Source: Kiritimatiellia bacterium
GTDB lineage: Bacteria; Verrucomicrobiota; Kiritimatiellia; RFP12; JBMNHG01
Assembly (NCBI GenBank): GCA_050950285.1
Contig: JBMNHG010000002.1
Coordinates: 886,654 to 950,653, forward strand
Length of the DNA: 64,000 nucleotides
Reading direction: 5' to 3'
In this document: positions 1 through 64,000 of the stretch, piece by piece
How the letters are laid out: each line of letters begins with the position of its first letter
How positions within the stretch are numbered: the first letter of the stretch is position 1
Position numbers and translations under genes: made by a program
The notes under the pieces: model-generated
The model's input: the letters and a program-made list of their open reading frames with translations, nothing else
Database searches by the model: none
Told to the model about the DNA's origin: nothing

Positions 1-1
1 G

Positions 2-949
2 GCCTCGATCGCGCAGATCCTGATCAACGTCTTCGGCGTGCTCCTCTTCATGCCCTTCATCGGACAGTACAGCAACCTGGTCGCCGCGACCGCAGACAAC
101 CTCCCGCGCCAGATCGCCAATGCGCACACCATCTTCAACGTGGCGGTCAGCCTCGTGCTGATGCCCTTCATACGCCAGATTGCCATCGTCTCGGAGTGGC
201 TGACGCCCAAGTCGCGCAAGGAAGAGAAGCCCAAGGCCGCGATCTACATCGACGAAAACCAGTTCAGCGTGCCCTCGGTGGCCCTCCGCGAAGCCGCGCG
301 CGAGCTGGTCCGGGTAGGACACATCACGGCCGAGATGGTCTTGGACGCGGGCCGTGCGCTGATCGACCTGGATCCGGAGCGGATCCGGCACGTCATCTCG
401 CGCGAGGAGGAACAGGTCGACCGGATCGACAAGGAACTGACGCGATTCATCAACCAGCTGATGAACCGCGATCTGGCCCGTGCGCAGCAGCAGCGCTGCT
501 TCCAGATCAAGAGCCTGCTGGTCGACATCGAACGCATCGGCGACATGGCCGAGGATATCGCGGGCTTCGCCCAGGAGCGGATCGACAACAACGTCCCCTT
601 CACGCCGGCGGCCGTCGCGGACCTACAGATGTTGTGCCGGCATGCGCACGAGACCTATGTGCTGGCCATCGAGTGCTTCGCGGAGTCCGACGCCGAAAAG
701 GCCCAGCACGTCTGCCAGCTCGAGAGCGAGTTCGACCGGCTCTACGAACGCACCCGGCAGGCCCACATCCGCCGTCTGGAAGCCGGCGGTTGCCAGGCGC
801 AGGCGGACGTGATCTTCACCGAAGCCCTGCGAATCCTGGAACGCATCAGCGACCATGCCGACAACCTGGCCGTCAGCGTATCCCGGGCTCATGCAGAGCG
901 GCAGGCGGACAAGTTCTCCATCCGCCGCCGGACTCCGGCCCCGGCGTGA
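2..949 (+). CDS. Na/Pi cotransporter family protein with C-terminal PhoU-like domains (5' end outside window)
   Basis: Frame is open from base 2. Contains the QIANAHTIFNV motif and two PhoU-like helical repeats (DIERIGD, ILERISDHADN). Confidence 0.85.
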   Translation, partial: ASIAQILINVFGVLLFMPFIGQYSNLVAATADNLPRQIANAHTIFNVAVSLVLMPFIRQIAIVSEWLTPKSRKEEKPKAAIYIDENQFSVPSVALREAARELVRVGHITAEMVLDAGRALIDLDPERIRHVISREEEQVDRIDKELTRFINQLMNRDLARAQQQRCFQIKSLLVDIERIGDMAEDIAGFAQERIDNNVPFTPAAVADLQMLCRHAHETYVLAIECFAESDAEKAQHVCQLESEFDRLYERTRQAHIRRLEAGGCQAQADVIFTEALRILERISDHADNLAVSVSRAHAERQADKFSIRRRTPAPA

Positions 950-1145
950 CCGGCGCCAAAGCAGTCCGCAGCCTACCGGGTTACGGAGCCGGTACCCCAT
1001 CCTTCCCGCCCAGGTCATCCACCAGCGTCATCTTCTGGATTCGCCTTCGCTCCATTTCCTGATCATCCGGCTCGTTGATCCCAACACCCGCGGTTTCTGT
1101 AACGAGGCCATTCGTCTCCACCAAACTGCCGTTCATCATGGTTAC

Positions 1146-1694
1146 TCACCAATCGGCACAACCATCCCATTCCCCGCTCCCGCTGTGATAGCTCGATACG
1201 CCACTGCAGAGAGGAAAGCGCGGGGAATCGCACCAGCCAAACGCGTAGCCATTCGTCCGCTTGACGTAGAAAGAGCCATCCCTGAGGTAAACGGACAGCG
1301 AGCGGCGATCTTCCGGAAGCATGGATTCAATCCCGTCCGGATAGTCGCCGTGTTCCCTCTTGTAGGCGTCGAGCTTGGGAATGAGCGCCTCGCAAAACTC
1401 CCTGGCCATGCGGTTCTGCTCGCGCTTCAAATGGCCTGCCCGCGACACCCCGAGCAGACTGGCCAGAAGAAACAGGCTGACACCCGTACAGATACCGGGC
1501 AACAGGCGCCATCTCCCGCAAGAGACCGCGAGCGACACTGCCGCGACGAGGAGAAGCGGCCCCGAAAGATACCGCGCCCCATACAGGGCCATTTCACCAT
1601 ACGGCATCACGCCGACCGCGAGCGACGGGCCGATCACGGCCCACACTCCACCGGCAACCAGCCCCACGATAACTGGCACTACAAGCCGCTTCAT
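1146..1694 (-). CDS. Hypothetical membrane protein (about 3 N-terminal TM helices, then a pilin/GspG-like 'LDAYKREHGDYP' segment)
   Basis: 182-aa ORF with a hydrophobic N-terminal half and GGAG upstream of the ATG. Confidence 0.6.
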   Translation of the reverse strand: MKRLVVPVIVGLVAGGVWAVIGPSLAVGVMPYGEMALYGARYLSGPLLLVAAVSLAVSCGRWRLLPGICTGVSLFLLASLLGVSRAGHLKREQNRMAREFCEALIPKLDAYKREHGDYPDGIESMLPEDRRSLSVYLRDGSFYVKRTNGYAFGWCDSPRFPLCSGVSSYHSGSGEWDGCADW

Positions 1695-1752
1695 TTCACT
1701 GGCACTCCATAAGCGATGCCGGAACCACCCGGCATGTTGTCACCTGGCAACC

Positions 1753-1781
1753 ATTCTACTATGCAAGGACACGCGTTGCAA
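1753..1781 (-). promoter_or_regulatory. Putative sigma-70 promoter for the 1146-1694 gene
   Basis: Minus strand reads TTGCAA-17 nt-TAGAAT. Confidence 0.45.
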
Positions 1782-1832
1782 GCAACCGGCCAGCGACAGC
1801 GGCAGGCCGTGTCGGTCGAATCGTCCTCGTCC

Positions 1833-1890
1833 TCGAATTAATCGAGATGATCGAATCTGTCGAATCACTCGATTCTATCGATTCCATCGA
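1833..1890. repeat. Degenerate 9-bp tandem array (TCGA core, 7 units)
   Basis: TCGA at 1833, 1842, 1851, 1860, 1869, 1878 and 1887. Confidence 0.75.
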
Positions 1891-1944
1891 AGCCCCATTC
1901 GAATCCCGCTCCCTCCGCCATAAATTCCGGGAATTGCGCAAGTA

Positions 1945-1973
1945 TTGACCAGCATGCTCAAATAGGATACAAC
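1945..1973 (+). promoter_or_regulatory. Putative sigma-70 promoter of the enhancer-binding protein gene
   Basis: TTGACC-17 nt-TACAAC; GAGGAG RBS before the ATG at 2004. Confidence 0.4.
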
Positions 1974-2003
1974 ATGCGGCGGCAAAGTTGAGGAGTTTGT
2001 ATC

Positions 2004-3488
2004 ATGGAAGCGCTTATACTGACGGGCTGGGGCTGGAAGGAATACCCCGTGGCGGCCGCCGTTGTTCTCAAGGGCATGGGCGGCATTGCCGAGGTCATGG
2101 GTATGAGCCGGCGTAGGCTCCCCGAGTTTCTCGAATCATACGGGGGCAGGGCGAGGCGGATCGTGCTGGTTGGCATCAGCCTGAGCGGCGATGAGCCGCG
2201 CCTCGCGCAGGCGCTCAAGGCGCTCGGGAAGCGTGGCGTCGGGGTGACGTGGATCAGCGCCATTGATTTCACACCCGCACAGGCGGACACCATAGCACCG
2301 CATCTGGAAGCGTTCCTTTGCCTTGACGGATCGCTGCTCGAAGCCGCGGGGCGTTTCTGCGGCGTTGACGCGGCGGTGTACGCCCCCTATGCCGAAGAGG
2401 GCAAGCGAACCACACCGGATGTCCGCGCATGGCACGAGCTGGTTGATGCCGCCATGTACGCCTATCGCAACTACCAGGACGAGGAATCCTACCCGAAGGC
2501 CATCCGCTATCTCGCCGCGGGCGTCGCCGAGAAGGCATGGGATGACGACGCGAAGCGCGTGGTTGCGCACTACCGCCGCTACGGCGGACGCGAGCTGGTC
2601 GGGAAGAGCGCGGCGATGCGGACACTACAGGAACGGATCAACCGCATTGCCACATTCCCTGATGCGCGGGTGCTGATCCTCGGCGAGAGCGGAACCGGCA
2701 AGGAGACGGTCGCACTGCAGATCCACAACAAGTCCGCGCGGCAAAACGAGCCGTTCTATGCCTTCAACTGCGCCAGCGTGACGCCCGAACTGCTGGAGAG
2801 CCGGTTCTTCGGACACGAGCGCGGCGCGTTCACGGGAGCGGACAAGCGGAAAGCGGGGCTTTTCGAGCTGGCGAACGGCGGCACGCTGTTCCTGGACGAA
2901 ATCGGCGAGCTTCCGCTGGAGGCGCAGGGCCTTCTGCTGCGCGTCCTCGATGGCGGGCGTTTCCTGCGCATGGGCGGGAGCGAGGAGATCGCCGTCGATG
3001 TCCGGCTCGTCACGGCCACGAACCGCAATCTTCCGCAGCGTGTCCGCGAGGGCCGGTTCCGCGGGGATCTCTTCATGCGGCTCAACGTCGTCCAGATCCG
3101 CATTCCCCCGCTGCGCGAGCACAAGGACGACATCTGGGACATTGCCGACGGCTGGTGGCTCCAGCATCACAAGCGGCACCTTGCCGAGGAGCAGATTGCC
3201 GCGCTGATGGAATACGACTATCCCGGCAACGTGCGCGAGCTGCTGAACCTGCTCGAGCGCGCCACCGTTCTCGGCGAAACCGATTTCACCGCGCTCGTGA
3301 ACGAGCACAGGGAGATGAACGCCGGACTCGCGGACAACGCCTCCAGCGAACTCGCGTCCGCGCCCGACGAGCTCGATGCGGCGATCCGCCTCCACGTCCG
3401 GCGCGTGTTCGACAAGTTCGGCCAGAACACCTCCAAGACCGCCGCCGCGCTCAAGGTGTCGCGGAACACGGTGAGGAAGTATCTATAA
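2004..3488 (+). CDS. Sigma-54-dependent transcriptional activator (NtrC/PspF-type AAA+, Fis-type HTH) with an atypical N-terminal domain
   Basis: Walker A GESGTGKE, GAFTGA loop, TLFLDEIG, FRGDLFMRL, YPGNVREL and C-terminal HTH (NTSKTAAALKVSRNTV). Confidence 0.95.
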   Translation: MEALILTGWGWKEYPVAAAVVLKGMGGIAEVMGMSRRRLPEFLESYGGRARRIVLVGISLSGDEPRLAQALKALGKRGVGVTWISAIDFTPAQADTIAPHLEAFLCLDGSLLEAAGRFCGVDAAVYAPYAEEGKRTTPDVRAWHELVDAAMYAYRNYQDEESYPKAIRYLAAGVAEKAWDDDAKRVVAHYRRYGGRELVGKSAAMRTLQERINRIATFPDARVLILGESGTGKETVALQIHNKSARQNEPFYAFNCASVTPELLESRFFGHERGAFTGADKRKAGLFELANGGTLFLDEIGELPLEAQGLLLRVLDGGRFLRMGGSEEIAVDVRLVTATNRNLPQRVREGRFRGDLFMRLNVVQIRIPPLREHKDDIWDIADGWWLQHHKRHLAEEQIAALMEYDYPGNVRELLNLLERATVLGETDFTALVNEHREMNAGLADNASSELASAPDELDAAIRLHVRRVFDKFGQNTSKTAAALKVSRNTVRKYL

Positions 3489-3495
3489 GGAAGCA

Positions 3496-3510
3496 TGGCA
3501 CGAATAATGC
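3496..3510 (+). promoter_or_regulatory. Sigma-54 (-24/-12) promoter
   Basis: TGGCACG-AATA-ATGC with exact GG-N10-GC spacing, just after the activator stop codon and about 50 bp before the next gene. Confidence 0.75.
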
Positions 3511-3561
3511 CCTTAATGAAAGGATGAATCCGCCGTCAACGCTTCTGGAAAGGAATGAGTG

Positions 3562-3918
3562 ATGAGTGCGCTTTGCAAGTACTGTGGACAGAAATACAAT
3601 GACGCGAGAACGCTGCTGGGCAACTCGTGCAGCCGACATCCGGATGGGCGTGGCAGGCACGCCCTGTTCGAGGGCGACACGGAAGGCCCGTTCTACTGCG
3701 TCCACTGCGGACAGAAGTACGGCGATCTGCGGTCGCTTGTCTCGAACTCGTGCACCAGGAACCCGGACGGCCGCTACCACGAGCCGTACGACGGGGATGT
3801 CGCGGGCGATTTCACGTGCAAGTACTGCGGCCGCACCTATCGCGACATCAGGAACATGGTCGCGAACTTCTGCCCCAAGAACCCGGTTCGCGGCGGGCGC
3901 CACTCCCCGGCGCGGTGA
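3562..3918 (+). CDS. Small protein of three tandem CxxC-x13-C-x~9-H putative zinc-binding repeats
   Basis: Repeats CKYCGQKY..C..HP..H, CVHCGQKY..C..NP..H and CKYCGRTY..C..NP..H. Alternative GTG start at 3559. Confidence 0.8.
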   Translation: MSALCKYCGQKYNDARTLLGNSCSRHPDGRGRHALFEGDTEGPFYCVHCGQKYGDLRSLVSNSCTRNPDGRYHEPYDGDVAGDFTCKYCGRTYRDIRNMVANFCPKNPVRGGRHSPAR

Positions 3919-3924
3919 GTTGTA

Positions 3925-5391
3925 ATGTCAACCGAGTGCCTGCTAAAGAGGGTGAAGAGCATGGAAAGTGATCGTCCAATCAAGAGTTTCTTTGTCAATC
4001 TCGCGTCTCGGTTGAGCGATGAGAACGACTTGTCGGATTTCGTGTGGGCATTGTGCCAGGCAAACGAGGGATTCAAGCAGTTCGTTCTCGATTTCTTCTT
4101 TCGGGATGAGCAGGGCGGGAAACTGAAGGCATCCGAATATCGCGTTGACCGCGAGGTGTCGCTGGCCGGCGGCAGGCCTGATTTTGTGATCACGGGAACG
4201 GATGATAAGAAGAACCGGTATTTTATCGAGATCAAGAAATGGGATCGTAATCATCACTTCAAGCAATACTTGAAGGAATTGGAAAAGGACGGCCATGATA
4301 TCCGACGGCTCGGCTATATTACGCAGTATGTGCTTGATCCGTCCAGTCTTGCAAACGGGGACAGGAACGTTGCACGGAATGGAGACAAGTGGGCTTGCCC
4401 GGTTAAAACATGGGGCCAGTTTCAGGAGGAATTGAAGCGTTGCATGGATAGTCCGGAGTCGTATCCCTGGGCGGCAGGAAGCGATGTGGCGGGGCTCTAT
4501 TGGTTTGCCCGGGCCACATGCCCCAATTATGACGCCGTAACGGAATTTACGCTTGATATCAACCGCATCAAACGTATTCAGGCATTTGCCAAGGCCTTGG
4601 ATTGGGTCGTAAAGCAGGAAGTCAATGTCGCTGTCAGCGGGCTGGACAAGAGTGTTCAGTTGAAAGGTTATTACGGCAAGCGTGATTATGAGCATTCGCT
4701 TCGTTACATCGGACGCTATTTTAAAGCTTCAGGGCTATATGAGGACCCAGTCTGGGGCTGGCTTGGCGTGTATTTCAGCAAAGATGATATCAGCGAAGAC
4801 GATGCAACGTCGGGGCTGACTCTTGAGTTTGAGAATGCTCAATGGTGGGGGGCGCCGGTTTTCGACCATCTTAAGTCGAAGAAGTCCGTACTTGATTATT
4901 GCGAACCTCTTGAACTGGATGACACCATAGAGGTGATGCAGGAGCGGATTCGTGCGTCCTTGTCAAGGATGCTTGCGAAGTGCCGGAAATCGGAACCGGT
5001 CAATAAGGCAAAGTGGGAGTCGCCTGACGAATTTATGGACGCAAGGCGAATCATGCTGTTCCTTGATCAGAATGTGCTGGTGAACAAGGATGATCTACCT
5101 ATTGTGTTCAGCTCCGGCTCTGTGCCTGGCGATGAATTTTCCTCGTCGGGCTGGATTGGAAGATATAGTTATGTGTCCTTGGAAGGTGGCGCTCCGCAAT
5201 TGATTTGGGTTGGGGTTCGATACGATGGCGTGAAGTTGACTGATCGTTCGACTCAAAGAAAGGTTACCGCAGACGGCAGCCAAGTGTTTTTGGATATTGA
5301 CGGCAAACAATATGTTCTATACAAATCGACGGAGTGGAATGCAGAGGAAATTAGGAGACGTATCCACGAAGAGCTATCAAGCCGCGCTTGA
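3925..5391 (+). CDS. PD-(D/E)XK nuclease superfamily protein with long C-terminal extension
   Basis: ENDLSD...REV...GRPDFVI...FIEIK...KQY pattern; visibly lower GC than its neighbours. Alternative start at 3961. Confidence 0.75.
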   Translation: MSTECLLKRVKSMESDRPIKSFFVNLASRLSDENDLSDFVWALCQANEGFKQFVLDFFFRDEQGGKLKASEYRVDREVSLAGGRPDFVITGTDDKKNRYFIEIKKWDRNHHFKQYLKELEKDGHDIRRLGYITQYVLDPSSLANGDRNVARNGDKWACPVKTWGQFQEELKRCMDSPESYPWAAGSDVAGLYWFARATCPNYDAVTEFTLDINRIKRIQAFAKALDWVVKQEVNVAVSGLDKSVQLKGYYGKRDYEHSLRYIGRYFKASGLYEDPVWGWLGVYFSKDDISEDDATSGLTLEFENAQWWGAPVFDHLKSKKSVLDYCEPLELDDTIEVMQERIRASLSRMLAKCRKSEPVNKAKWESPDEFMDARRIMLFLDQNVLVNKDDLPIVFSSGSVPGDEFSSSGWIGRYSYVSLEGGAPQLIWVGVRYDGVKLTDRSTQRKVTADGSQVFLDIDGKQYVLYKSTEWNAEEIRRRIHEELSSRA

Positions 5392-5639
5392 ACCGCCTAA
5401 ATCCCTTGAAACCGAACAGCACGGGAAATGCAATTGAACCCGCTGCCCAACGGAAACTCCTGCAAAACGCCTCGACCGTGATGGGTGATGGTCGGAATTT
5501 GAGCAGGTGGTAGACTTCTGAACAGCAAGCGCTGGAAAATGCCGGATCGGGTGAAGGTGTAAGTGCGAAGCACCCACTTAAACCACCCGCTTAAACCCAC
5601 TCGTAAACGGCACACTTAAACCACCCGCTTACTCCAATT

Positions 5640-5726
5640 TTCGCGCTTTTCGCGTATTTCGCGGTTCCCCTTTCCCGCAGCACCATCTAAAGCATTCGCG
5701 TGCATTGGCGTCCATTCGCGGTTCCC
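5640..5726. repeat. Two short arrays of 9-10 bp TTCGCG-type repeats, each ending in TTCGCGGTTCCC
   Basis: ttcgcgctt-ttcgcgtat-ttcgcggttccc and cattcgcgtg-cattggcgtc-cattcgcggttccc. Confidence 0.65.
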
Positions 5727-5733
5727 ATACCCG

Positions 5734-5749
5734 TGGCACGCCTTCTGCT
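5734..5749 (+). promoter_or_regulatory. Second sigma-54 (-24/-12) promoter
   Basis: TGGCACG-CCTT-CTGCT, near consensus TGGCACG-N4-TTGCW, with exact GG-N10-GC spacing. Confidence 0.75.
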
Positions 5750-5761
5750 AAATACTGGTGT

Positions 5762-5959
5762 ATGAACAGTGAATGGGCGGAGCCCCTCGGGCTCGACAAT
5801 CCGAAGCACCAGCTCGCGGCGGTTCCCGTGGCGAATGCCGGGGCGGTCATGGAGCCGTGCGCGGGACGCAAGGCGGACCTCCGCGACGGGATGCGGATGA
5901 GGATGCGAACCGCGATCGCGTTCGGTTCCGATGGCGGCACTGGCGGGGAGGAGCTGTAG
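5762..5959 (+). CDS. Possible 65-aa leader ORF or hypothetical protein
   Basis: ATG lies at about the predicted sigma-54 start site; its stop is 1 nt before the ATG at 5961. No recognisable motif. Confidence 0.3.
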   Translation: MNSEWAEPLGLDNPKHQLAAVPVANAGAVMEPCAGRKADLRDGMRMRMRTAIAFGSDGGTGGEEL

Positions 5960-5960
5960 G

Positions 5961-7838
5961 ATGGCGGCAGCGCAAGACGAACTGCGCGAGATGGTCCTCG
6001 CCGGAGCCAGGTCACGCTGGGGCTGGCTGACCGAGGACATCCGGACGCGGCTGGACTATGAGCTCGGAACTGTGGCGGAGTGCGGACAGGTGGACTACAT
6101 CCTCATGGCCGCACGGCTTGCAGCCGCCATCCGGGCGGGCGGCGGACGCATCAGCCCCGGACGCGGCGCTTGCGCAGCCTCGGCGGTGCTCTATGCGCTC
6201 GGCATCACCAATGTCGATCCTACGAAGTACGATCTCCCTTTTGAGCACTTCATGTTGCCCGAGCGCGAAAGGCAGCGGCCTGTGCTTATCGACACGGACG
6301 CCAGGGGGAACGTGGCGGCACGCGCATTCCTCACCGATGCGTATGGTGGTTACGAGGAACTGCCGCTTGACAAAGGCGCACCGCAGTTTCTCAGCGTGAA
6401 CGGATGGGAAATCTGTGTCACGCTCAATCCAGGCGTGAACCGTCTCTCGGACATGTTAGAACTCATCCGCGAGACCACGGGGGAGGTCGTTGACACCGAT
6501 CGTCTTCCCCTGGACGACAGAGCAACACTCGAGGCTTTCCGGCGTGGCGAGCTTGTCGGGATTCCACGTTACGATCATCCGGCCATCCAGAAGTCCCTCT
6601 CCTCGCTTCCGGACATGACGTTCGGCGAGCTGGTGAATCTCGGCACCCTTTCCTTTTCGTGGCTTTGCGAGCAGCGCGACGCCTACATCGCCCGCCGCCT
6701 CGGCCGGGCCAAGGCGCCTGTCGTGCATCCGCTGCTGGACGGCATCCTCGATGAGACGTGTGGCCTGGTCGTTTATGTCGAGCAGATACTGCTCATCCTG
6801 CGCCGGCTCGCCGGTTTCACGCGGGGCGAGGCCTACCAGTGCCAGCGTGCCATCGGGAAGCGGAAGCGCGAGACAATGGAGCAGTTCGCGCAGAAGTTCG
6901 TTTCCGGGTGCATGAACAATCCGGCTTTCCGCATTGGCGAATGTGCCGACGAGGAACAGGCGACCGGCGTTGCCGAGGCCCTCTGGAACGACATCGAGCA
7001 GAATGGGTGGCGCGCATTCATTAAGGGCCATGTCGTGGCTGCCGCCCGCCTGGCGTATGAACTGGGGTATCTGCAATGCCATTATCGTTCCGAGTGGATC
7101 TATCTCGACGGAAAGGAAGTGCGTCCTGAACCACGGCGCTCGGTCGCAAGTGAGATGGTGGAGCTCTATCACATCTCCAACGCTCTCGATAGCGGATGCC
7201 GCGTGACGCTCCTCATGCGCCATGCCGAGCGTCCGCCTCTCGGGCCGGGGGACACGACGTCCGGCGAACGGTTGCCGCTTACGATGGACGGCATCGGGCA
7301 GGCGCGGGACTTCGGCGCGTTCCTGTCGGGCCGGGTTTCTCCCGCGGGGGTTCGGATATTCGCTGGGAACACGCTACGCGCGATCCAGACCGCCGAGGTG
7401 ATCAGGGACGCCCTTGAGGACGGTTCCGGGACGAGGGCGCGCGACATCGGGCTTGTTCCGGAACTCGGCAGTGATTCGCCGTTCTTCGGGGAGCGCGACG
7501 AGCGGATGGCGCTGATTGCCGGGGGACGGTACCTGGAGCGGCTGAACGACTACTTTGGCACGGGGATCCAGCAGGGCTACCGTCCGCTGGCGGCCGCAAC
7601 GGATGCGATGGAGCGCGCCCTGGAGAGGCTGGAGGGGCGGCACAAGGAGGTCGTGGTCGCCATCACCCACGACATCAACGTGGCGGCATTCCTCGCCGGA
7701 CGCGGCGTTGTCGCCGCCTTCGACGAGGAGACGTGGCCGCACTACGGCGATGCGGCGGTGATCATCCGCAAAGACGAGGGCGAAATCGAATACGGCTACT
7801 ACCGCCGTGATTACACACCGGACGACGAAGTTGATTAG
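5961..7838 (+). CDS. Degenerate DNA polymerase III alpha (DnaE) palm/finger fragment fused to a histidine phosphatase domain
   Basis: DnaE-like: RLDYEL..., PGRGACAASAVLYALGITNVDP.KYDLPFEHF, LPLDD, ILDETCGLVVYVEQI...LAGFT.GEA...RAIGKRK, FIKGH. Phosphatase: LLMRHAER, RAIQTA, ITHD. GAGGAG RBS upstream. Confidence 0.8.
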   Translation: MAAAQDELREMVLAGARSRWGWLTEDIRTRLDYELGTVAECGQVDYILMAARLAAAIRAGGGRISPGRGACAASAVLYALGITNVDPTKYDLPFEHFMLPERERQRPVLIDTDARGNVAARAFLTDAYGGYEELPLDKGAPQFLSVNGWEICVTLNPGVNRLSDMLELIRETTGEVVDTDRLPLDDRATLEAFRRGELVGIPRYDHPAIQKSLSSLPDMTFGELVNLGTLSFSWLCEQRDAYIARRLGRAKAPVVHPLLDGILDETCGLVVYVEQILLILRRLAGFTRGEAYQCQRAIGKRKRETMEQFAQKFVSGCMNNPAFRIGECADEEQATGVAEALWNDIEQNGWRAFIKGHVVAAARLAYELGYLQCHYRSEWIYLDGKEVRPEPRRSVASEMVELYHISNALDSGCRVTLLMRHAERPPLGPGDTTSGERLPLTMDGIGQARDFGAFLSGRVSPAGVRIFAGNTLRAIQTAEVIRDALEDGSGTRARDIGLVPELGSDSPFFGERDERMALIAGGRYLERLNDYFGTGIQQGYRPLAAATDAMERALERLEGRHKEVVVAITHDINVAAFLAGRGVVAAFDEETWPHYGDAAVIIRKDEGEIEYGYYRRDYTPDDEVD

Positions 7839-7839
7839 T

Positions 7840-8559
7840 ATGGAGACAACGATGGACTGTTGCTGGAACATGATCCGTTCAAACCTTGTGGAAGCATGGG
7901 GTGAGCTTAATGATCTCCGCCGACGTCTCCGTTATTGCGAGACGGGAGAGCTTCCCGACCCCCCGGAATACGGGGCGTGGCTTGAGAGGCAATGGCGGAA
8001 AACGACAGAGCACAGCCTCCTCTTTGGCAAAATGGAACACGCCTATCATCATCTCAACTTCGGCTGGAACTGTCGCAGGTTTCCCGAAAAGCGGGTCATT
8101 GCGTGTGCAAGACGGGATTATGTGGAATGGCAGATATTCCCGAGGGACTGGCCTGAACTCTGGCCGTCCGCGGGCAGATACACAGGGATGCCGGGAAAGG
8201 TGGGGGACGGCAAGGTGTGCTACCCCACAATGCGCATACCGCTGGACGAGGTCTCCATGACGCTCGACGACGTGATCAACGATATGGACGCCACATTCCC
8301 CGAGTGCGCCGAGGCGCGTACCGGTCCTGGGAAGATCCGTAGAGGGCGTCCGCCAATGGACGAGGAAGGACTCGGTGTCCAGATGCGGCATATCTATATT
8401 TACATGAACTATGCGTGGAATTCTAGGCATTCCCGAAAGCTGACCTTGCCCGGAAAGGACGCTGAATCGGCGGCGACCATGAAGCGAAATTGGCAGTTCC
8501 CACGTGAGTTCAAGGATTTCTGGCCGAAGAAACAGGATTACGAACCCGGCCACAAATAG
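7840..8559 (+). CDS. Hypothetical protein made of two homologous helical domains
   Basis: MEHAYHHLNFGWNCR...FPRDWPELWP matches MRHIYIYMNYAWNSR...FPREFKDFWP. Starts 1 nt after the previous stop; the last residues and stop come from a MITE. Confidence 0.65.
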   Translation: METTMDCCWNMIRSNLVEAWGELNDLRRRLRYCETGELPDPPEYGAWLERQWRKTTEHSLLFGKMEHAYHHLNFGWNCRRFPEKRVIACARRDYVEWQIFPRDWPELWPSAGRYTGMPGKVGDGKVCYPTMRIPLDEVSMTLDDVINDMDATFPECAEARTGPGKIRRGRPPMDEEGLGVQMRHIYIYMNYAWNSRHSRKLTLPGKDAESAATMKRNWQFPREFKDFWPKKQDYEPGHK

Positions 8560-8690
8560 CGCTGCGCACGGAGATTCAGGCATTGGGAGCTGGAATTTAG
8601 AGTTGGGAAAGGGGCACGGACATTCCTGTCCGTGTCACGGGTTGGAAAACCCGTGCCCCTGTTTTGCAGCATGAATCGTGGCCGAGTTAG
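8541..8690. mobile_element. 150-bp MITE-like element, copy 1 (TA-flanked, terminal inverted repeats, internal REP-like double hairpin)
   Basis: TA|CGAACCCGGCCAC...GTGGCCGAGTTAG|TA; near-identical to 45460-45609. Confidence 0.8.
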
Positions 8691-8715
8691 TAACAGGAAT
8701 AAGACAGAGGAGACA

Positions 8716-9327
8716 ATGAACAACATGCACAGAACAACAATGCGTATTCGCCCCATTTTAATGGTGTCCATGGCGCTTGCCGCGGTGGCAGTGGGGTGCA
8801 ACTCGGGCAGGCAGGAAGAACCGGAAGCCCGCTATTCAGATGAATTGAGTTCGTACATCGAATTTTGCCGCTCGATGGCGCTGGAGTCCGATGAAAAGGA
8901 TGTTTCGCCCATGTGGGAGCAGCAGTCAGGTGGAGCATTCCAGGAGTTTACAAAGACGTTCAAGATTATCTACGGCGATGCGGACTACCTGAGCTTCTAC
9001 GCAACGGAGGCATCCTATACGGGCGGAGCGCATGGCCTGACTGAGATTACCGTCGGCACGATTTGCCGGAAGACCGGCAAGCTGCTGACGCTTGATGATG
9101 TTTTCCCCGTTGCGGAACGTGCGGCGTTGACGCGACAGCTTCATCAACTCGTTGCCGAGGCGATCGGCGAGGAGAACATCCTCTATGACGTCCAGCCCCG
9201 TGAGAATTTCTATCGGGCTGCGGACGGCTGGCATTTCGTCTACAATCCCTACGAGATCGCCGCCTACGCCCAGGGCGTGATCGATGTGGTGGTGAAGCGG
9301 GAGACACCGGGAGCCGCAGGAAAGTGA
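8716..9327 (+). CDS. Lipoprotein of the RsiV/PdaC-like DUF3298/DUF4163 family
   Basis: Lipobox AVAVG-C, YTGGAHG and FVYNPYEIAAYAQG motifs; GAGGAG RBS. Confidence 0.8.
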   Translation: MNNMHRTTMRIRPILMVSMALAAVAVGCNSGRQEEPEARYSDELSSYIEFCRSMALESDEKDVSPMWEQQSGGAFQEFTKTFKIIYGDADYLSFYATEASYTGGAHGLTEITVGTICRKTGKLLTLDDVFPVAERAALTRQLHQLVAEAIGEENILYDVQPRENFYRAADGWHFVYNPYEIAAYAQGVIDVVVKRETPGAAGK

Positions 9328-9847
9328 AAGGCCGCACGAGACAGTCTCAGCCACGGCACTACGATTCCGGGCAAGGTGCTGGCACAGCCCCTTGCCCCTG
9401 CGGGGCACCCGTTCGGCAGCATCGCGGCTGGCGTGACCGGCAAGCTGCGGGGTATTATCCGTGCCTCGTGCATCGGTTGCGGACATCCATTGCCGACGAA
9501 GACATGCGAGAATGCTGCATACGGGGCATTTTGCCAAGAGTCTCGCAATACGTTGCGCTGCAACAATCTGCAATAATCTACAGACAAAATCTTTTGGGGT
9601 GGACAAACGCCCCTGAAAGTACGACAACCCCTTGTCGCCAACCGACATGGTCGTGGCTTATCTGAAAGAGAAAGGCGTTGAGATTGACAGAGCGGCGTTC
9701 GACAAGAAGGTCGAGGACGTGCGCAGGGGCACTGACAAGGGCAAGAAGGTTAAATAGGTGCGGCAGCACCCGATGGCGCACATAAGCGGTTCGGGCTAGG
9801 CTGCCGAACCGGCTGGGCGCCAGCGGTTCCAGAGGGTTTGTTGGAGG

Positions 9848-9892
9848 GTCGGACAAGTCAGACCTGTCGGACTCGTCGGACTCGTCAGACCG
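9848..9892. repeat. 9-bp tandem array GTC(G/A)GACNN x5
   Basis: gtcggacaa gtcagacct gtcggactc gtcggactc gtcagaccg. Confidence 0.75.
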
Positions 9893-10021
9893 AACACACC
9901 AGCGCCAACGGCGCGCCCCATCCCAGCCTAGGTGAAGCCCTAGGAAACCAACGACAAAGGGAAACAAGGGCTGAAGGCCCGGCCTATCATCCGGCAGACA
10001 ACCTTTCTTCCCCGAACCATA

Positions 10022-10912
10022 TCATGTCGGCCATAACGCTTCGCCTGCGTGCATGGCCAAGCCGATCTGCTCGCTATGCCCCCGTCGGCCATTGTACCAC
10101 AGGCGCCACAGGGATTGTTCCCTATCGTAGATCGCGTATGGCTTGTAGCACGCGTCGGCATCCCAGCCGTCCCGGCCCGGGGAGATAACCGGGTTGTCCG
10201 GATGGCGTTCCCAGTCATGTATTCCGTCGCGGGAACGCGCCAGCCCGATCCGGGCATGGTGGACATCGCGGAATCCGATGTAGAACATGATGTGCCGGTC
10301 GTCCTGTTGGATGACCTGGCACGCCGTGACCTTGTATTTCTCCCAGCCGCAGGCAGGATCACCCGTGAATATGGGGTTGGCCGGCCATTGGGTCCAGCGG
10401 ATCCCATCCGGGCTTGTGGCGTAGCCGATGGCGTCCGGCTCATACTGTTCACCACCGGAATACCACATCCTGTACTGCTTCTCCCGCTCGTCCCACAGCA
10501 CGTGGGGACACATTACCGCCGCCTTTTCCCACGGGAGTTCCGGGGAGAGAACGGGTTCCTCCACGACAGGCTTCCACGTCAATCCGTCAGGGCTGAACGC
10601 ATAACCGATATACGACCGATCGCGTGTCTGCCCCGTGAACCACATGTGATAGCCCGTATCATCCTTCAGCACACAGGGGCGATTGACGTCATCCCGCCAG
10701 CCACTCCGGCTGTCCGGCTCCAGAGCGATCCGCGGTTCGCTCCAGCGCACGCCGTCGCGGCTCTCGCTCAGGGCGATGCTCTTCCGGGGACGCCATGAGA
10801 ACCACATCTTAAACAGACCGCCCTCCTCCAGCACGCAGACATCGAAGCACGTGCCCAGACTCCCGCCCAGGACGGGATTGCTCTCGGATTTTTGCCATCC
10901 GGCGCTAGTCAT
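10022..10912 (-). CDS. Five-bladed beta-propeller glycosidase-like protein (GH32/GH43/GH130 clan-like)
   Basis: Repeated blades NPVL...MWF/Y...IGYA.S.DG..W; ATGA overlap with the upstream gene. Confidence 0.75.
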   Translation of the reverse strand: MTSAGWQKSESNPVLGGSLGTCFDVCVLEEGGLFKMWFSWRPRKSIALSESRDGVRWSEPRIALEPDSRSGWRDDVNRPCVLKDDTGYHMWFTGQTRDRSYIGYAFSPDGLTWKPVVEEPVLSPELPWEKAAVMCPHVLWDEREKQYRMWYSGGEQYEPDAIGYATSPDGIRWTQWPANPIFTGDPACGWEKYKVTACQVIQQDDRHIMFYIGFRDVHHARIGLARSRDGIHDWERHPDNPVISPGRDGWDADACYKPYAIYDREQSLWRLWYNGRRGHSEQIGLAMHAGEALWPT

Positions 10913-11742
10913 ATGGAAACACCCTCCTGCCGGGCAACATTCCGGATATGGGCTGCCGCCGCACGGTACTCGGTCTCGTTCGGAAGGTGCTCGAGCATCA
11001 GCGGCACCTCGGCATCGAGCCGGGCCAGGCATCTCAAGAAGACCGGGAAGTCAAAACCCCCTTGTCCCGGCGGAACTTCGTCGAGGTGCACCGTCAGGTT
11101 GTCGCGGAGCACGATGTCCTTGGCATGGCAGGACCGGATATGCTCGCCCAGTTTGGCAAAGCACTCCTCGATCAGGCGTCCGTTGGCAAAATAGCGTTGG
11201 GGGCTGCACACCAGGTTGACCGGGTCGAGGTGGACGGCGAAGGCCTTGCGGTCGATGGCCTTGATCAGGCGGAGGTAGGCGTCCGGCGAGTCCGGATACA
11301 TCCACGGCATGGTCTCCAGCGTGTAGAAAGAGCGCGTGGGCTTCACCGAGTCGATGATGTCGCGGACGGAGGCAACGATCCGGTCGAACGTCTCGTCGGT
11401 GAGGTCGGCGGCATGGGGTCCGTCCCATTTCAGGCCGCGCGAACCCGCGATGTTCACGCAGCAGCGGGCGCCGATCCTGTCGGCCAGTTCCAGCGACGCC
11501 TTGCACTTCGCCAGCGCTTCCGCGGCCGTTGCCGCATCGGCGCAGAGCGGGTTGCTCCAGGCGCCCACCTCCGCGATGACGATGTCGGCCGCGCGCGCGG
11601 CCGCCGCGTAGGCCCGGATGGCGTTGACGTCCGCATCCGGCTCCAGCGGACAGTACGCCGCCCGATACCCTGCGCCGACGACGGCTGCCGCCCACTCTTC
11701 CGGGGCAGAGGTCCTGGCGAAGATCGGTCCACCTAGTCTCAT
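10909..11742 (-). CDS. Sugar phosphate isomerase/epimerase (xylose isomerase-like TIM barrel)
   Basis: LETMPW, VHLDPVN, SCHAKD and LMLEH metal-binding motifs. Confidence 0.85.
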   Translation of the reverse strand: MRLGGPIFARTSAPEEWAAAVVGAGYRAAYCPLEPDADVNAIRAYAAAARAADIVIAEVGAWSNPLCADAATAAEALAKCKASLELADRIGARCCVNIAGSRGLKWDGPHAADLTDETFDRIVASVRDIIDSVKPTRSFYTLETMPWMYPDSPDAYLRLIKAIDRKAFAVHLDPVNLVCSPQRYFANGRLIEECFAKLGEHIRSCHAKDIVLRDNLTVHLDEVPPGQGGFDFPVFLRCLARLDAEVPLMLEHLPNETEYRAAAAHIRNVARQEGVSI

Positions 11743-11970
11743 GTCGTTCTCCTCTTCGATTTCTTGCGCAGAAACGTCGCCCGCATCATAGCACCTTTTG
11801 CCAACCGGATACATTGCGTCGTTTCCCGCTCGTCGTGCGGCGGTTCCCCCTGGGGCCGGCAGGGTCCGACAATTCGTATTTGACACGGTGTGGTTTTCGC
11901 GCAATCTTCGCATGCATGCGACAGCTCCGCTTGAAATCGGGCGGCCTGCGCGTTGCAACGATCATCCCTC

Positions 11971-13662
11971 ATGAGGAAGAAGCTTTCCACCATCCTTTCC
12001 AAGCGGCCTGCCCTTGGCTCGGTTGTCGCATGTGCCGCGGGATGTGCCATGGCCCAAGCGTCCGTGTCCCCTTGCCTGGTCCTGGCGGGCCTGGTCCTTT
12101 TCATCGCCATGGTCTGGATCGGGATGCGACGGAACCGATCCGATCGAAGGCTTGGCCTGCATCTCTCGTGGATGGCCGGGGTGTTCCTGGCCTATTTCCT
12201 GTGGGGACACCTTTTCTCGATCCGGCGGAACGTGGCGATGGAGGGCCTCTTCCCGCAGGATGGGCCGCACGCCACACGGATCGAGCTGACAGGCGTCGTG
12301 GGTTCCGACATCGAGTTCCAGCCGCTGAAAAACGGCGGGCTTCGGTGTTCCTTCCTGCTGTCCGAGATCCGGCCGGCGGACGGACTTGCCGAGAACGAGG
12401 CGGCCCCCATCCGCAACCTCGCGCGTCGTGGCGCCCCTTCCCTTCGCGTGGTCTGGTTCGGCCATCGACCCGGCAAGACGGAGGTGCGCCCCATCCCGCA
12501 AGCGGGGGATCGCTGGCAATTCCGCGGGAAAATCAACCTTGTGGGCAAGATCCCTGCGCGCCAGACCATCAAACTCACCTCCCGAAGAGAGGATTCGCGC
12601 CTCTTGGCACGGGCGGCCCACGGGAATTGGCGGTCGGTGGTCGCGGCGATGCGGGCGGAGAGCTCGCGACGCCTCTCCCTGGGGATGGAGGGGCGGAAAT
12701 GGCGCGATGCCTCCGCGATGATCCAGGCCATCCTGCTTGGCTATCGCCACGACATCCCGTATCGCTTGAACCAGGTCTTCCGTGATTCCGGAACGATGCA
12801 CGTCTTCGCGATTTCCGGGATGCACGTGATGATCGTGGCCGGTTTCCTGACAACCCTGCTGGGATGGATCGGCCTTCCGCGCACCCGCTGGTTCCTCGTG
12901 GTGTGCCCTGCGCTTGTGGTCTACACCGCGATCACGGGGGCGCAACCCAGCGCCTTGCGGGCGTGCCTGATGACCTGCCTGTATTTGATCGCGCCCTTGT
13001 TCGGACGTCGCCCCGACGGCGCCAGCGCCCTGTCCATCGCCGCGCTGGTGCTGCTTGCCTGGAATCCCGGCCAAATCTCCAACGCCGGCTTCCTGCTGTC
13101 CTTCACGGTCGTCGCGGGCCTGATTGCCCTGGCCACGCCCCTGACACGCCTCTTCCGTCGCCTCCCCTTCGCCGAACGGCTCGCCGAAAACGACCGCCTT
13201 CTCTGGAGGCAAGGGGGAGACGTCCCCGCTTTCGCGCGCTGGCGGGCAAGACTGCTCCACGGCAGCTACGACTACGTCGCCAATTTGCTCGCGGTCTCCA
13301 TCGTGGCGTGGGTTACGTCCGCACCGCTTACAGCCTGGTACTTCCAGCGCCTCACGCCCGTGGCCATCCTCGCGAACCTCGCGATCGTCCCCCTTGCCAT
13401 GGTGGTGGTGGTGGGAGGGTGCTCGAGCCTGGTTGCCGCGAGCATCGCGACCCCGCTCGCCATGGTTGTCAACCGGATTCCGGCCTTGGCGGCGGAACTC
13501 ATGGCGCAAGTGGCCCACGCGTCGTCGTCCATCTCCTGGCTCGTGTGCAAAGTGCCCAAACCGCCCGAATGGATGGTGGGAGCATGGTATTTCCTCCTTG
13601 TCCTGGCGGCATGGCACATCCGGACGCGCAACCCTGCCGACGAACGTTCGCTTCCCTATTGA
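11971..13662 (+). CDS. comEC: ComEC/Rec2 competence membrane protein (no C-terminal metallo-beta-lactamase domain)
   Basis: HVFAISGMHV, GAQPSALRA, GFLLSF and ANLAIVP motifs; multiple TM helices. Confidence 0.9.
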   Translation: MRKKLSTILSKRPALGSVVACAAGCAMAQASVSPCLVLAGLVLFIAMVWIGMRRNRSDRRLGLHLSWMAGVFLAYFLWGHLFSIRRNVAMEGLFPQDGPHATRIELTGVVGSDIEFQPLKNGGLRCSFLLSEIRPADGLAENEAAPIRNLARRGAPSLRVVWFGHRPGKTEVRPIPQAGDRWQFRGKINLVGKIPARQTIKLTSRREDSRLLARAAHGNWRSVVAAMRAESSRRLSLGMEGRKWRDASAMIQAILLGYRHDIPYRLNQVFRDSGTMHVFAISGMHVMIVAGFLTTLLGWIGLPRTRWFLVVCPALVVYTAITGAQPSALRACLMTCLYLIAPLFGRRPDGASALSIAALVLLAWNPGQISNAGFLLSFTVVAGLIALATPLTRLFRRLPFAERLAENDRLLWRQGGDVPAFARWRARLLHGSYDYVANLLAVSIVAWVTSAPLTAWYFQRLTPVAILANLAIVPLAMVVVVGGCSSLVAASIATPLAMVVNRIPALAAELMAQVAHASSSISWLVCKVPKPPEWMVGAWYFLLVLAAWHIRTRNPADERSLPY

Positions 13663-13743
13663 CGCTTGTCCACGTATACTCGTCTCATGCCCATCGCGAT
13701 GGGCACGATACCCCACATCGCAACGACGAAAGAAGGATTCCAC

Positions 13744-15726
13744 ATGAAACAAGGCTGGCGCTGGTACGGGACAAGCGACCCCATCTCCCTCAAAGAAATC
13801 CGCCAGGCGGGCGTGACGGACATCGTCGCGGCCCTCTACGAGCGCAAATGCGGCGAGGTGTGGCCGGTGAAGGAAATCCAGGCCCGCCAGCTGGATGTCG
13901 CGAAGGCCGGCATGGCGTGGACGGTTGTCGAGTCCCTGCCCGTCCATGAATCGATCAAGACCCGGACGGGCGATTTCCGGAAGTACATCGCCAACTACAA
14001 GAAATCCCTCCAAAACCTCGCGGCGTGCGGCATCAAGGTTGTGTGCTACAACTTCATGCCCGTGCTCGACTGGACGCGCTCGAACCTCGCGAAAGAGCTT
14101 CCCGACGGCTCGACGGTCCTCCAATACGACGACGTCGAAGTCGCGGCCTTCGACCTCTTCATGCTGCGCCGCCCAGGCGCCGCGAAAGACTACGGGAAAG
14201 AGGTCCGCGAAAAGGCGAAGGCCCTCTTCGGGACGATGTCCGAAACCCGCCGCAAGCAGGTGGCCGAATCGATTTTGCTGGGGCTCCCGGGAACCGTGGA
14301 CAACCTCACGATTCCGCAGTTCCGCGATTTGCTCGAGACCTACAAGGGGATTGACGACCGCGCCCTCCGCGAAAACCTGTATGCGTTCCTGGACGAAATC
14401 CGCCCGCTTTGCGACAAGCTCGGCATCCGCATGGCCATCCATCCCGACGATCCGCCGCGGCCGATTTTCGGCCTGCCCCGCGTGATGTCCACCGCCGCCG
14501 ACTTCCGCGAACTGTGCGAACGCATCCCTTCCGACGCCATCGGGTTCACCTTCTGCACCGGCTCCCTCGGCGGCAACCCGGAGTCGGACGAGGTCGCGAT
14601 GTTCGCGGAATTCGCCCCTCGCATCCACTTCATCCACTTCCGCAACGTCGTCTATGCCGAGGGACGGACCTTCCGCGAGAGCGAATGCCACCTTTCCGGC
14701 AAGGTGGACATGGCGCGCCTGATGCGGTTGCTCGTGAAAGAGGAAACCCGCCGCGGGGAAGCCATCGTGGTCCGCCCCGACCATGGCCGCTCCATGGAGA
14801 TCGACAAGGGGCGCGACTGCTATAGCGGGTACGCCTACGGAGGCCGTCTCGTGGGGCTCGCGGAATTGCGCGGGCTGGAACACGGCATCCGCCACGGAAG
14901 CGACATCGACGGGAAGGTCGTGGTGTGTACCGGCGCTGCCGGCGTGCTTTGTTCGGCGCTGGCCGAAGACCTGCTCGTACACGGCGCGAAGGTGGCGGCG
15001 CTCGACCTTCGCGGGGACGTCGCGAAAGCGTTCTGCGAATCGCTCGCCGCAAAGGGTCTCGCCGAAACCCTCCCCATCGAAGCGGACGTGCTGGACAAGC
15101 CGACCCTCGAGGCCGCCCGCGACGCCGTGCTCGCGAAGTGGGGGCGCATCGACATCCTGGTCAACGGCGCCGGAGGGAACCATCCGCGCGGCACGACGCC
15201 GGCGGAACAGATGACCCCCGGCACCCCCTGGGACGACACCTTCTTCGGCCTCGACATGGCGGGCTTCGAGTTCGTGAACAAGCTGAACTTCATCGGGACG
15301 CTCCTGCCCTGCCAGGTCTTCTGCAAGACGATGTGCGACCAGGGTGGCGGCAGCGTGCTGAACTTCTGTTCGATGGCCGCCTACCAGCCCCTCACGAAGG
15401 TGGCGGCCTACGGAGCCGCAAAGGCTTCCGTCATGAACTTCACCGCGTGGCTCGCGACGCACCTGGCGCCGATGGGCATCCGCGTGAACGCGCTTGCCCC
15501 CGGCTTCTTCATCACCGACCAGAACCGCTTCCTGATGCTGGAGAAAGACGGCAAAACCCCCACCGCGCGAGGCAACAAGGTCATCGCGAAGACCCCCATG
15601 CGGAAGTTCGGGCAGCCAAGCGACCTCTTCGGCGCCGCGCGCTATCTCCTCTCCGAAGACGCCAGCTTCGTCACCGGCGTGGTCCTCCCCGTCGACGGAG
15701 GCTTCGTCTGCTACTCCGGCGTGTGA
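13744..15726 (+). CDS. uxuA: Fused mannonate dehydratase (UxuA) and SDR-family D-mannonate oxidoreductase (UxuB-like)
   Basis: UxuA motifs WRWYG, CYNFMPVLDWTR, IHPDDPP and RPDHG continue in frame into SDR motifs TGAAGVLC, NGAGGN, YGAAK and VDGGF. Confidence 0.9.
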   Translation: MKQGWRWYGTSDPISLKEIRQAGVTDIVAALYERKCGEVWPVKEIQARQLDVAKAGMAWTVVESLPVHESIKTRTGDFRKYIANYKKSLQNLAACGIKVVCYNFMPVLDWTRSNLAKELPDGSTVLQYDDVEVAAFDLFMLRRPGAAKDYGKEVREKAKALFGTMSETRRKQVAESILLGLPGTVDNLTIPQFRDLLETYKGIDDRALRENLYAFLDEIRPLCDKLGIRMAIHPDDPPRPIFGLPRVMSTAADFRELCERIPSDAIGFTFCTGSLGGNPESDEVAMFAEFAPRIHFIHFRNVVYAEGRTFRESECHLSGKVDMARLMRLLVKEETRRGEAIVVRPDHGRSMEIDKGRDCYSGYAYGGRLVGLAELRGLEHGIRHGSDIDGKVVVCTGAAGVLCSALAEDLLVHGAKVAALDLRGDVAKAFCESLAAKGLAETLPIEADVLDKPTLEAARDAVLAKWGRIDILVNGAGGNHPRGTTPAEQMTPGTPWDDTFFGLDMAGFEFVNKLNFIGTLLPCQVFCKTMCDQGGGSVLNFCSMAAYQPLTKVAAYGAAKASVMNFTAWLATHLAPMGIRVNALAPGFFITDQNRFLMLEKDGKTPTARGNKVIAKTPMRKFGQPSDLFGAARYLLSEDASFVTGVVLPVDGGFVCYSGV

Positions 15727-15757
15727 GGACAGCGGCATGCCGCTTTTGCGGGGTGCG

Positions 15758-17137
15758 CTAGTTCGACAGGCTGTGGATGGGCGCGGGGATGTGGCCGCCG
15801 TGGCGCACGAAGGCGCCGCCGCCCTCGGGGCAGGCGGGGCTCATCACGGTGCCGGCGCCGAAGAGCCCGCCGAAGTTCACGGCTTCGCCCACCTTCGCGC
15901 CGGGGACGGGAATCACGCGGACGCTGGTTGTCTTCCGGTTCATCACGCCGATGGCGGCCTCGTCGAGGATGATGCCGGCGATGGCCTCGGAGGAGATGTC
16001 GCCCGGCACCAGGAACATGTCGAGGCCCACGGAGCAGACCGCGGTCATCGCCTCGAGCTTTTCGAGCGTGAGCGTGCCCGCCGTGCAGGCCTCGCCGATG
16101 ACATGGTCCTCCATCACGGGGATGAAGGCGCCCGAGAGCCCGCCCACGGCGGACGAGGCGAAGGCGCCGCCTTTTTTCACGGCGTCGTTGAGCAGCATCA
16201 CGGCGGCGGTCGTGCCGGGGGCGCCCAGCTTCTCGATGCCCATCGCCTGGTAAATTTCGCCCACCGAATCGCCCACGCGCGGCGTGGGTGCGAGCGCAAG
16301 GTCGAGGATGCCAAAGGGAACGCCCAATTCGCCCGCGATCTCATGGCCGATCAACTCGCCCACGCGGGTCACGCGATATGCGGTGTGCTTGACCTCTTCG
16401 GCGATTTCATCGAGGGTGCGATCGGAGCGGATGGCGAAAAGACGGTCCAGGGCACGCTTCACGACGCCCGGCCCGGAAACGCCGATGTTCACCACCCGGT
16501 CGGGCTCGCCGGCGCCCAGCTTGGCGCCCGCCATGAAGGGGTTGTCCTCGGGCTGGTTCGCGAAAACCACGATTTTCGCGGCGCCGAACCCGCGTTCCTC
16601 CCGCGTGGCCTCCGCCACCGCGAGAATCTGCTTCGCCACCATCGCCACGGCGCCCGCGTTGATGCCGGCCCTGGTGGTTCCGATGTTGATGGAGGAGCAC
16701 ACGTGGCGAGTCGTGGAAATGGCCTCCGGAAGCGAATCGACCAGCGTCCGTTCGCCGGGGGTCATCCCCTTGTGGACGAGCGCGGAAAATCCGCCGAGCA
16801 AATCGATCCCGACGGTGTCGCAGGCGCGATCCATCGCCTGGCAGAGGGCCACGGCGGCCGCCCGGTCCCCCGCGTGCCCCTCCAGGAGGATGGAGGCGGG
16901 GGAAACGGCGAGCCGCTTGTTCACGATCCGCACGCCGTACCGTGCGCCGATCGCGTCCGCGACGGGCACGACACGTTCGGCGGCATGGCAAAGCCGGTCG
17001 TACACGGCCTGCACCATGCGCGAGACGTCCTCCCGGGCGCATCCGTTCAGGTTCACGCCGAGGGTCACCGTGCGGACGTCGAGGTTTTCCTCGCCGATCA
17101 TGCGGAGGGTGGCGGAGAGGTCGGTGGTTTCAAGCAT
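15758..17137 (-). CDS. DUF711/UPF0210 (PFL-like) family protein
   Basis: ENLDVRTVTLG, DNPFMAG, GVSGPGVV, VGGLSGAFIPV.ED and CSVGLDM motifs. Confidence 0.9.
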   Translation of the reverse strand: MLETTDLSATLRMIGEENLDVRTVTLGVNLNGCAREDVSRMVQAVYDRLCHAAERVVPVADAIGARYGVRIVNKRLAVSPASILLEGHAGDRAAAVALCQAMDRACDTVGIDLLGGFSALVHKGMTPGERTLVDSLPEAISTTRHVCSSINIGTTRAGINAGAVAMVAKQILAVAEATREERGFGAAKIVVFANQPEDNPFMAGAKLGAGEPDRVVNIGVSGPGVVKRALDRLFAIRSDRTLDEIAEEVKHTAYRVTRVGELIGHEIAGELGVPFGILDLALAPTPRVGDSVGEIYQAMGIEKLGAPGTTAAVMLLNDAVKKGGAFASSAVGGLSGAFIPVMEDHVIGEACTAGTLTLEKLEAMTAVCSVGLDMFLVPGDISSEAIAGIILDEAAIGVMNRKTTSVRVIPVPGAKVGEAVNFGGLFGAGTVMSPACPEGGGAFVRHGGHIPAPIHSLSN

Positions 17138-17747
17138 TGCGGGACACTCCGTTCGAACGGCCGCCGAAAAGCTGGACGATGGGTCCGACCTCGTTGGTGG
17201 CGCGGAAGATGTTTTCGTGGAGGAGGCTCGTGGCCAGCCCCAGAGGGGCGAACGCGTCGCGGAGCTCGTCCTGGAGCGCCAGGGGATCGGAACCCGCGGC
17301 GAGGGTCACCACCCCGATGGTAAGCGTGCGCGCGGGATCGGAGAGGTCGTGGCGCCAATCCTCGACGTTCGCGCCATGCCGGGCGAAGATCTCGGCGATC
17401 GCGTGGATGCGCCCGGGACGGTCGGGGCCGGAGAACGAGGCCACATACCGGTCGCCATCAACGGTCCGCGCGCCGGACTGCGCCACGGCGGGGCCGCAGG
17501 GGAGGACGGAGATCCCGGCGGCGGGCGAGGCGCCCGCCAGCGCTTCCGAGACCTTGGCGCGGATCTCCCCGGCGTCGCGCGGGGCCTCGAACTCCGCGAT
17601 GGCGTTCAGGACGAACATCCCGCCGATCACGGCCTGCCGCACATCCGTGAGATTCGCCCCCAGCGCGAACAGGGCGCCCGAGACGTCCCTGATGATGCCG
17701 ACACGGTCCGCAAGGACGGTCGTCACCAGATACCGTTTGGAATTCAT
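17130..17747 (-). CDS. Double ACT-domain protein (GcvR-like), the usual partner of DUF711
   Basis: DRVGII and GPDRPGRI ACT motifs; C-terminal HENIF; overlaps the DUF711 start. Confidence 0.8.
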   Translation of the reverse strand: MNSKRYLVTTVLADRVGIIRDVSGALFALGANLTDVRQAVIGGMFVLNAIAEFEAPRDAGEIRAKVSEALAGASPAAGISVLPCGPAVAQSGARTVDGDRYVASFSGPDRPGRIHAIAEIFARHGANVEDWRHDLSDPARTLTIGVVTLAAGSDPLALQDELRDAFAPLGLATSLLHENIFRATNEVGPIVQLFGGRSNGVSRNA

Positions 17748-17928
17748 GGCCGGAGAAGATACCACTCCCCTCCCTCTTCTAGAAGAGGAAAATCCCGGAC
17801 CGCGCGTTGCGACTCCGGGAGATTCGACGTTGCGGCCGTGTCGCATGGCATGCTATGCTGGGTGTTCCTTCGTAGTACGTCCCATGCGAAAGGATCCTAA
17901 GGGCACGGCCAAGCCATGCCCGCCGATC

Positions 17929-18735
17929 ATGATACATCTCGATACGCACGTTCATGTCTATGACGGCTACAACGTCGACCGTCTCTGCGACGCGATGGTA
18001 GCAAGAGCGGGCAAAGAGGCGATTCCGGCGATGTTCCTGGCCGAGCGCACGGGCCAGCACACCTTTTCCGACTGGGTGGCCGCCGCGAAAGAGGGGCGGC
18101 CGATGGCGGGTGCGACACGGTGGCGTCCGCTCACGGCGCCGGACGACTGGACGGTTGTGCTGGGCGACGGGGACAGCGAGCTCGCGGTCTTCGCGGCGCG
18201 GCAGATCGCGGCGAAAGAGCGGATCGAGGCATTGGGCCTGTTCCTGTCCACGCCGATCCCCGACGGACTTCCGCTCGCCGGGACGCTGGAGCGGATCCGG
18301 GAGGCAGGCGGGATTCCCGTGTTGCCCTGGGGAATCGGGAAGTGGCTCTTCAAGCGGCGGAAGATCGTGGAACGCATCCTGGCATCGTACGATCCCGACA
18401 CCCTGTTCCTGGGGGATTCGGCCCTCCGTCCGAGGTTCTGGAAGACACCCCGCCCGATGTCGGCGGCGATCAAGCGCGGCTTCCGCGTGCTCCATGGGTC
18501 GGACCCCCTCCCCCATCCGGACGAAGAACTCCGTGCCGGCTCCTACGCCACCCTTCTCATGGGAAGCCTGGATCCGGCCTCCCCGGCCGACGGCCTCCGG
18601 AATCTTCTCTTCCTCCCGGCCTCCTCCTTCACGCCGGTCGGCCGCCGCTCGACCCTGCGGGAGTTCCTCTGCCGCAACCGCCGCCTCCGTCGCCCTTCCA
18701 CCCCCACGCCTCCCGCATCGGGCCGGAACGCGTGA
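17929..18735 (+). CDS. PHP-like metal-dependent hydrolase / hypothetical protein
   Basis: N-terminal DTHVH, GGIPVLPWG and GSD motifs. Alternative start at 17884. Confidence 0.6.
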   Translation: MIHLDTHVHVYDGYNVDRLCDAMVARAGKEAIPAMFLAERTGQHTFSDWVAAAKEGRPMAGATRWRPLTAPDDWTVVLGDGDSELAVFAARQIAAKERIEALGLFLSTPIPDGLPLAGTLERIREAGGIPVLPWGIGKWLFKRRKIVERILASYDPDTLFLGDSALRPRFWKTPRPMSAAIKRGFRVLHGSDPLPHPDEELRAGSYATLLMGSLDPASPADGLRNLLFLPASSFTPVGRRSTLREFLCRNRRLRRPSTPTPPASGRNA

Positions 18736-18811
18736 AAGGGACGGTCCATTGAACGGCAAGAAGGTGCGTGCCTCCGGCGCCAGCCGCCGCACGGAGTAAG
18801 GGAGAGTTCGC

Positions 18812-20164
18812 ATGAAGTTGGCAGCGGATGTGGACGTGCTGGTGGTCGGAGGAGGGGCGGCGGGGGTTTGCGCGGCGCTGGCCGCGGCGCGTTCCGGCGC
18901 TTCGACCTTTCTCGTGGAGCAAAGCAATGCGCTGGGCGGGGTCGCGGGATCGGGGGGACATGGGCATATCTCCATCTTCTGCGCGAACGGGACGGACACC
19001 CGGGTGGTCGGCGGCATCCCCTACGAGATCATCGAGCGTCTCTATCGCGATGAAAAAGCCGGCCGCATGGAGCCCATCGGCATCTGGTTCGAGGTGGAGA
19101 AGCTGAAGTTCCTCCTGGAAAAGATGATCGTCGGGAACGGCATCCGCCTGCTCTACCACACCTTCTTCTGCGAGACGGTGATGGACGGAGGAACCGTCCT
19201 GGGCGCCGTGATCCAGAACAAGGACGGACGCGGATGGATCCGGGCGAAGCGGGTCGTGGATTGCACGGGCGATGGCGACGTGGCCGCGAGCGCCGGCGCG
19301 GAGTTCGAACTCGGGCGCCCCGAAGACGGCCGCTGCCAGCCGATGACGCTCATGTTCACCGTCGGAGGCGTCGACTGGCCCGCCGTGGTGCGCCACCGCC
19401 CGGACTACGAGATGCGATCCATCTGGGAGCTCGCCCGGAAGAACGGAGACATGGAGCCCTTCCAGTCGAAGGTGATGGGCTTCTGGTGGACGCCCACCCG
19501 CCCCGACCAGGTGTGCGTGAACTTCACCCATGTGACCGGCAGGGACGGGACGCGCGCGGCCGACCTCACCGCCGCCACGATCGAGGCGCGCCGCCAGGCC
19601 TTCCAGGCAGTCGGAGTCTTCCGGAAGTACGTGAAGGGCATGGAGGACTGCCATCTGGTCTCCACCGCCGCCTCCGTGGGCGTCCGCGAGACGCGCCGGA
19701 TCACGGGCGACCTCACGCTGTCCGCGCAGGACGTGGTCTCCGGGCGCATCTGGCCCGATTCCATCGGATACGGCGCCTTCTTCATCGACATCCACAACCT
19801 CGAAGGCCCAGGCATGGACCGCAACACCTGGCACCCTCCGACCGGCTTCCGCTACACGATCCCCTACCGGATCCTCCTCCCGCGGGAGATCGACGGGCTG
19901 CTCGTCGCCGGGCGCTGCGCCTCCGTCGACCACATCGCCCTGGGCTCTCTCCGCGTCATGGCGCAGTGCGGCGTGATGGGCGAGGCCGCCGGAACCGCGG
20001 CGGCGCTTTCCATCCAATCCGGCGTCTCGCCGCGCGACGTCTCCATCCCGGCCCTCCAGGGCGCGCTGCGGGCCCGCAACGCCATCGTGGACGAAGCCGA
20101 CATCGCGCGCGTCAACGCGGAATGGCCCTGGGCCTTCCCCCGCGACGCTCCGCGCCAAGGGTGA
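18812..20164 (+). CDS. FAD-dependent oxidoreductase
   Basis: VVGGGAAG, DCTGDGD, GVRETRRI, IPYR.L.P and LRVM motifs. Confidence 0.9.
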   Translation: MKLAADVDVLVVGGGAAGVCAALAAARSGASTFLVEQSNALGGVAGSGGHGHISIFCANGTDTRVVGGIPYEIIERLYRDEKAGRMEPIGIWFEVEKLKFLLEKMIVGNGIRLLYHTFFCETVMDGGTVLGAVIQNKDGRGWIRAKRVVDCTGDGDVAASAGAEFELGRPEDGRCQPMTLMFTVGGVDWPAVVRHRPDYEMRSIWELARKNGDMEPFQSKVMGFWWTPTRPDQVCVNFTHVTGRDGTRAADLTAATIEARRQAFQAVGVFRKYVKGMEDCHLVSTAASVGVRETRRITGDLTLSAQDVVSGRIWPDSIGYGAFFIDIHNLEGPGMDRNTWHPPTGFRYTIPYRILLPREIDGLLVAGRCASVDHIALGSLRVMAQCGVMGEAAGTAAALSIQSGVSPRDVSIPALQGALRARNAIVDEADIARVNAEWPWAFPRDAPRQG

Positions 20165-20186
20165 ACCCGCCCCGAAGACTTCCACC

Positions 20187-21176
20187 ATGGAGACCCCGTC
20201 ACATTTCGACGAAGATGCCTGTGGACCGGACGACGGCTGCGTCGGCCGCCGGGTGTTCGACGTCGCGTCCGGCGAAGGGGCGGGCCGCCTCGACGCCTGG
20301 CTCGCCGCGCGCATGGACGACTTGTCCCGCGCCCGCATCGGCGCCTTGATCGACGCCGGGAACATCACCCGCAACGGGGCCCCCGCCAAACCTTCCGCGA
20401 AGGTCCGCGACGGAGACCGGATTGTCGTGGTCCTGCCGCCGCCCGAACCCGCCGAACCCCAGCCCGAGGAGATCCCGTTGTCCATCCTCCACGAGGATTC
20501 CGACCTGCTGGTGCTGGACAAGCCCGCGGGCCTCGTGGTGCATCCGGCGCCGGGCCACTCCTCCGGAACGCTCGTGAACGCGCTGCTCTTCCACTGCCGC
20601 GACCTGGCCGGAATCGGCGGGGTGGAACGCCCCGGCATCGTGCACCGTCTCGATCGCGACACCTCGGGGCTGATGGTGGTCGCCAAGCATGACGCCGCCC
20701 TGGCGAACCTCCAACGCCAGTTCCAGGCGGGAAGCGTCACGAAGGGATATCTCGCGCTCGTCCATGGCAGCGCGCCGGCGGAGGGCGAGATCGCGAAGGC
20801 CATCGGGCGGGACCCGCGCGACCGGAAGCGCATGAAGGCGCCGGCCTCCGGGGGGAAGCCCGCGCTGTCGCGCTTCCGGGCCATCGAGCGCTTCGGCGCC
20901 CTCGCGACGCTTCTGGCGGTCCGCATCCAGACGGGGCGGACGCACCAGATCCGCGTACACCTCTCGAGCATCGGCCTCCCGATCGCCGGCGACCCCGTCT
21001 ATGGCGACTCCCGCAAGGACCGTCGCCTTCCCGACTGCCCCCGCCGCCAGATGCTCCATGCGGCGCTGCTGTCGTTCGCCCATCCTTCGAGCGGCGCGCC
21101 GCTTTCCTTCGAAGCGCCTCCTCCCCCCGACATGGCAGGCCTTCTCGGGCGGCTGCGTTTTTACGATGGATTTTGA
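20187..21176 (+). CDS. rluD: RluA-family 23S rRNA pseudouridine synthase (S4 plus catalytic domain)
   Basis: RLD S4 domain, KPAGLVVHP, HRLDRDTSG, TGRTHQIRVH and GDPVYG motifs. Confidence 0.92.
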   Translation: METPSHFDEDACGPDDGCVGRRVFDVASGEGAGRLDAWLAARMDDLSRARIGALIDAGNITRNGAPAKPSAKVRDGDRIVVVLPPPEPAEPQPEEIPLSILHEDSDLLVLDKPAGLVVHPAPGHSSGTLVNALLFHCRDLAGIGGVERPGIVHRLDRDTSGLMVVAKHDAALANLQRQFQAGSVTKGYLALVHGSAPAEGEIAKAIGRDPRDRKRMKAPASGGKPALSRFRAIERFGALATLLAVRIQTGRTHQIRVHLSSIGLPIAGDPVYGDSRKDRRLPDCPRRQMLHAALLSFAHPSSGAPLSFEAPPPPDMAGLLGRLRFYDGF

Positions 21177-21339
21177 AGGGCGCTTCTGCTATGAAGTGCC
21201 TTTTGGCAAACGCATGCCCGCCGATCCGCCGGCGAGTCTTCCGGCGCGCCTGCGGCCTCGCTTTCCCCCGGCGAGGCCGTTTGATTTCCAGCCGGAAGTC
21301 CCGCCCGTCGCCGGGGGCGCACAAGCGAAGGAACCGCCG

Positions 21340-23688
21340 ATGCATCTACGTCCCCCATTCGGACACCACCTCCGGCTCGCGATTCGCGGCGCCTCCCACG
21401 CGCCGTGCATCCGCTTCACCCTGGAGAACTTCCCGGCCGGGTTCGCCGTGGACGGCGTAGCGCTGAAGGCCTTCATGGAACGGCGCGCGCCGGGGCGGGA
21501 CGACCTCTCGACCTCCCGCCGCGAACCGGACGAGATCGAGTTCCGTCGCGGCGTGGCCGACGGCCTCACGACAGGCGGCCTCATCGAAGGCCGCATCCGG
21601 AACACCGACGCGCGGCCCGCCGATTACGGCGTGGAACGGACCATCCCGCGGCCCGGCCACGCGGATTTCCCGCAATGGGTCGAAGCGGGGCGCATCCCGA
21701 CGGGGGGCGGCACGAACTCGGGACGCCTGACCGCAGCGCTCTGCGCCGCGGGCGGCCTCTGCCTCCAGTTCCTCGAATCCCGGGGAATCCGCATCGCCGC
21801 GCGCATCGAAAGCGTGCACGGGAACGCCGCCGATCCGGAGGCGGAAATCCGCGCCGCGAAGGACGACCGCGACTCCGTCGGCGGGCTCGTCGCCTGCTCG
21901 GCGACGGGAATGCCCCCTGGAATCGGCGGCGCGCTGTTCGACGGCATCGAGACCAGCCTGGCCGGCGCCCTGTTCGCCATCCCCGGCGTCAAGGGGGTCG
22001 AATTCGGGAACGGCTTCGCTTGCGCGGCCTTGCGAGGCTCGGAAAACAACGACGCCTTCACGGTGGAGGACGGAGTCGTCTCCACCACGACGAACCGCCA
22101 GGGAGGCCTTCTCGGAGGCCGCACCAGCGGCATGCCCGTCGAATTCCGCATCGTGTTGCGCCCGACGCCGACGCTCCCCAGGCCCCAGCCGTCCGTCGAT
22201 CTCGCGACCATGACGCCCGCGACCTGCACGATGGGCGGACGGCACGACCCGTGCATCGTCCGGCGGGCCGTTCCCGTCGTCGAGGCCGTGACGGCGCTTG
22301 TCCTCGCCGATGCGATCCTGGCGGCCGAGGCCGCGTCGCCCCGCATCTGCCTCACGCTCGTCGGCCCGACCCTGGAAGAGGATCTCGCCCAGTACCGCGC
22401 CCAGCGCTATTTCACCGACATGGTCGAACTGCGCGTCGACCTCCTCGCCGACCGCGACGCCTCCGCCGTCGCCGCCTTCCCCGCGCGCATTCCCGTCCCC
22501 GTTGTCCTGACGTTCCGAAGGAAGGCCGACGGCGGCGCCTACGACGGGGACGAAGCGACGCGCGAGACGTTCTTCCGGACGGTCCTCCGGGAGGCCTCGA
22601 CGCCCTTCGCCTACGTCGATTTCGAATCCGACTTCCGCCCGGACGGGCTCGCCGCCGCCGCCCGGGACGCCGGAACGCGGATCATCCGCTCCCTCCACGA
22701 CTTCACGGGCCCCGTCGAGGACATCGTCGAAACCTGCCGCCAACTGCGCGGCGCGACCGGCGACATCCCGAAGATCGCCTTCCTGCCCCGCTCGATGGCC
22801 GACGTCGCGCGCCTCTTCGAGCAAGCGCGCGATTTCACCGGGATGCCCCACATCCTCTGCGCCATGGGCCCGAGGGGGCTCGCCTCCCGGGTCCTGGCCG
22901 TCCGCACCCACTCGCTCCTCACCTACGCCTCCGTGGGAGGACTCGACGGACTCGGCCACGTGACGCCGCAGGAGCTTGTCCGGACCTATCGCATCCGGAG
23001 CATCACGCCCGAAGCCGAACTGACCGGCGTAACGGGATGGCCGCTGGCCGCGACGCGCAGCCCCGAGATCCACAACGCGGCCCATGCCGCCGCCGACCGC
23101 GACGCCATCATGGTGCCCTTCCCCGCGGAGACGGCCGCCGAAGCCGTCGCCTTCATGCGGGCGATGGGGATGCGGGGGCTGGCGGTCACCATGCCGCACA
23201 AGGAGGCCATCCTCGCCGAACTCGACGAAATCGCGCCCGAAGCCGCCCGGCTGGGCGCGGTCAACACCGTCCTGCAACGCCGCGGGCGCCTCGTCGGCCA
23301 CAACACGGACGACGACGGATTTGCGGAGGCCATCTCGGCCTTCGTCGGGCGGCCCCTCGCGGGGCTGCGCACGGCCATGCTCGGGGCCGGAGGGGCCGCG
23401 AAGGCGGCGGTCGCCGCGCTGGAACGCCTCGGCGCGACCGTCGAAGTCTTCCATCGGCGCACCCCCGGCCCGGGCTTCGATCTCTTCGTCAACGCGACGC
23501 CGGTCGATCCCATCCCCGACTATCGCTTCACGGGCGGGGAACTCGTCTACGACATGCTCTACGTGCCCGAGGTGCCGCCGCTCCTGGCGCGCGCCGCCGC
23601 GGCGGGCTGCCGGACGGAGAACGGCTTTTCGATGCTGCTGGCGCAGGCGCGCCGCCAGCGGATGATCTGGGAGGAGGAAGACGCATGA
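21340..23688 (+). CDS. aroC: Trifunctional chorismate synthase / type I 3-dehydroquinate dehydratase / shikimate dehydrogenase
   Basis: AroC: PRPGHAD, RDSVGG, IPGVKGVEFG, GRHDPC. AroD: ELRVD, YVDFE, SLHDF, DIPKIA. AroE: SPEIHN, VTMPHK, GAVNT, NTD, GAGGAA, NATP. Confidence 0.88.
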   Translation: MHLRPPFGHHLRLAIRGASHAPCIRFTLENFPAGFAVDGVALKAFMERRAPGRDDLSTSRREPDEIEFRRGVADGLTTGGLIEGRIRNTDARPADYGVERTIPRPGHADFPQWVEAGRIPTGGGTNSGRLTAALCAAGGLCLQFLESRGIRIAARIESVHGNAADPEAEIRAAKDDRDSVGGLVACSATGMPPGIGGALFDGIETSLAGALFAIPGVKGVEFGNGFACAALRGSENNDAFTVEDGVVSTTTNRQGGLLGGRTSGMPVEFRIVLRPTPTLPRPQPSVDLATMTPATCTMGGRHDPCIVRRAVPVVEAVTALVLADAILAAEAASPRICLTLVGPTLEEDLAQYRAQRYFTDMVELRVDLLADRDASAVAAFPARIPVPVVLTFRRKADGGAYDGDEATRETFFRTVLREASTPFAYVDFESDFRPDGLAAAARDAGTRIIRSLHDFTGPVEDIVETCRQLRGATGDIPKIAFLPRSMADVARLFEQARDFTGMPHILCAMGPRGLASRVLAVRTHSLLTYASVGGLDGLGHVTPQELVRTYRIRSITPEAELTGVTGWPLAATRSPEIHNAAHAAADRDAIMVPFPAETAAEAVAFMRAMGMRGLAVTMPHKEAILAELDEIAPEAARLGAVNTVLQRRGRLVGHNTDDDGFAEAISAFVGRPLAGLRTAMLGAGGAAKAAVAALERLGATVEVFHRRTPGPGFDLFVNATPVDPIPDYRFTGGELVYDMLYVPEVPPLLARAAAAGCRTENGFSMLLAQARRQRMIWEEEDA

Positions 23689-25079
23689 GCCTGGTTTTCC
23701 TGACGGGTGCGCCCGCGTCGGGCAAGACGACGCTGGGGCGGAAACTCGCCGGATGCCTCCATCGGCAGGGATGCGACCTCGACCAGGCCATCGCCGAGGA
23801 GGCCGGATGCTCCATCCCCGACATCTTCGCCGCAGAGGGCGAGGCCGGATTCCGCCGCCGCGAAAGCGAACGGCTGGCGGAATCCGTGCGCGCGCTGCCG
23901 GACGGCTCCATCGTCGCCCTGGGCGGAGGGACGCTCCTGTGCGCGGGAAACCGGGCTCTCTGCGAAAGCTCCGGCGCCATCCTCTGCCTCGAGACGCCCG
24001 GCGCGGACGAACTCGCGCGACGCCTGGGCGCGGCGGCGGGAAGCCGCCCCCTGGGAGACCGGGCGGCCGAACGGGCGGAGCACTACGCATCGTTCCCCCG
24101 GCGGATCTCCGCCTCGTTCGAGGCCGGGAACTCGCTGGTCGTCATCGGCCGGGGAATCGCCCCGGCCATCGTGTCGGGCGAGATGCCCGTGCTCGACGGA
24201 CGCGTCGCGGAGCTGCATGGCGCGGACTTCCCGCCGCCCGTGGCGCTCGTCCCGCCGGGCGAAGAGCACAAGACGCCGGAGACGGTGCGGCGGCTCTGGA
24301 GCGCCTTCGCGCGCCGCAGGATCGGACGGCGCGACCGCGTGACGGCCGTGGGCGGCGGCGTGACGGGCGACCTCACGGGCTTCGCGGCGGCCACCTGGAT
24401 GCGGGGTATCGACTGGATCAACGTGCCCACGACCCTCCTCGCGATGGTGGACGCCTCGACAGGCGGAAAGACCGGCTGCGACCTGCCCGAAGGCAAGAAC
24501 CTGGCCGGCGCCTTCCATCCGCCGAGACTGGTCGTCATCGACGTCGATTTCCTGCAGACCCTCCCGCCGGGCGTTCTGGCGGCAGGCCGCGCCGAGATGA
24601 TCAAGCACGAGATCATCGGAGGCCTTCCGCACGACGCCGCGCCCGTCGGAATCCCGACCGCGCAGGAAATCGCCGCGAACCTCCGGGTCAAAGTGGGAAT
24701 CGTCCGGGAAGATCCCTTCGAGCGGACGGGGCGGCGCATCCTGCTCAACTGCGGCCATACGGTCGCGCATGCCGTCGAACGGGAGACGGACTTCGCCGTC
24801 CCGCACGGCGAGGCCGTGGCCATCGGATGCGTCGAAGAGGCCCGGATCGCCGTCCGCAGGGGCCTGGCGCCGGAGGCGTGGCCCGACGAGCTCGCGGCGC
24901 GCTTCCGCGCCGCCGGATTGCCGACGACGCTGCCGGAGGGGCTGTCGCTTCCTTCGCTGCGCGAGGCGATGCTCGGCGACAAGAAAGGGGCGGACGGCTC
25001 CGTGACATTCGCCCTCCCGTGCGGCTGGGGCGACGTCCGGGCCGTCGCCATCCCGCTCTCGGCGGGGGCTTCTCTGTAA
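23685..25079 (+). CDS. aroB: Bifunctional shikimate kinase / 3-dehydroquinate synthase
   Basis: AroK: GAPASGKTT, GEAGFRRRE, LGGG. AroB: GGGVTGDLTGF, PTTLLAMVDAS.GGK, LNCGHT, HGEAV. ATGA overlap with the previous gene. Confidence 0.9.
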   Translation: MSLVFLTGAPASGKTTLGRKLAGCLHRQGCDLDQAIAEEAGCSIPDIFAAEGEAGFRRRESERLAESVRALPDGSIVALGGGTLLCAGNRALCESSGAILCLETPGADELARRLGAAAGSRPLGDRAAERAEHYASFPRRISASFEAGNSLVVIGRGIAPAIVSGEMPVLDGRVAELHGADFPPPVALVPPGEEHKTPETVRRLWSAFARRRIGRRDRVTAVGGGVTGDLTGFAAATWMRGIDWINVPTTLLAMVDASTGGKTGCDLPEGKNLAGAFHPPRLVVIDVDFLQTLPPGVLAAGRAEMIKHEIIGGLPHDAAPVGIPTAQEIAANLRVKVGIVREDPFERTGRRILLNCGHTVAHAVERETDFAVPHGEAVAIGCVEEARIAVRRGLAPEAWPDELAARFRAAGLPTTLPEGLSLPSLREAMLGDKKGADGSVTFALPCGWGDVRAVAIPLSAGASL

Positions 25080-25147
25080 TCCTCCGCCCCGGCTTCCCGT
25101 CGAATCGAAAACGGGAGGCCGGGGCGGCGTGCCGCCGGCCGAGGGGC

Positions 25148-28100
25148 CTATCGGATCAGCAGGATGGTTCCGGACGGGACGGGGTCGCTCTCGTAGCAGC
25201 CGAGGTCCACGATCGCGTCGCCTCCGGCGCTCTGGTTGGCCACGGTGCCGTACGCGATGCGCGGCGCGCCGTCGAGGTCGAAGAGGGTGTCGACCGCCGC
25301 GTTGTTGCCGGCGTCGCGCGCGGGGCTGGTGCCGCCGGGGTGGGCGTTGAACGAGGGGTCGTCCCAGGCCACGTCCACCCTCTTCAGCTGCGGATCCACA
25401 CGCATCAGGTTCGAGGCGTAGTCGTCGACGTCGAGCCATATATGTTCGCTTCCGGTCCAGTAGCGGAACGGTAGTCCTTCGTCCATGTCCCACAGGATGG
25501 AGTTGTTGATCCGGATGGGGCAATAATCCATCCAATCGTCGCTGGGCATCATGCTGAGGGTGCCGTCGCGCAGGATGCAGTTGTAGAAGGTCGTGTTGCA
25601 GTTCATGGTGTTGTACCCGCCGAGGTTCCCCACGAAGGTGCAGTTCCGCACGTCCATGTTCTGGCCGTAGCCGCGGAAGATGCCGTTGGTGTTCGAGTTC
25701 CCTGCGAAGAGCGAATCGCGTACGTACGCCGTGTAGTAGGTGGCGCCGATGAGCTGGCCGCCGGTGTTGCCGAGGAAGCGGCAGCGCTCGATCCGCAGGG
25801 AGCCCATGCGCAGGTAGATGGCGGGGGAACGGAACAGCTCGGAGATGCGATCTCCGTTCGCGACGCCATTCCCGGCGAACTCGCAGTCGTACAGGGCCGC
25901 GCGTCCGGAGTTCATGGCGTTGTCTGCGGCCAAGGCGCCGTATGCGCTGTTGTTGCGGACGAACGAGCAGCGGGTTCCCGTGAAGACGCTGTTGTTGTTC
26001 AGAGCGTTGGCCGACTCCAGGACGGCCGCGAGGCGCGTCATGTCGTGGAAGCTGCAATCTTCGGCGGAGACCTGCGCGTTGTCGCGGAGGACGATACCGC
26101 CGCCCGCGTTGTGGTTGGCGGTGGTCTGCGTGAAGTCGCAGTGGCGCAGTGCGAGCGAACCGCCGTCGATCCAGACGGAGGCGTTGGAGGTGTCGCGGAA
26201 GGCGAGGTTCGCGATGGCGGCGTTGGTGACGGCGTTGCGGACGCCGTCGTATTTCACAAGGGTGGTCACGGCGTCGCTGCCGGTCACGGTGCGGCCCGCG
26301 AAGCCGGCATCGACAGCGCCAGCGGCGGTATAGCCGACAAGCGCGATGTTGCCGGGCGTCCAGGGGAAGGTCTCCTGCGCGGGCGTGTAGTCGCCGGGGA
26401 AGAGACGGACTTCGCCGCTGTCCCGCATCACGGAGAGGGCGCGCGTGACGGTGCGGAAGGGCGCGTCCATGGTCCCGATGTAGCGGGAGTCGTCGCCGTT
26501 CGCGGGATCGACCGCCATCCAGTCGGGGTAGCCCACCAGCGTGATGTCCACGGTATCCCCGCCGGTTTCGGCGAAGACGTAGCCGTCGCCCACGGAGAGC
26601 GTCGCGACGTTCACGCCGGATCCGGCGGTGATGACGAGCGAGCCGCCGGATACGGCCTCGCCCTCGGCGATGGTGTCGGGGCCTTGCCAGGCCATCTGGT
26701 TCGAGCCGGTCCCGGAGGTGGAATCGAGCCCGACCGCGATGTCGGCCGGGGCGACCACGCCTTCGCAATCGATCGAGACGGGGATGGAGAACACGTCGCC
26801 CGTGCGGAGGTAGACCGTCTGGGCGTGGCCGGCGTTGACGACCGGGTCGGAGAGGATGAAATCAAGGCTGTAGGGGGTGACGCCTGCGGGGTCCGCGGAG
26901 TCGGCAAGGACGGCGCGCGCCCAGTCGTTCGTGCTGTCGGGGAGGATCGTGACGGTGAGATCCACGGGGCCGGCGCCGTCCTGGAAGGCGAGGGTCGCGG
27001 GGCCGGTCACGCAGTCGGGATAGGCGATAGAGGCGGTGACGGGGCCCGGCGCGGCGGGCGAGATGGAGACGGGGACGGTCATCGCCGTTCCGCGGATGGC
27101 GTAGATCGCGCCGGGCGCGGGCACCTGGAAGGTCGGCACGACGGTGGCGCCGAAGAGCGACTCGTAGCAACCAAGATCGAGCGTGGCGACGCCGTCGCCG
27201 TCGTTGTCGGCGAGGCGCGCGTTGCTGTCGAGGTCGAGGGGACGGGCCTCGACGTCGAGGGAGGCGTTCACGCCGGCATCGAGGGCGGGCGAGTAGGGCC
27301 TCGGGCGCGGATTGAAGGCAGGGTCGTCGTACGCGACCGCGACGTTCTCGAGGATGGGATCCTCTTGCATCACGTTGGAGCTGGCGGCCACGCCCCAGCC
27401 GTCGCCGTCCGGGGTGTTCCAGAGGATGCAGTCGTGGAGGATGATCTTGTTGGGGAAGCTGGCGATGTTGCGGGTGAAGCTCATCGCGCCGTCGCTGTGG
27501 AAGATGCAGTTGTAGAAGGTCGTGACGAGATCGTTCGCCGGGCCTGCCGCATAGCCGCCCGAGTTGCGGGTGAAGGTGCAGTTGGCGAAGTCCGGATAGG
27601 CGGCGTGGCCTTGGAACATGGCCTGGTGGGCGTAGTTGTCCGCGAAGAGGCAGCTGGTGAACTTCGGAACGTTCGGCGCGCAGTAGTCGAAGCCGATCAG
27701 GTTGCCACCTTGGTTGCCGAGGAAGCGGGTGCGGTCGGCGACCATCGTGGAGGTGTATCGGGGATCGCCGGACTGGGCGTTCCCGGCGAGGTAGGCGACG
27801 GAGGCTTCGGCGCAGTCGTGGACGTAGCCGTTCGAGTACCAGGTGTCCAGGAAGAGGCAGCGGTTCCCGATGAAATCGGTGCGGTTGAAGTAGAGCTGCT
27901 GGCTGCAGATGTTGCCGGCGCCGTAGGAGGAGAAGACGCCGCGCAGGACGCGGTTGCTCACCACCACGCAGTCGTTCAGCGTGAAGATGGAGCGTCCCAC
28001 CGTCGGCTGGAAGAGGGCGTAGCGGTTGATGTTCGTGAAGACGCAGCGGTCGAAGGTGCCGATGGCGGGCGAGAACGCGTCGAACACGCCGAGGGCGGAG

Positions 28101-30892
28101 ACGCAGAAGGCACGGCCGTCCGGCTGGTTGTCGAAGGTCCAGAAATAGTCTTCGCGGCTCTGGGTGAAGAGGCAGTCCTCGGCGCGGATGTCCGCCTCGG
28201 AGCCATAGGCCGTGCCTTCGACGCGGAAGACGGCACCGGTGGTTTCGCGGAGCCAGAGCCCGGCAAAATGGGCCGAGCCGCCGTTGGCGAACAGGAAGAG
28301 GTTGTCCGCGCCGTTGGTGGCGTCGAGCACCGCGTAGTCCGTGCCCGCCTGGGTGCAGCGGATGGTGTAGCCGTTCGCGTCGAGCGGGAAGACTTCGCCG
28401 GCCGCAGGATCGTAGAGGCCGGGCGCGGCGTAGACGGTTCCGCCTTGCGCGGTCTGCGAGAGCGCGTGGGTGAAGGTGCGCCAGGGGGCGTCCGGACGGC
28501 CCGTGCCGGTCGTGTCGTCGCCATCCGGCGCGACATGGGCGTCGAGCCAGCTGTTGACGGTAATGGCCGCGGTAGCGCGGTCGACGAGGCCCACGTTGTT
28601 GGACACCACGAGTTCGACCGTGCAGGCGCCGTGGACCACGGGCGGATCGACCGTGAGGGAGAGGATGCCCGAGACGTCGTCGTAGGAGCCGTTGTCGATC
28701 CATGCGGGGTCGATCGCGGTGCCGTCCGTGGCGTTGATGTCGAGCGTGGCGTCCTTCGCGAGGGCGACGGGGGCCGTGCGGGTGTAGTGGATGTCGTAGG
28801 AGATGGAATTGGTCTCGTAGCCGCCGCCTTGGGCGAAGGAGCGCGTCCAGAGGACCACGGACTGCGGGCCTTCGGCGGTGAAGGGCGCCGCGAGCGAGCG
28901 GGGCGGGTTGTCGACGTCGAGGAAGGTCCAGGCGGAGGAGAGCGAGGAGGCGTTCGTGGAGAGCGTCACCTGGTAGTCGGTGCCTCGGGGGAAGTCCGGG
29001 AAGGAGACCACGTCGAGAAGGGTGGAGCCGGTGTAGTCGGTGTTGCCGGTGACGGGGTCGGCCACCTGGAAGAGGTAGGAGACGAGCTGGTAGGCGAGGT
29101 CGTCGTAGTAGGCGCCGGAGGGGTCGGTGATGCGAAGCCTCATGTAGTCGCCGCCACCGCCTTCCTGGAGTTTCAGGGTGATGGAGTTCAGGCCGGCGTA
29201 GAGGGTTCCGGCAGCGGCGTACTCGCCGCCCGCGCCGCCATGGCTCGCCATGAGGGTCCCGTTGTTCCAGAGGCGGAAGCCGTCGTCGTTGTAGTGGCGG
29301 AAGACCACGGGGCGATCCTCGGTGCCCGGAACGAAGATGTAGACGTGCCAGTATTTGATGTAGTTCGATCGGTCGGGCTCGGGGGTCCAGAGGCCGTCGG
29401 CGCGCGGGCATTCCATTTCGGTCCAGACGAGGTCGCCGTTTGCGGTGGTGGCGCCGGGAACGTCCTCATAGACCAGGCCGCCGACGGGACGCTGGGCGGT
29501 CTGCCCGCCGAATGCGGCGAGCTGGTCGGCGCCGATGTCGCCGACGCCCCCGACGCTTGTGTTGATGTAGTCGTTGTGGAAGTCCGCGCCGAGGTGGAGC
29601 AAGTGGGTGAGATAGCCCTGCGGGAGCGGGAAGGAGACGGAGGCGGGGCCGGATTCCCCGGGCGCGACGTACGGGGTCACGGTCACGTCCGCGGTGGCGG
29701 TGGCGGTGGCGCCCGCGTTGTTCACGATGGCGAGCGTGACCTGCGTGGTGCCGATGCCGAGCGTGGAGGGGGCGACAGACTTCGAGGCGATCCCGGTCGC
29801 GTCGGAGGAGCCTCCGTCCACTTCATCCGCGACAATCGTGCGGGTGCCGTCGGCGCCGGCCATGACGGAGATGTCGCGCGCGACCGCCGCAGGCGGGGTG
29901 GTGACGTAGGCGATGGAGTACGGGAAGTCGTTCGTTTCCGCGCCGGCGCCCGTCGAACGGAACCAGGCCACGAAGGTCACCGTGTCGCCGTTCTCCGCCT
30001 CGAAGTCGATGAGGCCGTCCGGGATCGTGGAAGAGACGTAGGCCGCCCACGCGTCTTCGGCCGGGGCGGAATGCTCGCCGACGGTGATCTGGTATTCGGT
30101 GGCGCCGGAGACGACCGGGAAATCGGAGACGACGACCGCGTTGGTCGCGGTGAAGCAGGCGTTGCCGTTCACGGGGTTGGCGACCTCGAAGGTGGAGTAG
30201 GCGCCGGCAATGCCGTACTTGCGCTGGAGGTAGGAGCCCACCTTGGCCTGCTCGACGTCGGTGAGGACGCGGTCGTAGAGGAGGACTTCGGAAACGTCGC
30301 CGTCGGAGAGTTCGGTGAGGTTCCACCAGCCGCCCAGGGCGAGCTGCGCGGGGCCGTAGACCCCGTTGGCATTGCGGGCGAGCAGGGTGCCGTTGTCGTA
30401 GAAGGCCGTGTAGGTGAAATCGCCATGGGCGGTCCAGATGTCGGGCGTGGTCGGGATGTTGCCCTCGGAATTCTTCACCCAGCCTTCCGCGTACATCCCG
30501 CGCCAGCCGCCGCCATGATAGCCGAGGAGCCAGTTGCGCGAAGAGGAGATGAGGCGCCCGTTCATCGTCCCGTGCATGCGCGCCACCACGAAAATCGTAT
30601 AGGGCGCCTCCACCGAAGTGGCGCAGCGGAGGAGGTCGCCGGTGAAGCGGACGGTGGGACGCCCGTTCAGGCCGGTGGAGGAATAGGTCGGAGCCGTGCC
30701 ATCCTGCACGGTGAAGTCCGATCCGTTCCCGGAAAGATCCGGCCAGGTGGAGACGGCCGCCCCTTCCTGCGCGCCGGGAATCTGGTCGGCGGCCACCCAG
30801 ACTTTCAGCCCGGAGGCGACAGGCGCGGCGGCGGCCGGACCTGCAATGAGAGCGCATGCGGACAAGGTGGCGAGGAAGGGACGGATCTTCAT
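25148..30892 (-). CDS. Large secreted multidomain protein (~1914 aa): LamG-like and PA14-like domains, Ig-like spacers, two right-handed beta-helix regions, C-terminal GTILLIR
   Basis: Signal peptide MKIRPFLATL...AAA; GDVSEVLLYDRVLT, DDGFRLW, GDD..GTG...PWRT..AL, SPA.DAG.N...DLDG..R and DLGCYE motifs. Confidence 0.75.
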   Translation of the reverse strand: MKIRPFLATLSACALIAGPAAAAPVASGLKVWVAADQIPGAQEGAAVSTWPDLSGNGSDFTVQDGTAPTYSSTGLNGRPTVRFTGDLLRCATSVEAPYTIFVVARMHGTMNGRLISSSRNWLLGYHGGGWRGMYAEGWVKNSEGNIPTTPDIWTAHGDFTYTAFYDNGTLLARNANGVYGPAQLALGGWWNLTELSDGDVSEVLLYDRVLTDVEQAKVGSYLQRKYGIAGAYSTFEVANPVNGNACFTATNAVVVSDFPVVSGATEYQITVGEHSAPAEDAWAAYVSSTIPDGLIDFEAENGDTVTFVAWFRSTGAGAETNDFPYSIAYVTTPPAAVARDISVMAGADGTRTIVADEVDGGSSDATGIASKSVAPSTLGIGTTQVTLAIVNNAGATATATADVTVTPYVAPGESGPASVSFPLPQGYLTHLLHLGADFHNDYINTSVGGVGDIGADQLAAFGGQTAQRPVGGLVYEDVPGATTANGDLVWTEMECPRADGLWTPEPDRSNYIKYWHVYIFVPGTEDRPVVFRHYNDDGFRLWNNGTLMASHGGAGGEYAAAGTLYAGLNSITLKLQEGGGGDYMRLRITDPSGAYYDDLAYQLVSYLFQVADPVTGNTDYTGSTLLDVVSFPDFPRGTDYQVTLSTNASSLSSAWTFLDVDNPPRSLAAPFTAEGPQSVVLWTRSFAQGGGYETNSISYDIHYTRTAPVALAKDATLDINATDGTAIDPAWIDNGSYDDVSGILSLTVDPPVVHGACTVELVVSNNVGLVDRATAAITVNSWLDAHVAPDGDDTTGTGRPDAPWRTFTHALSQTAQGGTVYAAPGLYDPAAGEVFPLDANGYTIRCTQAGTDYAVLDATNGADNLFLFANGGSAHFAGLWLRETTGAVFRVEGTAYGSEADIRAEDCLFTQSREDYFWTFDNQPDGRAFCVSALGVFDAFSPAIGTFDRCVFTNINRYALFQPTVGRSIFTLNDCVVVSNRVLRGVFSSYGAGNICSQQLYFNRTDFIGNRCLFLDTWYSNGYVHDCAEASVAYLAGNAQSGDPRYTSTMVADRTRFLGNQGGNLIGFDYCAPNVPKFTSCLFADNYAHQAMFQGHAAYPDFANCTFTRNSGGYAAGPANDLVTTFYNCIFHSDGAMSFTRNIASFPNKIILHDCILWNTPDGDGWGVAASSNVMQEDPILENVAVAYDDPAFNPRPRPYSPALDAGVNASLDVEARPLDLDSNARLADNDGDGVATLDLGCYESLFGATVVPTFQVPAPGAIYAIRGTAMTVPVSISPAAPGPVTASIAYPDCVTGPATLAFQDGAGPVDLTVTILPDSTNDWARAVLADSADPAGVTPYSLDFILSDPVVNAGHAQTVYLRTGDVFSIPVSIDCEGVVAPADIAVGLDSTSGTGSNQMAWQGPDTIAEGEAVSGGSLVITAGSGVNVATLSVGDGYVFAETGGDTVDITLVGYPDWMAVDPANGDDSRYIGTMDAPFRTVTRALSVMRDSGEVRLFPGDYTPAQETFPWTPGNIALVGYTAAGAVDAGFAGRTVTGSDAVTTLVKYDGVRNAVTNAAIANLAFRDTSNASVWIDGGSLALRHCDFTQTTANHNAGGGIVLRDNAQVSAEDCSFHDMTRLAAVLESANALNNNSVFTGTRCSFVRNNSAYGALAADNAMNSGRAALYDCEFAGNGVANGDRISELFRSPAIYLRMGSLRIERCRFLGNTGGQLIGATYYTAYVRDSLFAGNSNTNGIFRGYGQNMDVRNCTFVGNLGGYNTMNCNTTFYNCILRDGTLSMMPSDDWMDYCPIRINNSILWDMDEGLPFRYWTGSEHIWLDVDDYASNLMRVDPQLKRVDVAWDDPSFNAHPGGTSPARDAGNNAAVDTLFDLDGAPRIAYGTVANQSAGGDAIVDLGCYESDPVPSGTILLIR

Positions 30893-31170
30893 GGTCTTTG
30901 CTCCTGCGATGGGCGAAGGACGGCCCGTTGCCGACAGGCAAGGCATGCCGCCCGTTTGCCAGTTACTTGAAACAGAAGTTAACCCGGAAGCTCCATGCCG
31001 TCAAGGGGGAAAAGCCGATTCGCGGGGAACGACGGATCGCCCCCCGAATGGACGGGTCCGCGATTCCGTTCTTGCTTTCCCGCCGGAAATCCCTATGGTG
31101 TTTATCCATGTTTTCTTTCGGGGCCCCTGTATGGATCCCCGATCCTCGAAGCACCAGGAGAATGATCCCC

Positions 31171-33180
31171 ATGTCCACCACGAAGGCCTGTAAAAAGACT
31201 GCCCCCAGCGCCTGCAAGTGCACCGCTCCCACCCGGAACGCCAAGCTCCTCGCTTGGGTCGAGAACGTCGCCGACATCTGCCAGCCCGACGACATCTACT
31301 GGTGCAACGGCACGAAGAAGGAGTGGAAGGACATCTGCGAGAGGATGGTCGCCAACGGCCAGTTCATCCGGCTGAACCCCAAACTGCGCCCCGACTGCTA
31401 CCTCGCCCGCTCCGACGCCTCCGACGTCGCGCGCGTCGAAGACCGCACCTTCGTCTGCACCGGGAAGGAAATCGACGCCGGCCCGACCAACAACTGGATC
31501 GCCCCCTCGAAGGTGAAGGAAATCCTCCTCGGCAAGAAGGGCCTCTTCCGCGGCTGCATGAAGGGCCGTACCCTGTACGTCATCCCCTTCGCCATGGGCC
31601 CCCTCGGCAACCCCATCACCAAATACGGCATTGAAATCACCGACTCCCCGTACGTCGTCGTGAACATGGAGATCATGACGCGCGTCGGCACCGCCGTGCT
31701 CAAGGAGATCGACAAGGGCGCCGAGTACGTCCCGTGCCTGCACTCCGTGGGCGCCCCGCTCAAGAAGGGCCAGAAGGACGTCGCCTGGCCCTGCGCCCCG
31801 ATGGACAAGAAGTACATCTGCCAGCTGCCCGAAGATCCCGACTACAAGATCATCTCCTTCGGCTCCGGCTACGGCGGAAACGCCCTCCTCGGCAAGAAGT
31901 GCTTCGCCCTCCGCATCGCCTCCGCCCTCGCCCACGACGAAGGTTGGATGGCCGAGCACATGCTCATCCTCTCCTATACCAGCCCCCAGAAGAAGACCTA
32001 CCACATCACCGCCGCCTTCCCCTCCGCCTGCGGCAAGACAAACCTCGCCATGATGCTTCCCAAACTCGAGGACTGGAAGCTCGAAACCATCGGCGACGAC
32101 ATCGCATGGCTCAAGCCCGGAGACGACGGCCGCCTCTACGCCATCAACCCCGAGAACGGCTTCTTCGGCGTGGCCCCCGGAACCTCGAAGGACTCGAACC
32201 CCAACGCCCTCGAATCCTGCAAGAAGGGAACCATCTTCACCAACGTCGTCCTCACCGACGATGGCGACATCTGGTGGGAAGACATGGGCATCGACGCCCC
32301 CGAGCACGCCGTCGACTGGCAGGGCAACGACTGCTGGCGCGCCTCCGACCGAGCCGACAAGATGGTCCCCGAAAAGGGCGCCCCCTACGCCGGCAAGTAC
32401 AAGGACGCCAAGTGGGTCGCCGCCCACAAGAACGCCCGCTTCACCGCCCCCGCCCTCAACTGCCCCGTGCTGGACAAGGACGGCTTCAACGGCATCTATG
32501 AAGGCAAGAAGACCGGCGTCCCCATCGACGCCATTCTCTTCGGAGGCCGCCGGCCCACCACCATCCCGCTCGTGAACCAGGCCAAGGACTGGACCCACGG
32601 CGTCTTCATGGGCTCCTCCGCCGGCTCCGAAATCACCGCCGCCGTCATCTCCGACAAGATCGGCCAGGTCCGCCGCGACCCCATGGCCATGCTCCCCTTC
32701 TTCGGCTACAACGTGTGCGACTACTTCCAGCACTGGCTCGAAATGGAACGCACCTCCGTCGATGCCTCCAAGCTCCCGAAGGTTTTCTTCGTGAACTGGT
32801 TCCGCAAGACGGACAAGGACGAGTTCATGTGGCCCGGCTTCGGCGACAACTCCCGCGTCCTGAAGTGGATCTGCGAGCGCATCGAGGGCACGGTCAAGGC
32901 CAGGAACACCCCCATCGGCCTCCTCCCCTACCCCAAGGACATCGACCTCTCGAACAACACGGGCAAGGACAAGGTAAACCCGAAGCTCCTCGCCGAAATC
33001 CTCAAGGTCGACAAGGCCGGCTGGATCCAGGAGATCGAAAGCGTCGAGGCCGAGTATGCCGAGTACGAACGGAAGCCCTCGAAGGGCTCCGCGGTGGAGC
33101 TCCCGGCGGCACGCCGCATCCCCGTGGTCCTCAAGGCCAAACTCGCCGAAATCAAGGCCGCCCTCAAGGCCATGAAGTAG
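31171..33180 (+). CDS. pckG: Phosphoenolpyruvate carboxykinase (GTP)
   Basis: DVARVEDRT, GSGYGGNALLGKKCFALR, AFPSACGKTN, GDDIAW, NPENGFFGVAPG and WPGFGDN motifs. Confidence 0.96.
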   Translation: MSTTKACKKTAPSACKCTAPTRNAKLLAWVENVADICQPDDIYWCNGTKKEWKDICERMVANGQFIRLNPKLRPDCYLARSDASDVARVEDRTFVCTGKEIDAGPTNNWIAPSKVKEILLGKKGLFRGCMKGRTLYVIPFAMGPLGNPITKYGIEITDSPYVVVNMEIMTRVGTAVLKEIDKGAEYVPCLHSVGAPLKKGQKDVAWPCAPMDKKYICQLPEDPDYKIISFGSGYGGNALLGKKCFALRIASALAHDEGWMAEHMLILSYTSPQKKTYHITAAFPSACGKTNLAMMLPKLEDWKLETIGDDIAWLKPGDDGRLYAINPENGFFGVAPGTSKDSNPNALESCKKGTIFTNVVLTDDGDIWWEDMGIDAPEHAVDWQGNDCWRASDRADKMVPEKGAPYAGKYKDAKWVAAHKNARFTAPALNCPVLDKDGFNGIYEGKKTGVPIDAILFGGRRPTTIPLVNQAKDWTHGVFMGSSAGSEITAAVISDKIGQVRRDPMAMLPFFGYNVCDYFQHWLEMERTSVDASKLPKVFFVNWFRKTDKDEFMWPGFGDNSRVLKWICERIEGTVKARNTPIGLLPYPKDIDLSNNTGKDKVNPKLLAEILKVDKAGWIQEIESVEAEYAEYERKPSKGSAVELPAARRIPVVLKAKLAEIKAALKAMK

Positions 33181-33198
33181 CCCCCGGACGGAGCTTCG

Positions 33199-33239
33199 AA
33201 AAACGGCGCGCCGCACAAAAAACGGCGCGCCGTTTTTTT
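33199..33239 (+). terminator. Rho-independent terminator after pckG
   Basis: AAAAACGGCGCGCCG-loop-CGGCGCGCCGTTTTTTT. Confidence 0.8.
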
Positions 33240-33309
33240 CGCCACCCGCAAGCCGGAGAGGGGCCCGGGCGAGTTCGCGATTTCCTCAATGGCTGTTGGC
33301 CGCGACCGG

Positions 33310-33420
33310 CGGCAAGCCGATGCGCCGGCGCACGGCCAAAAGCGGCCCTCATGCCGGGCAACCCTTCTGGGGCTGCACCGGGTACCCCGCGTGCAAAGGC
33401 ACGCGGGAGATCGACGCCCA
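33310..33420 (+). pseudogene. Orphan fragment of a topoisomerase-type C4 zinc ribbon (C-terminal half only)
   Basis: GKPMRRRTAKSGPHAGQPFWGCTGYPACKGTREI, missing the first CxxC. Confidence 0.6.
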
Positions 33421-33504
33421 TCGACGCCCATCGACTGACGCCGACCCCGCCAGTCGAAGCCAGTCGATGTCCGTCGAGGCCAGTCGATGTCCGTCGAGGT
33501 CCGT
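33410..33504. repeat. 10-bp TCGA-core arrays in inverted orientation (ATCGACGCCC-type, then GTCGATGTCC/GTCGAGGCCA-type)
   Basis: Visible tandem units on either side of a short spacer. Confidence 0.7.
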
Positions 33505-33565
33505 CCGGCCGGGTTTTGCAAGCGCCTCCGAAGCGAGTTGAAGGTTCAACGGCTCTTTTTCGGAT

Positions 33566-35545
33566 CTATCGTTCCACCGCGAGCTCGAAGGGACCGCAGG
33601 GGAGATTTTCGGCTCCGACGAGGTTGCAGGCGGGGTAGTCGTCCCAGGCGTAGCGGACGCGCGCGGGCTCCATGCCTTCGGGGATGTCGAGCAGCACGCG
33701 CGCGCCGTCGATCGCGCCGGTCGCCCAGGCGAAACGCCCGTCCTCGCCCGCGAGCTGGAAGCCGGCCGGGGCCGCGCCATCGGCGGTCGCGAGCGCGGGC
33801 TTGCCCTTGAACCCGACCGCGACCTTTCCGTCCGCGACGCTTGCGGAAAGCGGGATCGGACCCGCATCGGCAAGCCCCTCCCCGCCGTAGGCGCGAACAC
33901 GCGCCAGACGCGCCAGGCGCTCGCCGACGGTCTTTTTGTCTTTGGGGTGGATGTCGTCGTGGTCCCCCACGTCGAGCAGTACGGCCGTGCCGCTTTGCCC
34001 GAGCGTTTCGCCCAGCTGCATCTGCAGCCAGCGCATGGCGGCCCAGTTGCTCTCGACCGGCTCGGGGTGCGTCTTGAGGTAGGGGGCAAGCTGCGCGATG
34101 TAGAAGGGGAGCCCGTCGGGCGAGGTGAAGTTCGCGCGCCAATCCGCGACGAGCGCGGGGAGCGCTTTGGCGTACAGCGGGACGCGGTCGACATCCGAGC
34201 AGCCCTGATACCAGATCACGCCCTTCATCGCCATCGGGAAGAGCGGGTGCAGCATGGCGTTGTAACAGGCGGAAACCGTCCAGGAGCCGGGGCCGCCGTC
34301 CGCCGGTTTGGCCGGATAGGGGATCCCCTTCGATCCACGCCACTCGCCCGCAAGCGGGATCGAATCGAGCCCCGGGAAGGTCATCCGCAGCGCATCCGGC
34401 TTGGCCGACGTGAAGCCGCCGTTCCCGCCCTGGTCGTCGATGCGGACGGCGACGACGTTCGCGCCCTCGCGCAGGAGGCCGTCGCGAAGCGTGTAGACCC
34501 GCTCCAGGCCCCACACCGCCGTGCTGCCGACGAGCTCGCCGTTCACATACGTCCGGTCGGAGTCGTCCAAGGTTCCCAGGCGCAGTTTCACGCCGGAGGC
34601 CGCGGCCTGCCCGGCGGAGAGCGTCACCGTGCGACGATACCAGGCGCATCCGTCGAAGCCTGCATGGAACTGCTTTTCGAAGGTCTGCGGGAGTTCGACG
34701 GTCTTCCAGGCCGCGTCGTCGAAGTCCTCGCGTTCCGCGCCGATGTCGCCGGCGGCCTTGCAGCCTGCCTTCCACTCCGCCATGCGCCTGCGCTGGCCGG
34801 CACGGCCGCCGGCGGCCTCGTAGGCGTCGCGCCGGACGCGCATTTTCCCGACCTCGTTCGCGGCGGCCGGATCCACGGCCCCGTAGGCCTCCTCCGAAAG
34901 CCAGGTGCGGACCGGCGAGCCGCTCCAGCAGGCGCCGACGAGCCCGACGGGCACGCCGGGAAGCGCCTCGCGCAGGGCCCTGCCGAAGAAGAAGCCGCAT
35001 GCCGGGAAGGTCTTGTTCGCGTCCGGTCCGCACACCGCCCATTCGCAAGGACGTTGAAGCGTCGCGAGCGGAGTGTAGGACGTCGCATGGAGGACGACGA
35101 AGAATCGCATCGCCTTGTCGGAGGTCCGTTCGATTTCGCCCTTGCCGCGCGTCAGGCCCCAGCCATGGCTCATCTCCATGTTCGACTGCCCGCCGCAAAG
35201 CCAGATGTCGCCGATCGCGATGTCGCGGAGCGTGATGGCGGCGGCGCCGTTCGTCGCAAGCGAGAGGCTGTGGCCCAGTCCGGGCCGGGTCTGGGGCGGG
35301 AAGGTCACGCGCCACGTGCCGTCCGCGTCCGCGAGGGTTTCGAGCGTCGCGCCATCGAGCGACACCGCGATTTTCGCGCCGGGTCCGGCGGTGCCCCAGA
35401 CGGGCAGCGGACAGTCCCGCTGCAACACGGCGTGCCGGGTGAAGGGCGCGCCGAAGGCGACGGGCGCCTCCGCCCGCGAAACGTCCGGGCAGGAGAAGAC
35501 CGCGACACAGAGGAGGAGGGACGGCGGGAGAAGGCAGGCTCGCAT
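33566..35545 (-). CDS. Sialate O-acetylesterase (SASA) family protein with an inserted sugar-binding domain
   Basis: Signal peptide; VLQRD, GDIWLCGGQSNME, IWYQG, DIHPKDK and VRYAW motifs. Confidence 0.88.
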   Translation of the reverse strand: MRACLLPPSLLLCVAVFSCPDVSRAEAPVAFGAPFTRHAVLQRDCPLPVWGTAGPGAKIAVSLDGATLETLADADGTWRVTFPPQTRPGLGHSLSLATNGAAAITLRDIAIGDIWLCGGQSNMEMSHGWGLTRGKGEIERTSDKAMRFFVVLHATSYTPLATLQRPCEWAVCGPDANKTFPACGFFFGRALREALPGVPVGLVGACWSGSPVRTWLSEEAYGAVDPAAANEVGKMRVRRDAYEAAGGRAGQRRRMAEWKAGCKAAGDIGAEREDFDDAAWKTVELPQTFEKQFHAGFDGCAWYRRTVTLSAGQAAASGVKLRLGTLDDSDRTYVNGELVGSTAVWGLERVYTLRDGLLREGANVVAVRIDDQGGNGGFTSAKPDALRMTFPGLDSIPLAGEWRGSKGIPYPAKPADGGPGSWTVSACYNAMLHPLFPMAMKGVIWYQGCSDVDRVPLYAKALPALVADWRANFTSPDGLPFYIAQLAPYLKTHPEPVESNWAAMRWLQMQLGETLGQSGTAVLLDVGDHDDIHPKDKKTVGERLARLARVRAYGGEGLADAGPIPLSASVADGKVAVGFKGKPALATADGAAPAGFQLAGEDGRFAWATGAIDGARVLLDIPEGMEPARVRYAWDDYPACNLVGAENLPCGPFELAVER

Positions 35546-35568
35546 GGATGTTCCGGAATCTGAAGCGG

Positions 35569-36312
35569 CTAGGGAAGGTCGAGCTCGCCGAGGTCTTTCA
35601 CGGTGTCGAGCACGCGGATGCCGCGAAGGGAATCGGCGTGGCGGACGGGGAGCATCCCCATCGTGTCGCCCGGGCCGATCTCCTGGCGGACGATTTCGCG
35701 GGTGTTCTGGATGGTCCAGCCGAGGTTCACATCCTCCGCGAGGACGATCTTGATGCTCCGGATCTGGATGTCCGCGCGCACCTCCGCACTTTGCAGCGTG
35801 ACCGGGCGCGAGCGGAGTTCCTGGAGGAGGGCGCGGGCCTGTCCGGCATGCCCCGTGATGCCCTCGCACCGCTCCACCCGCTTCTCGTTGAAGAAGGCGT
35901 TCGAGGCCTCGATCTTGGCTTGGATGGACTTCCGGTCCTTCGCGGTCAGCGTGCTCTCCCGGCGGAGAAGCGCGAGACCTTCCACGAAGCGGTTTTCGAA
36001 GAGCACGGCGAGGTCGTATTTCCCGGCCGGGAGGCCCTGGAAGGCGAACGTTCCATCGTCCCCGAGCCAGGCGAGGTAGACCGACCGCCACTTGTCCTGT
36101 GGAATGGCGAAGACGCCCAGCACCTCCCCCTGGGCAATCTTCCCGCGGAGGCCGCCGGTGGCCTGCGGGTCCTTGGGCGTGTAGAGCTGCGAAGACTGCT
36201 GCGTCCCGGTATAGGGCGACAGCGCGCCGGGGGTGATGCGATGTCCTGCCCAGGCAACCGTCCCAAGCGAAAGCGCGATCGCCCCCGCCATGCCAATCAA
36301 CCGTTTCATCAT
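35569..36312 (-). CDS. Secreted hypothetical protein (carboxypeptidase-regulatory-like beta domain)
   Basis: Signal peptide MMKRLIG...AWA; DGTFAFQGLPAGKYDL motif. Confidence 0.6.
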   Translation of the reverse strand: MMKRLIGMAGAIALSLGTVAWAGHRITPGALSPYTGTQQSSQLYTPKDPQATGGLRGKIAQGEVLGVFAIPQDKWRSVYLAWLGDDGTFAFQGLPAGKYDLAVLFENRFVEGLALLRRESTLTAKDRKSIQAKIEASNAFFNEKRVERCEGITGHAGQARALLQELRSRPVTLQSAEVRADIQIRSIKIVLAEDVNLGWTIQNTREIVRQEIGPGDTMGMLPVRHADSLRGIRVLDTVKDLGELDLP

Positions 36313-36433
36313 AGCCGTAGCATACGCCCGCAAGGCGGAAAGCGCAAGCCGCGCGACATCCGGAACAAACGGGGCAGGCCCCGGATTGGGGGGCCGGGGC
36401 CGGTCCTCCACGATGCAGACGCCGAAGGGTGGG

Positions 36434-37444
36434 TCAGAGGATCTTGAAGCGGGGAAGGTCTTGGATGTCGATGCATCCGACGAGCTTCCCGGAGGCGTCG
36501 ACCACCGGGACGTCGTCGATCTGGTGGGATTCGAGGATGCGCAGGACGTCCACGGCCATCTGGGAATCGAGCACGCGGATGGGGTCGGCGCTCATGAAAT
36601 CGGAGACGGGACGCTTCAGCACGCCGACGCCGGACTTGGCGAGGCCGCGGCGGAGGTCGCCATCCGTGAAGATGCCTCGCAGGGCGCCGGAGGCGTCCGC
36701 CACGCAGGCGGAGCCGGCCTTCGCGTGGGTCATGGCGAAGAGGGCCTGCTCGACGGAAGCGGAGGGTTCGACGCAGGCGAGGTGGTCGCCGGTGCGCATG
36801 ATGTCGCCGGCGCGGGTGAGCAAGGCGCGGCCGATGGCGCCGGCGGGATGGAAGCGGGCGTAGTCCTCGCGCCGGAAGCCGCGCGCGAGCATGAGCACCA
36901 TGGCGAAGGCGTCTCCCACGGCCAGGGTCGCGGTGGTGCTGGTGGTGGGGGCGAGGTTGAAGGGGCAGGCCTCGCGGGCGACGGACACGGTCACGGCCAC
37001 GTCGCTGCAGGTGGCGAGCGTGCTGCCGGGATTGCCGGCCAGCGAGACGATGGGGACGCCCAGGCGCCGCACGGCGGGAACCACCTTGAGGAGCTCCTCG
37101 GACTCGCCGGAGAAGCTGATGGCGAGGAGCACGTCGTTGGGGCCGACCATGCCGAGGTCGCCATGCATGGCCTGCATGGGGTTGAGGTGCACGGACGGCG
37201 AGCCGGTGGAAGCGAGGGTGGCGGCGATCTTCTCGGCGACGTGGAGGGATTTGCCGACGCCGGAGACGACGATTTTCCCGCCGGCGAGGTTTTTTTCGAG
37301 GAAGAGCCCGATGGCGTCGAGGAAGGATTCGCCAAGGGCGTCCCGGGCGCTTTGGAGGCCCTCGATTTCGATGTCCATCACCTCCCGGGCGCGGGAGATC
37401 CAGGCGGAGCGATCCGGATTTTGAGGGGGGGCGGGGGTATTCAT
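36434..37444 (-). CDS. kdsD: Arabinose-5-phosphate isomerase (KpsF/GutQ; SIS plus 2 CBS domains)
   Basis: GVGKS, HGDLG, EACPFNLAPTTSTT, HPAG.IG and GIFTDGDLRR motifs. Confidence 0.92.
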   Translation of the reverse strand: MNTPAPPQNPDRSAWISRAREVMDIEIEGLQSARDALGESFLDAIGLFLEKNLAGGKIVVSGVGKSLHVAEKIAATLASTGSPSVHLNPMQAMHGDLGMVGPNDVLLAISFSGESEELLKVVPAVRRLGVPIVSLAGNPGSTLATCSDVAVTVSVAREACPFNLAPTTSTTATLAVGDAFAMVLMLARGFRREDYARFHPAGAIGRALLTRAGDIMRTGDHLACVEPSASVEQALFAMTHAKAGSACVADASGALRGIFTDGDLRRGLAKSGVGVLKRPVSDFMSADPIRVLDSQMAVDVLRILESHQIDDVPVVDASGKLVGCIDIQDLPRFKIL

Positions 37445-38484
37445 CAGAAGAACTTCTTGATCAAGCCGAGGATGCCCTGTTTCCAGGGGACGCGATGGGA
37501 GACGCCGCTGGCGTTCCGGAAGGAGTCGAGGTTCGCCACGTACCAGTCGTAGTTGCGGAGGAGCGCGTCCTTGTTCGAGTATTTCGGCGCATAGCCGAGC
37601 TTCGTCTCGGCTTTTTCGATGCTCACGAACGAATCCTCGCAGGCGGTCTCGTAGACCCATTTGTAGAGGGGCGAGAGGCGGAGGAACTCGAGGATGCGCA
37701 GCCCCCAGATGGCGGGGGCGGCGGGGAAGCCGATGATGCGCTTGCCGAAGCCCGCCCGGTCGAGCACCGCCTGGTAGTCCTCGCGCATGGTGGTGAACTC
37801 CTTGGCGCCGATGTTGAAGGTGTCGTTCACCGTCTCGGCGGGGAGGGTCAGGCAAAGGCCGATGGCGTCGCAGAGGTCCTCGACATCCAGCAGCTGGTAG
37901 CGGTTCTTCCCGCTGCCGATCATGGGGAAGTTGCGGCCGTCGTGCGCCCAGTCGTAGAGCAGCACGAACACGCCGAGGCGTTCGGGCCCGATGAAGGACT
38001 TGGGGCGGAGCACGGGCACGCACAGGCCGTCCTTCCGGGCTTCGAAGGCGGCTTCTTCGGCGAGGATCTTCGCCTTCCCGTAGGGCCCCACGCCGTCCAG
38101 CTTGTCGTCTTCGAAGAGCGGGTGGTGGTCGGGAATGCCGTAGACGGCGGTGGAGGAGATGTGGACAACGCGTTCGACGCCGGCCGTTTTCGCGGCGGCG
38201 AGGACGTTCCTCGTGCCGTCGACCTCGGTGGAGAAGATGTCTTTCTTCGAATAGAGCGGGAGGGCGGCGGCGGTGTGGACGACCCAGCGCACCCCCTCCA
38301 TGGCGCGGGCGACGTCGCCGGCGTTGCGAACGTCGCCCTGGAGGAAGTCCACGCGGTCTTTCTCCGGATAGTCGAAGGGGGCGATGTCGAGGGCGCGCAC
38401 CGCCGCGCCGCGCGCGAGGAGATGGCGCACCATGTTGATGCCGAGGAAGCCGCTGCCTCCGGTGACCAATGCGAGATCGGGCAT
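37444..38484 (-). CDS. NAD-dependent epimerase/dehydratase
   Basis: VTGGSGFLG, HISSTAVYG and YGKAK motifs. Confidence 0.9.
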   Translation of the reverse strand: MPDLALVTGGSGFLGINMVRHLLARGAAVRALDIAPFDYPEKDRVDFLQGDVRNAGDVARAMEGVRWVVHTAAALPLYSKKDIFSTEVDGTRNVLAAAKTAGVERVVHISSTAVYGIPDHHPLFEDDKLDGVGPYGKAKILAEEAAFEARKDGLCVPVLRPKSFIGPERLGVFVLLYDWAHDGRNFPMIGSGKNRYQLLDVEDLCDAIGLCLTLPAETVNDTFNIGAKEFTTMREDYQAVLDRAGFGKRIIGFPAAPAIWGLRILEFLRLSPLYKWVYETACEDSFVSIEKAETKLGYAPKYSNKDALLRNYDWYVANLDSFRNASGVSHRVPWKQGILGLIKKFF

Positions 38485-38656
38485 GAGTGACGATTCCTTG
38501 TCCGCGAGAGATTCCCTGCCGTGCAAGGCGGGAGGGGAGAAAGAGAGGGGAAGAAGGAAGGATAATCCGCAAGGGGCGAAGCGTCAACGAAAGTCCGCCG
38601 CGCCCGGCCGGCCGGCCCGGGGAAGGCGCGGGACGTTCCCGGCGGAAGGCGGGGGG

Positions 38657-39742
38657 TCACAGGTAGGTCGAGGCGTCGGGACGGGCGGCGATTTTCGCGA
38701 GGAGCGCCTTGAGTTCCTGGGCCCGGGACTTGGGGCAGACGAGCGTGGACTTCCCCGAATGGACCACCACGAGGTCGTTCACGCCCACGAGCGCGGTGAA
38801 ACGGCCATCCTCGGAAACGACGATGTTGCCGGCCGATTCGAGCGTCTCGCAGGGGCCGACCGCCACGTTCCCGGCGTCGTCCGCCGGGAAGTGCGCCGCC
38901 ACGGAGGTCCAGGAGCCGACGTCGTCCCAGCCGAAGTCGCCATGGACCACGGCGATGTTGGTGGCGTGCTCCATCACGGCGTAGTCGATGGAGAGCTTGC
39001 GGGCGGAGGGGTAGAGTTCGTCGAGGGCCGCGGCGAGGCGGTCCTCGCGGATGGCCGCCTCGAAGCGATCGGAGAGGTCGAGCATGTCCGGCGCGTGGAG
39101 TTCCATGGCGGCGCGCATGACGTCCGTCCGCCAGAGGAACATCCCGGAGTTCCAGAAATGGCGGCGCCCGGCGACGTACTTGGCGGCGGTGGCGGCGTCC
39201 GGCTTTTCGACGAAGCGGCGGGCGCGATCGATGGGCGTGGCCAGCCCGAGGTCCATCGGAGCCTCGATCTCGATGTAGCCGAAGCCGGTGGCGGGGTACG
39301 TGGGCGGGATGCCGATGGTCACGATGTCCTCGCCCCGGGAGGCGAGCGCGATGGCGTCGGAGAGGGTCTGGCGGAAGCGGGGGGCGTCGGCGGAGATCTG
39401 GTCGGAGGTGAGGATGCAGGCCACGGCCTGCGGGTCGCGCGAGCGCACGAGGGCGCAGGCGAGGGCGTTCGCGGCGGCGGTGTCGCGCCCGCAAGGCTCG
39501 CCGAGGATCTGGGGTCTCGGGATGGAGGGCGCGGCGGCGGCGACGGCCTCTTCGAGGTCGCGCGAGGTGATGATCCAGATGCGTTCGGGCGGGATCAGGC
39601 CGTCGAGGCGCCCGATGGCCTGGGAAAGGAGCGGCGTGCCGCCGAAGAGAGGCACGAGCTGCTTGGGGCGGGCGGCGGTGGAGAGCGGCCAGAAGCGCTC
39701 GCCGCGGCCGCCGGCGAGGATCACGGCGGTGGCGGGTGTCAT
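38657..39742 (-). CDS. manC: Mannose-1-phosphate guanylyltransferase
   Basis: ILAGG.GERFWPLS, PKQ, EP.GRDTA, FVEKP, WNSGMF, SIDYAVME and WDDVGSW motifs. Confidence 0.92.
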   Translation of the reverse strand: MTPATAVILAGGRGERFWPLSTAARPKQLVPLFGGTPLLSQAIGRLDGLIPPERIWIITSRDLEEAVAAAAPSIPRPQILGEPCGRDTAAANALACALVRSRDPQAVACILTSDQISADAPRFRQTLSDAIALASRGEDIVTIGIPPTYPATGFGYIEIEAPMDLGLATPIDRARRFVEKPDAATAAKYVAGRRHFWNSGMFLWRTDVMRAAMELHAPDMLDLSDRFEAAIREDRLAAALDELYPSARKLSIDYAVMEHATNIAVVHGDFGWDDVGSWTSVAAHFPADDAGNVAVGPCETLESAGNIVVSEDGRFTALVGVNDLVVVHSGKSTLVCPKSRAQELKALLAKIAARPDASTYL

Positions 39743-40539
39743 GCGGGAATCTCCTTGCCAAGGCGGCGAGCAAGAATCGCGCCGAGACCGAAGAGGGTCA
39801 GGTGGGGGTCGATGCGGAAGCCCATGCCAAGCGGCGGGATGTAGCGGCGGGCGAGGCCTCCCGTCGCGAAGAAGCGGGCGCCCGGGCCCAGCAGCGGGAG
39901 AAGCGTTGCGATCGTTTCGCGCAGCATGCCGCGGAAGCCCACCTCGATGCCGACGCGCATCGCGCCCGCGGTGTCGCGGGCCATGCGGGGATAGCGTCCG
40001 GTGGGTTCCACCAGCGGCAACAGCGCCGTCTTCTCGTGCAACGCCTGCGCGATCATGCGGGGGCCGGGACCGATGACGCCGGTGAAGAAGCGGCGGTCGG
40101 CGGAGACGAGGTCGTAGGTGACCGCCGTTCCAATGTCCACCACCATCACCGGCGTACCTTGCGGGACACGCGAGACCGCGCCGCACACGTTCGCCAGGCG
40201 ATCCGCGCCCGTGGTTTCCGGGGCGGGATAGTCGAGCGTCACAGGCAGGTCGAACGTATGGTCGAGCACGGCGAGGTCCAGGCCGAGCGTCTTGCGGACG
40301 AGACGTTCCCAGGGCGCGACATGGGCGGGCACGACCGACGCCAGGATCGCGGCCTCGGCGCCCTGGAGGCCGGCGGCGCGGAGGAGGGCGGCTTCGCAGG
40401 CCGCAGCGTCGGCGGCGACGCCCCCTGCGATGCACTCGGCGCACGAGACCTTGCCGGAGGAGAAGCACCCCGTCACCGTGGAGGTGTTCCCTGCGTCGAT
40501 GACGACGTACCGTGGGCGATGGACAATGCGGCGGGCCAT
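39739..40539 (-). CDS. coaX: Type III pantothenate kinase
   Basis: IDAGNT, ASVVP, GADR, VDIGTAVT, ATGG and LTLFGL motifs. Confidence 0.92.
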   Translation of the reverse strand: MARRIVHRPRYVVIDAGNTSTVTGCFSSGKVSCAECIAGGVAADAAACEAALLRAAGLQGAEAAILASVVPAHVAPWERLVRKTLGLDLAVLDHTFDLPVTLDYPAPETTGADRLANVCGAVSRVPQGTPVMVVDIGTAVTYDLVSADRRFFTGVIGPGPRMIAQALHEKTALLPLVEPTGRYPRMARDTAGAMRVGIEVGFRGMLRETIATLLPLLGPGARFFATGGLARRYIPPLGMGFRIDPHLTLFGLGAILARRLGKEIPA

Positions 40540-40548
40540 AGGTGCGGG

Positions 40549-42171
40549 TCATCCTGCAAGGGCGCTGGAGGCCTCGGCGACGTCCGTGACGCCGGCGAGG
40601 ATCTTTCCGGCCGCGTCGTCCGCCATCGTGCGCATCCCTTCGGAGAGGGCGACGCGGCGGAGGGCGTCGGCGGCGACGTTGCCGGGGCGGATCGCCTCGC
40701 GGAGGGCGGGGGAGAAGGCCATGAGTTCGTATACGCCCGTACGGCCCGAATACCCTTCGCGGCACGTTGCGCAACCCGCGCCGGCGCGGAACAGCGTTGC
40801 CGGCGAGGGATCCGCGGCCTGCCGCGCCTCGAGGATCCGGGCGAGGTCCGGCGAGGCGCAGGCGGCGGCGATGTCCGCCCATGCGCATGCCTCGCGGCAT
40901 TGCGCGCACAGGCGGCGGACGAGGCGCTGGCCGAGCACGCCGCGCAGGCAGGAGGCCACCAGGTAGGGCTGGACGCCCATGTCGACGAGGCGCATCACGG
41001 CGGAGGGGGCGTCGTTGGTGTGGAGGGTGGTGAAGACGAGGTGGCCGGTGAGGGCGGCGCGGACGGCGATTCCGGCGGTTTCGGCGTCACGCGTCTCGCC
41101 CACGAGCACCACGTCGGGGTCCTGTCGCAGGATGTGGCGGAGTCCGTTGGCGAAGGTGAGGCCGATCTTGGGCTTCACCTGGATCTGGCCGATGTCGGGC
41201 AGGCGGTATTCCACCGGGTCCTCGATGGTCAGGATGTTGCGACGGGCGGCGTCGAGGCCGCCCAGCGCGGAATAGAGGGTCGTCGTCTTCCCGGAGCCGG
41301 TGGGGCCGGAGACCACGACCATCCCGTTGGGTGCGCGGAGGAGGCGCTGGAAGGATTCGAGCGTAGCCTCGTCCATGCCGAGCGAACGAAGCGGGAGGCA
41401 GGCGTCGGCGCGGTTCAGCAGGCGCAGCACCACGCGCTCGCCGTCCGCGACCGGCACGACGGAGACGCGGATGTCCAGCGGACGCCCGCCCACCCGGGCC
41501 TGCGCCACGCCGTCCTGGGGGAGGCGGCGTTCGGCGATGTCCATTCCCGCCATCACCTTGAGGCGTGAAACCAGCGCGAGTTCGAGGTGCTTGGGCGGAG
41601 TGGCGGCACGGCGGAGCACGCCGTCCACGCGATACCGCACGCAGAGGCGGTCCTCGAAAGGCTCGAAGTGGATGTCCGAAGCCCCCTGGCGCACGGCCTC
41701 GAGGAGAAGGAGGTTCACAAGGCGCGTGACCGGCGCGGCGGAGGCGGCCTCCAGCAAATCGCCGCCCTGCGGACCGGCGCCCGCGCGCGGCCCGTCGGAC
41801 GCCCCTTCCGATGTGATCTCGTCCAGCAGCGAGGATGCGGCGACGGAGGCGCCCGCGGCGTAGGTCCGGCCGAGGAGGTCGAGGACAAGCGCTTCGGGCG
41901 CAACGACCACGGGCAGGGGGACGCCGGCCAGCTGCGAAGCCTGGAGCTGGTCTTCGATGGCGCGGGGATGCGCGGAAAGGAGGCAGGCCGCACCCTCCCG
42001 CAATACGGGCACCAGGAGACGGGGATGCGCCCAGTCCGACGGAATGCGGGCCGCGAGCTCCGGGGCGAGGGCGAGCCCTTCGGCGGATTCCACGACCTCC
42101 AGGCCAAGGGCGGAGGCCTCGGCGCGAAGCGCGTCGGATGCGCATGCGGACTGTTCGCGGGGGATGTTCAT
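40549..42171 (-). CDS. GspE/PilB family secretion/pilus ATPase
   Basis: ASDIH, RLPQDG, GPTGSGKTTT, TIEDPVEY, LRQDPD, TGHLV..TLH and CxxC...CxxC motifs. Confidence 0.92.
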   Translation of the reverse strand: MNIPREQSACASDALRAEASALGLEVVESAEGLALAPELAARIPSDWAHPRLLVPVLREGAACLLSAHPRAIEDQLQASQLAGVPLPVVVAPEALVLDLLGRTYAAGASVAASSLLDEITSEGASDGPRAGAGPQGGDLLEAASAAPVTRLVNLLLLEAVRQGASDIHFEPFEDRLCVRYRVDGVLRRAATPPKHLELALVSRLKVMAGMDIAERRLPQDGVAQARVGGRPLDIRVSVVPVADGERVVLRLLNRADACLPLRSLGMDEATLESFQRLLRAPNGMVVVSGPTGSGKTTTLYSALGGLDAARRNILTIEDPVEYRLPDIGQIQVKPKIGLTFANGLRHILRQDPDVVLVGETRDAETAGIAVRAALTGHLVFTTLHTNDAPSAVMRLVDMGVQPYLVASCLRGVLGQRLVRRLCAQCREACAWADIAAACASPDLARILEARQAADPSPATLFRAGAGCATCREGYSGRTGVYELMAFSPALREAIRPGNVAADALRRVALSEGMRTMADDAAGKILAGVTDVAEASSALAG

Positions 42172-42187
42172 GGGCGAGTAAAAAAAA

Positions 42188-42356
42188 ATCCCGCCTTGCC
42201 GTAGGGGCCCTGGAACCTCTGCGACCCACATCGAGAGGTGGGCTCCCTAGTCGTCGTTTCAGGTATCCCGCAGAGGGATGCCATCCGCGCCGCATTCAAG
42301 TTCCCTAAAAATCACGTAGGTCAGAGGATGCCGCCCATTCGCGCACAAGGCAGGAT
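42188..42356 (-). ncRNA. ssrS: Probable 6S RNA
   Basis: ~170-nt rod. Closing stem AUCCUGCCUUG/CAAGGCGGGAU is followed by a U-run; inner stem CCUCUG-ACCUAC/GUGGGU-CAGAGG; central bubble region with GGGA...CCCACC motifs typical of 6S RNA. Confidence 0.7.
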
Positions 42357-42667
42357 CAGGTTCAATCTCATCAACCCCGCCGGCAGAAGGGGAATCCGAT
42401 TCCACAACGCCATCGAGGAGGTTTGCGGCAGGATGATAGCAAACCGTCGTCCCCCCGTCAATCCTTCCGTATTGCGCGACGGGCCCGCCTGGGCGCGGAA
42501 GGATGCGGAGCGCGCGCCGAAACCTTTGGACAGTGGATGCGGGCGCCCTTCCGGGGCGGCACAAAAAGCGTTCTTCCCGTTGATTCCGCCGCTTGCCCTC
42601 CCGGAAGGCGTCCTGTACGATAGGACCCTGGCTTCCATCTTCAACCTTGGGATCCCGCGCAACATCC

Positions 42668-43294
42668 ATGAACTCGATCATGACCCTCTTCCTGAGCGGC
42701 GGGCCGCTGATGTGGCCGATTCTGGCCTGCTCGCTTGCCTTCGGAACCTTCTTCCTCGAACGCCTCGTCGCGATGCGGCGCGCCGCCGTCTTCCCGTCCG
42801 CGCTCCGGGCCAAACTGCTGGCCGCGGTGCGCGAGGGGGGTGCCGCCGCCGCCCTCCGCGCCTGCGAAGGCGAAACCGCCCCCTATGCCGTGATGGCGCG
42901 TGCCTGCCTCGAGCGCGCCGACGCCGGCGGGTTTGAAATGAATGCCGGCCTCGAGGAAGGCGGCGCCCGCGTGCTGGGGGATCTGCGCCGAGGCGCGCGG
43001 CCGCTCGCGATCGTCGGCGACATCGCGCCGCTCCTCGGGCTGATGGGGACCGTCACCGGCATGATCAAAGCCTTCGACGTCGTCGCCAAGGCCGGCGCCC
43101 TCGGCCGCACGGAACTGCTCGCCGCCGGCATCAGCGAGGCCCTCCTCACCACCGCATTCGGCCTTCTCGTGGCCGTCCCGTCCATCCTCTCCTACCATTA
43201 CTTCCGGTCGCGCGCCGACAGCCTCGCCCGCGAAATGGAAGACGCCTGCCTCGAACTCATCCGCAGCGTGCGCGAACGCGAGGCCGCGGAATGA
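42668..43294 (+). CDS. exbB: MotA/TolQ/ExbB proton channel protein
   Basis: GGPLMWPI, APLLGLMGTVTGMI.AF and GISEALLTTAFGL motifs. Confidence 0.9.
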   Translation: MNSIMTLFLSGGPLMWPILACSLAFGTFFLERLVAMRRAAVFPSALRAKLLAAVREGGAAAALRACEGETAPYAVMARACLERADAGGFEMNAGLEEGGARVLGDLRRGARPLAIVGDIAPLLGLMGTVTGMIKAFDVVAKAGALGRTELLAAGISEALLTTAFGLLVAVPSILSYHYFRSRADSLAREMEDACLELIRSVREREAAE

Positions 43295-43704
43295 AGGCGC
43301 TCGTCGACGACGATGGTTTCGCCGGCGTACGCATCGCGCCGCTGTTGGACGTCGTGTTCCTGCTCCTTATCTTCTTCCTCGTGGCGACCACCTTCTACGA
43401 GATTGAGAAGGACATGTCGATCCGCCTGGCCGAAGCCACCGCGGGCGAGGGCCGGTCCACGCTCCCCAGGCAGATCATCGTGAACATCAGCGAGGCCGGA
43501 ATCCTCGTGGTGAACCAGCGCATGGTCTCCCTCGGGGAGCTCGAGACGATGCTGCGCGAGGGGAAGGAGGACGACCCCCGCCTCTCCGTGGTGATCCGGT
43601 GCGACCGACAGGCCCGCCACGCGGATTTTGTGAAGGTGCTGGACTGCTGCGGACGCATCCGGATTTCGCAGGTGTCCATTGCCACCCTGCACGTGGACGA
43701 GTGA
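43291..43704 (+). CDS. exbD: ExbD/TolR biopolymer transport protein
   Basis: PLLDVVFLLLIFF and VIRCD motifs; ATGA overlap with exbB. Confidence 0.9.
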   Translation: MKALVDDDGFAGVRIAPLLDVVFLLLIFFLVATTFYEIEKDMSIRLAEATAGEGRSTLPRQIIVNISEAGILVVNQRMVSLGELETMLREGKEDDPRLSVVIRCDRQARHADFVKVLDCCGRIRISQVSIATLHVDE

Positions 43705-43753
43705 AAGGCCGCCACCGGAGAAATCCTGTACAACCGATCGAAGGAGCATTGCC

Positions 43754-45463
43754 ATGTTGGAATTGAAATTGGATTGGACGGAAGGATGGGACGAGGAGGC
43801 GGGGCTTTGGCGACAGGAGGGAGCGGGGCATACGGCTCCGGTGAGCCGGCTGGCTTGCGTTCATCCCGCGCCGACCGCCAGTTCGCGGCTGTTGCTGGCC
43901 GCGCACCTCCATCAACTTGAAGCCGTCAAGGCCGGAACCATTCTCCAGGCGCTTCGGGACATGCAGGAGCAGGACGGCGAGCGGCGCGGATGCCTGAAGT
44001 GGTATCTGGAAGAGCCCGGCCCCGTCGATACGAACGCCGCCTTCTTCGTCGCCCTCGGCCTGATCCCCTTGCGGCTGTGCCACGGCGGGGACCTGGACGC
44101 ACGGTCTCGTGAGACGCTGGACGCGATCCTGGACGATCTTCGCGCGTGGTTCGATCGGGAAGCCGGGAAACGCATGTTCTACTATCCGAACAAGTTTCTG
44201 GGCGACGTGGTCTGCGCGTGGCTGCTCGGCGAGATCTGCGGCGCCCCGGCGCCCTCCCTCGTCGGCATCATGGCGGATGCGGCGCGCGATTGGCACGAGC
44301 ACGGCTGGGGATGGGGCGAACACATGAGCGACGTTTACAGCTGTGTCTGCCTCGACGAGCTGTCGTTGCTCCTGCTGTTCTCCCGTTCCCTGCCGGACGG
44401 CCTCCGGACGCTATACACGGGGCTGTTCCGCGAACTGCTGGCGATCGACGACGCCTATGGGGAAGGCCCGCGCGTGCCGGCGATCCGGACGTATGATTTC
44501 CTCGATCGGCCGGCCCGCCTTCCGTACCGGAGCCGGATCCGTCCGATCCAGGCGCCTTTCGCGCTGGCGAAGGTGCAGAACCAGCCGGTGCTGGGGCCGC
44601 TCTTCCACGGCCGCGGATGGGAGCGGCTGGCTCCGCCGCCGCCGGCCGGCCCGCGGTCCGGGTCGCTTCGCGTCCCCTGCTTCGGCGGCTCCTGCGCCGA
44701 AGCCTGGCTGGCTCCCGACATTCGCGTGGGGGGCATGAGCCGCTATCCGCTCATGGCCGGCGCGGATCGTTCGACCTGGGGGCTCTCGTGGCAGTCCATG
44801 CCCGCCGCGTTCTGGAGCCCCGAAGGGCTGTGGGGGTTTTGGCAGTGGGAGACGGACGAAAACTCGGTCGTCCGCTCCCATCCGGCCGCAGCCATGCGGT
44901 CCGCCTACCTGGCCAATGCCCTGACCAGCCAGATTCGCCTGCCGATCACCGGGCTGACCTTCTGCCTGATGAAGGACGGCAACCTCCTCGTGCTTCGGAT
45001 CATGCCCGCCATGGTCGGCGCCTGGGCGCGCGTGACGGACCGGCTGCGGTTGGTCGAGCCGGCGATGCGCATCGAGACGCGCCCCCCGTCCGCAGGCTGG
45101 GGGCAAATGCTGGTCCGGCTCGCGAAACGGACGGTGGCGGTCCAGTGCGTGCCCTTGACCGGCCGGTTCGATGCGACGACGCCGGCTCCCGTCCTCGCCG
45201 AACGGCGGGAACCCGCGCACCTTGCGGATTGGAGCCTCGATCTCGAACAGCCGGCGCTTGGAGACACGCTGGCCATGGTGACCCTTTGGGGGGTCTCCGT
45301 CGATGGCGAGGTGGTCGAGGAGCCAGTCTTCGAACCGTGCACCGACCTCCCCTCGCAGCCGCGGGAGAACGAGCTGCTGGCCTGGAACCTGACCTGGCGC
45401 TGGCCGGGCGCGACGTGGGATGTGCGGATCGATCCCCTGGATCCGCGGGATCCATTCTACTAA
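43754..45463 (+). CDS. Hypothetical protein (helical N-terminus, beta-rich C-terminus; possibly carbohydrate-active)
   Basis: Long ORF with AAGGAG RBS; stop codon lies inside MITE copy 2. Confidence 0.6.
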   Translation: MLELKLDWTEGWDEEAGLWRQEGAGHTAPVSRLACVHPAPTASSRLLLAAHLHQLEAVKAGTILQALRDMQEQDGERRGCLKWYLEEPGPVDTNAAFFVALGLIPLRLCHGGDLDARSRETLDAILDDLRAWFDREAGKRMFYYPNKFLGDVVCAWLLGEICGAPAPSLVGIMADAARDWHEHGWGWGEHMSDVYSCVCLDELSLLLLFSRSLPDGLRTLYTGLFRELLAIDDAYGEGPRVPAIRTYDFLDRPARLPYRSRIRPIQAPFALAKVQNQPVLGPLFHGRGWERLAPPPPAGPRSGSLRVPCFGGSCAEAWLAPDIRVGGMSRYPLMAGADRSTWGLSWQSMPAAFWSPEGLWGFWQWETDENSVVRSHPAAAMRSAYLANALTSQIRLPITGLTFCLMKDGNLLVLRIMPAMVGAWARVTDRLRLVEPAMRIETRPPSAGWGQMLVRLAKRTVAVQCVPLTGRFDATTPAPVLAERREPAHLADWSLDLEQPALGDTLAMVTLWGVSVDGEVVEEPVFEPCTDLPSQPRENELLAWNLTWRWPGATWDVRIDPLDPRDPFY

Positions 45464-45609
45464 CCCGGCCACAAATAGCGCTGCGCGCGGGGATTCAGGC
45501 ATTGGGAGCTGGAATTTGGAGTTGGGAAAGGGGCACGGACATTCCTGTCCGTGTCACGGGTTGGAAAACCCGTGCTCCTGTTTTGCAGTATGAATTGTGG
45601 CCGAGTTAG
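45460..45609. mobile_element. 150-bp MITE-like element, copy 2
   Basis: TA|CTAACCCGGCCACAAAT...AATTGTGGCCGAGTTAG|TA; internal hairpins CACGGACA-ttcc-TGTCCGTG and CACGGGTT-ggaa-AACCCGTG. Confidence 0.82.
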
Positions 45610-45657
45610 TAGTACATGGGTGCAGCGTATCCGCTGTGTTACAAGCGCGACAATGCA

Positions 45658-48033
45658 CTAGCGCAACAGGAGCAGCGTGCCGCTCGGAACTGAAACCGTG
45701 AGGTCGATGTAGGTTGCTCCGTACTCGAGCGTGCAAATGGCCCTGGATTCGGAAGGATCGGCGCCGTTCACCGTCATCGACTCGAACTGGCCGCTCACGC
45801 CGGCCGCCTCGACGATGCGGATCGTGCGCGATCCGCCCCAGATGTCGGCCTTCGCGGGAAGTTGCACGTCGAGCGTCGCGCCGCTGCCGGGAAGCGAGAA
45901 GGTCGCGCCATCGCCAACGAGCGCAAGGCGGCCGCAGGTCTCAGGTGTCGCCGCGTCGATCACGAGCGAGGAACCGGAGGAGCAGGTGACGACCGCGTTC
46001 GAGATCGCCAGCAGCCCGCCGGAAGGACGGATCGCGCCTGAGTTGGAAATCGTGAGGACGTTGTTGTAGCCGTTGTACGAGGAGTTGATGTACGCCAGCG
46101 TGCCGCTTCCGCCAAAGCTGGAACCGCCGTAATTCTCGAAACTGCAAGAGGGGTTCTGCCCACCGGGCGCAGGAAGATGCTCGATCACGGCCACGCCGTC
46201 GGCCCCGGAGTCGATGTTCCAGACGCCGTAGTTGCGCAGGCCGCAGGTGCCGTTGAAGTTCGGCCGGAAGCCGATGTAGCCGCCCTGGCGTCCGAAGCCG
46301 TAGTTCGCAAGGTAGGCGTCGCCACGCGAGTCGCGGCGTGTATTCCCCGAGGACAACACGAGCGAGGCAGCACGGGCGACGTCCGTGGTGGTGCCACCGT
46401 TCGCCGTGTAGACCGCGTTCCCCCACGCCGCGAGGGTCACGTCGGCGGCGACCATGTCGTTCGTTCCAATGCGAACCGTGGCGGACTTGTAGAAGGTGTT
46501 CGTGGTGACGACTTCCACGCCCTCCACGATGTTCGTGACGTACTCGTAATGGTCCACGGCATCGGAACTGGTGAAGGCCAGATTACATCCGCCGCCGTGA
46601 TTCTGCGTGAGGGTGCCCACGACGTTGCCGATGCCGGCAACCTCGAAGAGACCGCCCTGGTTGTGGAAGGTGTAGGTGCTGGAGAGGCGGGGGCCGCCAA
46701 AATCGGCGTTGTCTTCGAGCACGATCCGTCCGCCTTGGTTGTAGAGGTAGATGAACTGGAGCGATCCGTTGTCGAGCTCGAGTGTGCCGGTGTTGCTTGG
46801 CGAATAGAAGCCCCAGATGCTACGTCCTGTGGAGGAGGTCAGCCGGAAGGCGCCGCCGTTGTCGATGCGCCAGTGGCCGCTGTTCGCGAAGTTGCGGGTG
46901 CCGTTGTTGTTGGCCGTCGCGGCCCAGTCGGTCTTCAGCAGGCCGCCATTCACATGCAGGTTTCCGGCGTTGTTCAGGTTCACGTGGCCCTGGACCCCGG
47001 TGTACTTGAGGACAAGCGTGGAATTCGTGAGGATCGTCATCTCGCCGTCGGCTTGGTTGTTCACCGTGGCGCTGCCGGAGACAACCGTGAAGTCGTTCGT
47101 GGCGACGCCGTCCCCGATCGTGAAGACGCCGTTGTTGTCGAGGGTGGAAACTCCGGATCCGCTCTCCGACCAGAGCGCCGCGTTCGAGCCGATGACGGAG
47201 GTGACGCCATCCGCGCCGGTCGAGAAGGTGGGGCTGGCTTTGGCGTGCCCGAGGCGCGCATTGTCGCCGATGACCATCGTTCCGTTGTTGGAGAGGGATC
47301 CGAAATGGTTGGTGGAACCGCTCAGGATGGAGAGCGATCCGTTGTTCTCGCACCCGGTGAGATAGCCGAATCCGCCGGGCGAATGGCCCAGATTGTGCGA
47401 GAATTCAAAGAGGGATCCGTTCGACATCGTCCATATGCCGTTGTTGACGTACGCGCGGGTACCGCCCGAGTTCCCAGTCGGGATCTCATAGCGATAGCGG
47501 ATCACGCCGCCGTCATGCTGGCTGAGGATGCCGTTGCTGGTGAACTTCAGTCCGGACTGGTTGCCGGTTTGAATCATGGCGAGCATCGAGCCCGGGCCGA
47601 TGTTCCAGGTGCCGTCGATCTGGAGCGCCATCCGGCGGCCGTAGTTGTCGCGTGCGGTAAAGGCATGGCCGTTCAAGTCGAACGAGATTGCCGCATCGCC
47701 GGCGGTGGGGGTGATGGTGGTAGGCGAGCCGTCCCACTGGGTGGAGTAGAGCGTGAGGTCGGCGTCGAGCGTGACTGCGGTGGCGCCGCCATCCGTTGTC
47801 TGGGTGATGGTGAGGCCGGACGCCTCGGAGTCTTGGTCGACGGTGACTTCGCGAATACCGGCGGACACATCGGGCAGGATGGCCTTGTCGGCGGTAACGG
47901 GGGCTATCCCACCGACCCAATTCGTACCCTCGGACCAATTACCACCACCATTCCCATCCCAAGTGATGTTTGCCGAAAACGCCACAGATGACGCCAGTGC
48001 AATCGAGCCAACCAGGAACTTGTAATAATGCAT
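45658..48033 (-). CDS. Secreted Gly/Asn/Thr-rich beta-helix (autotransporter passenger-like) protein with C-terminal GTLLLLR and no beta-barrel
   Basis: Signal peptide, W.G.GGGNWS..TNW.GG..P N-terminal motif and repeated N.G strands. Confidence 0.75.
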   Translation of the reverse strand: MHYYKFLVGSIALASSVAFSANITWDGNGGGNWSEGTNWVGGIAPVTADKAILPDVSAGIREVTVDQDSEASGLTITQTTDGGATAVTLDADLTLYSTQWDGSPTTITPTAGDAAISFDLNGHAFTARDNYGRRMALQIDGTWNIGPGSMLAMIQTGNQSGLKFTSNGILSQHDGGVIRYRYEIPTGNSGGTRAYVNNGIWTMSNGSLFEFSHNLGHSPGGFGYLTGCENNGSLSILSGSTNHFGSLSNNGTMVIGDNARLGHAKASPTFSTGADGVTSVIGSNAALWSESGSGVSTLDNNGVFTIGDGVATNDFTVVSGSATVNNQADGEMTILTNSTLVLKYTGVQGHVNLNNAGNLHVNGGLLKTDWAATANNNGTRNFANSGHWRIDNGGAFRLTSSTGRSIWGFYSPSNTGTLELDNGSLQFIYLYNQGGRIVLEDNADFGGPRLSSTYTFHNQGGLFEVAGIGNVVGTLTQNHGGGCNLAFTSSDAVDHYEYVTNIVEGVEVVTTNTFYKSATVRIGTNDMVAADVTLAAWGNAVYTANGGTTTDVARAASLVLSSGNTRRDSRGDAYLANYGFGRQGGYIGFRPNFNGTCGLRNYGVWNIDSGADGVAVIEHLPAPGGQNPSCSFENYGGSSFGGSGTLAYINSSYNGYNNVLTISNSGAIRPSGGLLAISNAVVTCSSGSSLVIDAATPETCGRLALVGDGATFSLPGSGATLDVQLPAKADIWGGSRTIRIVEAAGVSGQFESMTVNGADPSESRAICTLEYGATYIDLTVSVPSGTLLLLR

Positions 48034-48040
48034 AATACCT

Positions 48041-49611
48041 CACTAGCATCCCATAGGCTAAGCCGGAAACATTCCGGTTCCCATGATTGGCACCTATTAT
48101 GCGGGGGGGGGGTGAAAACAGTCAACCCCGTAATTCCGCAAAAAAATATGTCGGCTTCGGAGCCGTTCGCCTGTAGCCTACAGGCGCATGAAAAAGTTGA
48201 TTCCCCAATTGCTCGGGGGCACGCCCCCGAAGCCGACGAAGACAGAATACACCGTGCTGCGGCAGCTCGTCCAATGGATTCCCTCCGGGATGATCCAGCG
48301 GCTGGCGGACGAGCACAAGCTCGACATCCGCAAGTGGTCCGCGGTGAGCCATGTGGTCGCGCTGATGTACGGGCAGCTCGCGGGCTGCGACAGCCTCAAC
48401 GGGATCGTGGACGCGGCCCGCGTCCACGAGGGCGAGTGGCGCAACATCCGGGGCGCGGAGCCGCCGAAGCGCAACACGTTCTCCAACGCGAACCGGCACA
48501 GGGACGCGGACATGGCCGAGCGGCTCTACTGGGAGGTCTTCGACCACCTGGCCGGGGCCTGCCCCGGCTTCGGGGAGTACCGGAGGCACAAGGGCTTCCT
48601 GGCCCGCCTGAAACGCGGGATCTTCGCCATCGACTCCAGCACCATCAAGCTGAGCCTGAACTGCATCGACTGGGCGCGGCACCGCAGGAGGAAGGCGGCC
48701 GCCAAGCTGCACCTGCGGCTCGACGTCGGCAGCCGCCTGCCCGCCTTCGCCGTCGTGGAGGACGCGGCGCACCACGACTCCGTGCGAGCGGAGGCTCTCT
48801 GCGCCGGCCTGAAGGCGGGGGACGTGTGCGTCGCCGACCGCGCCTATACGGACTTCGGCTTTCTCGAAGGCCTGCGGTCGCGCGGGGTCTTCTTCGTCGT
48901 CAGGCAGAAGAAGAACATGCGCTTCAAGAGCGTGAAGACGCTTCCGAAAGGCGGTGACGCGTGCGTCGTCTCTGACGAACTCGTCGAGCCCGCCCTCGCC
49001 CGATCGAAGGGTCTCTATCCCTTCCCGCTGCGCCGCGTGACCGCGCGCGTCGTGGTGGACGGGAAGCTGAGGGAGATGGTCTTCCTGACGGACAATCTCG
49101 ACTGGAGCGCGCGGACCGTCGCGGAACTCTACAAGGCCCGGTGGTCCATCGAGCTGTTCTTCAAGGAACTCAAGCAGACCTGCCTGATCCACGACTTCGT
49201 TGGGTACAACGAGAACGCGGTCAGGTGGCAGGTCTGGACGGGGCTGCTCGTCCACCTGCTGCTGCGCTTCATGCGCCACGTCGCGGGCTGGGAACTGAGC
49301 TTCTCGCGGCTCGCGGGCGTCGTGCGCGCGGCGGTCTGGGTCAAGCGCGACCTAACCGCGATCCTCAAAACCTATGGGACAGCACCCCGGCCCAAGCGGG
49401 GTGAGCCAGCCGCGAAACCCCCGCCTTTACAGGCGTTTTTCGACTTCTGGCGGTTCGACTATGGGACAGCAAGCCCGTAAATCCCAAGGAAATCGCGAAA
49501 CGGCCGGCCCCGCCGGGAAAACCTCCAACCCGAAACCCCAAAAGAGACCTCAAAAACCCAAGCAATTCCGCATGGGTAAGGGTAAATTGTGCCGCCTATG
49601 GGATGCTAGTG
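48041..49611 (+). mobile_element. IS4-family insertion sequence (1571 bp) with 18-bp perfect terminal inverted repeats
   Basis: CACTAGCATCCCATAGGC at 48041 and GCCTATGGGATGCTAGTG ending at 49611, enclosing a transposase. Confidence 0.92.
48188..49480 (+). CDS. IS4-family DDE transposase
   Basis: IDSSTI, AKLH, DRAY and LYKARWSIELFFKELKQ (YREK) motifs. Confidence 0.95.
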   Translation: MKKLIPQLLGGTPPKPTKTEYTVLRQLVQWIPSGMIQRLADEHKLDIRKWSAVSHVVALMYGQLAGCDSLNGIVDAARVHEGEWRNIRGAEPPKRNTFSNANRHRDADMAERLYWEVFDHLAGACPGFGEYRRHKGFLARLKRGIFAIDSSTIKLSLNCIDWARHRRRKAAAKLHLRLDVGSRLPAFAVVEDAAHHDSVRAEALCAGLKAGDVCVADRAYTDFGFLEGLRSRGVFFVVRQKKNMRFKSVKTLPKGGDACVVSDELVEPALARSKGLYPFPLRRVTARVVVDGKLREMVFLTDNLDWSARTVAELYKARWSIELFFKELKQTCLIHDFVGYNENAVRWQVWTGLLVHLLLRFMRHVAGWELSFSRLAGVVRAAVWVKRDLTAILKTYGTAPRPKRGEPAAKPPPLQAFFDFWRFDYGTASP

Positions 49612-49760
49612 TGTTCGTTTCATTTCGCCATACTCCTCTCGTCAATACCCCATCACGCAAGCTCCATTCTCAGTGCCTGACCCCGTCCGTCCCCCGATTG
49701 CGGAGACTCTCAAAGAGTCTCCTTCGATTCTCGAATCGTGGCGCACGGTGACTCTTCATG

Positions 49761-49970
49761 TCATTTTGGTTTTTTGTGGCGATCTTCTCGACGATCTAGC
49801 CATGCGCCTAGGAGTTTCAGGCCGAGCCAGTACAGATGCAAAGACGCAACTCCCAACACGGCGGCAAGCACCCAAGCGGCAACTCCGTCCATTCCCGTCC
49901 GTTCCGTCAACAGATATGCTGACAGAACAGTAACGCCGATGAGAACAGACAATGGCAGCAACCCGAACAT
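49761..49970 (-). CDS. Small 2-TM protein, candidate immunity for RHS cassette 3
   Basis: 69 aa with two hydrophobic helices; starts 2 nt after the toxin stop. Confidence 0.6.
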   Translation of the reverse strand: MFGLLPLSVLIGVTVLSAYLLTERTGMDGVAAWVLAAVLGVASLHLYWLGLKLLGAWLDRREDRHKKPK

Positions 49971-49972
49971 GG

Positions 49973-51322
49973 TTACTTGTTCCTCCCTGGTCCTGCATCA
50001 GCGCGATACTGGCCCGCTGCTGAAACGCCAGTGAAAGTCGCGGCAGCGCCACCCATACCCAATGGCGTCGGTCCCGTCGAGAAGGTCTGTCCGATACCCA
50101 ACCACCAACCGGACGCCTCCGGCCTCAACGCTTGTCGCAATCCTTGGTCAGCCACAATTGCGGCTCCTCGGTCAACAGGGTTGGCGTACAAGGCCGAGTA
50201 AAAAGCGTTCGCATCGTCAGAAAGCGTCTTCTGACCAATTTCGTGGTAAAGAACTTGTTTCCAGAGAGGTGCGTTCGCGGCTTGGGATGAGAGGGCAGAC
50301 TGAGCACGAATCGCGGTAGTTCCGACGCCAGCACCAATAGAGCCGACGACGCTGATGCCCGCATCGACAAGGTTTGCGGTGTTCTGCGACATACCCGTCG
50401 TCTCTTGCAGGGCCACAGACGTTAGTGAATCCACCTGCTCGTCTGTGAACGCCTGCCGAACACCGGCCTGGAACTGATCAATGCCATGAGCACCGACTGC
50501 GATACCGCCAGCAGTTCCTGCCGCTCCCGCGACCAGACCCACACCAGTCCAGCTAGAAGCTGCCCCAAAAGCGGCGCTTGCGGTGGCTAAGCTGTATCCT
50601 GCTGCCGCTTCTAAACCCCCGCCAACGGCTCGCATCACTCCAAACGTCTGATTCCAACTCCACAGACCGAGGGGATCATAGTAGAGGAACGGCGCGTTCA
50701 TGGCGTAGGCGTAGAGGTTCGGGCCGCCTGCCATCCCGAGGGGGTCACGTGCGGTCCAGCGCTGTAGCCTTGCGTGATAGTAGCGGTGCCGCGCGAAATA
50801 CAGGTTCCCGGCGGCGGGCCGCAGGCCCACGCCGCCGCACCACTGGTACGGCGTATCCGTCGCCCCCGTCCTCGCCATGACCTCGCCGTAGGGCGAGTAG
50901 AACCATTGATCGGTCGGCACGTTGTTTGTGTCGCTAAGCGCCAGCGTCGAGCCCTGGCCGTCGTGATGGAAGTAGCGGATTGTTCCGTCGGCCTCAACCT
51001 GCGCGACCACGCCACGCCCCCACACGAACCGGCGGATGAGCGCGCCGTTTCCGTCCAGTTCGGCCAACGGTCTGCGCAACGGATCGGCGTAGTCCAGCAC
51101 GAAGACGGTGGTGTTCGTGCTGCCGGATTCAACGGTGACGGCGGCGACGCGGGATCCGTCGCCCGCGTAGTAGTACGCCGCAAAGCCGGACGCCGACACG
51201 ACGGAGACCAGCCGGTTTTCGTAGTCGTATCCGTATGTGTTCTCCCCATCGGTCGTCAGATTGCCTTCATCGTCATGGGCGGGCGTCTTCTCGGTCCAGT
51301 CCTGAACGCCGGGATTCGCCTT
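49973..51322 (-). pseudogene. Orphan RHS core plus toxin C-terminus (cassette 3), no convincing start
   Basis: RHS homology begins at KANPGVQDWTEKTP; YYDPLGL cleavage motif; Gly/Ala-rich C-terminus. Confidence 0.75.
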
Positions 51323-51380
51323 GTGGGGTCCGCCGAGGGAACCATAGGCGGCACCGGAATATCCACTGTTATATTGAAGA

Positions 51381-51638
51381 TCAATTATCACTCGGTCCTT
51401 CTTTCCTGCGGGGGGATGTAAATACATAAAGAATTGCAAATACACCCAGCAACGCTACCCCACCAAGTAGCCCACCAAGGCCCCGAAGATTCAAATGGAT
51501 GTCCGATTGAGCGGCCCCAGATACGCGAAGAAAAACCCATAGGTCAACGGCAAGCCGCACAAGACCTACTGCCGCAAGAAGAATTGAACCGATGGCCAGC
51601 AATACAAAGAGTGATTTTAGGTTTATCATAGGTGTCAC
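51381..51638 (-). CDS. Small 2-TM protein, candidate immunity for RHS cassette 2
   Basis: GTGA overlap with the toxin stop; two hydrophobic helices. Confidence 0.65.
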   Translation of the reverse strand: MTPMINLKSLFVLLAIGSILLAAVGLVRLAVDLWVFLRVSGAAQSDIHLNLRGLGGLLGGVALLGVFAILYVFTSPRRKEGPSDN

Positions 51639-53371
51639 TTAATCCCTTTAGAAGTAGTCCCACCCGCCCAATTTGCTGCGCCGTTGGCCGCGCCAATTCC
51701 CGATCCGATGATGCCAGCCCCAAGAGCGGCATTTGGCGTGAGGCCAGTATACAAAAGCTGAATCGACTTCCCGACGCCCTCTAATGTTGTAGTGGTGAGC
51801 GGCGTTCCAGCTTGGTCAACCCACTGAGCAACGTATGGCGCTTTGAACAAAGGTGAAGTACCCGCCCCACCCAAGGCTTGGAAATCAGCGTTGTTTAGAG
51901 CCGCCGAACCGGTTTCCCATCGGCTGAGCAGCTGCGATCTACTCAAGCCCTGTGCGAGAGGATCAGTTGCCGCAATCGTTGTGGCACGTATGGGCGCGGT
52001 CGCGAGTCCTGCGCCAAGAGACCCTACAACGCTAATGCCAGCATCTGTGAGATTCGCGGCGCGTTGGGACATGCCAGCGGCTTGAAGATCAAGAGATGTA
52101 AACGAATCAACTGGTTCACCTGTCCACATCTGTCGAATACCAGCTTGGAAGGTGTCTACTCCATGCGCTCCAACGGCCGCGCCTCCGACAGCAAGAGCCC
52201 CGAACCCGACAGCACCCAGAACGGTTGGGCTTGTTCCAACTGCCGCAGTACCTGATGCCACTGCAAGACTGTATCCTGCCGCCGCTTCAAGTCCGCCGCC
52301 AAGTGCACGCAATGCTCCCATGGCGCTCACCCATGCACTAAGACCGAGAGGGTCATAGTAGAGGAACGGCGCATTCATCGCATAGGTGTAGAGATTCGGA
52401 CCGCCGCTTATCCCGAGGGGATCCCGCGCAATCCAGCGCTGAAGCCCGGCGTGATAATAGCGGTGTCGCGCAAAATACAAATTCCCGGCAGCGGGCCGCA
52501 AGCCCACGCCGCCGCACCACTGGTACGGCGTATCCGTCGCCCCCGTCCTCGCCATGACCTCGCCGTAGGGCGAGTAGAACCATTGATCGGTCGGCACGTT
52601 GTTTGTGTCGCTAAGCGCCAGCGTCGAGCCCTGGCCGTCGTGATGGAAGTAGCGGGCCGTCCCGTCAGCCTCGATCTGCGCGACCACGCCGCGCCCCCAC
52701 ACGAAACGGCGAACGAGCGTGCCGTTTCCGTCCAGTTCGGCCAGCGGTCGGCGCAACGGATCGGCGTAGTCCAGCACGAAGACCGTGGTGTTCGTGCTGC
52801 CGGATTCGACGGTCACGGCGGCAACGCGGGAGCCGTCGCCCGCGTAGTAGTACGCCGCAGAGCCGGACGCCGCCACGACTGAGACCAGCCGGTTTTCGTA
52901 GTCGTATCCGTATGTGTTCTCCCCATCGGTCGTCAGGTTGCCTTCATCGTCATGGGCGGGCGTCTTTTCGGTCCAGTCCTGCACGCCGGGATTGGTCTTG
53001 GTCTGGATGCCAGTCAACTCGTCGGCCGCATTCTGGCTGAGCCGCTTGATCGCCGGGGTGACCGTTGGCAGCAGCCCGGCATTGATCTCCATCGCCGTGG
53101 TGTTGCCGTGCGCATCGAGGGTATAGACGCGGTCCACGAAGTTGGACGCGCCGTTGTGGTACTGAATGCGGGTCAGGCGCGATGCGTTGGGAGATAGAAC
53201 CACGAATGGACGCCTGTCTGCCGTGGTGCTGGCACAGGCAGACGGATGAACACAAATATCAGACAGGGAGACAGTCGGCTCAAGAACATCTCGCGGAATA
53301 TGCGCGAAGGCGCTGACGGGACAGGCCATCAACGCCAATGCGACTATCGCGAAATGCCGGAATCGTGTCAT
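51635..53371 (-). CDS. Short RHS toxin (cassette 2): signal peptide, C-terminal RHS core and Gly/Ala-rich toxin domain
   Basis: MTRFRHFAIVALALMACPVSAFA fused to ASRLTRIQY; YYDPLGL motif; ATGA overlap with the upstream YD gene. Confidence 0.8.
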   Translation of the reverse strand: MTRFRHFAIVALALMACPVSAFAHIPRDVLEPTVSLSDICVHPSACASTTADRRPFVVLSPNASRLTRIQYHNGASNFVDRVYTLDAHGNTTAMEINAGLLPTVTPAIKRLSQNAADELTGIQTKTNPGVQDWTEKTPAHDDEGNLTTDGENTYGYDYENRLVSVVAASGSAAYYYAGDGSRVAAVTVESGSTNTTVFVLDYADPLRRPLAELDGNGTLVRRFVWGRGVVAQIEADGTARYFHHDGQGSTLALSDTNNVPTDQWFYSPYGEVMARTGATDTPYQWCGGVGLRPAAGNLYFARHRYYHAGLQRWIARDPLGISGGPNLYTYAMNAPFLYYDPLGLSAWVSAMGALRALGGGLEAAAGYSLAVASGTAAVGTSPTVLGAVGFGALAVGGAAVGAHGVDTFQAGIRQMWTGEPVDSFTSLDLQAAGMSQRAANLTDAGISVVGSLGAGLATAPIRATTIAATDPLAQGLSRSQLLSRWETGSAALNNADFQALGGAGTSPLFKAPYVAQWVDQAGTPLTTTTLEGVGKSIQLLYTGLTPNAALGAGIIGSGIGAANGAANWAGGTTSKGIK

Positions 53372-53541
53372 GCTTGCACGTTCCTCAACCATTCGGGTTC
53401 CAACCGGTCCGGCCAGACGGCCGATAACCAGTACAGGAACGACTTGAGATACTGGCCGTCGGTGATGGAAGCTTCCACGTCCAGGTTGTTCGCCGCGTCG
53501 TACTGGTACGCAACATGGGCATCCGTCTGCGCCGCCGAGTA
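53166..53541. repeat. ~376-bp direct repeat, apparently identical to 55946-56321
   Basis: Read-through comparison at offset 2780 bp. Confidence 0.9.
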
Positions 53542-53652
53542 GTCGGCGGATGTGAGCCGATGCTGCTTGTCGTAGCTGTAGGTGATCGTCGTTCCGGCAT
53601 GGACGCTCGTCACCAGCAGTACCAGCCCAAGGATCAATGTCGCTATCTTCAT
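53368..53652 (-). CDS. Mini secreted YD-repeat protein (94 aa), copy 2
   Basis: Signal peptide, YSYDKQHRLT and YQYDAANNL; GGAGG RBS. Confidence 0.8.
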   Translation of the reverse strand: MKIATLILGLVLLVTSVHAGTTITYSYDKQHRLTSADYSAAQTDAHVAYQYDAANNLDVEASITDGQYLKSFLYWLSAVWPDRLEPEWLRNVQA

Positions 53653-53657
53653 TTTGC

Positions 53658-54218
53658 TTACCTCCGATTTGGGAGACCTTCCGCCAGTCTCCTTCGATTC
53701 TTGAACAGCAGTGTTGCCAGCCCCAAGCCAAACAGAGCAACCGTGCCCGGCTCGGGGACCGTGGCCCACATTCCGATATCCACGCTGGATATGCCAACCG
53801 AACCAGACTCCCCTCTCAAATGAAAATCGCTTTGCCCATCAACCAGTGCCTCACATGGATGGCCCCATGATTGCGGTCTGGAATAGAACGACACTTCATA
53901 TGGCGAGTGATTGCCGGGTTGGCCATCCGGCGCACGGCTCTGAATCAACCCCATGTAGCCGTACTCGACAGGGAAATACGCACCCACCGTATCGCCAACA
54001 TCAAATAGATCTTCTTCAAACACAAGGTGAACGACTACTTGCTCGACGCTCACGAACGACTCTCCAAAGTCGACGAAGAAGTCCAACTGCCCCTCTTCGT
54101 CCAGTTGCCAGGTCTGCCCAGCTTCCGGCGTGAATTCATGCCAATAGAAGGAAGGTCCCGCAAATGCCTGCAAACACACGAAACAGAAGCAAAGGAGCAA
54201 GATGCACATTGGTTTCAT
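53658..54218 (-). CDS. PEP-CTERM sorting domain protein
   Basis: Signal peptide and C-terminal VPEPGTVALFGLGLATLLFKNRRR. Confidence 0.88.
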   Translation of the reverse strand: MKPMCILLLCFCFVCLQAFAGPSFYWHEFTPEAGQTWQLDEEGQLDFFVDFGESFVSVEQVVVHLVFEEDLFDVGDTVGAYFPVEYGYMGLIQSRAPDGQPGNHSPYEVSFYSRPQSWGHPCEALVDGQSDFHLRGESGSVGISSVDIGMWATVPEPGTVALFGLGLATLLFKNRRRLAEGLPNRR

Positions 54219-54499
54219 GGTCGCTCTCGCTTCTTGCGGGCCAATGTTATCAAGGCGAAGACAATCATTGGGACACCGCCTATATCAATGAGCAACAGCA
54301 AGAGCGATAACCAGCGGAACCCAACTGGCAACAACATGGCAACACCTACCGCAGCCATAGCTCCACCCAGCAGAGGAACACAGGAATGGGGCCGCTCTCG
54401 GTGACGAAGGACATAGTAACGAAATGGGAGAAACCAGTTCATGCATATGATGATTCCTCCAACAACAACGAGAACATGTGCTGTAACTTGCATTGTCAT
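54215..54499 (-). CDS. Small membrane protein, candidate immunity for RHS cassette 1
   Basis: About 3 TM helices; ATGA overlap with the toxin stop. Confidence 0.65.
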   Translation of the reverse strand: MTMQVTAHVLVVVGGIIICMNWFLPFRYYVLRHRERPHSCVPLLGGAMAAVGVAMLLPVGFRWLSLLLLLIDIGGVPMIVFALITLARKKRERP

Positions 54500-56151
54500 G
54501 GTATATACTGGCGTTGCCCGAGCGTAACAGCCTTCACCTTCCCGAGAACACCCTCCGTCTGAGGCAACTTCACTGAAGACTTTGGAACGAGAAATGTTTG
54601 ACCGCTTGATGGAGGTGCGAAATCATTCCAAGGAAATGGATCCCATTTGCCGGAACGCAAGTAGTTGCTGAAGGAACTCTTGCCTTTCATTACCCACTGC
54701 CCGGATCGGAGTCCCTCGCCACCCCACCGTGACACCGTAGCCATGTCATCCACATACGGAGCGATTTCCTCCGGCACCACAGCGTCAATCGTGTTTATGA
54801 TCTTTGCCGTCTGCCCGACCTTGCCCCCTCCGCTGGTGGCTGCTCCTGCACCCAGGGTTCCGGCAGTGACGAGAACTTCGCCGACTATTGATCCTTGGCC
54901 TCGCAGTGAACCGGCACGTTCGACATAGTCCGAACTTATTGCATCCCATGTCTGCCCGGGATTTGTTGCGGCGTAGCCTATGCCGCGAGCTGTCTGAACC
55001 GGATGGCGGGCAATCTGATAAAGTCCCTGGGCCATCCCCGCGACCGTATCGCCGTAGCCCATGAAGACCTGCCCTACATCGCCCCAATAACTCCCTGTCT
55101 CCCAGTAGTTCTCAGGGCAGAGCCCCCACGGATCATAATAGAGCCAAGGGGCATTGAACGCATACGCATAGAGGTTTGCACCTCCGGCGATGCCCGCCGG
55201 GTCTCGCGCAGTCCACCGGCGGAGCCCGGCGTGGTAGTAGCGGTGGCGAGCGAAATACAGGTTGCCGACTGCGGGCCGCAGACCCATGCCGCCACACCAT
55301 TGGTACGGTGTTTCAGTGGTTCCAGCGCGCGACATGATCTCGCCGTATGGCGAGTAGAACCACTGGTCTGTGGGCACGTTGTTCGTATCGCTGAGCGCCA
55401 ACGTCGACCCCTGGCCGTCATGATGGAAGTAATGCACCGTCCCATTGGCTTCGATCTGCGCGACCACGCCGCGCCCCCACACAAAACGGCGGATGAGAGC
55501 GCCGTTGGCGTCCAGCTCGGCAAGCGGGCGGCGTAGCGGGTCGGCGTGATCCAGAACGAACACCGTTGTGTTCGTGCTCCCCGATTCCACGGTCACGGCG
55601 GCAACGCGCGAGCCGTCACCGACATAGTAGTATGTCGTCGAGTCGGCCCCCGAGACGACCGTCGCAAGCCGGTTCTCATAATCGTAGCCGAACGTCGAAT
55701 CGCCATCGCTGGTCAGATTGCCTTCGGCATCGTGAACCGGTGTCTTGTCGGTCCAGCCCTGTACGCCGGGATTTGCTTTCGTCTGAATCGTGGTAAGCTC
55801 GTCGGCCCCATTCTGCTTCAAGCGCATAACTTGCGGTGTGACCTGCGGCAAAAGCCCGGCATTGACCTCCATCGCCATGGTGTTGCCGTGCGCATCGAGG
55901 GTGTAGACGCGATCAACGAAGTTGGATATGCCGTTGTGGTACTGGATGCGGGTCAGGCGCGATGCGTTGGGAGATAGAACCACGAATGGACGCCTGTCTG
56001 CCGTGGTGCTGGCACAGGCAGACGGATGAACACAAATATCAGACAGGGAGACAGTCGGCTCAAGAACATCTCGCGGAATATGCGCGAAGGCGCTGACGGG
56101 ACAGGCCATCAACGCCAATGCGACTATCGCGAAATGCCGGAATCGTGTCAT
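54496..56151 (-). CDS. Short RHS toxin (cassette 1): signal peptide, RHS core and a distinct toxin domain
   Basis: Same N-terminus as cassette 2; YYDPWGL motif; tip VSRWGGEGLRSGQWVM...GQRQYIP. Confidence 0.8.
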   Translation of the reverse strand: MTRFRHFAIVALALMACPVSAFAHIPRDVLEPTVSLSDICVHPSACASTTADRRPFVVLSPNASRLTRIQYHNGISNFVDRVYTLDAHGNTMAMEVNAGLLPQVTPQVMRLKQNGADELTTIQTKANPGVQGWTDKTPVHDAEGNLTSDGDSTFGYDYENRLATVVSGADSTTYYYVGDGSRVAAVTVESGSTNTTVFVLDHADPLRRPLAELDANGALIRRFVWGRGVVAQIEANGTVHYFHHDGQGSTLALSDTNNVPTDQWFYSPYGEIMSRAGTTETPYQWCGGMGLRPAVGNLYFARHRYYHAGLRRWTARDPAGIAGGANLYAYAFNAPWLYYDPWGLCPENYWETGSYWGDVGQVFMGYGDTVAGMAQGLYQIARHPVQTARGIGYAATNPGQTWDAISSDYVERAGSLRGQGSIVGEVLVTAGTLGAGAATSGGGKVGQTAKIINTIDAVVPEEIAPYVDDMATVSRWGGEGLRSGQWVMKGKSSFSNYLRSGKWDPFPWNDFAPPSSGQTFLVPKSSVKLPQTEGVLGKVKAVTLGQRQYIP

Positions 56152-56321
56152 GCTTGCACGTTCCTCAACCATTCGGGTTCCAACCGGTCCGGCCAGACGG
56201 CCGATAACCAGTACAGGAACGACTTGAGATACTGGCCGTCGGTGATGGAAGCTTCCACGTCCAGGTTGTTCGCCGCGTCGTACTGGTACGCAACATGGGC
56301 ATCCGTCTGCGCCGCCGAGTA
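55946..56321. repeat. ~376-bp direct repeat (partner of 53166-53541)
   Basis: Read-through comparison at offset 2780 bp. Confidence 0.9.
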
Positions 56322-56432
56322 ATCAGCCGACGTGAGCCGGTGCTGTTTGTCGTAGGTGTAGGTGATGGTTGTTCCGGCGTGCGCTGTCGCCACCATAAGT
56401 AGAATGCCAAGGATCAAGGTCATGTTCTTCAT
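56148..56432 (-). CDS. Mini secreted YD-repeat protein (94 aa), copy 1
   Basis: Signal peptide, YTYDKQHRLT and YQYDAANNL; GGAGG RBS. Confidence 0.8.
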   Translation of the reverse strand: MKNMTLILGILLMVATAHAGTTITYTYDKQHRLTSADYSAAQTDAHVAYQYDAANNLDVEASITDGQYLKSFLYWLSAVWPDRLEPEWLRNVQA

Positions 56433-56463
56433 TGTCGTTACCTCCGGTTATTGTGGGCATCGT

Positions 56464-57024
56464 TCATTTGCCTTCTCGGGCATGTCCTTCTTCGAGCGGA
56501 GAAACGTCGAGTGCAAAGTTCGTATTAGGTAGTAGCGTCGCACGATAACGCTCACCTACCCTCACGGGGCGTTCCGCCGAGACAAAGTACTGAATGGCCT
56601 CGCGCCTTCCCCTAATCCTTATCCCCTGACTGAGGAACCATGTCCCCATATAAGTTGAACGGGCAACGACTTCCCCGTCTACTACATCCAGTCTCCTCCC
56701 GCTGATGAAAGCAATGGTTCCGCGCGTTACGGGAAAAAGAAGATGCCATGTCAGGCCAAATGCGCATAATAGGAAAAAAGCCCTGGATATCCGTTCCACG
56801 AGTGCTCGTTCGCGCATCCGTTGTGGGGACGCCAATTTACCGCCCCTGATCACAGCATAACTTGGACTTATCCCAAGCACGGCAAGACACACGACCGCAG
56901 CCGCCAGAAGAACCAGGGACGCGACCAAGCGTAGAATCCAAGCATGTGGCCCGAGCATTATGAGGCCGGGGTAAACGCTCACTAAGAGAATCCATCCTAC
57001 TCGCCTTGCGGTTTTGGCGGTCAT
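56464..57024 (-). CDS. Membrane protein, candidate immunity for the full-length RHS toxin
   Basis: About 3 TM helices plus a soluble beta domain; ATGA overlap with the RHS stop. Confidence 0.7.
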   Translation of the reverse strand: MTAKTARRVGWILLVSVYPGLIMLGPHAWILRLVASLVLLAAAVVCLAVLGISPSYAVIRGGKLASPQRMRERALVERISRAFFLLCAFGLTWHLLFPVTRGTIAFISGRRLDVVDGEVVARSTYMGTWFLSQGIRIRGRREAIQYFVSAERPVRVGERYRATLLPNTNFALDVSPLEEGHAREGK

Positions 57025-60000
57025 TTGCCGGGCCTCGGTGTCGTGGTGTACTGCTGCAATGTGCCGTTACCCCCCCCATCCAACATTGAAGACCCCCGTT
57101 GAGATCCGCCGTAAAGGACCGCCGCACTCATTGTGCTCGGCAGTATGTTCATCGTGGCCTGTCCGGCAAACATCTTCGTAGCGGTTTGTGCCGTTACGTT
57201 TTGTATCTGTTCATTTGCAAATTTTGTTGTGATCTGCTTGCTTACGGCGATGGCGCTGCCCCGGCCTGCTGTGATTCCTTGGATTTTTGGACCCGGAATG
57301 AAGCTGACGGCAGTGCCCACCGTCACGTCGCGAGCAAAGTCCCCTGCATCAAATCCCTGCAACTGACCTGTTTCGACATAACTACTCGAATTATCGCCTA
57401 CCTGTTTCACAATATTTCCCATGGCAGCCCCGCCTGCGCCCGCGAGAATGGGATTTGCTGTGTAGAGCAAGATTGCGCCGCTCGTTGCTCCGGCGGTGGC
57501 GGCACCGATATAATTCTGAGATGGGCTGACTTGCCCCCCAATCAAGTCGGCAATACCCTGGCCTGCCAAGCCAATAATTGCGCCTCCGCCAATGAAAATG
57601 GCGTCGTCAACACCCGCCCAAAGACCTGCAGGATCAGAGAAACGGAGCGGGTTCGCGTTGGCATAGGCATACAGGTTGGCACCGCCTGCCATCCCAATCG
57701 GGTCACGTGCGGTCCAGCGCTGTAGCCTTGCGTGATAGTAGCGGTGCCGCGCGAAATACAGGTTCCCGGCGGCGGGCCGCAGGCCCACGCCGCCGCACCA
57801 CTGGTACGGCGTATCCGTCGCCCCCGTCCTCGCCATGACCTCGCCGTAGGGCGAGTAGAACCATTGATCGGTCGGCACGTTGTTTGTGTCGCTAAGCGCC
57901 AGCGTCGAGCCCTGGCCGTCGTGATGGAAGTAGCGGACCGTCCCGTCAGCCTCGATCTGCGCGACCGCGCCGCGGCCCCACACGAAACGGCGGATGAGCG
58001 CGCCGTTGCCGTCGAGTTCGGCCAAGGGTCGGCGCAACGGATCGGCGTAGTCCAACACGAAGATAGTGGTGTTCGTGCTGCCGGATTCAACGGTGACGGC
58101 GGCGACGCGGGATCCGTCGCCCGCGTAGTAATAGAACGCCGATTCCGAAGCCGCCGAAGCTGAAACGAGCCGGTTCTCGTAATCGTAGCCATACGTGTTG
58201 TCGCCATCGGTCGTCAGGTTGCCTTCGCCATCGTGTACCGGCGTCTTCTCGGTCCAGCTCTGCACGCCGGGATTCGTCTTGGTCTGGATGGCGGTTAACT
58301 CGTCGGCCGCATTCTGGGTGAGCCGCTTAACCATCGGGCTAACTGTAGGCAGCAGCCCGGCATTGATCTCCATCGCCGTGGTGTTGCCATGGGCATCGAG
58401 GGAATACACGCGATCAACGAAGTTGGAGGTTCCGTTGTGATACTGAATGCGCGTCAGGCGCGATGCGTCGTCCCAGGTCCATGTGCCGGTGGCCGCCGTG
58501 GGATAATCCACGCCGGTCTTGCGGTGCAGATCGTCATACGTGTAGGCCGTTGTGCGGTTCCCCCAGTCGGCAACCTGCGTCAACCGGTCGGCGGCGTCGA
58601 AGGTGTAGCCCACGGCAACGCTGCCTGGATACAGGATGTTCGTTCGGTTTCCGTTCCGGTCGTGAGAATAGCCAACCACGGATTGCACGGAACCCACGGA
58701 TTGGGTCACCACGGATAGCCGGTCCATCTGATCGAACCCGTACCAGACTTCGGCCACGGCGTTGCTCTGGTAGGTTCGCAGTCCGACTTCGTTGTAGGCG
58801 TAGCGGACCGTGTTCGTGTCGGGATAGGCTATCTGCGTCAGACGGTTGAGTTCGTCATAGGCGTATGCGATCACCGCGCCGTCGGCATCGTTGCGTTCGA
58901 GCAGATTGCCCGCCGCATCGAAGATGAAGCTCCGGGAGTTGCCCACGGCATCGGTTTCATTCGTCATGCGATTCATGCCGTCGAAGGCGAAGGTGCGGAC
59001 CTTGCCCAGTCCATTCTGGAAGGCGAGCAGGTTCCCGAGCGGGTCCAGGGTGTACCGTTCCGTCACCCCGTCCGGCTTGATCTCGGCGGTTCTGCGCCCT
59101 AATGCGTCATGCTCGAACTGCGTGGTGTAGCCCGTCTCGTCGGTTACGGCGACGAGTCTTCCGGCGGCGTCGAACGTGTTGCTGACGCTGTGCCCCAGGG
59201 GATCGACGGTTCGGATCAGGCGGTTGAGCGCGTCGTAAGCGAAGGCGGTCGCCTTGCCCAGCGCATTGGTCTGCGCGATTACATAGCCATTCGCGTCGAG
59301 GACAAAGCGGGTCGTGTTGCCGAGGCGGTCGGTAACGGCGATCCTGCGTCCGGCACTGTCAAACAGGTTGCTATGGACGCCGCCGCGCGGGTCCACGGTG
59401 GCGACGAGCAGGTCGCGGCTGTCATAGATGTTGGTGACGACGCTGCTGTCAGGGTGCATGATCGACGCCACCTTGTAGGTGGGGGTCCAGGCCGTCACGG
59501 TCTGGCGATCAAGCGGATCGACGACGGCGGTCCTGAGCCCTGCGGCGTTGTAGACGTTGCTGACGGTGTTGCCGAGCGCGTCCGCCACGGACGTGACCAA
59601 GCGGCGCTTGTTATAGGTCATGGTCGTGGCGTTGCCGTCGGCGTCCCGCGCCACAAGCAGATCGCCCCGCGCGCTCCAGGTGTTGGTGACCGTCCCTCCG
59701 TCCGTGCGGGCAATGGTTTGCGGGTTGCCGTAGTCGTCATAGGTGTACGTGGTGATGTTGCCGTTGGGGTCGGTGACGGTGTGCGCAAGGCCCTTGTGCG
59801 CGCCACCGGTGTAGTAGGTCAGCACGGTGGAGTTGGTCAGGGCATCCACCGTGTTGGTGAGGTGATGGCTGGCGTCGTAGCCGTAACGGGTCGTATTTCC
59901 GAGCGGGTCCGTAGCGGCGACGAGATGGTGGGTCGCGTCGTATTCGAAGCGCCAGGCGTTTCCGAGCGCGTCCAGGCGATTGGTCAGGTTGTGGTTCGCG

Positions 60001-63000
60001 TCGTATTGAAAGACGGTGACAAACCCGCGCGCGTTGACGTTGCTCGCCAGGCGGCCCTGTCCATCGTAGTAGCTGTAGGTGCGGTTACCGAGGGCGTCCG
60101 TCGTGCCGAGATTGCGCCCGTCGGCATCGAAGCGGTGTGTCGTTGCGCCACCCTGGGGATCGACTTCGGTCCCCTCGTAACCACTACAGAAGAAGGCCCA
60201 TGCTTCGCCATAGCCGTTGAACTGCGTGACGACCTGGCCGACCTCGTTATAGATGTTGCTCGCGGTCACCTGATCCAGCGGATCGATCAGGGCGGTCATC
60301 CGGTGGTCCGTGTCGTAGGCGTATTCCCAAACGCCGCCGTCGGGATCGGTGAAGCTGGTCAGATCGTCGCCGGTGTAGCCGAAGCTCACGGTGTGTCCGG
60401 TCCCGTCCGATACCTGCGTGAGCGCGCCGCCGGTATAGCTGAAGGTGAGCGCGCGGCTGTAGGAGTCGGTGACGGTCGAGAGATTCGTTTGCGCGTTGTA
60501 CGCGAGACTCATCGTGTTGCCGTCGGCGTCCACGATGGAGGAGAGAAGGCCATTGGCATCGAACCGGTATTCCGTGCCGAAACGCTCCACGAGCCGGAAC
60601 AGGCCGTTGATCTTGACGAGGCCGGTCGTGACGGCGGGCGGCGGGTTGTACGACCCGTCGGGCATGCGCATATAGCTCAGGCCGTGATCGCCCATGCGGA
60701 CGACAATCGTGTTCTGGCACATCTGGTCGAGCGCCCACTTCGTGGCCAACGCGGCGGTGGTCCACTCCCGCACCCCCGCGTTCTCGTCAAGCAGGTCGGC
60801 GACCACATAGGCGGCGGCGACAAGCGCGGCGGCGTCCGACGCCTGGCGCAGACCGAACGCGGCCGCTCCGTCGCTTGCCTCCGCAGCCTGGACATCAAGG
60901 TTGTGTCGCCATCCGTAGCCAAGCTGACGTGGGCGCGCGGCCTCGCCGCTGCTGTAGGACAAAACGAGCTGCTGTCCGCGCGGCTGCGGGGCGCTCCCGA
61001 GGGCAAGGGCCGGTTTCTGATGCAGCAAATGACCGGTGCGCAGGTCCACGGGATCGCGCGCCGTCGTGGCGGCGATCTGGGTTTGCGGCGCGGGGGAGAT
61101 GGCATTGACGTACAGGTTCTGCGTGGCCGGGACGCTGTACGGAACGGGCTCCCCGCCGTACCCGCCGCTGTAGCCGCCCCCGATGATCATTCCCATGGCG
61201 GCCGACCACGTCTGCCCCGACGACTGACTCCAGAAGTGAGCGAAACCGTAGCCAGACCATTGCCGCACGGAAATCGAGCCGTTTTCGGGAAGGAGGATCA
61301 CGGAATCCGCGTCCATCCGGGCATCGAGTTCCGAAAGCGTTTGCGCCGAGTAGTTGGTCAGCGCCGCGCGGACGGTTGACCAGTTCGCGCTGTCGGCAAG
61401 GAAGGTGCGGTGTCCGGCGGCGTTGTTCTCGAACGCGATCTTGATGGTGGATGCCGCAGGCCGGTTCGTGCCCTGCGTCTGTTCGAGAACGCCGTGTTCA
61501 AGCGCGCTGGCGAAGAAGCTGTCGGCCTTCATGAGCGTTTCCCAGTCCGATGCCTCGCCGGAGAAGGGCAGGGTTTGCGACCGCAGGCCGGGAAGGTCCA
61601 GATAGTACCCTTCTTCCTGCCCCATGACGCCCAGGAAGTGGTGACTGTAGCAGATCGCGTCCGCGATGTGCCCGAGCATGGCGCTGGAGAGCTTCCACTG
61701 TTCGAGGCCGCCGACTGCGGAGGCGTGCATGGCGTAGAGACGAGCCATCTCGCTGGATGGAGAGTGGCCAGCGGCCAGGAGCGATTCGAACTCGCGAGCC
61801 GCCTGCATGGATTGGCGTCGCGAGGCGGACCCGAAGTCGTAGACAAGCACGTAGCTGTTGGTGCTCTTCAAGGTCTGTTCAATCGAGTCGTCCGCCCATC
61901 CCGCGCTCGCATAGGGTTGGTCGATGGTCCAGGTCAGGGTGTTGGTTGCGCCGGGGGTGGTGGGAGCGCCAACGGCCACCGCTTCCCCGTCCAGCCACAG
62001 CTTGGGCGCGTAGCTTGCGGACGCGTCGTGCGTGATCATGAGAGGGCGGCCTCCCAACTCGTACCCGGAAAAGGTCCTGGCGATGTTCTGGTAGGTGACT
62101 GTTACGCTCAAGATTCGCGCGGCGGGCACATGATCGAACGTGGTGCGACTTGCGGAAGCGACGTCCTCGGCATACGGCAAAGCCGAAGGCAGATTCGTGA
62201 CGGCTTCAGGAGAAAAGACTCGGCCGCCGACGAGAGCGTCGATTCCCTTGGTGTCGTATTCCGCGCGAAGCGTGCCGAGCAGATTGGTGGCGAGTCGCGT
62301 CAGCTCGACGGACAGGTTGGCGGCGTTGACATCCCGGACCCAGGCGGCGTTGGTCGTTGCGCCTTGCATGGCGGCGGCCAGCAGGTTCGTCCGGTCGTAA
62401 GACAGGACGGACGCCAGGTTGGTCGCTTGCGTGACGGAGCACTCGGCAAAGGCGGGATCGAGCGTGTACCACTGCCCGCCGATATCGGCTTCGACCCACA
62501 CGCGGCGGATGCCCGTCCATATCTCCTGTCCCCCCGGCGCATAAACCGCATGCCAACCGTCGGCCGTGCCCGTGCCGAAGCCGTCCGGCCAGCCGCCGTT
62601 GTAGAACACGTAGCCCCCGAGATCGTTGTAGTCGCCATTCCCGCCGAAGCCGCACCAGCGCGAGAGCCGAGGGGTGTCGTAGTAGACGATTGCGGTGGCA
62701 TAGCGCGTCGCGTATCCGGCCGCGCGTAGCATGGCGGAGAGTAGTGCGGCCTGATCCCAGTCGTTTCCCTGACCGGCAACCAGGCAGCCGTGAGCGCCCA
62801 GCTTGACGCCATAGGTCGGGGCATCGTAACGGATATGGTTGCGGACGAACTCGTAAATCCTCAGCGGGTCGTTCCGCAGGGCGCTAACGGCCGTTTCGAT
62901 CTCGGGGGTAAGGGTGGTCTCGTTCGTACATGTGGTGGTTCCGCTCGCTTCGGTAAGCAAGACCATGCCGCCGCCCTTCTCCCCACCCGCGCCGGGACTC

Positions 63001-63131
63001 TGTGAATCCAGACGACGGGCGTTGGCGCGCCAGTCCGCACGCGCGAGGGGTGTGAAGAGAGCCAACGTCGCCAGAGCAACGCAAGCGAAGCGCATAGGAG
63101 CCCGATTGATCGTCACAAGCCGTCTTTTCAT
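57021..63131 (-). CDS. Full-length RHS/YD-repeat polymorphic toxin (~2036 aa) with signal peptide and N-terminal transglutaminase-like domain
   Basis: Signal peptide ...TPLARA; IYEFVRN...GNDWDQAALL.AMLRAAG and VWVE; DPVDLRTG; many YD repeats; FSDPAGL; glycine-rich C-terminus. Confidence 0.9.
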   Translation of the reverse strand: MKRRLVTINRAPMRFACVALATLALFTPLARADWRANARRLDSQSPGAGGEKGGGMVLLTEASGTTTCTNETTLTPEIETAVSALRNDPLRIYEFVRNHIRYDAPTYGVKLGAHGCLVAGQGNDWDQAALLSAMLRAAGYATRYATAIVYYDTPRLSRWCGFGGNGDYNDLGGYVFYNGGWPDGFGTGTADGWHAVYAPGGQEIWTGIRRVWVEADIGGQWYTLDPAFAECSVTQATNLASVLSYDRTNLLAAAMQGATTNAAWVRDVNAANLSVELTRLATNLLGTLRAEYDTKGIDALVGGRVFSPEAVTNLPSALPYAEDVASASRTTFDHVPAARILSVTVTYQNIARTFSGYELGGRPLMITHDASASYAPKLWLDGEAVAVGAPTTPGATNTLTWTIDQPYASAGWADDSIEQTLKSTNSYVLVYDFGSASRRQSMQAAREFESLLAAGHSPSSEMARLYAMHASAVGGLEQWKLSSAMLGHIADAICYSHHFLGVMGQEEGYYLDLPGLRSQTLPFSGEASDWETLMKADSFFASALEHGVLEQTQGTNRPAASTIKIAFENNAAGHRTFLADSANWSTVRAALTNYSAQTLSELDARMDADSVILLPENGSISVRQWSGYGFAHFWSQSSGQTWSAAMGMIIGGGYSGGYGGEPVPYSVPATQNLYVNAISPAPQTQIAATTARDPVDLRTGHLLHQKPALALGSAPQPRGQQLVLSYSSGEAARPRQLGYGWRHNLDVQAAEASDGAAAFGLRQASDAAALVAAAYVVADLLDENAGVREWTTAALATKWALDQMCQNTIVVRMGDHGLSYMRMPDGSYNPPPAVTTGLVKINGLFRLVERFGTEYRFDANGLLSSIVDADGNTMSLAYNAQTNLSTVTDSYSRALTFSYTGGALTQVSDGTGHTVSFGYTGDDLTSFTDPDGGVWEYAYDTDHRMTALIDPLDQVTASNIYNEVGQVVTQFNGYGEAWAFFCSGYEGTEVDPQGGATTHRFDADGRNLGTTDALGNRTYSYYDGQGRLASNVNARGFVTVFQYDANHNLTNRLDALGNAWRFEYDATHHLVAATDPLGNTTRYGYDASHHLTNTVDALTNSTVLTYYTGGAHKGLAHTVTDPNGNITTYTYDDYGNPQTIARTDGGTVTNTWSARGDLLVARDADGNATTMTYNKRRLVTSVADALGNTVSNVYNAAGLRTAVVDPLDRQTVTAWTPTYKVASIMHPDSSVVTNIYDSRDLLVATVDPRGGVHSNLFDSAGRRIAVTDRLGNTTRFVLDANGYVIAQTNALGKATAFAYDALNRLIRTVDPLGHSVSNTFDAAGRLVAVTDETGYTTQFEHDALGRRTAEIKPDGVTERYTLDPLGNLLAFQNGLGKVRTFAFDGMNRMTNETDAVGNSRSFIFDAAGNLLERNDADGAVIAYAYDELNRLTQIAYPDTNTVRYAYNEVGLRTYQSNAVAEVWYGFDQMDRLSVVTQSVGSVQSVVGYSHDRNGNRTNILYPGSVAVGYTFDAADRLTQVADWGNRTTAYTYDDLHRKTGVDYPTAATGTWTWDDASRLTRIQYHNGTSNFVDRVYSLDAHGNTTAMEINAGLLPTVSPMVKRLTQNAADELTAIQTKTNPGVQSWTEKTPVHDGEGNLTTDGDNTYGYDYENRLVSASAASESAFYYYAGDGSRVAAVTVESGSTNTTIFVLDYADPLRRPLAELDGNGALIRRFVWGRGAVAQIEADGTVRYFHHDGQGSTLALSDTNNVPTDQWFYSPYGEVMARTGATDTPYQWCGGVGLRPAAGNLYFARHRYYHARLQRWTARDPIGMAGGANLYAYANANPLRFSDPAGLWAGVDDAIFIGGGAIIGLAGQGIADLIGGQVSPSQNYIGAATAGATSGAILLYTANPILAGAGGAAMGNIVKQVGDNSSSYVETGQLQGFDAGDFARDVTVGTAVSFIPGPKIQGITAGRGSAIAVSKQITTKFANEQIQNVTAQTATKMFAGQATMNILPSTMSAAVLYGGSQRGSSMLDGGGNGTLQQYTTTPRPGK

Positions 63132-63153
63132 ATCCGGTTTCCCTCCCGTGGAA

Positions 63154-63999
63154 CTACTCGACGTTGAGATCGTCGCAGAGCACCGAGCCGCCGACGCCGC
63201 TGCGGATACGCATGGCACCGAGCCGCGTTATGCTGTCGTTCTTGAACCCGAGGCCGGACAGCTTGAGCGTGCCATCCACGTACAGGCTCCACGTCTTCGC
63301 GGAGTAGTTCTGCACGATCTTGAGTTCGACCCATTGATTGAGAAGGTTGGCCGTACCGGAGGCGGTGGACCAGGAGCCTCCGCCGGAACCGTTGCCGTCA
63401 AATGCGCGTAGGCCGGTTCCGGCTTCGAAACTTACCAGACTGCTCGCCGTGGCGGGCAGGTCGGTCGGCACGGAGAACTGGGGACCGAGATTGACAAACA
63501 GCGTCGTCGCAACGGAATTGTTCGTTGCGGCGAAGTGCATGGTCATGGTCGCTTCGAGGGCTTCAAGCTCGACGAACTGGCTTCCGGCGTGCGCCATGCC
63601 CGACTGCACGGTTGCGCCAGAACTCCCTTCCCAACCGTTCTGACCGTTCAGCGCGCCGATGCTGTAGCCATTCGCACTCTCGAATCCGGTGGTATACGGC
63701 AACGGGCTGTTGTGGGTGTTGATCGGGTCCGTTCCGTACACGAATAGCTCGTCGTAGTCCGACACCCCGTCACCGTCCGAATCCCAGGCGTTCGGATTCG
63801 TGCCATATAGGCGTTTCTCCCTGCCGTCGCTGATGCCGTCCCCGTCGGTGTCGTCGAGCGTCCAGCAGTCGTAGAAGCGGACCGTGTAATTCGTGGCATC
63901 CTCGTCCACCCACGAGAAGGAGTTCGTGCTCAGGTCCACGTTGGTCGTAAGCGCGATCACCCAGTCCTGTTCCATGAGGTTCGTGCAGGCGAAGAAGTC
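63154..63999 (-). CDS. Protein with DxDGDG Ca-binding (thrombospondin type 3-like) repeats and a C-terminal beta-sandwich (5' end outside window)
   Basis: DTDGDGISDGRE...GTNP and DSDGDGVSDYDE...GTDP; frame open to the window edge. Confidence 0.75.
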   Translation of the reverse strand, partial: DFFACTNLMEQDWVIALTTNVDLSTNSFSWVDEDATNYTVRFYDCWTLDDTDGDGISDGREKRLYGTNPNAWDSDGDGVSDYDELFVYGTDPINTHNSPLPYTTGFESANGYSIGALNGQNGWEGSSGATVQSGMAHAGSQFVELEALEATMTMHFAATNNSVATTLFVNLGPQFSVPTDLPATASSLVSFEAGTGLRAFDGNGSGGGSWSTASGTANLLNQWVELKIVQNYSAKTWSLYVDGTLKLSGLGFKNDSITRLGAMRIRSGVGGSVLCDDLNVE

Positions 64000-64000
64000 C

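Follow-up and report, generated by a model that had tools for sequence, protein, structure and literature searches.

What a sigma-54 activator responds to is set by its sensor domain, and the locus described here raises the question of which signal, and which genes, are connected by an activator with an atypical sensor. The window, a 64,000-nucleotide stretch of DNA from a Kiritimatiellia bacterium, encodes this 494-residue enhancer-binding protein at positions 2004-3488 (features given by coordinate ranges lie on the + strand, except for two repeat elements without assigned strand). A Pfam search places Sigma54_activat at residues 198-365 (E 7e-65), followed by an AAA lid; Walker A, GAFTGA and Walker B motifs are located at residues 227, 274 and 295, confirming the intact GAFTGA enhancer-binding protein recognised in the initial annotation. 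The C-terminal helix-turn-helix (HTH) has weak matches to HTH_23 and HTH_30, and the predicted model contains three helices at residues 457-493. Compared with a 96% identical relative, the activator has a dN/dS of 0.15.

Foldseek searches with the whole protein returned AAA+ matches only, and the N-terminal domain (residues 1-196; 2004-2591) was therefore folded alone, giving a model with a pLDDT of 94.5. DHH entries come first in the structure ranking and cover the whole domain; among the matches listed, none has a CARF title. The top match in VIA is 8a8k, a PAP phosphatase (Z 14.1, rmsd 3.5, 176 aligned), which Foldseek also finds (E 9e-6); the RecJ family follows at Z 11.7-12.9, the differences in Z among DHH matches being small. 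DHH clusters in the Atlas, at 0.80-0.81, serve as a lead only. Sequence comparisons were less telling: PF01368 has no match to the sensor in the Pfam search, a profile of the domain finds nothing below E 0.01 among PDB sequences, and hhalign yields no alignment with a single NrnA-like protein and only P 0.023 with a 30-row RecJ-type profile. On the predicted structure, the sensor domain has a DHH phosphoesterase fold of the RecJ/NrnA type. The domain had been called atypical; this predicted fold lacks the DHH and metal motifs and appears not to be the CARF domain of RtcR.

In the register of the weak profile match (P 0.023), Glu13, Gly57 and Ser85-Ala-Ile align with the DxDG aspartate, the motif-II aspartate and DHH, and TGWGWKEY, VGIS and WISA stand where the ligands of DxD, motif II and DHH are expected. 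Position 13 is Asp or Glu in 33 of 39 aligned rows, Gly57 is kept in 38 and Ser85 in 33. The loss of these motifs suggests that the sensor is catalytically dead. There is also no C-terminal DHHA1 or DHHA2 domain, as the AAA+ module starts at residue 198. A dead-DHH sensor on a sigma-54 activator is a new sensor variant; no description of one was found in the literature searched, of which the supplements to PMC4012209 could list the family.

Downstream of the activator gene, the initial annotation had noted two near-consensus sigma-54 promoters. Both have exact GG-N10-GC spacing: P1 (3496-3510) lies 7 bp past the activator stop codon, and P2 (5734-5749) has a predicted start at about 5760. Direct reading of the sequence reveals a decayed sigma-54-like site, AG-N10-GC, at 5417-5432. 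The P2 sequence is identical in the related loci L003, L065 and L066, and a P1 variant with equal GG/GC spacing precedes the zinc-finger gene in L003 and L065. There are three exact-spacing matches in the window against 0.60 expected, a number reached in 2 of 100 shuffles, and 67 loose matches genome-wide at the right gap against 35-53 at wrong gaps. As these counts leave chance possible, the case is carried by comparative data: in 57 sequences around activator homologues, 72 promoter matches lie on the activator strand and nine on the opposite strand, with 2-11 at wrong gaps. Two findings had been named in advance as fatal to the proposal, a genome lacking rpoN and the want of a conserved promoter motif; rpoN is present, and the motif is strongly enriched around activator homologues. 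The genome also encodes two IHF/HU proteins. The third exact-spacing match in the window (48088) precedes a transposase, and a scan for sigma-70 promoters and terminators gave nothing informative.

The cognate site of this activator family is a tandem palindrome, TGGTCA-N5-TGACCA, found ahead of sigma-54 promoters near the activator genes and ahead of the activator start itself. The site matrix was learned from relatives only, with the window left out, and expectation maximisation (EM) finds the site in about 0.87 of 65 training regions. Scored with this matrix, the highest-ranking site in the 4.05 Mb genome is 5489-5524 (26.9 bits; two 17-mers 19 bp apart), a candidate upstream activating site 209 bp ahead of P2 that is kept in L003 and L065. 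Rank 3 is 1935-1971 (18.7 bits; two 17-mers 20 bp apart), which ends 32 bp before the activator start and is a candidate autoregulatory operator. The earlier reading had missed both sites. The tandem spacing first permitted, 20-22 bp, had missed the 19-bp pair in the window (8.1 bits there), and the range was then extended to 19-23 bp; a 19-bp spacing occurs in 18 of 101 tandem sites of relatives.

Tandem sites precede 32 of 53 homologous activator genes, compared with 5 of 309 control genes, and accompany 52 of 63 training promoters and nine of the 12 promoters of held-out distant homologues. None of the 39 other sigma-54-like sites in the whole genome has one within 160 bp. Site-promoter distances cluster at 31-33, 42-45, 51-55, 65-66 and 73-75 bp, so mostly within 31-75 bp, against 209 bp for P2; the held-out promoters showed no significant helical phasing (R 0.4, n=9). 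The combined site and promoter pattern occurs in 17 of 201 genomes, 15 of which have the activator, with one match for the reversed control; the training set accounts for at least two of the 17 (L129 = L019, L134 = L007), and kin are not independent. One match, G250, adjoins a divergent CARF-type activator in a genome in which the DHH activator was not found. This relative, together with the three other activators of our genome, of PAS, REC and FHA-like types, might suggest that the promoters are served by another activator and that the neighbourhood is a coincidence. We regard this as very unlikely, given how often the site precedes the DHH activator's own start and its absence from the other sigma-54-like sites of the genome. 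True RtcR loci lack the site (0 of 12 promoters), and it was rejected as a general RtcR operator. A sigma-54 regulon under the dead-DHH activator is supported as real.

Which genes belong to it is clearest for P2, which, as judged from sequence, appears to be a well-supported target in this strain, with a unit comprising a small ORF, a DnaE-fragment/phosphatase fusion, a helical protein and a DUF3298 protein. The 65-codon ORF (5762-5959; dN/dS 0.5, weak selection) begins at the predicted transcription start and is possibly leaderless; an ATG at offset 13 is seen in 7 of 72 related promoters. Next is a fusion gene that joins a degenerate DnaE palm/finger fragment to a histidine phosphatase (5961-7838; Pfam; dN/dS 0.34-0.55), also found in P0270, P0271, P0274 and P0275 at 52-93% identity. 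About 100 residues are absent between the two matched DnaE segments and the third Asp motif is replaced, taking the catalytic roles to be those of E. coli DnaE. An active DnaE polymerase was rejected, as the three catalytic aspartates and the full palm/thumb are not present. L126, considered as another DnaE fragment, proved to be the phosphatase half. The helical protein (7840-8559) is internally duplicated (score 79 against a best of 55 in 500 shuffles); a single-repeat homologue is the first gene behind a site and promoter in L181, and the gene is internally deleted in two close contigs, L065 and L066. A REP-like repeat of ~155 bp (8538-8693), with dozens of copies in the genome, is absent from this position in L065/L066. 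The DUF3298/PdaC lipoprotein-like gene (8716-9327; Pfam) is probably the last of the unit, and homologues occur in site and promoter units of L005, L010 and L012. Neither this gene nor the small ORF had been noted before.

The genes behind P1 are less easily assigned. The first encodes a C2CH zinc-finger protein (3562-3918) with three CxxC-x12-13-C-x7-9-H repeats and a dN/dS of 0.12. Full-length homologues occur in 11 of 200 other genomes, every one with the activator, which bears out the expectation that the two genes would be conserved together and makes it a recurrent regulon member; upstream of six homologues from three genomes further away there is neither a promoter nor a tandem site. 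The second is a PD-(D/E)XK-type nuclease (3925-5391) of low GC content (0.50). Its Pfam match is below the cut-off (E 3.5e-4), and E-PD-EIK-QxxY residues align in homologues, which lie near the activator in L007, L014, L114 and L181. The nuclease is strain-variable: it is replaced in L003/L065, and the 96% identical relative has another promoter-gene unit in its place. The gene contents claimed for both units hold, the nuclease with a weak Pfam match. No single site above 7 bits lies within 420 bp of P1, and transcription of unit 1 may therefore begin at the promoter of the activator gene and read through.

These features raise a rather doubtful alternative, that the family regulon is real and this copy is partly decayed, with its five genes as unrelated passengers, P1 an orphan, unit 1 read through and unit 2 drifting. 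It would account for P1 without a site, the decayed site at 5417, the low-complexity DNA between site and P2 (5554-5727; a 19-bp direct repeat with copies elsewhere in L003 and high summed contig depth in public runs), the dN/dS values of the fusion and small ORF, the deleted helical gene, and the arrangement in G314, where the zinc-finger gene lies 15 bp behind the activator gene and no promoter separates the two. Against it stand the purifying selection on activator and zinc-finger genes, the retention of site and P2 in close relatives, the 209-bp distance, which is near 20 helical turns, the fusion remaining whole at 52% identity, and G314 itself, in which the order of four of the genes is preserved. 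Activator, zinc-finger, nuclease, site and promoter, and helical gene also follow one another in this order in one genome from another family.

Within the order, 72 of 201 genomes have the activator family, whose cargo forms a shuffled pool: GmrSD, KAP/AAA ATPases, PD-(D/E)XK nucleases, dynamins and small membrane proteins. Given this shuffling, the replaced nuclease and the deleted helical gene, a fixed module is not supported; what stands of the original proposal is the sigma-54 regulon under the activator, with rpoN, an enriched promoter motif, a linked zinc-finger gene and a readable upstream site. An integron cassette array was rejected (integrase TIGR02249, best 78 bits against a cut-off of 265). 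In four public RNA-labelled runs, the only contigs came from a related strain and had small word shares.

The cargo also bears on what the sensor detects. In one activator clade the commonest cargo proteins are LRAT-like (17 loci) and DUF1232 (13), besides small acidic glycine-zipper proteins, dynamin pairs and one PspC. This composition would fit a regulon of the same kind in which the dead DHH domain responds to a partner protein or to stress on the envelope, as in Psp, and the output is membrane repair, not nucleic-acid defence. The missing DHHA1 half counts in the same direction: it binds nucleotide in active DHH enzymes, and Cdc45 is a dead DHH protein serving as a scaffold. Nevertheless, we think this unlikely, as neither a PspA-type gene nor any other constant partner was seen next to the activator, and the clade of the window carries mostly nucleases and NTPases.

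PADLOC v2.0 returned no families for five cargo proteins of the window at E 0.01, so this check, which had been recommended, revealed no named anti-phage system. With one representative per cluster and 102 of 164 flank candidates sampled, matches were found for 14 of 92 regulated-unit proteins, 15 of 102 flank genes more than 3 kb away and none of 32 other genes of the window; no enrichment of regulated units in defence genes relative to flanks was seen. The proposed inducible damage or anti-phage module is thus only partly upheld: cargo types in relatives fit and make a defence role plausible, and the PADLOC results do not add to it. Flanks as rich in PADLOC matches as regulated units, and a PAP phosphatase as the best structural match, would suit a sensor that reads a housekeeping metabolite of DHH enzymes (pAp, pyrophosphate, pApA), the defence-like cargo reflecting an insertion hot spot. 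We give this little credence: the genes that recur behind the promoters include none for the metabolism of sulfur, phosphate or c-di-AMP, and the differences in Z among DHH matches are small.

A nucleic-acid signal is what we put forward. The dead DHH domain would have turned into a module that binds a nucleotide or oligonucleotide ending in a phosphate and derived from broken-down DNA or RNA; this is our leading candidate ligand, proposed tentatively by analogy with the RtcR CARF domain, which senses tRNA fragments. The activator would bind the tandem palindromes through its HTH and repress or tune its own gene through 1935-1971. Sigma-54 promoters would be activated by DNA looping after release of the AAA+ ring by the N-terminal domain, as is established for bacterial enhancer-binding proteins. 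Transcription of the zinc-finger and nuclease genes would start either at P1, acted on from a distant site, or at the promoter of the activator gene, with read-through. The output would come from a pool of short plug-in units, every one under a site and promoter of its own. This pool is rich in nucleases, NTPases and small membrane proteins, and an inducible damage or anti-phage toolkit is the marginally favoured view of it. Overall, the locus is probably a single local example of a sigma-54 regulon that spans the lineage and is controlled by a dead-DHH-sensor activator.

On the question of how defence genes are induced, this locus allows activator, operator, promoters and a small ligand shortlist to be read from sequence. 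The site and promoter signature also picks up regulon members located far away from the activator gene, offering a guilt-by-regulation route to new stress or defence genes in a gut and digester lineage that is abundant and hardly studied; the activator is common in this group of anaerobic bacteria. A more speculative reading, to which we lend limited weight, is a second nucleotide-sensing sigma-54 alarm, parallel to RtcR and with a dead DHH nuclease as its basis, that binds 5'-phosphate oligonucleotides, nanoRNA or single-stranded DNA ends from phage infection and in this way turns on a defence regulon that is cassette-like and of fast turnover. If so, the signature marks dozens of unannotated genes as candidate defence genes, including the zinc-finger, helical repeat and DnaE-fragment fusion proteins, the last being possible decoys for phage anti-polymerase proteins.

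Several known systems resemble parts of this one. The palm and finger segments of the fusion are 37-40% identical to the genome's own DnaE (Pol III alpha); unlike DnaE, the fusion has no PHP, thumb, OB or clamp-binding parts, retains a D/E-T-D remnant of the catalytic acids and is joined to a histidine phosphatase. The sensor shares its predicted fold with RecJ, NrnA, PAP phosphatase (8a8k) and Cdc45, and differs from DHH phosphoesterases in its replaced DxD, motif-II Asp and DHH, its lack of DHHA1 and its fusion to AAA+. PspF and the phage-shock system likewise have adjacent sigma-54 targets, tandem upstream sites and a stress output, and one relative has PspC behind a site; by contrast, PspF is described in PMC4012209 as lacking an N-terminal sensor, no pspA was seen near our activator, and TIGR02974 scores 238 against a cut-off of 444. 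RtcR is a CARF-AAA+-HTH activator of rtcBA; it is switched on by tRNA fragments (PMC7790460). The RtcR family (PF06956), matched in 38 of 201 genomes of the order, was not found in this genome. The best PADLOC match of our activator's AAA+/HTH part is RtcR_PspF2 (316 bits), and the RtcR models of PADLOC and NCBIfam align with it from residue 192-200 onward only; the sensor has a predicted DHH fold. No rtcBA is in the annotated cargo or adjoins the activator, and the RtcR promoters, as stated above, lack the site. In a tree of 27 AAA+ rows, whose motif filter did not capture the divergent CARF protein and P0135/P0167, the DHH activators form a separate group (98/99 support), and a sister relationship to RtcR is not supported. 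PMC4012209 and PMC11090510 describe RtcR/PspF-like CARF activators adjoining restriction systems and CoCoNuTs; like these, the activator described here combines a Rossmann-like sensor with a sigma-54 activator at the head of nucleic-acid conflict genes.

The open reading frames and both promoter-like sites of the initial annotation were located as described when the window was re-read. The activator (494 residues; 2004-3488, + strand) contains Walker A, GAFTGA, Walker B and helix-turn-helix (HTH) motifs. Its genome, G000 (4.05 Mb, 99% complete), has the expected rpoN in a single copy, two IHF/HU genes, a full dnaE separate from the DnaE fragment fused in the window, and three further sigma-54 activators, which were assigned to PAS, REC and FHA-like types by reading their N-terminal sequences. 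The window contains three GG-N10-GC matches versus 0.6 expected, and loose sigma-54 matches across G000 number 67 when the gap is right and 35-53 when it is wrong. Two such matches within 7 kb are not decisive on their own. The third match precedes an IS4-like transposase gene (DDE_Tnp_1 and DUF4372; 48088-49480), of which a second copy lies ~20 kb further along the contig. A multicopy element of G000 (13 copies, e.g. at contig positions C2:117249, C3:800995 and C8:736545) bears the sigma-54-like sequence TGGAAC-N5-TTGCT and is probably an IS end.

The sensor domain (residues 1-196), modelled in isolation, folds with a pLDDT of 94.5. Its top whole-domain structural match is the PAP phosphatase 8a8k (Z 14.1, r.m.s. 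deviation 3.5, 176 aligned residues), followed by RecJ-Cdc45 (Z 12.9), three RecJ entries (Z 11.7-12.3) and a DHH domain (Z 11.1); unrelated Rossmann-like folds score Z <10 and cover ~105 residues. Foldseek is concordant, with 8a8k (E 9e-6) ahead of family II pyrophosphatase and RecJ. We take 8a8k, 6mtz and 5ghr to be DHH proteins. A weak alignment to a RecJ-type profile (P 0.023) places Glu13 on the second Asp of DxDG, Gly57 on the motif-II Asp and Ser85-Ala-Ile on DHH. Over 39 aligned rows, position 13 is Asp or Glu in 33, Gly57 is conserved in 38 and Ser85 in 33. The AAA+ domain starts directly after the sensor, and the activator therefore lacks a DHHA1 domain. From the sequence and the model, we read the sensor as a dead DHH enzyme converted to a putative sensor.

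Activator-related loci number 56 in the species-genome collection, with labels almost all from Kiritimatiellia or Lentisphaeria. The sensor profile finds a match, in some cases a partial one, in 72 of 201 genomes from the order and in 7 of 151 genomes sampled across the class; a large-library search returned 269 representatives at E 0.001. The AAA+ domains of the family form one group separate from RtcR, with support 98/99 (15 and 8 of 27 rows).

The prediction that the promoter motif would recur around activator homologues was borne out: 744 kb of sequence contains 72 sigma-54 motifs on the activator strand versus 9 on the opposite strand, with 2-11 in wrong-gap controls. Expectation-maximisation (EM) motif discovery in 65 non-redundant upstream regions, with the window and its closest relative excluded, yielded TGGTCA-N5-TGACCA, mostly in two copies. 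At a tandem spacing of 20-22 the window pair 5489/5508 scored only 8.1; the spacing was afterwards widened to 19-23, and with this wider spacing, as used by 18 of 101 sites in relatives, the pair ranks first in the genome (26.9 bits). The second-ranked site (C3:191580, 21.5 bits) lies upstream of a gene, has no adjacent sigma-54 site, and may be a chance match or a repressed target. The third (1935-1971, 18.7 bits) immediately precedes the activator start. In a comparison independent of the training, a tandem site precedes the activator start in 32 of 53 loci, as against 5 of 309 control genes; two of the 53 lie close to a training promoter as well. In a held-out set of 20 more distant loci, the predicted site lies within 160 bp of 9 of 12 promoters; it was found within that distance of none of 39 sigma-54-like sites of G000 and at none of 12 RtcR-locus promoters. 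Site-promoter distances in the training set show a 10.5-bp period (R 0.83, n=52, kin not being independent), which is not significant in the held-out set (R 0.4, n=9).

The exact arrangement of site and promoter occurs in 17 of 201 genomes of the order (at least two of these matches being training sites), versus 1 for the reversed control, and nine matches are on contigs other than the activator's. Fourteen of the 17 genomes contain the activator by sensor profile; in G314, also positive, it is present but cut by the contig end. The match in G241 looks like chance. In G250 (locus L180, contig C45) a strong site and promoter heading ClpP and AAA ATPase genes stand opposite a divergent CARF-AAA+-HTH activator without GAFTGA. 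We consider the activator, its sites and its promoters to be a real sigma-54 regulon.

The initial annotation placed both units of the window under sigma-54 control. This is favoured for the downstream promoter (5734-5749): the top-ranked site lies 209 bp ahead of it, beyond a stretch of repeat DNA, and both site and promoter are conserved in close relatives. The upstream promoter (3496-3510), however, has no site within 420 bp, either in the window or in the related locus L003. DNA looping may bring a distant site to this promoter; alternatively, transcription from the activator's promoter may continue into the zinc-finger (3562-3918) and nuclease (3925-5391) genes, a reading suggested by the gap of only 15 bp between the activator and zinc-finger genes in G314. 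In 7 of 72 related promoters, and likewise at window position 5762, an open frame begins with an ATG at offset 13, counted from the C of the -12 element, which suggests leaderless mRNAs.

In the first loci we catalogued 60 units behind a site and promoter. Their cargo is a shuffled pool of GmrSD, KAP, other AAA ATPases, PD-(D/E)XK, DEDDh, PLD, Schlafen and FtsK-like ATPases, together with dynamins, MoxR/vWA, LRAT-like, DUF1232 and PspC proteins and many small unknowns. A double-AAA ATPase gene is one of the commonest (loci L099, L102, L111, L115, L124, L132 and others), and at L032:6185-7037, close to a homologous activator, a JukA homologue directly follows a sigma-54 promoter. Every window gene reappears in this pool. 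Homologues of the nuclease are close to the activator in four other loci, the phosphatase half of the fusion (5961-7838) is the first gene behind the site in G235, L012/L127 have a DnaE fragment joined to an FtsK-like ATPase, and the DUF3298 gene (8716-9327) is behind sites in three loci. G314, from another family, has activator (72%), zinc-finger (69%) and nuclease (33%) genes, an 83-codon gene, a site and promoter, and a single-repeat helical gene, in that order. Full-length homologues of the zinc-finger gene were found in 11 of 200 genomes. All 11 carry the activator, and in 7 of them the homologue lies within ~7 kb of the activator, often as KAP-zinc finger-GmrSD. In three more distant genomes, six homologues lack both a promoter and a tandem site upstream, which counts against a tight link to the regulon. 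Three of these six look secreted. Some zinc-finger-repeat homologues (L062-L064) have signal-peptide-like N-termini, which is unusual for a zinc finger.

Cargo turnover is fast. In a 96%-identical relative the low-GC nuclease is swapped for a site, promoter and 102-codon unit, and most of the helical gene (7840-8559) is missing from two close contigs. No integron integrase was found. A REP-like repeat of ~155 bp at 8538-8693 varies among strains at that position and recurs in dozens of other places in G000, its copies being 90-97% identical and some in tandem arrays. The DnaE/phosphatase fusion is old, being whole at 52% identity; between close strains it is weakly selected, with dN/dS of 0.34-0.55 compared with 0.15 for the activator and 0.12 for the zinc-finger gene. 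At L182:9107-10001, 2.7 kb upstream of a site and promoter, a DnaE with an intact third-Asp motif terminates just past the fingers, at about the same point as the DnaE half of the fusion.

Elsewhere in the window, a low-GC RHS cluster (49761-63975, - strand), in which a 2024-residue transglutaminase/DUF6531/RHS protein leads a series of repeated orphan C-terminal modules with small partner genes, looks like a bacterial polymorphic-toxin array. Single reading frames encode a UxuA mannonate dehydratase-short-chain dehydrogenase fusion (13699-15726) and a chorismate synthase-type I dehydroquinase-shikimate dehydrogenase fusion (21340-23688).

The suggestion that the cargo is a defence module found no echo in PADLOC, which matches none of the window's cargo genes. 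Of 92 unit representatives, 74 of which are ≥100 residues long, 14 gave a match, compared with 15 of 102 genes in flanks >3 kb distant; 32 other genes of the window gave none, and several matches are to generic domains. The activator neighbourhood is island-like, and the regulated units are no richer in PADLOC matches than their flanks. The defence reading is therefore inferred from the kinds of cargo and from the parallel with RtcR-like CARF activators, which are placed before restriction systems in PMC4012209 and PMC11090510 and are reported to respond to tRNA fragments (PMC7790460). The regulon would most likely serve an inducible damage or phage response. The general mechanism of such enhancer-binding proteins is treated in PMC7175178. 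The literature searched, mostly outside subscription journals, gave no description of a sigma-54 activator with a DHH sensor; in PMC10333796 both terms occur, in unrelated places. Compared with known systems, we conclude that the DHH-type sensor is new within a known class of activator, and that its operator can be read from sequence.

Follow-up and report, generated by a model that had tools for sequence, protein, structure and literature searches.

Why would a cell join part of a replicative DNA polymerase to a phosphatase? The question is raised by a single uninterrupted gene at positions 5961-7838 (+ strand) of the window, by which we mean the whole stretch of DNA analysed, 64,000 nucleotides long. 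The original prediction had described a DnaE-like N-terminus running in one frame into an intact-looking histidine phosphatase, and had pointed to the absence of any described protein of this kind. Our literature and database searches agree, as they found no named or published protein in which a DnaE core is fused to a His phosphatase. We show that the gene is conserved and encodes a stripped-down, apparently inactive replicative polymerase core followed by an intact histidine phosphatase. Its substrate, its binding properties, its induction signal and its biological role are what we infer in the proposals made below.

The open reading frame, 5931-7838, is stop-free for 635 aa and closes with a TAG at 7836-7838. 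ATG 5961 is the likely start, giving a protein of 625 aa, since a GGGGAGGAG run lies 7 nt upstream and the homologues also begin there. Residue numbers (R430, H431, D121, etc.) are those of P0001, the fusion protein. The features of the locus are collected in Table 1.

Table 1. Positions in the window of the fusion gene, its modules and the surrounding features.
Feature	Position	Strand	Evidence or detail
Sigma-54 enhancer-binding protein, 494 aa	2004..3488	+	Sigma54_activat, E 6.7e-65 (Pfam)
Weaker second sigma-54-like -24/-12 element, TGGCACGAATAATGC	3496..3510	+	Precedes 119-aa ORF and 488-aa gene
119-aa ORF	3559..3918	+	97% conserved in close relatives
488-aa gene, weak PD-(D/E)XK signal	3925..5391	+	PDDEXK_9, E 3.5e-4, below cut-off
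Direct repeats upstream of promoter, CACTTAAACCACCCGCTTA twice and TTCGCGGTTCCC twice	5575..5726	+	Repeat families D1, D2, D6, D8
Sigma-54 promoter TGGCACGCCTTCTGCT, -24 GG / -12 GC	5734..5749	+	211 nt before ATG 5961
Pseudo-polymerase module, DnaE palm and proximal fingers	5961..7124	+	P0001 aa 11-398
Structured linker between the two modules, helix-strand-helix	7125..7187	+	AF2 model elements
Branch-1 histidine phosphatase module with intact catalytic set	7188..7838	+	Structure and alignment
239-aa protein, two repeats of a small helical domain	7840..8559	+	ATG 1 nt after fusion stop
Terminator-like hairpin and T run, would close a two-gene operon	8636..8665	+	8-pair stem, 5 GC pairs, then CCCCTGTTTT

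The first matter to settle is whether the fusion is real. An assembly artefact, a chance joining or a decaying pseudogene could be argued from several alleles, as follows. Members of one related lineage have lost varying amounts of the phosphatase half (L005, 386 aa; L008, 480 aa; also L010), the L004 allele has RHAE-C instead of RHAE-R, and the near-identical L003 and L004 give a dN/dS of about 1, a value resting on 12 differences. Against this, dN/dS is 0.36-0.39 when the gene is compared with those of L003 and L004 at about 5% divergence, as expected of purifying selection and not of neutral decay. The stretch occurs in the runs of 16 studies, and a contig from an independent run, covering 5696-8440, has 0 differences. 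The frame predicted to be uninterrupted between the domains is continuous in independent assemblies, and no read-level stop or frameshift was seen there. Nor is the architecture unique to this assembly. Full-length fusions were found at 93, 70, 53, 52, 47 and 43% identity, with more distant ones at 41% (L006) and at 35/51% for the two halves (L076); that is, the fusion recurs in at least four lineages, with both domains conserved at 35-93%. A scan of genome contigs returned one true relative, L001, the match in L002 being an ordinary DnaE-like protein. The AF2 model of the whole chain is also confident (pLDDT 94.6, pTM 0.88). We conclude that the fusion is real and under purifying selection; an artefact or a decaying gene is hardly credible.

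The polymerase half is recognized by two Pfam families. DNA_pol3_alpha matches residues 17-130, using only positions 2-116 of the 260 in the profile (E 3e-20), and DNA_pol3_finger matches residues 172-330 (E 1.5e-29). No Pfam match to PHP (PF02811), HHH_6 (PF14579) or OB (PF01336) is present in the fusion, whereas full-length relatives in that search have them. Against the best NCBIfam DnaE equivalog the fusion scores 183 bits, where the cut-off is 1260. A PDB profile search aligned two separate segments of Mycobacterium tuberculosis DnaE1, 312-438 and 590-804. Since residues 439-589 of DnaE1 (5lew) are skipped in this alignment, the thumb is missing, some 150 residues being replaced by about 30. 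The absence of the PHP and C-terminal regions, as predicted, is thus seen by both Pfam and structure; the predicted loss of "much of the thumb" is correct as to the loss and understated as to its extent, since the whole thumb is gone.

What remains has the fold of the DnaE palm and fingers. Residues 1-388 of the model superpose by VIA on residues 311-818 of 5lew with a Z of 43.7 and an rmsd of 2.1 over 374 residues, at 29% identity, those 374 aligned residues being drawn from a span of 508. The match to E. coli alpha (2hnh, residues 283-793) has a Z of 38.1, and for 5lew, 2hnh and 4iqj taken together the ranges are Z 38-44, rmsd 2.1-2.6 over about 375 residues, and 25-29% identity. We propose that the N-terminal module is descended from the palm and proximal fingers of DnaE (Pol III alpha). 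The linker that follows is modelled as a helix at 376-385, a strand at 392-395 and a second helix at 402-410, with a pLDDT of 82-94 for the block.

Is the core still a polymerase? The three palm catalytic carboxylates of E. coli DnaE are D401, D403 and D555. We examined the corresponding columns in an 80-row alignment of the polymerase half that includes 17 rows of the fusion family and 47 of true DnaE. In it, V-L-I-D-T-D of the fusion lies over F-D-V-D-F-D of the genome's own true DnaE. The first catalytic Asp is replaced by L119, the second is kept as D121, and D123 occupies a non-catalytic position. The third, which in true DnaE stands in the motif K-M-D-F-L-G-L, is replaced by C162, and the DnaE GRGS reads GRGA. 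True DnaE rows are nearly invariant at these columns (D119 in 46 of 47, D121 in 47, D162 in 46, S80 in 44 and K160 in 44). Among the 17 family rows, none is acidic at column 119 (L in 10, M in 3, C in 3, G in 1) or at column 162 (G in 12, C in 3, A in 1, and one gap), and none has the conserved Lys at column 160. The pseudo-polymerase assignment is therefore upheld, two of the three catalytic carboxylates being lost in every family member. The description of the catalytic motifs as degenerate is right in substance (L119, C162, GRGA) and needs one amendment, as one carboxylate is retained: column 121 is D or E in all 17 rows. Given the loss of two of three carboxylates, the PHP domain, the thumb and the C-terminal beta-, OB- and tau-binding regions, polymerization by the standard two-metal mechanism is not expected. 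The genome carries a separate full-length DnaE, to which the fusion is 37-39% identical.

The positions that have been kept are those of the binding pocket. The family retains GRG (16-17 of 17 rows) and the ET.G..YQEQ, R-K/R-A..K and K.H motifs of DnaE, having lost the conserved Lys and Ser. In the fingers, T276, Y282 and E284 are each found in 16 of 17 rows and G278 and Q285 in all 17, together with the basic residues K/R306 and K/R310 (16/17 each), K/R365 (15/17) and H367 (16/17). Since the equivalents of these residues line the nucleotide and primer-terminus pocket in true DnaE, the core may well still bind such ligands.

Conservation of D/E121 (17/17) and of D123 (16/17) means that some metal-dependent chemistry is possible. 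It might be proposed that these two residues, with a recruited third one, bind metal and that the core is an active, unconventional nucleotidyltransferase that adds nucleotides, either as a signal or as a tail on a 3' end cleaned by the phosphatase. The retained GRG and finger motifs would suit such an activity, as would E160, which is invariant across the closest subfamily. The same alignment speaks against it, as the first and third carboxylates and the column-160 Lys are missing from 17 of 17 rows, E160 occurs in just 5 of the 17, and the thumb, which holds the primer-template duplex, is gone. In addition, four further-reduced fusions described below have lost GRG and the acidic pair and kept the phosphatase. 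We regard an active transferase as improbable. One specific arrangement, an intact site in which D121 and D123 hold the metals and E160 supplies the third carboxylate, was considered and rejected on the register of the 80-row alignment and on the 5/17 occurrence of E160. HMMER had paired the D-T-D of the fusion with the D-T-D of Thermus, a register that the 80-row alignment likewise rejects.

A fold so near to true DnaE without its catalytic residues could instead be a mimic of the host replicase, a decoy or guard, which is the alternative raised in the original prediction. A phage inhibitor of DnaE would bind the dead core as a decoy, and the phosphatase would thereby be switched on; the defence-like neighbourhood of the gene in relatives would fit. 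The known surfaces for replisome partners (PHP, the beta-binding region and the tau-binding C-terminus) are all missing, however, the identity to the genome's own DnaE is just 37-39%, and the conserved positions are in the nucleotide pocket rather than on the outer surfaces. A decoy is accordingly very improbable.

In contrast with the polymerase half, the phosphatase half (residues ~420-631) has kept its active site. His_Phos_1 matches residues 427-587 at 27.4 bits, above the gathering score of 21.7. The module is that of a branch-1 histidine phosphatase in fold, its best structural matches including RosC (9emu_C, Z 16.2), the phosphatase domain of MutT1 (5gg8, Z 14.5, rmsd 2.7 over 153 residues) and PhoE (1h2e, Z 14.4), all by VIA. 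It is so in residues as well: the nucleophilic His motif, the second Arg and the second His are all in place. RHAE, R..QTA and THD, which had led to the prediction of an intact-looking enzyme, are all found in the fusion, and across relatives R430, H431, R434 and T579-H580-D581 are present in 21 of 21 rows and R483 in 20. The sequence conservation thus argues that the module is catalytically intact. It is also the better conserved half in all 15 pairwise comparisons made.

Branch-1 enzymes such as PhoE, SixA, RosC and PGAM5 share the fold (Z 13.5-16.2) and the RH...R...H set with the module, which differs from them in belonging to a distinct clade with a signature of its own: RHAERPP, THDxN and WP..DAAV. 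In every case the clade module measures about 230 aa, and the domains fused to it have to do with DNA or nucleotides. Besides the DnaE core, it is joined to a further-reduced polymerase remnant (P0051, P0069, P0103 and P0180), from which GRG and the acidic pair have gone, to the nuclease-fold domain DUF6946 (P0053) and to an HD domain (L037). What stays the same among the fusions is the phosphatase, and the range of its partners (dead polymerase, nuclease fold, HD domain) suggests that the clade acts on a nucleotide or a DNA end. Standalone relatives, 33-36% identical, are carried by 16 of the 17 genomes in one family and by 5 of the 6 in a second. Their surroundings, as judged from Pfam-checked genes, are housekeeping-like, with no conserved neighbour around the 13 genes; one (L047) directly follows a gene for a MutY-like glycosylase. 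With the queries used, no copy of the module turned up in phage or plasmid records or in IMG/VR contigs. That standalone relatives are near-universal within one family, and in housekeeping-like contexts, means that a metabolic or repair origin fits as well as a defensive one.

How is the gene expressed? A dedicated sigma-54 regulator appears, from the arrangement of the locus, to switch it on. The promoter TGGCACGCCTTCTGCT is the sole exact sigma-54 match in the 64-kb window (0.10 expected); in the 4.05-Mb genome the exact pattern occurs 6 times, against 23 for the reversed control, that is, without genome-wide enrichment. The site is identical in L001, L003 and L004, and equivalent sites head the fusion-bearing operons of L035, L006 and L076; none was found in L005, L008 or L009. 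No sigma-70-like site is apparent in 5300-5960. The direct repeats just upstream, conserved in L001, are candidate activator-binding sites. The second element, TGGCACGAATAATGC, is weak taken alone, because one-mismatch matches number 6 in the window where 3.6 are expected. RpoN is encoded in the genome (Sigma54_DBD, 189.8 bits), as is an enhancer-binding protein; with the placement of the promoter, these are the elements of a putative sigma-54 operon. Small RNA-library contigs covering parts of the gene hint at its transcription; being few and possibly DNA, they do not establish expression.

The enhancer-binding protein lies 2.5 kb upstream of the fusion, is present in a single copy in the genome and shares 69% identity, from end to end, with the L035 regulator, whose gene overlaps the fusion gene. 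It has an N-terminal sensor (aa 1 to ~200), an AAA+ domain (198-365) and a C-terminal HTH. The sensor model (pLDDT 91.2) was compared with 48,161 PDB representatives, and the ten best matches all belong to the DHH family (Z 10.1-14.4, 180-194 of 204 residues), the PAP phosphatase 8a8k being the best (Z 14.4, 183 aligned) and RecJ and Cdc45 matching at Z 10-12.7. Generic Rossmann-like matches reach a Z of 9.5 at most and cover residues 1-120. The catalytic motifs of the DHH family are DHH and DxD. The D-H-H triplet is absent from the invariant columns of the regulator alignment. The regulator is found in 111 of the 301 genomes searched, from the same order: 25 of the 28 with the small-protein family described next, and 86 of the 273 without. 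Literature searches on DHH-type sigma-54 activators returned nothing relevant.

The fusion would share its transcript with the 239-aa tandem protein, which carries the motif E-H-A-Y-H-H-L-N-x-x-W-N-x-R and each half of which matches, at E 1e-7 to 4e-9, a 114-aa protein that neighbours the fusion in other lineages. The tandem protein has no match in Pfam, PHROG, PADLOC or NCBIfam and falls in unnamed clusters only in the Atlas. A complex prediction for the fusion and this protein (score 0.00, mark 0.32) does not speak for or against their pairing. In 95%-identical strains most of the 239-aa gene is deleted and the fusion is intact. The link between the fusion and the small proteins is loose, as the fusion is present at only 1 of 20 small-protein loci fetched. 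The hairpin beyond the tandem gene is suggestive only, because such sites are no more frequent in the region than in shuffles. There is no credible RNA family in 3400-9800 (one Rfam match, E 0.67) and no tRNA in 1-20 kb of the window.

The slot between the regulator and the promoter holds further genes. The 488-aa gene is low in GC (about 50% versus 63%), and the segment containing it, 3927-5469, has no counterpart in the 95%-identical relatives L001 and L003, in both of which tblastn matches the neighbouring 119-aa ORF, itself without a family match above cut-off. In L070 and L072, homologues of the 488-aa gene at 30-33% identity stand next to this regulator paired with the small protein. The 488-aa gene is variable cargo. 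More generally, this regulator, promoters of this type and the small helical protein recur across the order next to a changing set of DNA-acting genes, namely GmrSD, PD-(D/E)XK nucleases, a DEDDh exonuclease, an FtsK-like translocase and IetA-like ATPases. In L006 and L076, a DEDDh gene and the start of the fusion overlap. PADLOC-DB 2.0 has no family for P0001, the tandem protein or the 114-aa protein; among neighbours in relatives, its only matches are the IetA-like ATPase and DEDDh. Promoter, regulator, helical protein and variable island, none of them noted in the original prediction, turn the fusion from a lone oddity into one cargo gene of a regulated system.

We propose that the fusion is an inducible cargo gene whose dead polymerase core guides the phosphatase to DNA ends or nucleotides, a reading drawn from sequence comparisons that we favour at slightly better than even confidence. 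The scheme is as follows. The fusion and the tandem helical protein would be transcribed from one sigma-54 promoter, probably driven by the enhancer-binding protein with its perhaps degenerate DHH (RecJ/NrnA/Cdc45-like) sensor. Since that sensor is DHH-like, expression probably answers a nucleic-acid-derived signal. The dead core would serve for binding or guidance, offering the phosphatase a DNA terminus or a (deoxy)nucleotide from which to remove a phosphate. The fusion would then be one of several interchangeable DNA-acting cargoes, most likely in an inducible, DNA-directed response to conflict or damage.

The damage side of this choice can be put in a purely housekeeping form, in which the core would bind DNA with gaps or nicks and the phosphatase would clear the 3'-phosphates with which lyases or strand breaks block an end, under damage induction and with no role against phages or plasmids. 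The near-universal standalone phosphatases, the one following a MutY-like glycosylase gene and the adjacency of a DEDDh exonuclease, which suits 3'-end processing, are consistent with such an end-cleaner, and ligand-sensing sigma-54 regulators run nucleic-acid repair operons elsewhere (RtcR). The fusion itself is rare and patchy, however, and travels with restriction-type nucleases (GmrSD, DUF6946). It also has a Type I R-M system, accompanied by an integrase, as a neighbour, the adjoining slot holds different cargo in 95%-identical strains, and the contexts of the standalone phosphatases are not conserved. A role confined to repair seems unlikely to us.

It is tempting to carry the guided-phosphatase proposal to the conflict side. 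The locus would then represent a new class of inducible conflict island, in which the RecJ/NrnA-like sensor detects a product of nucleic-acid breakdown and fires promoters placed before interchangeable DNA-attacking cargo. Here, the dead replicase core, as a recognizer of primer termini or dNTPs, would direct the phosphatase to foreign DNA under replication, or to the precursors of that DNA, so that extension or ligation is blocked. This extension is speculative, and we offer it as a possibility of fairly low probability.

Three known systems help to place the proposal. MutT1 of Mycobacterium smegmatis also has a nucleotide-binding module welded to a His-phosphatase domain, and MutT1 entries with 8-oxo-dGDP/dGTP, according to their PDB titles, are among the structural matches. 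Its partner domain is a Nudix hydrolase and not a polymerase core, and both of its domains are reportedly active. By analogy, MutT1 is a precedent for a nucleotide-directed His-phosphatase fusion. For RtcR-RtcBA, a sigma-54 promoter and a dedicated activator with an N-terminal nucleotide- or nucleic-acid-binding fold control end-processing enzymes, an arrangement resembling the one here. The differences are that our sensor has a DHH fold, the RtcR model matching only the AAA+ part, and that the cargo is unrelated to RtcB or RtcA. Finally, dead enzymes are reused as binding modules among kinases, proteases and Y-family polymerases, and to our knowledge there is no dead polymerase of the C family; literature searches on such polymerases returned nothing relevant. 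The nearest case is ImuB within the ImuA-ImuB-DnaE2 mutasome, a Y-family polymerase that is catalytically dead and has been retained for binding or scaffolding (PMC6511836). ImuB resembles the fusion in retaining a polymerase fold without catalysis, and differs from it in belonging to family Y rather than C, in having no fused enzyme, and in its operon and regulation.

If the conflict-island reading is correct, the fusion would be the first repurposed C-family pseudo-polymerase. Its compact core of 388 residues, predicted to fold confidently without the PHP, thumb and clamp-binding parts, would be useful for asking what palm and fingers bind alone. For a His-phosphatase clade that is common in this order, the fusion partners give a hint of the substrate, a nucleotide or a DNA end. 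The locus also exposes two things that are undescribed, a sigma-54 activator with a DHH-fold sensor and a set of DNA-acting genes that varies and lies downstream of matching promoters. Should that cargo be defensive, these bacteria would have defence genes that are kept silent and induced via sigma-54.

The fusion protein P0001 is encoded in a single open frame whose start codon is likely ATG 5961, with a GGGGAGGAG run 7 nt upstream of it; M-A-A-A-Q at the corresponding position is the N-terminus of all the homologues. As the original prediction held, the frame runs without interruption from a polymerase half that is DnaE-like but reduced into a histidine phosphatase that scores over the Pfam cut-off (see the table). 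Scores against the NCBIfam Pol III alpha equivalogs fall far under their cut-offs (e.g., 183 vs 1260 bits). In a profile search of PDB sequences, M. tuberculosis DnaE1 was matched in two stretches, 312–438 and 590–804; thus, about 150 thumb residues of the true enzyme are represented by about 30 residues in the fusion. A full-length DnaE is encoded separately, on another contig of the same genome.

Features of the fusion locus and of related loci (window positions unless a locus or residues are named)
Feature	Position	Strand	Remarks
Sigma-54 activator gene	2004–3488	+	
488-aa gene	3925–5391		Low GC (~50%), weak PD-(D/E)XK signal; between activator and fusion
Direct repeats	5575–5726		Two sets, 19-nt and 12-nt units, 8–160 nt upstream of sigma-54 site
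Sigma-54 site	5734–5749	+	211 nt 5′ of fusion start
Open frame of fusion	5931–7838	+	635 codons
DNA_pol3_alpha (Pfam)	residues 17–130		Profile positions 2–116 of 260 only
DNA_pol3_finger (Pfam)	residues 172–330		
His_Phos_1 (Pfam)	residues 427–587		27.4 bits vs cut-off 21.7
Tandem helical gene	7840–8559		Begins 1 nt past fusion stop
Deletion in relatives	7875–8405		531 nt
Terminator-like hairpin	8636–8665		3′ of the co-transcribed gene
Lipoprotein gene	8713–9327		DUF3298/PdaC-like, predicted exported; just 3′ of operon
ORF	11962–15738	−	1,258 aa, no Pfam family
Conserved operon	L006:4524–11920		Sigma-54-headed
Conserved operon	L076:6272–13059	−	Sigma-54-headed
HD–phosphatase gene	L037:10002–11426	−	475 aa
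HD–phosphatase gene	L038:9568–10992	−	475 aa

An AF2 model of the fusion (625 residues, built on an 80-row alignment) has a mean pLDDT of 94.6 and a pTM of 0.88, and its linker is structured. Residues 1–388 match DnaE1 (5lew, 311–818) with Z 43.7 and an rmsd of 2.1 Å over 374 residues, and E. coli alpha (2hnh, 283–793) with Z 38.1. Residues ~410–621 match the histidine phosphatases RosC (Z 16.2) and PhoE (Z 14.4), as well as M. smegmatis MutT1 in its phosphatase domain (Z 14.5). The fusion belongs to histidine phosphatase branch 1.

The catalytic columns (P0001 numbering) were compared in the same alignment between 47 rows of genuine DnaE and 17 of the fusion family. The polymerase site had been predicted to be degenerate, and at two aspartate positions it is, in all 17 family rows. 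Column 119, the first catalytic Asp (D in 46/47 true DnaEs), is L (10), M (3), C (3) or G (1), and column 162, the third (D in 46/47), is G (12), C (3), A (1) or a gap. The second, column 121 (D in 47/47), is kept as D (13) or E (4), so the loss covers the first and third aspartates and not the second. Column 80, S in 44/47 true DnaEs, is mostly A (12), and column 160, K in 44/47, lacks conservation in the family. D123, found in 16/17 family rows, occupies a position that is non-catalytic in DnaE. We rejected an intact site read in a shifted register, with E160 as the third carboxylate: an HMMER alignment to the Thermus enzyme permits this register, but the large alignment favours the other one, and E160 occurs in just 5/17 rows. 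The finger motifs ET.G..YQEQ, R-K/R-A..K and K.H are kept in 15–17 of the 17 rows. Thus, residues lining the pocket have been retained while the metal ligands have been selectively lost. Because four defining features fail, the fusion is not a functional DnaE.

Five thumbless mini-DnaEs (P0047, P0058, P0061, P0109 and P0155) lie nearer to true DnaE than the fusion family does, and are acidic at column 119 in 3/5 and at column 162 in 4/5. Their residues suggest that the dead form arose in steps, by way of a thumbless form that was still active. P0047, P0061, P0109 and P0155 (415–710 aa, without thumb and PHP) mostly keep the catalytic acidic residues and may represent active C-family polymerases in minimal form; in P0061 the N-terminal part holds a membrane region, which gives an FtsW/RodA-like match.

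The phosphatase is intact, as it had seemed at first reading: R430-H431, R434 and T579-H580-D581 are present in 21/21 domain-bearing rows and R483 in 20/21. Among six full-length fusions, this half is better conserved than the polymerase half in 15/15 pairwise comparisons. The module also occurs joined to a still more reduced polymerase piece, from which GRG and the acidic pair are gone (P0051, P0069, P0103, P0180), joined to DUF6946 (P0053), and as a standalone protein. DUF6946 belongs to the PD-(D/E)XK clan in Pfam and was labelled by its authors a putative restriction endonuclease resembling EndoMS (PMC10584680). In L037 and L038, a phosphatase of the same clade is fused to an HD domain, another nucleotide-related partner. 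Every fused partner of the module acts on nucleic acids or nucleotides.

The fusion is neither unique to one assembly nor a product of neutral decay or artefact. Full-length fusions occur at 93, 70, 53 and 52% identity among 37 matches in a 5.8-billion-protein collection, at 47 and 43% among cluster representatives, at 41% in metagenome loci L006 and L007, and in genome loci L035 (802 aa) and L076 (629 aa); none is named in any source where it was found. Against two 95%-identical metagenome copies, dN/dS is 0.36 and 0.39 (polymerase half 0.33–0.35, phosphatase half 0.49), and a 2,745-nt contig from an independent run spans 5696–8440 with 0 differences. The stretch, whole or in part, is present in sequencing runs of anaerobic digesters and bioreactors that come from 16 studies (20 rows, 11 of them with at least half of the sampled words). 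Small contigs of a variant strain cover pieces of both halves in two metatranscriptome libraries, only a hint of transcription. Some decay is evident: in one related lineage (L005, L008, L010) the phosphatase half is missing or has an internal deletion, and in one allele RHAE-R has become RHAE-C.

Exact matches to TGGCAC-N5-YTGCW were scanned for, and the site ahead of the fusion is the only one in the window (0.10 expected). The 4.05-Mb genome, which encodes RpoN, holds 6 matches vs 23 for a reversed control, and thus shows no overall enrichment of the pattern. The close relatives L001, L003 and L004 carry the site unchanged, and equivalent sites head the fusion-bearing operons of L035 (7367), L006 (4472) and L076 (13059); L005, L008 and L009 yielded no such site. 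No sigma-70-like site was found ahead of the fusion gene. The direct repeats upstream are candidate binding sites for the activator. They are also conserved in L001, with an insertion of 130 nt between repeats and promoter.

The nearby sigma-54 activator, the sole one of its type in its genome, shares 69% identity along its entire length with one overlapping the 3′ end of the L035 fusion gene. The model of its N-terminal 204 residues (pLDDT 91.2) finds DHH-family proteins as all of the best ten among 48,161 PDB representatives (PAP phosphatase Z 14.4; RecJ, RecJ-Cdc45 and Cdc45 Z 10–12.7), well separated from generic Rossmann-like matches. Since no invariant D-H-H triplet was found in the domain alignment, we take this domain to be a putative non-catalytic sensor. 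Of 301 genomes searched in the same order, 111 carry an activator of this type, often in several copies; we found no description of a DHH-type sigma-54 activator in the literature.

The product of the co-transcribed gene is a small helical domain repeated in tandem; H-H-x-N-x-x-W-N-x-R is its conserved motif, and searches of Pfam, PHROGs, PADLOC and NCBIfam gave it no family. Single or tandem, this protein is encoded no more than 6 kb from the fusion in the window, L035, the L006 group and L076, all four of the lineages whose fusion context was examined. The family occurs in 28/301 genomes of the order, and the DHH-type activator in 25/28 of these vs 86/273 of the others, related genomes not being independent. 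In 20 of the loci from the 27 other genomes, its neighbours are the DHH-type activator (7 loci), an IetA-like double AAA+ ATPase (5), a GmrSD-like nuclease (5), an FtsK-like translocase, a DEDDh exonuclease, a full-length 390-aa protein and a DUF3298 lipoprotein (4 each), a homologue of the window's 488-aa gene (2) and the fusion (1). The window's own lipoprotein has homologues, 52–56% identical, that neighbour the small helical protein in four further loci.

The conserved L006/L076 operon reads IetA-like double AAA+ ATPase, ~180-aa protein, 114-aa helical protein, ~390-aa protein (ankyrin-like C-terminal repeats, by eye), DEDDh exonuclease, fusion. In L006/L007 and L076 the exonuclease gene overlaps the fusion gene start; a Type I R-M system, accompanied by an integrase, comes next in L007. 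The 488-aa gene is missing from the 95%-identical relatives, which have in its slot a different ~100-aa gene with its own sigma-54-like TGGCAC-N5-TTGC site (by eye); homologues of the 488-aa gene adjoin the same activator in L070 and L072. In L003, L004 and sequencing run X18, a deletion takes most of the tandem helical gene and leaves the fusion intact. With such varied cargo beside a shared regulator and promoter type, the fusion belongs to a set of interchangeable DNA-acting cargo genes governed by one regulatory scheme.

We propose that the dead polymerase core would bind a DNA terminus or nucleotide and hand the substrate to the phosphatase, and that the activator would sense a nucleic-acid-derived ligand. 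The closest working analogues are MutT1, in which a nucleotide-binding domain is joined to a His phosphatase, and ImuB, a polymerase that has lost catalysis and serves for binding. The island would serve conflict with phages or plasmids, or respond to DNA damage. Defence is suggested by the company that the fusion gene keeps, but three points weaken this reading and make a role in repair a serious rival: standalone phosphatase relatives are near-universal in one family (16/17 genomes) in housekeeping-like contexts, no known-defence-system model in PADLOC matches the fusion, and searches of phage and plasmid collections did not turn up the module. The literature searched yielded no dead C-family polymerase and, in agreement with the first reading, no polymerase–phosphatase fusion; the architecture is undescribed, its component kinds known. 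The regulatory island around the fusion may be the larger novelty.

Follow-up and report, generated by a model that had tools for sequence, protein, structure and literature searches.

A polymorphic Rhs toxin array of a Kiritimatiellia bacterium, with a cage likely built from two genes and short leader-bearing genes as probably exported tip cassettes

The closest described relatives of the present locus are the Sec-type RHS toxins with an inactive transglutaminase (Zhang et al. 2012, PMC3482391), which share its signal, transglutaminase domain, RHS repeats, variable tip, immunity gene and cassettes. In the passages of that paper describing these systems, neither a separate wall panel nor cassettes with signal peptides are mentioned. 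The orphan rhs-CT/I of Salmonella Typhimurium, in the relevant sections of PMC7043789, likewise has a short core, a tip and an immunity gene downstream of the main gene, can be recombined and is expressed. According to the same sections, the Salmonella orphans start at an internal CTG and act intracellularly, whereas the short RHS 1 and 2 described below carry a conserved signal-like leader. Classical orphan rhs-CT genes usually have no export signal; short RHS 1 and 2 differ from them, and the third orphan of this array conforms. On balance, we lean towards a polymorphic Rhs toxin array in which two genes likely contribute to the cage, with the leadered short genes serving as cassettes for tip swapping and likely exported as well.

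Organization of the toxin array

The window analysed here is a 64,000-nucleotide stretch of contig JBMNHG010000002.1 (positions 886,654 to 950,653), and all genes discussed lie on its minus strand. Signal peptides were called by eye and by a hydropathy rule and are hence termed signal-like. The full-length RHS toxin (2035 aa, 57021..63128), characterized with Pfam, a structure model and Foldseek, starts with an N-terminus that is signal-like by the hydropathy rule. There follow a transglutaminase-like domain (PF01841, E 1.5e-11), DUF6531, the YD shell, an RHS core holding two DPxG motifs, and a 195-aa tip. Asp occupies the position at which the family motif would place the catalytic Cys, and the catalytic triad of this domain appears incomplete on that placement. 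The structure model (pLDDT 91.8; from residue 690 onwards) has a cage fold matching T6SS Rhs cages (Foldseek E < 1e-49); FN-plug and NHL domains had no Pfam match in this protein. The gene behind the main tip (56464..57024) likely encodes its immunity protein, assigned by position, overlap and three hydrophobic segments; the product has 186 aa and no Pfam match. On the other side lies a gene for a 561-aa protein with TSP3 repeats and a LamG-like end, of which the window contains the 3′ part (63154..64000).

Downstream of the main gene lie two units which, as an earlier note on this DNA had stated, are offset by 2780 bp and share 376 identical bp as their longest common run (53166-53541 = 55946-56321). 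Each copy of this repeat (55946..56321 and 53166..53541) covers the 3′ part of a mini-YD gene, the overlap, the leader and 22 nt of core. The mini-YD proteins 1 and 2 (94 aa each; 56148..56432 and 53368..53652) consist of a signal-like peptide, a four-strand YD panel (56244-56375 and 53464-53595), a short helix and a tail. The ribosome-binding site and ATGA overlap noted earlier are also present: GGAGGT lies 7 nt upstream of both mini-YD starts, and ATGA joins mini-YD to short RHS at 53368-53371 and 56148-56151. Short RHS 1 (551 aa, 54496..56151) comprises the leader, a core of 282 aa up to the DPxG motif (the earlier estimate was about 280), intact DPxG motifs and a 206-aa tip. Short RHS 2 (578 aa, 51635..53371) has an identical leader (53186-53371), a core with the predicted docking site (53033-53101) and a Gly/Ala-rich tip of 233 aa. 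Their likely immunity proteins are of 94 aa (54215..54499, three hydrophobic segments) and 85 aa (51381..51638, hydrophobic). A PEP-CTERM protein of 186 aa (53658..54218) lies between the units. From the main RHS gene through immunity 2, each gene either overlaps the next by 4 nt or is separated from it by no more than 31 nt. The third orphan (49973..51445; start codon uncertain) is leaderless and without export signal, its core beginning downstream of the docking site. It is followed by a likely immunity protein of 69 aa (49761..49970) and by a remnant (49691..49735) of the sequence that precedes mini-YD genes, the mini-YD gene itself being missing here. Predicted promoters and terminators were about as frequent as in shuffled sequence. 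No RNA data set was listed as containing this DNA, and the single RNA-labelled sequencing run is probably DNA and has no bearing on expression.

Both units have the same fusion point, as had been claimed: DNA homology to the main RHS gene begins at 53187, 55967 and 58468, and the N|A codon junction lies 2 nt beyond. The short core is homologous to the main gene with the delivery part absent, and its fold resembles the C-terminal portion of Rhs and TcC proteins (Z 20-24, rmsd 2.7-4.6). The signal peptides and tips differ between the units, again as described before: the first 37 codons of the mini-YD copies are strongly diverged (dS 0.9), and the two leadered tips are unrelated. Since 376 bp are identical, the second copy is probably recent; mini-YD and leader occur in these two copies only in the 4.05-Mb genome. 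The arrangement is not the assembly artefact that the earlier note had raised, as contigs from other studies exclude mis-assembly: one contig of run X9 is exactly the 376-bp repeat, a single contig of X10 covers 55453-57092 with zero differences, and a single contig of X14 covers 53166-53796. Tips move between long and short RHS forms, each tip being followed by a small gene. None of the four tips matched a known family; tip 1 gave a weak TNT lead (0.89) and no structural match (TM <=0.32).

The leader of the short RHS genes

The leader of short RHS 1 (62 aa, 55966..56151) has a signal-like part (residues 1-23) and then a poorly ordered 39-aa linker, in agreement with the signal peptide and roughly 40-aa extension first noticed. 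For the whole leader, dN/dS is 0.24 (p=0.005), and above 1 in shifted frames. The signal part is the best-conserved segment (dN/dS 0.18, p=0.014); the post-signal linker alone (p=0.13) and the comparison of the window with locus L012 (p=0.075) are not significant. Leader deletions of 30 and 81 nt preserve the reading frame. Judged from these substitution patterns, the leader evolves as a protein under purifying selection.

Among 1.84 billion representatives, a leader search returned 7 matches, 4 of them credible and none a full-length RHS; three long leader-profile matches were spurious. The leader was found on none of 120 long RHS, and its profile matched 2 of 401 genomes of the class, the second being a stop-interrupted remnant. 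Diverged in-frame leaders do occur outside this assembly, and the leader, far from being confined to full-length proteins, was seen on short RHS only. In two leader-bearing short RHS (P0163 and P0166) the docking site is missing. Unrelated signal-like leaders precede short RHS in G000 (C6/C2), L086, L128, L175 and L177. Unrelated leaders share A-x-[ILV]-P behind the predicted cleavage site, a motif defined post hoc that is also present in 4 of 43 full-length and 21 of 244 background sequences. Leadered forms are a minority of short RHS (2/8 in related loci, 2/29 in the phylum sample, 1/40 among the other RHS families of this genome), and damaged leadered copies exist. The idea that the second half of the leader is a common short DNA repeat was dropped, its exact patterns occurring only 0-4 times in the genome. 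A fusion of mini-YD, leader and core (P0171) has an altered C-terminus too; it probably reflects a sequencing error and was not considered further.

A separately encoded wall panel

In the complex model proposed by the earlier note, short RHS 1 (residues 24-345) and mini-YD (20-94) scored 0.87, versus 0.00 for the best of three controls, which were unrelated proteins and included no other YD fragments; the RHS partner was the short form. At least 95% of the contacts recur between runs, and the partner pLDDT is 73 or higher. Of 157 solved complexes 116 attain the score mark, compared with 2 of 215 mismatched pairs; these counts are approximate given our own alignments. The four mini-YD strands are predicted to lie between two RHS strands linked by about 9 residues, mini-YD 21-25 pairing with RHS 91-97 and mini-YD 59-62 with RHS 107-109 (docking strands and linker, residues 91-113; 55813..55881). 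Completion in trans by mini-YD, as suggested earlier, thus gains support from the model and from gene neighbourhood, although not at the cut N-terminal edge: the model leaves this free edge of short RHS unused and puts mini-YD inside the wall. Replacement of the hairpins just before the junction was also considered; the best pairwise match is there, but the profile favoured another repeat and the complex model places the panel elsewhere.

In the full-length model, strands 894-901 and 911-916 are separated by a 9-residue coil. Comparison of the interfaces points to this strand-linker-strand (58314..58382) as the panel docking site, 29 of 42 interface residues being identical to those of short RHS 1. 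Because the predicted docking site is common to full-length RHS, mini-YD is a general partner of the family. The earlier assignment of mini-YD to the orphan cassette holds insofar as both units contain it; it also accompanies full-length genes, often as the last gene without a short RHS after it, and is therefore not orphan-specific.

Of 111 rows, the 58 closest all have a docking segment of 48-49 aa, a length shared by 3 of the 53 others. By eye, the long linker is present in 15/15 other long RHS with a mini-YD neighbour. With a cross-validated profile, an adjacent non-RHS gene with the four-strand module was found in 46 of 54 transglutaminase-RHS loci, the remaining 8 scoring below 10 bits. 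In 29 of the 46, the panel lies at most 6 aa from the end of the upstream gene; in 17 it directly follows a signal-like peptide. When loci were chosen by RHS alone, 38 of 46 had an adjacent panel. Opposite-strand genes, a weak control, gave 0/54, and the panel neighbour was absent at 8/8 other RHS loci of the phylum (best 4 bits). Unlike the upstream genes at many related loci, the 561-aa protein in the window lacks the panel, and the mini-YD profile matched none of the 60 nearest relatives. The module is constant in size and sits at the protein end, beside RHS of the linker type. Its homology to in-cis strands of single-chain RHS was judged by inspection. Neither in-cis panel matches at the site (3/9 and 14/53 in outside groups, 12/56 in the family) nor pairwise insertions there (0/9 and 6/53, versus 2/56) discriminate.

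The sequence itself shows the gene order and overlaps, selection on the leader, the swapping of tips, a linker of fixed length and a four-strand module next door; adding the predicted insertion leads to the following model. Full-length RHS, mini-YD and short RHS would leave the cytoplasm by Sec. Onward export would go through secretins, because the search for a T6SS sheath gene was negative (no VipB match in the 99% complete genome, which has 6 secretins). According to the prediction, a panel of four strands is missing from the RHS wall some 245 residues ahead of the self-cleavage motif, and the mini-YD panel would fill this gap. Because the panel is predicted missing from the wall, is encoded by a neighbour and has its predicted docking site kept in the short genes next to a likely export signal, two genes likely contribute to one cage. 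As the end of a larger upstream protein the panel would tether the cage directly, and as a stand-alone protein via its tail; were it removed, the cleaved tip might leave sideways. A short RHS that has bound the panel would amount to a cup, open but equipped with the autoprotease, and not to a closed cage, so the tip would be carried exposed. That the wall is completed in trans by a separately encoded panel we consider probable; active deployment of the short leadered forms is favoured by a little, and a hatch role is conceivable but held with some doubt. The panel is accordingly the firmest of these three proposals.

Alternative readings and comparison with known systems

The panel might serve the full-length cage only, the short genes being a recombination reservoir whose leader couples translation to immunity and clears the fragment from the cytoplasm. 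The close stacking of genes, the mini-YD genes with no short RHS behind, the variable junctions and the two leadered forms lacking the docking site are consistent with this, and a plain reservoir accounts for the exchange of tips just as well. Salmonella orphans, too, are expressed and need recombination for delivery, according to the sections of PMC7043789 concerned. Yet the third orphan of the array, which has no leader, also comes with an immunity gene, so coupling needs no signal peptide; the strong conservation of the signal part and the motif shared by unrelated leaders, post hoc and also found in the background as it is, further argue against this reading, and we regard a mere reservoir as rather unlikely. 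That the leadered unit is a neutral deletion scar, later duplicated or mis-assembled, is by now largely refuted. The identical 376 bp do indicate a recent second copy and a single origin of junction and leader, but independent contigs, constrained and diverged in-frame leaders elsewhere and the lack of the leader on the long RHS and representatives searched contradict it.

Exchange at the protein level, with short RHS replacing the C-terminal part of the main shell as in TcB/TcC so that one shell serves several cargos, appears very improbable. Tc shells do consist of two chains, Yersinia entomophaga has a functional orphan C subunit (from the part of PMC11067744 on it), and the short core has the corresponding fold. 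Against this, junctions lie anywhere between about 170 residues ahead of the one in this window and 130 behind it. Since junctions vary by hundreds of residues, the precise split completed by the main shell, as once suggested, is unlikely; the main gene is moreover complete, and no shell-only gene was seen at the locus. The insertion itself could be a modelling artefact, mini-YD then being a surface protein in its own right or a folding helper that accompanies RHS genes. YD modules pair readily in models, the controls had no YD decoy, the in-cis tests do not discriminate, and stand-alone RHS-repeat proteins of 65-84 aa are common; a good score may reflect likeness, because a YD hairpin on a YD sheet resembles solved Rhs shells. 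The model nonetheless passes over the free edge for an internal site of fixed length, and a module constant in size and position is absent at the 8 other RHS loci, which makes an artefact improbable.

More tentatively, the locus may represent a widespread, undescribed class of Sec-exported Rhs toxins with a snap-in panel as tether and removable hatch, the short genes being deployed as panel-bound accessory toxins and not silent orphans. If so, the class would explain many stand-alone small RHS-repeat genes in bacteria. An in-trans panel would offer a function for the common, unexplained genes of 65-110 aa with RHS repeats, and the leaders suggest that some orphan RHS are exported in their own right. 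The model also bears on anchoring and cargo release of Rhs toxins without T6SS or TcA. A literature search, mostly of openly accessible papers, found neither a trans wall panel nor a signal-bearing orphan Rhs.

To our knowledge, two kinds of Rhs cage have been solved: a single chain that the T6SS forces open, and a B/C pair joined end to end, for which TcA does the opening. T6SS RhsA has the same cage fold; in the authors' model, as far as given in the parts of PMC8765631 on it, its single-chain cage is opened at the N-terminal plug by T6SS force. Unlike T6SS Rhs effectors, the locus proteins scanned had no PAAR match, and VipB was not matched in the genome. Teneurins and bacterial TLPs share the YD shell and RHS core, and many TLPs have Sec signals; in the portions of PMC5851990 and PMC13018210 on these shells, a wall gap in teneurins serves as exit at the TcB/TcC seam, unfilled by a second gene product, and no opening is present in the solved shell of a bacterial TLP, in contrast to the wall predicted here. 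Tc toxins (TcB/TcC, YenB/YenC; relevant parts of PMC8765631 and PMC11067744) likewise have a multi-chain YD shell with an aspartyl autoprotease before the tip, features that are predicted for this locus. No TcA/TcB-type domain had a Pfam match among the 14 locus proteins scanned, and the short RHS core has 282 aa compared with 690 in YenC2. The B and C chains of Tc toxins join end to end, whereas here a module of about 40 residues is predicted to sit inside the wall of one chain.

Gene order and anatomy of the array

The array runs on the minus strand, from a TSP3/LamG protein through a 2035-aa RHS gene (57021-63128), an immunity-like gene, mini-YD 1, short RHS 1 (54496-56151, 551 aa), an immunity-like gene, a PEP-CTERM gene, mini-YD 2, short RHS 2 (51635-53371, 578 aa), an immunity-like gene and a leaderless orphan (49973-51445) to a last immunity-like gene. 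From the main RHS through immunity 2, neighbouring genes share 4 nt or are separated by at most 31 nt, and both DPxG motifs are retained in all four cores. The main gene is of a known kind: a signal-like start is followed by a transglutaminase-like domain, DUF6531, the YD shell and the core, an architecture that Zhang et al. described (PMC3482391).

Sequence comparison bore out the anatomy that an earlier note had described for the two units. Their spacing is 2780 bp, and an identical stretch of 376 bases (53166-53541 and 55946-56321) runs from the mini-YD 3' part through the ATGA overlap and all 62 leader codons into 22 nt of core. The fusion points also agree, main-gene homology beginning at 53187, 55967 and 58468. 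No further copies of leader and mini-YD were found in the genome beyond this array. Contigs of four runs from four studies, of 24 listed, were compared with the window. One X9 contig consists of exactly the repeat, a single X10 contig crosses 55453-57092 with zero differences, and X14 has one contig across 53166-53796 as well as a main-like core that ends in leader sequence. These independent contigs exclude repeat mis-assembly and show that leader and cores undergo reshuffling in natural populations; the two-unit observation is real and not an artefact. The runs holding the sequence are chiefly digester, bioreactor and landfill metagenomes, and close relatives are labelled Kiritimatiellia or Victivallales, depending on the source.

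Several features flank the array or lie within it. A DDE transposase (48188-49480; PF01609, DUF4372) lies at its end; a similar element is present both upstream of this locus and at the C2 locus of the same genome. Positions 49691-49735 are what is left of the hairpin and the PEP-CTERM 3' end found ahead of mini-YD genes. At the related loci L012, L013 and L015 a mini-YD comes after the immunity gene and remnant seen here, while in the window the mini-YD is absent and the transposase comes next. Small PEP-CTERM genes separate immunity gene and mini-YD in the window (53658-54218) and in arrays L002 and L017. A 791-aa secreted-type protein with a PEP-CTERM-like end and no Pfam match is encoded at 45658-48033.

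Leaders and tips of the short RHS genes

Codon comparison shows the leader to be a protein segment under selection. Over 48 codons compared with L013, dN/dS is 0.24 (p=0.005), with 0.18 in the signal part (p=0.014) and 0.34 in the rest (p=0.13); against L012 it is 0.43 (p=0.075). In shifted frames the values are 1.6 and 5.8, and the leader deletions in L012 (81 nt) and L013 (30 nt) are in frame. The earlier note had named a junction unique to this assembly, or a leader confined to full-length proteins, as counting against its reading. The junction recurs in the homologous proteins P0039, P0040 and P0162 and in L012 and L013 (the latter two picked up via mini-YD), and the leader matched 4 of 161 collected proteins and none of 120 long RHS. 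A leader-only profile gave seven matches among 1.84 billion representatives, four credible (181-551 aa, one a fragment) and three spurious; in two matches the core is joined about 100 and 130 residues further downstream. The two leadered genes do not pass as classical orphans.

Unrelated signal-like leaders occur on short RHS at L086, L128, L175, L177 and the genome's two other transglutaminase-RHS loci, where one is intact and the others are broken (L063 11484-17928, L064 9620-15712, some with stops or frameshifts). By hand count under a hydropathy rule, leadered forms are a minority: 2/8 downstream cores at related loci, 2/29 complete short RHS of a phylum sample (after exclusion of 15 ORFs with an open 5' end) and 1/40 in the genome's other RHS families. 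The motif A-x-[ILV]-P follows the predicted cleavage site in five unrelated leader types (window, L086, L128, L063, L103), is absent from the leaders of L175 and L177, and occurs in 4/43 full-length and 21/244 background proteins; it is possibly a common sorting motif. A frameshift lies in the C2 main gene, about 300 residues ahead of the core end. The genome has 57 RHS core matches (G000 C2, C3, C5, C6, C8, C10, C12), 48 of them outside transglutaminase loci, mostly leaderless orphans of a 2300-aa family.

The main tip recurs on two short leadered proteins, P0040 and P0175. Core and tip of the latter are shared by P0174, a full-length protein, and the long gene of L015 carries the tip of the third orphan. 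Judged from these shared sequences, tips move between RHS genes. Tip 1 (54496-55116) has a weak TNT lead (PF14021), yet the gene downstream encodes a membrane protein; the first half of tip 1 is also present in P0039, whose end differs.

Mini-YD as a partner of long RHS

Mini-YD partners long RHS generally. Its close homologues number 36, and matches occur in 25 of 401 class genomes, mostly immediately before or after a long RHS and often without a short one. In all 41 stand-alone mini-YDs collected, four strands (the panel) directly follow a signal-like peptide, and tails vary.

The short RHS 1 model has a confident core and a low-confidence leader and tip, and aligns to Rhs, TcC and TLP shells over their C-terminal part (265-298 aligned, Z 20-24, rmsd 2.7-4.6). 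A single complex prediction, of its residues 24-345 with mini-YD 20-94, scored 0.87 (best of three controls 0.00), with at least 95% contact agreement among runs and partner pLDDT of at least 73. The score mark, passed by 116/157 solved complexes and 2/215 mismatched pairs, applies only roughly here, own alignments having been used. By itself the score argues weakly for docking, since pieces of one fold tend to pass through likeness to solved shells; the informative part is the predicted position. Mini-YD 21-25 would pair with RHS 91-97 and mini-YD 59-62 with RHS 107-109, strands flanking a proline-containing linker, and the mini-YD helix would contact the core near the cleavage motif. The earlier suggestion that mini-YD completes the short RHS in trans is kept as a predicted insertion, at an internal site rather than a free N-terminal edge. 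The full-length cage model (residues 690-1840, pLDDT 91.8) has the Rhs fold and the same strand-coil-strand, with 29/42 interface residues identical to short RHS 1, which suggests an open window in the cage wall at the linker.

Of 111 aligned rows, the 58 closest all have a docking segment of 48-49 aa; among the remaining 53, three do. Gene neighbourhood offers an independent test: if the wall needs the panel, it should be encoded elsewhere at loci that have no stand-alone mini-YD, and it is. Scoring with profiles built on one half of the loci and applied to the other (cut-off at least 10 bits) placed a panel in an adjacent non-RHS ORF at 46 of 54 transglutaminase-RHS loci (two without a qualifying long RHS excluded), and at 38 of 46 loci chosen by RHS alone; the opposite strand gave 0/54. 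Among the 46, 29 panels lie within 6 residues of the upstream gene's end, including those at this genome's other two transglutaminase-RHS loci, and the remaining 17 follow closely on a signal-like peptide. The eight loci below the cut-off have a weaker terminal hairpin (five, by eye) or limited flank (three). By eye, a long linker is present in every one of 15 long RHS that lack transglutaminase and have mini-YD next to them, and eight other RHS loci have no panel neighbour, most with further tight hairpins at the docking site. In several single-chain RHS a stretch that strongly resembles mini-YD occupies this site; two automated tests for such in-cis homology did not discriminate.

At L054, L056-L062 and L093-L102, mini-YD fused to further domains follows long RHS that lack transglutaminase, in some of which no core was detected. 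Another RHS group (P0116, P0117, P0124-P0126, P0142, P0145-P0149) has elongated strands at the docking site, perhaps an alternative solution or a further split.

A predicted wall panel supplied in trans

Anatomy, leader selection, tip exchange, a fixed-length linker and a neighbouring panel module are established from sequence; insertion of the panel into the RHS wall is a prediction. VipB was not found in the genome and six secretins were, so export probably proceeds via Sec and a secretin system; cage, panel and short forms would meet after Sec export. The panel may tie the cage to the upstream protein or, via its own tail, to the surface, and its loss could open an exit for the self-cleaved tip.

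The short forms are recombination donors in any case, and the main rival explanation is that this is their sole role. The docking strands are kept in 6 of 8 distinct leader-family rows besides the query, P0163 and P0166 being without them. Short forms with the docking site would be open cups; variable junctions would therefore be accommodated, and exact exchange into the main shell is improbable.

In teneurin a wall gap serves as the exit (PMC5851990), while a solved bacterial TLP has no such gap (PMC13018210). No description of a Rhs wall panel supplied in trans was found in the literature searched.
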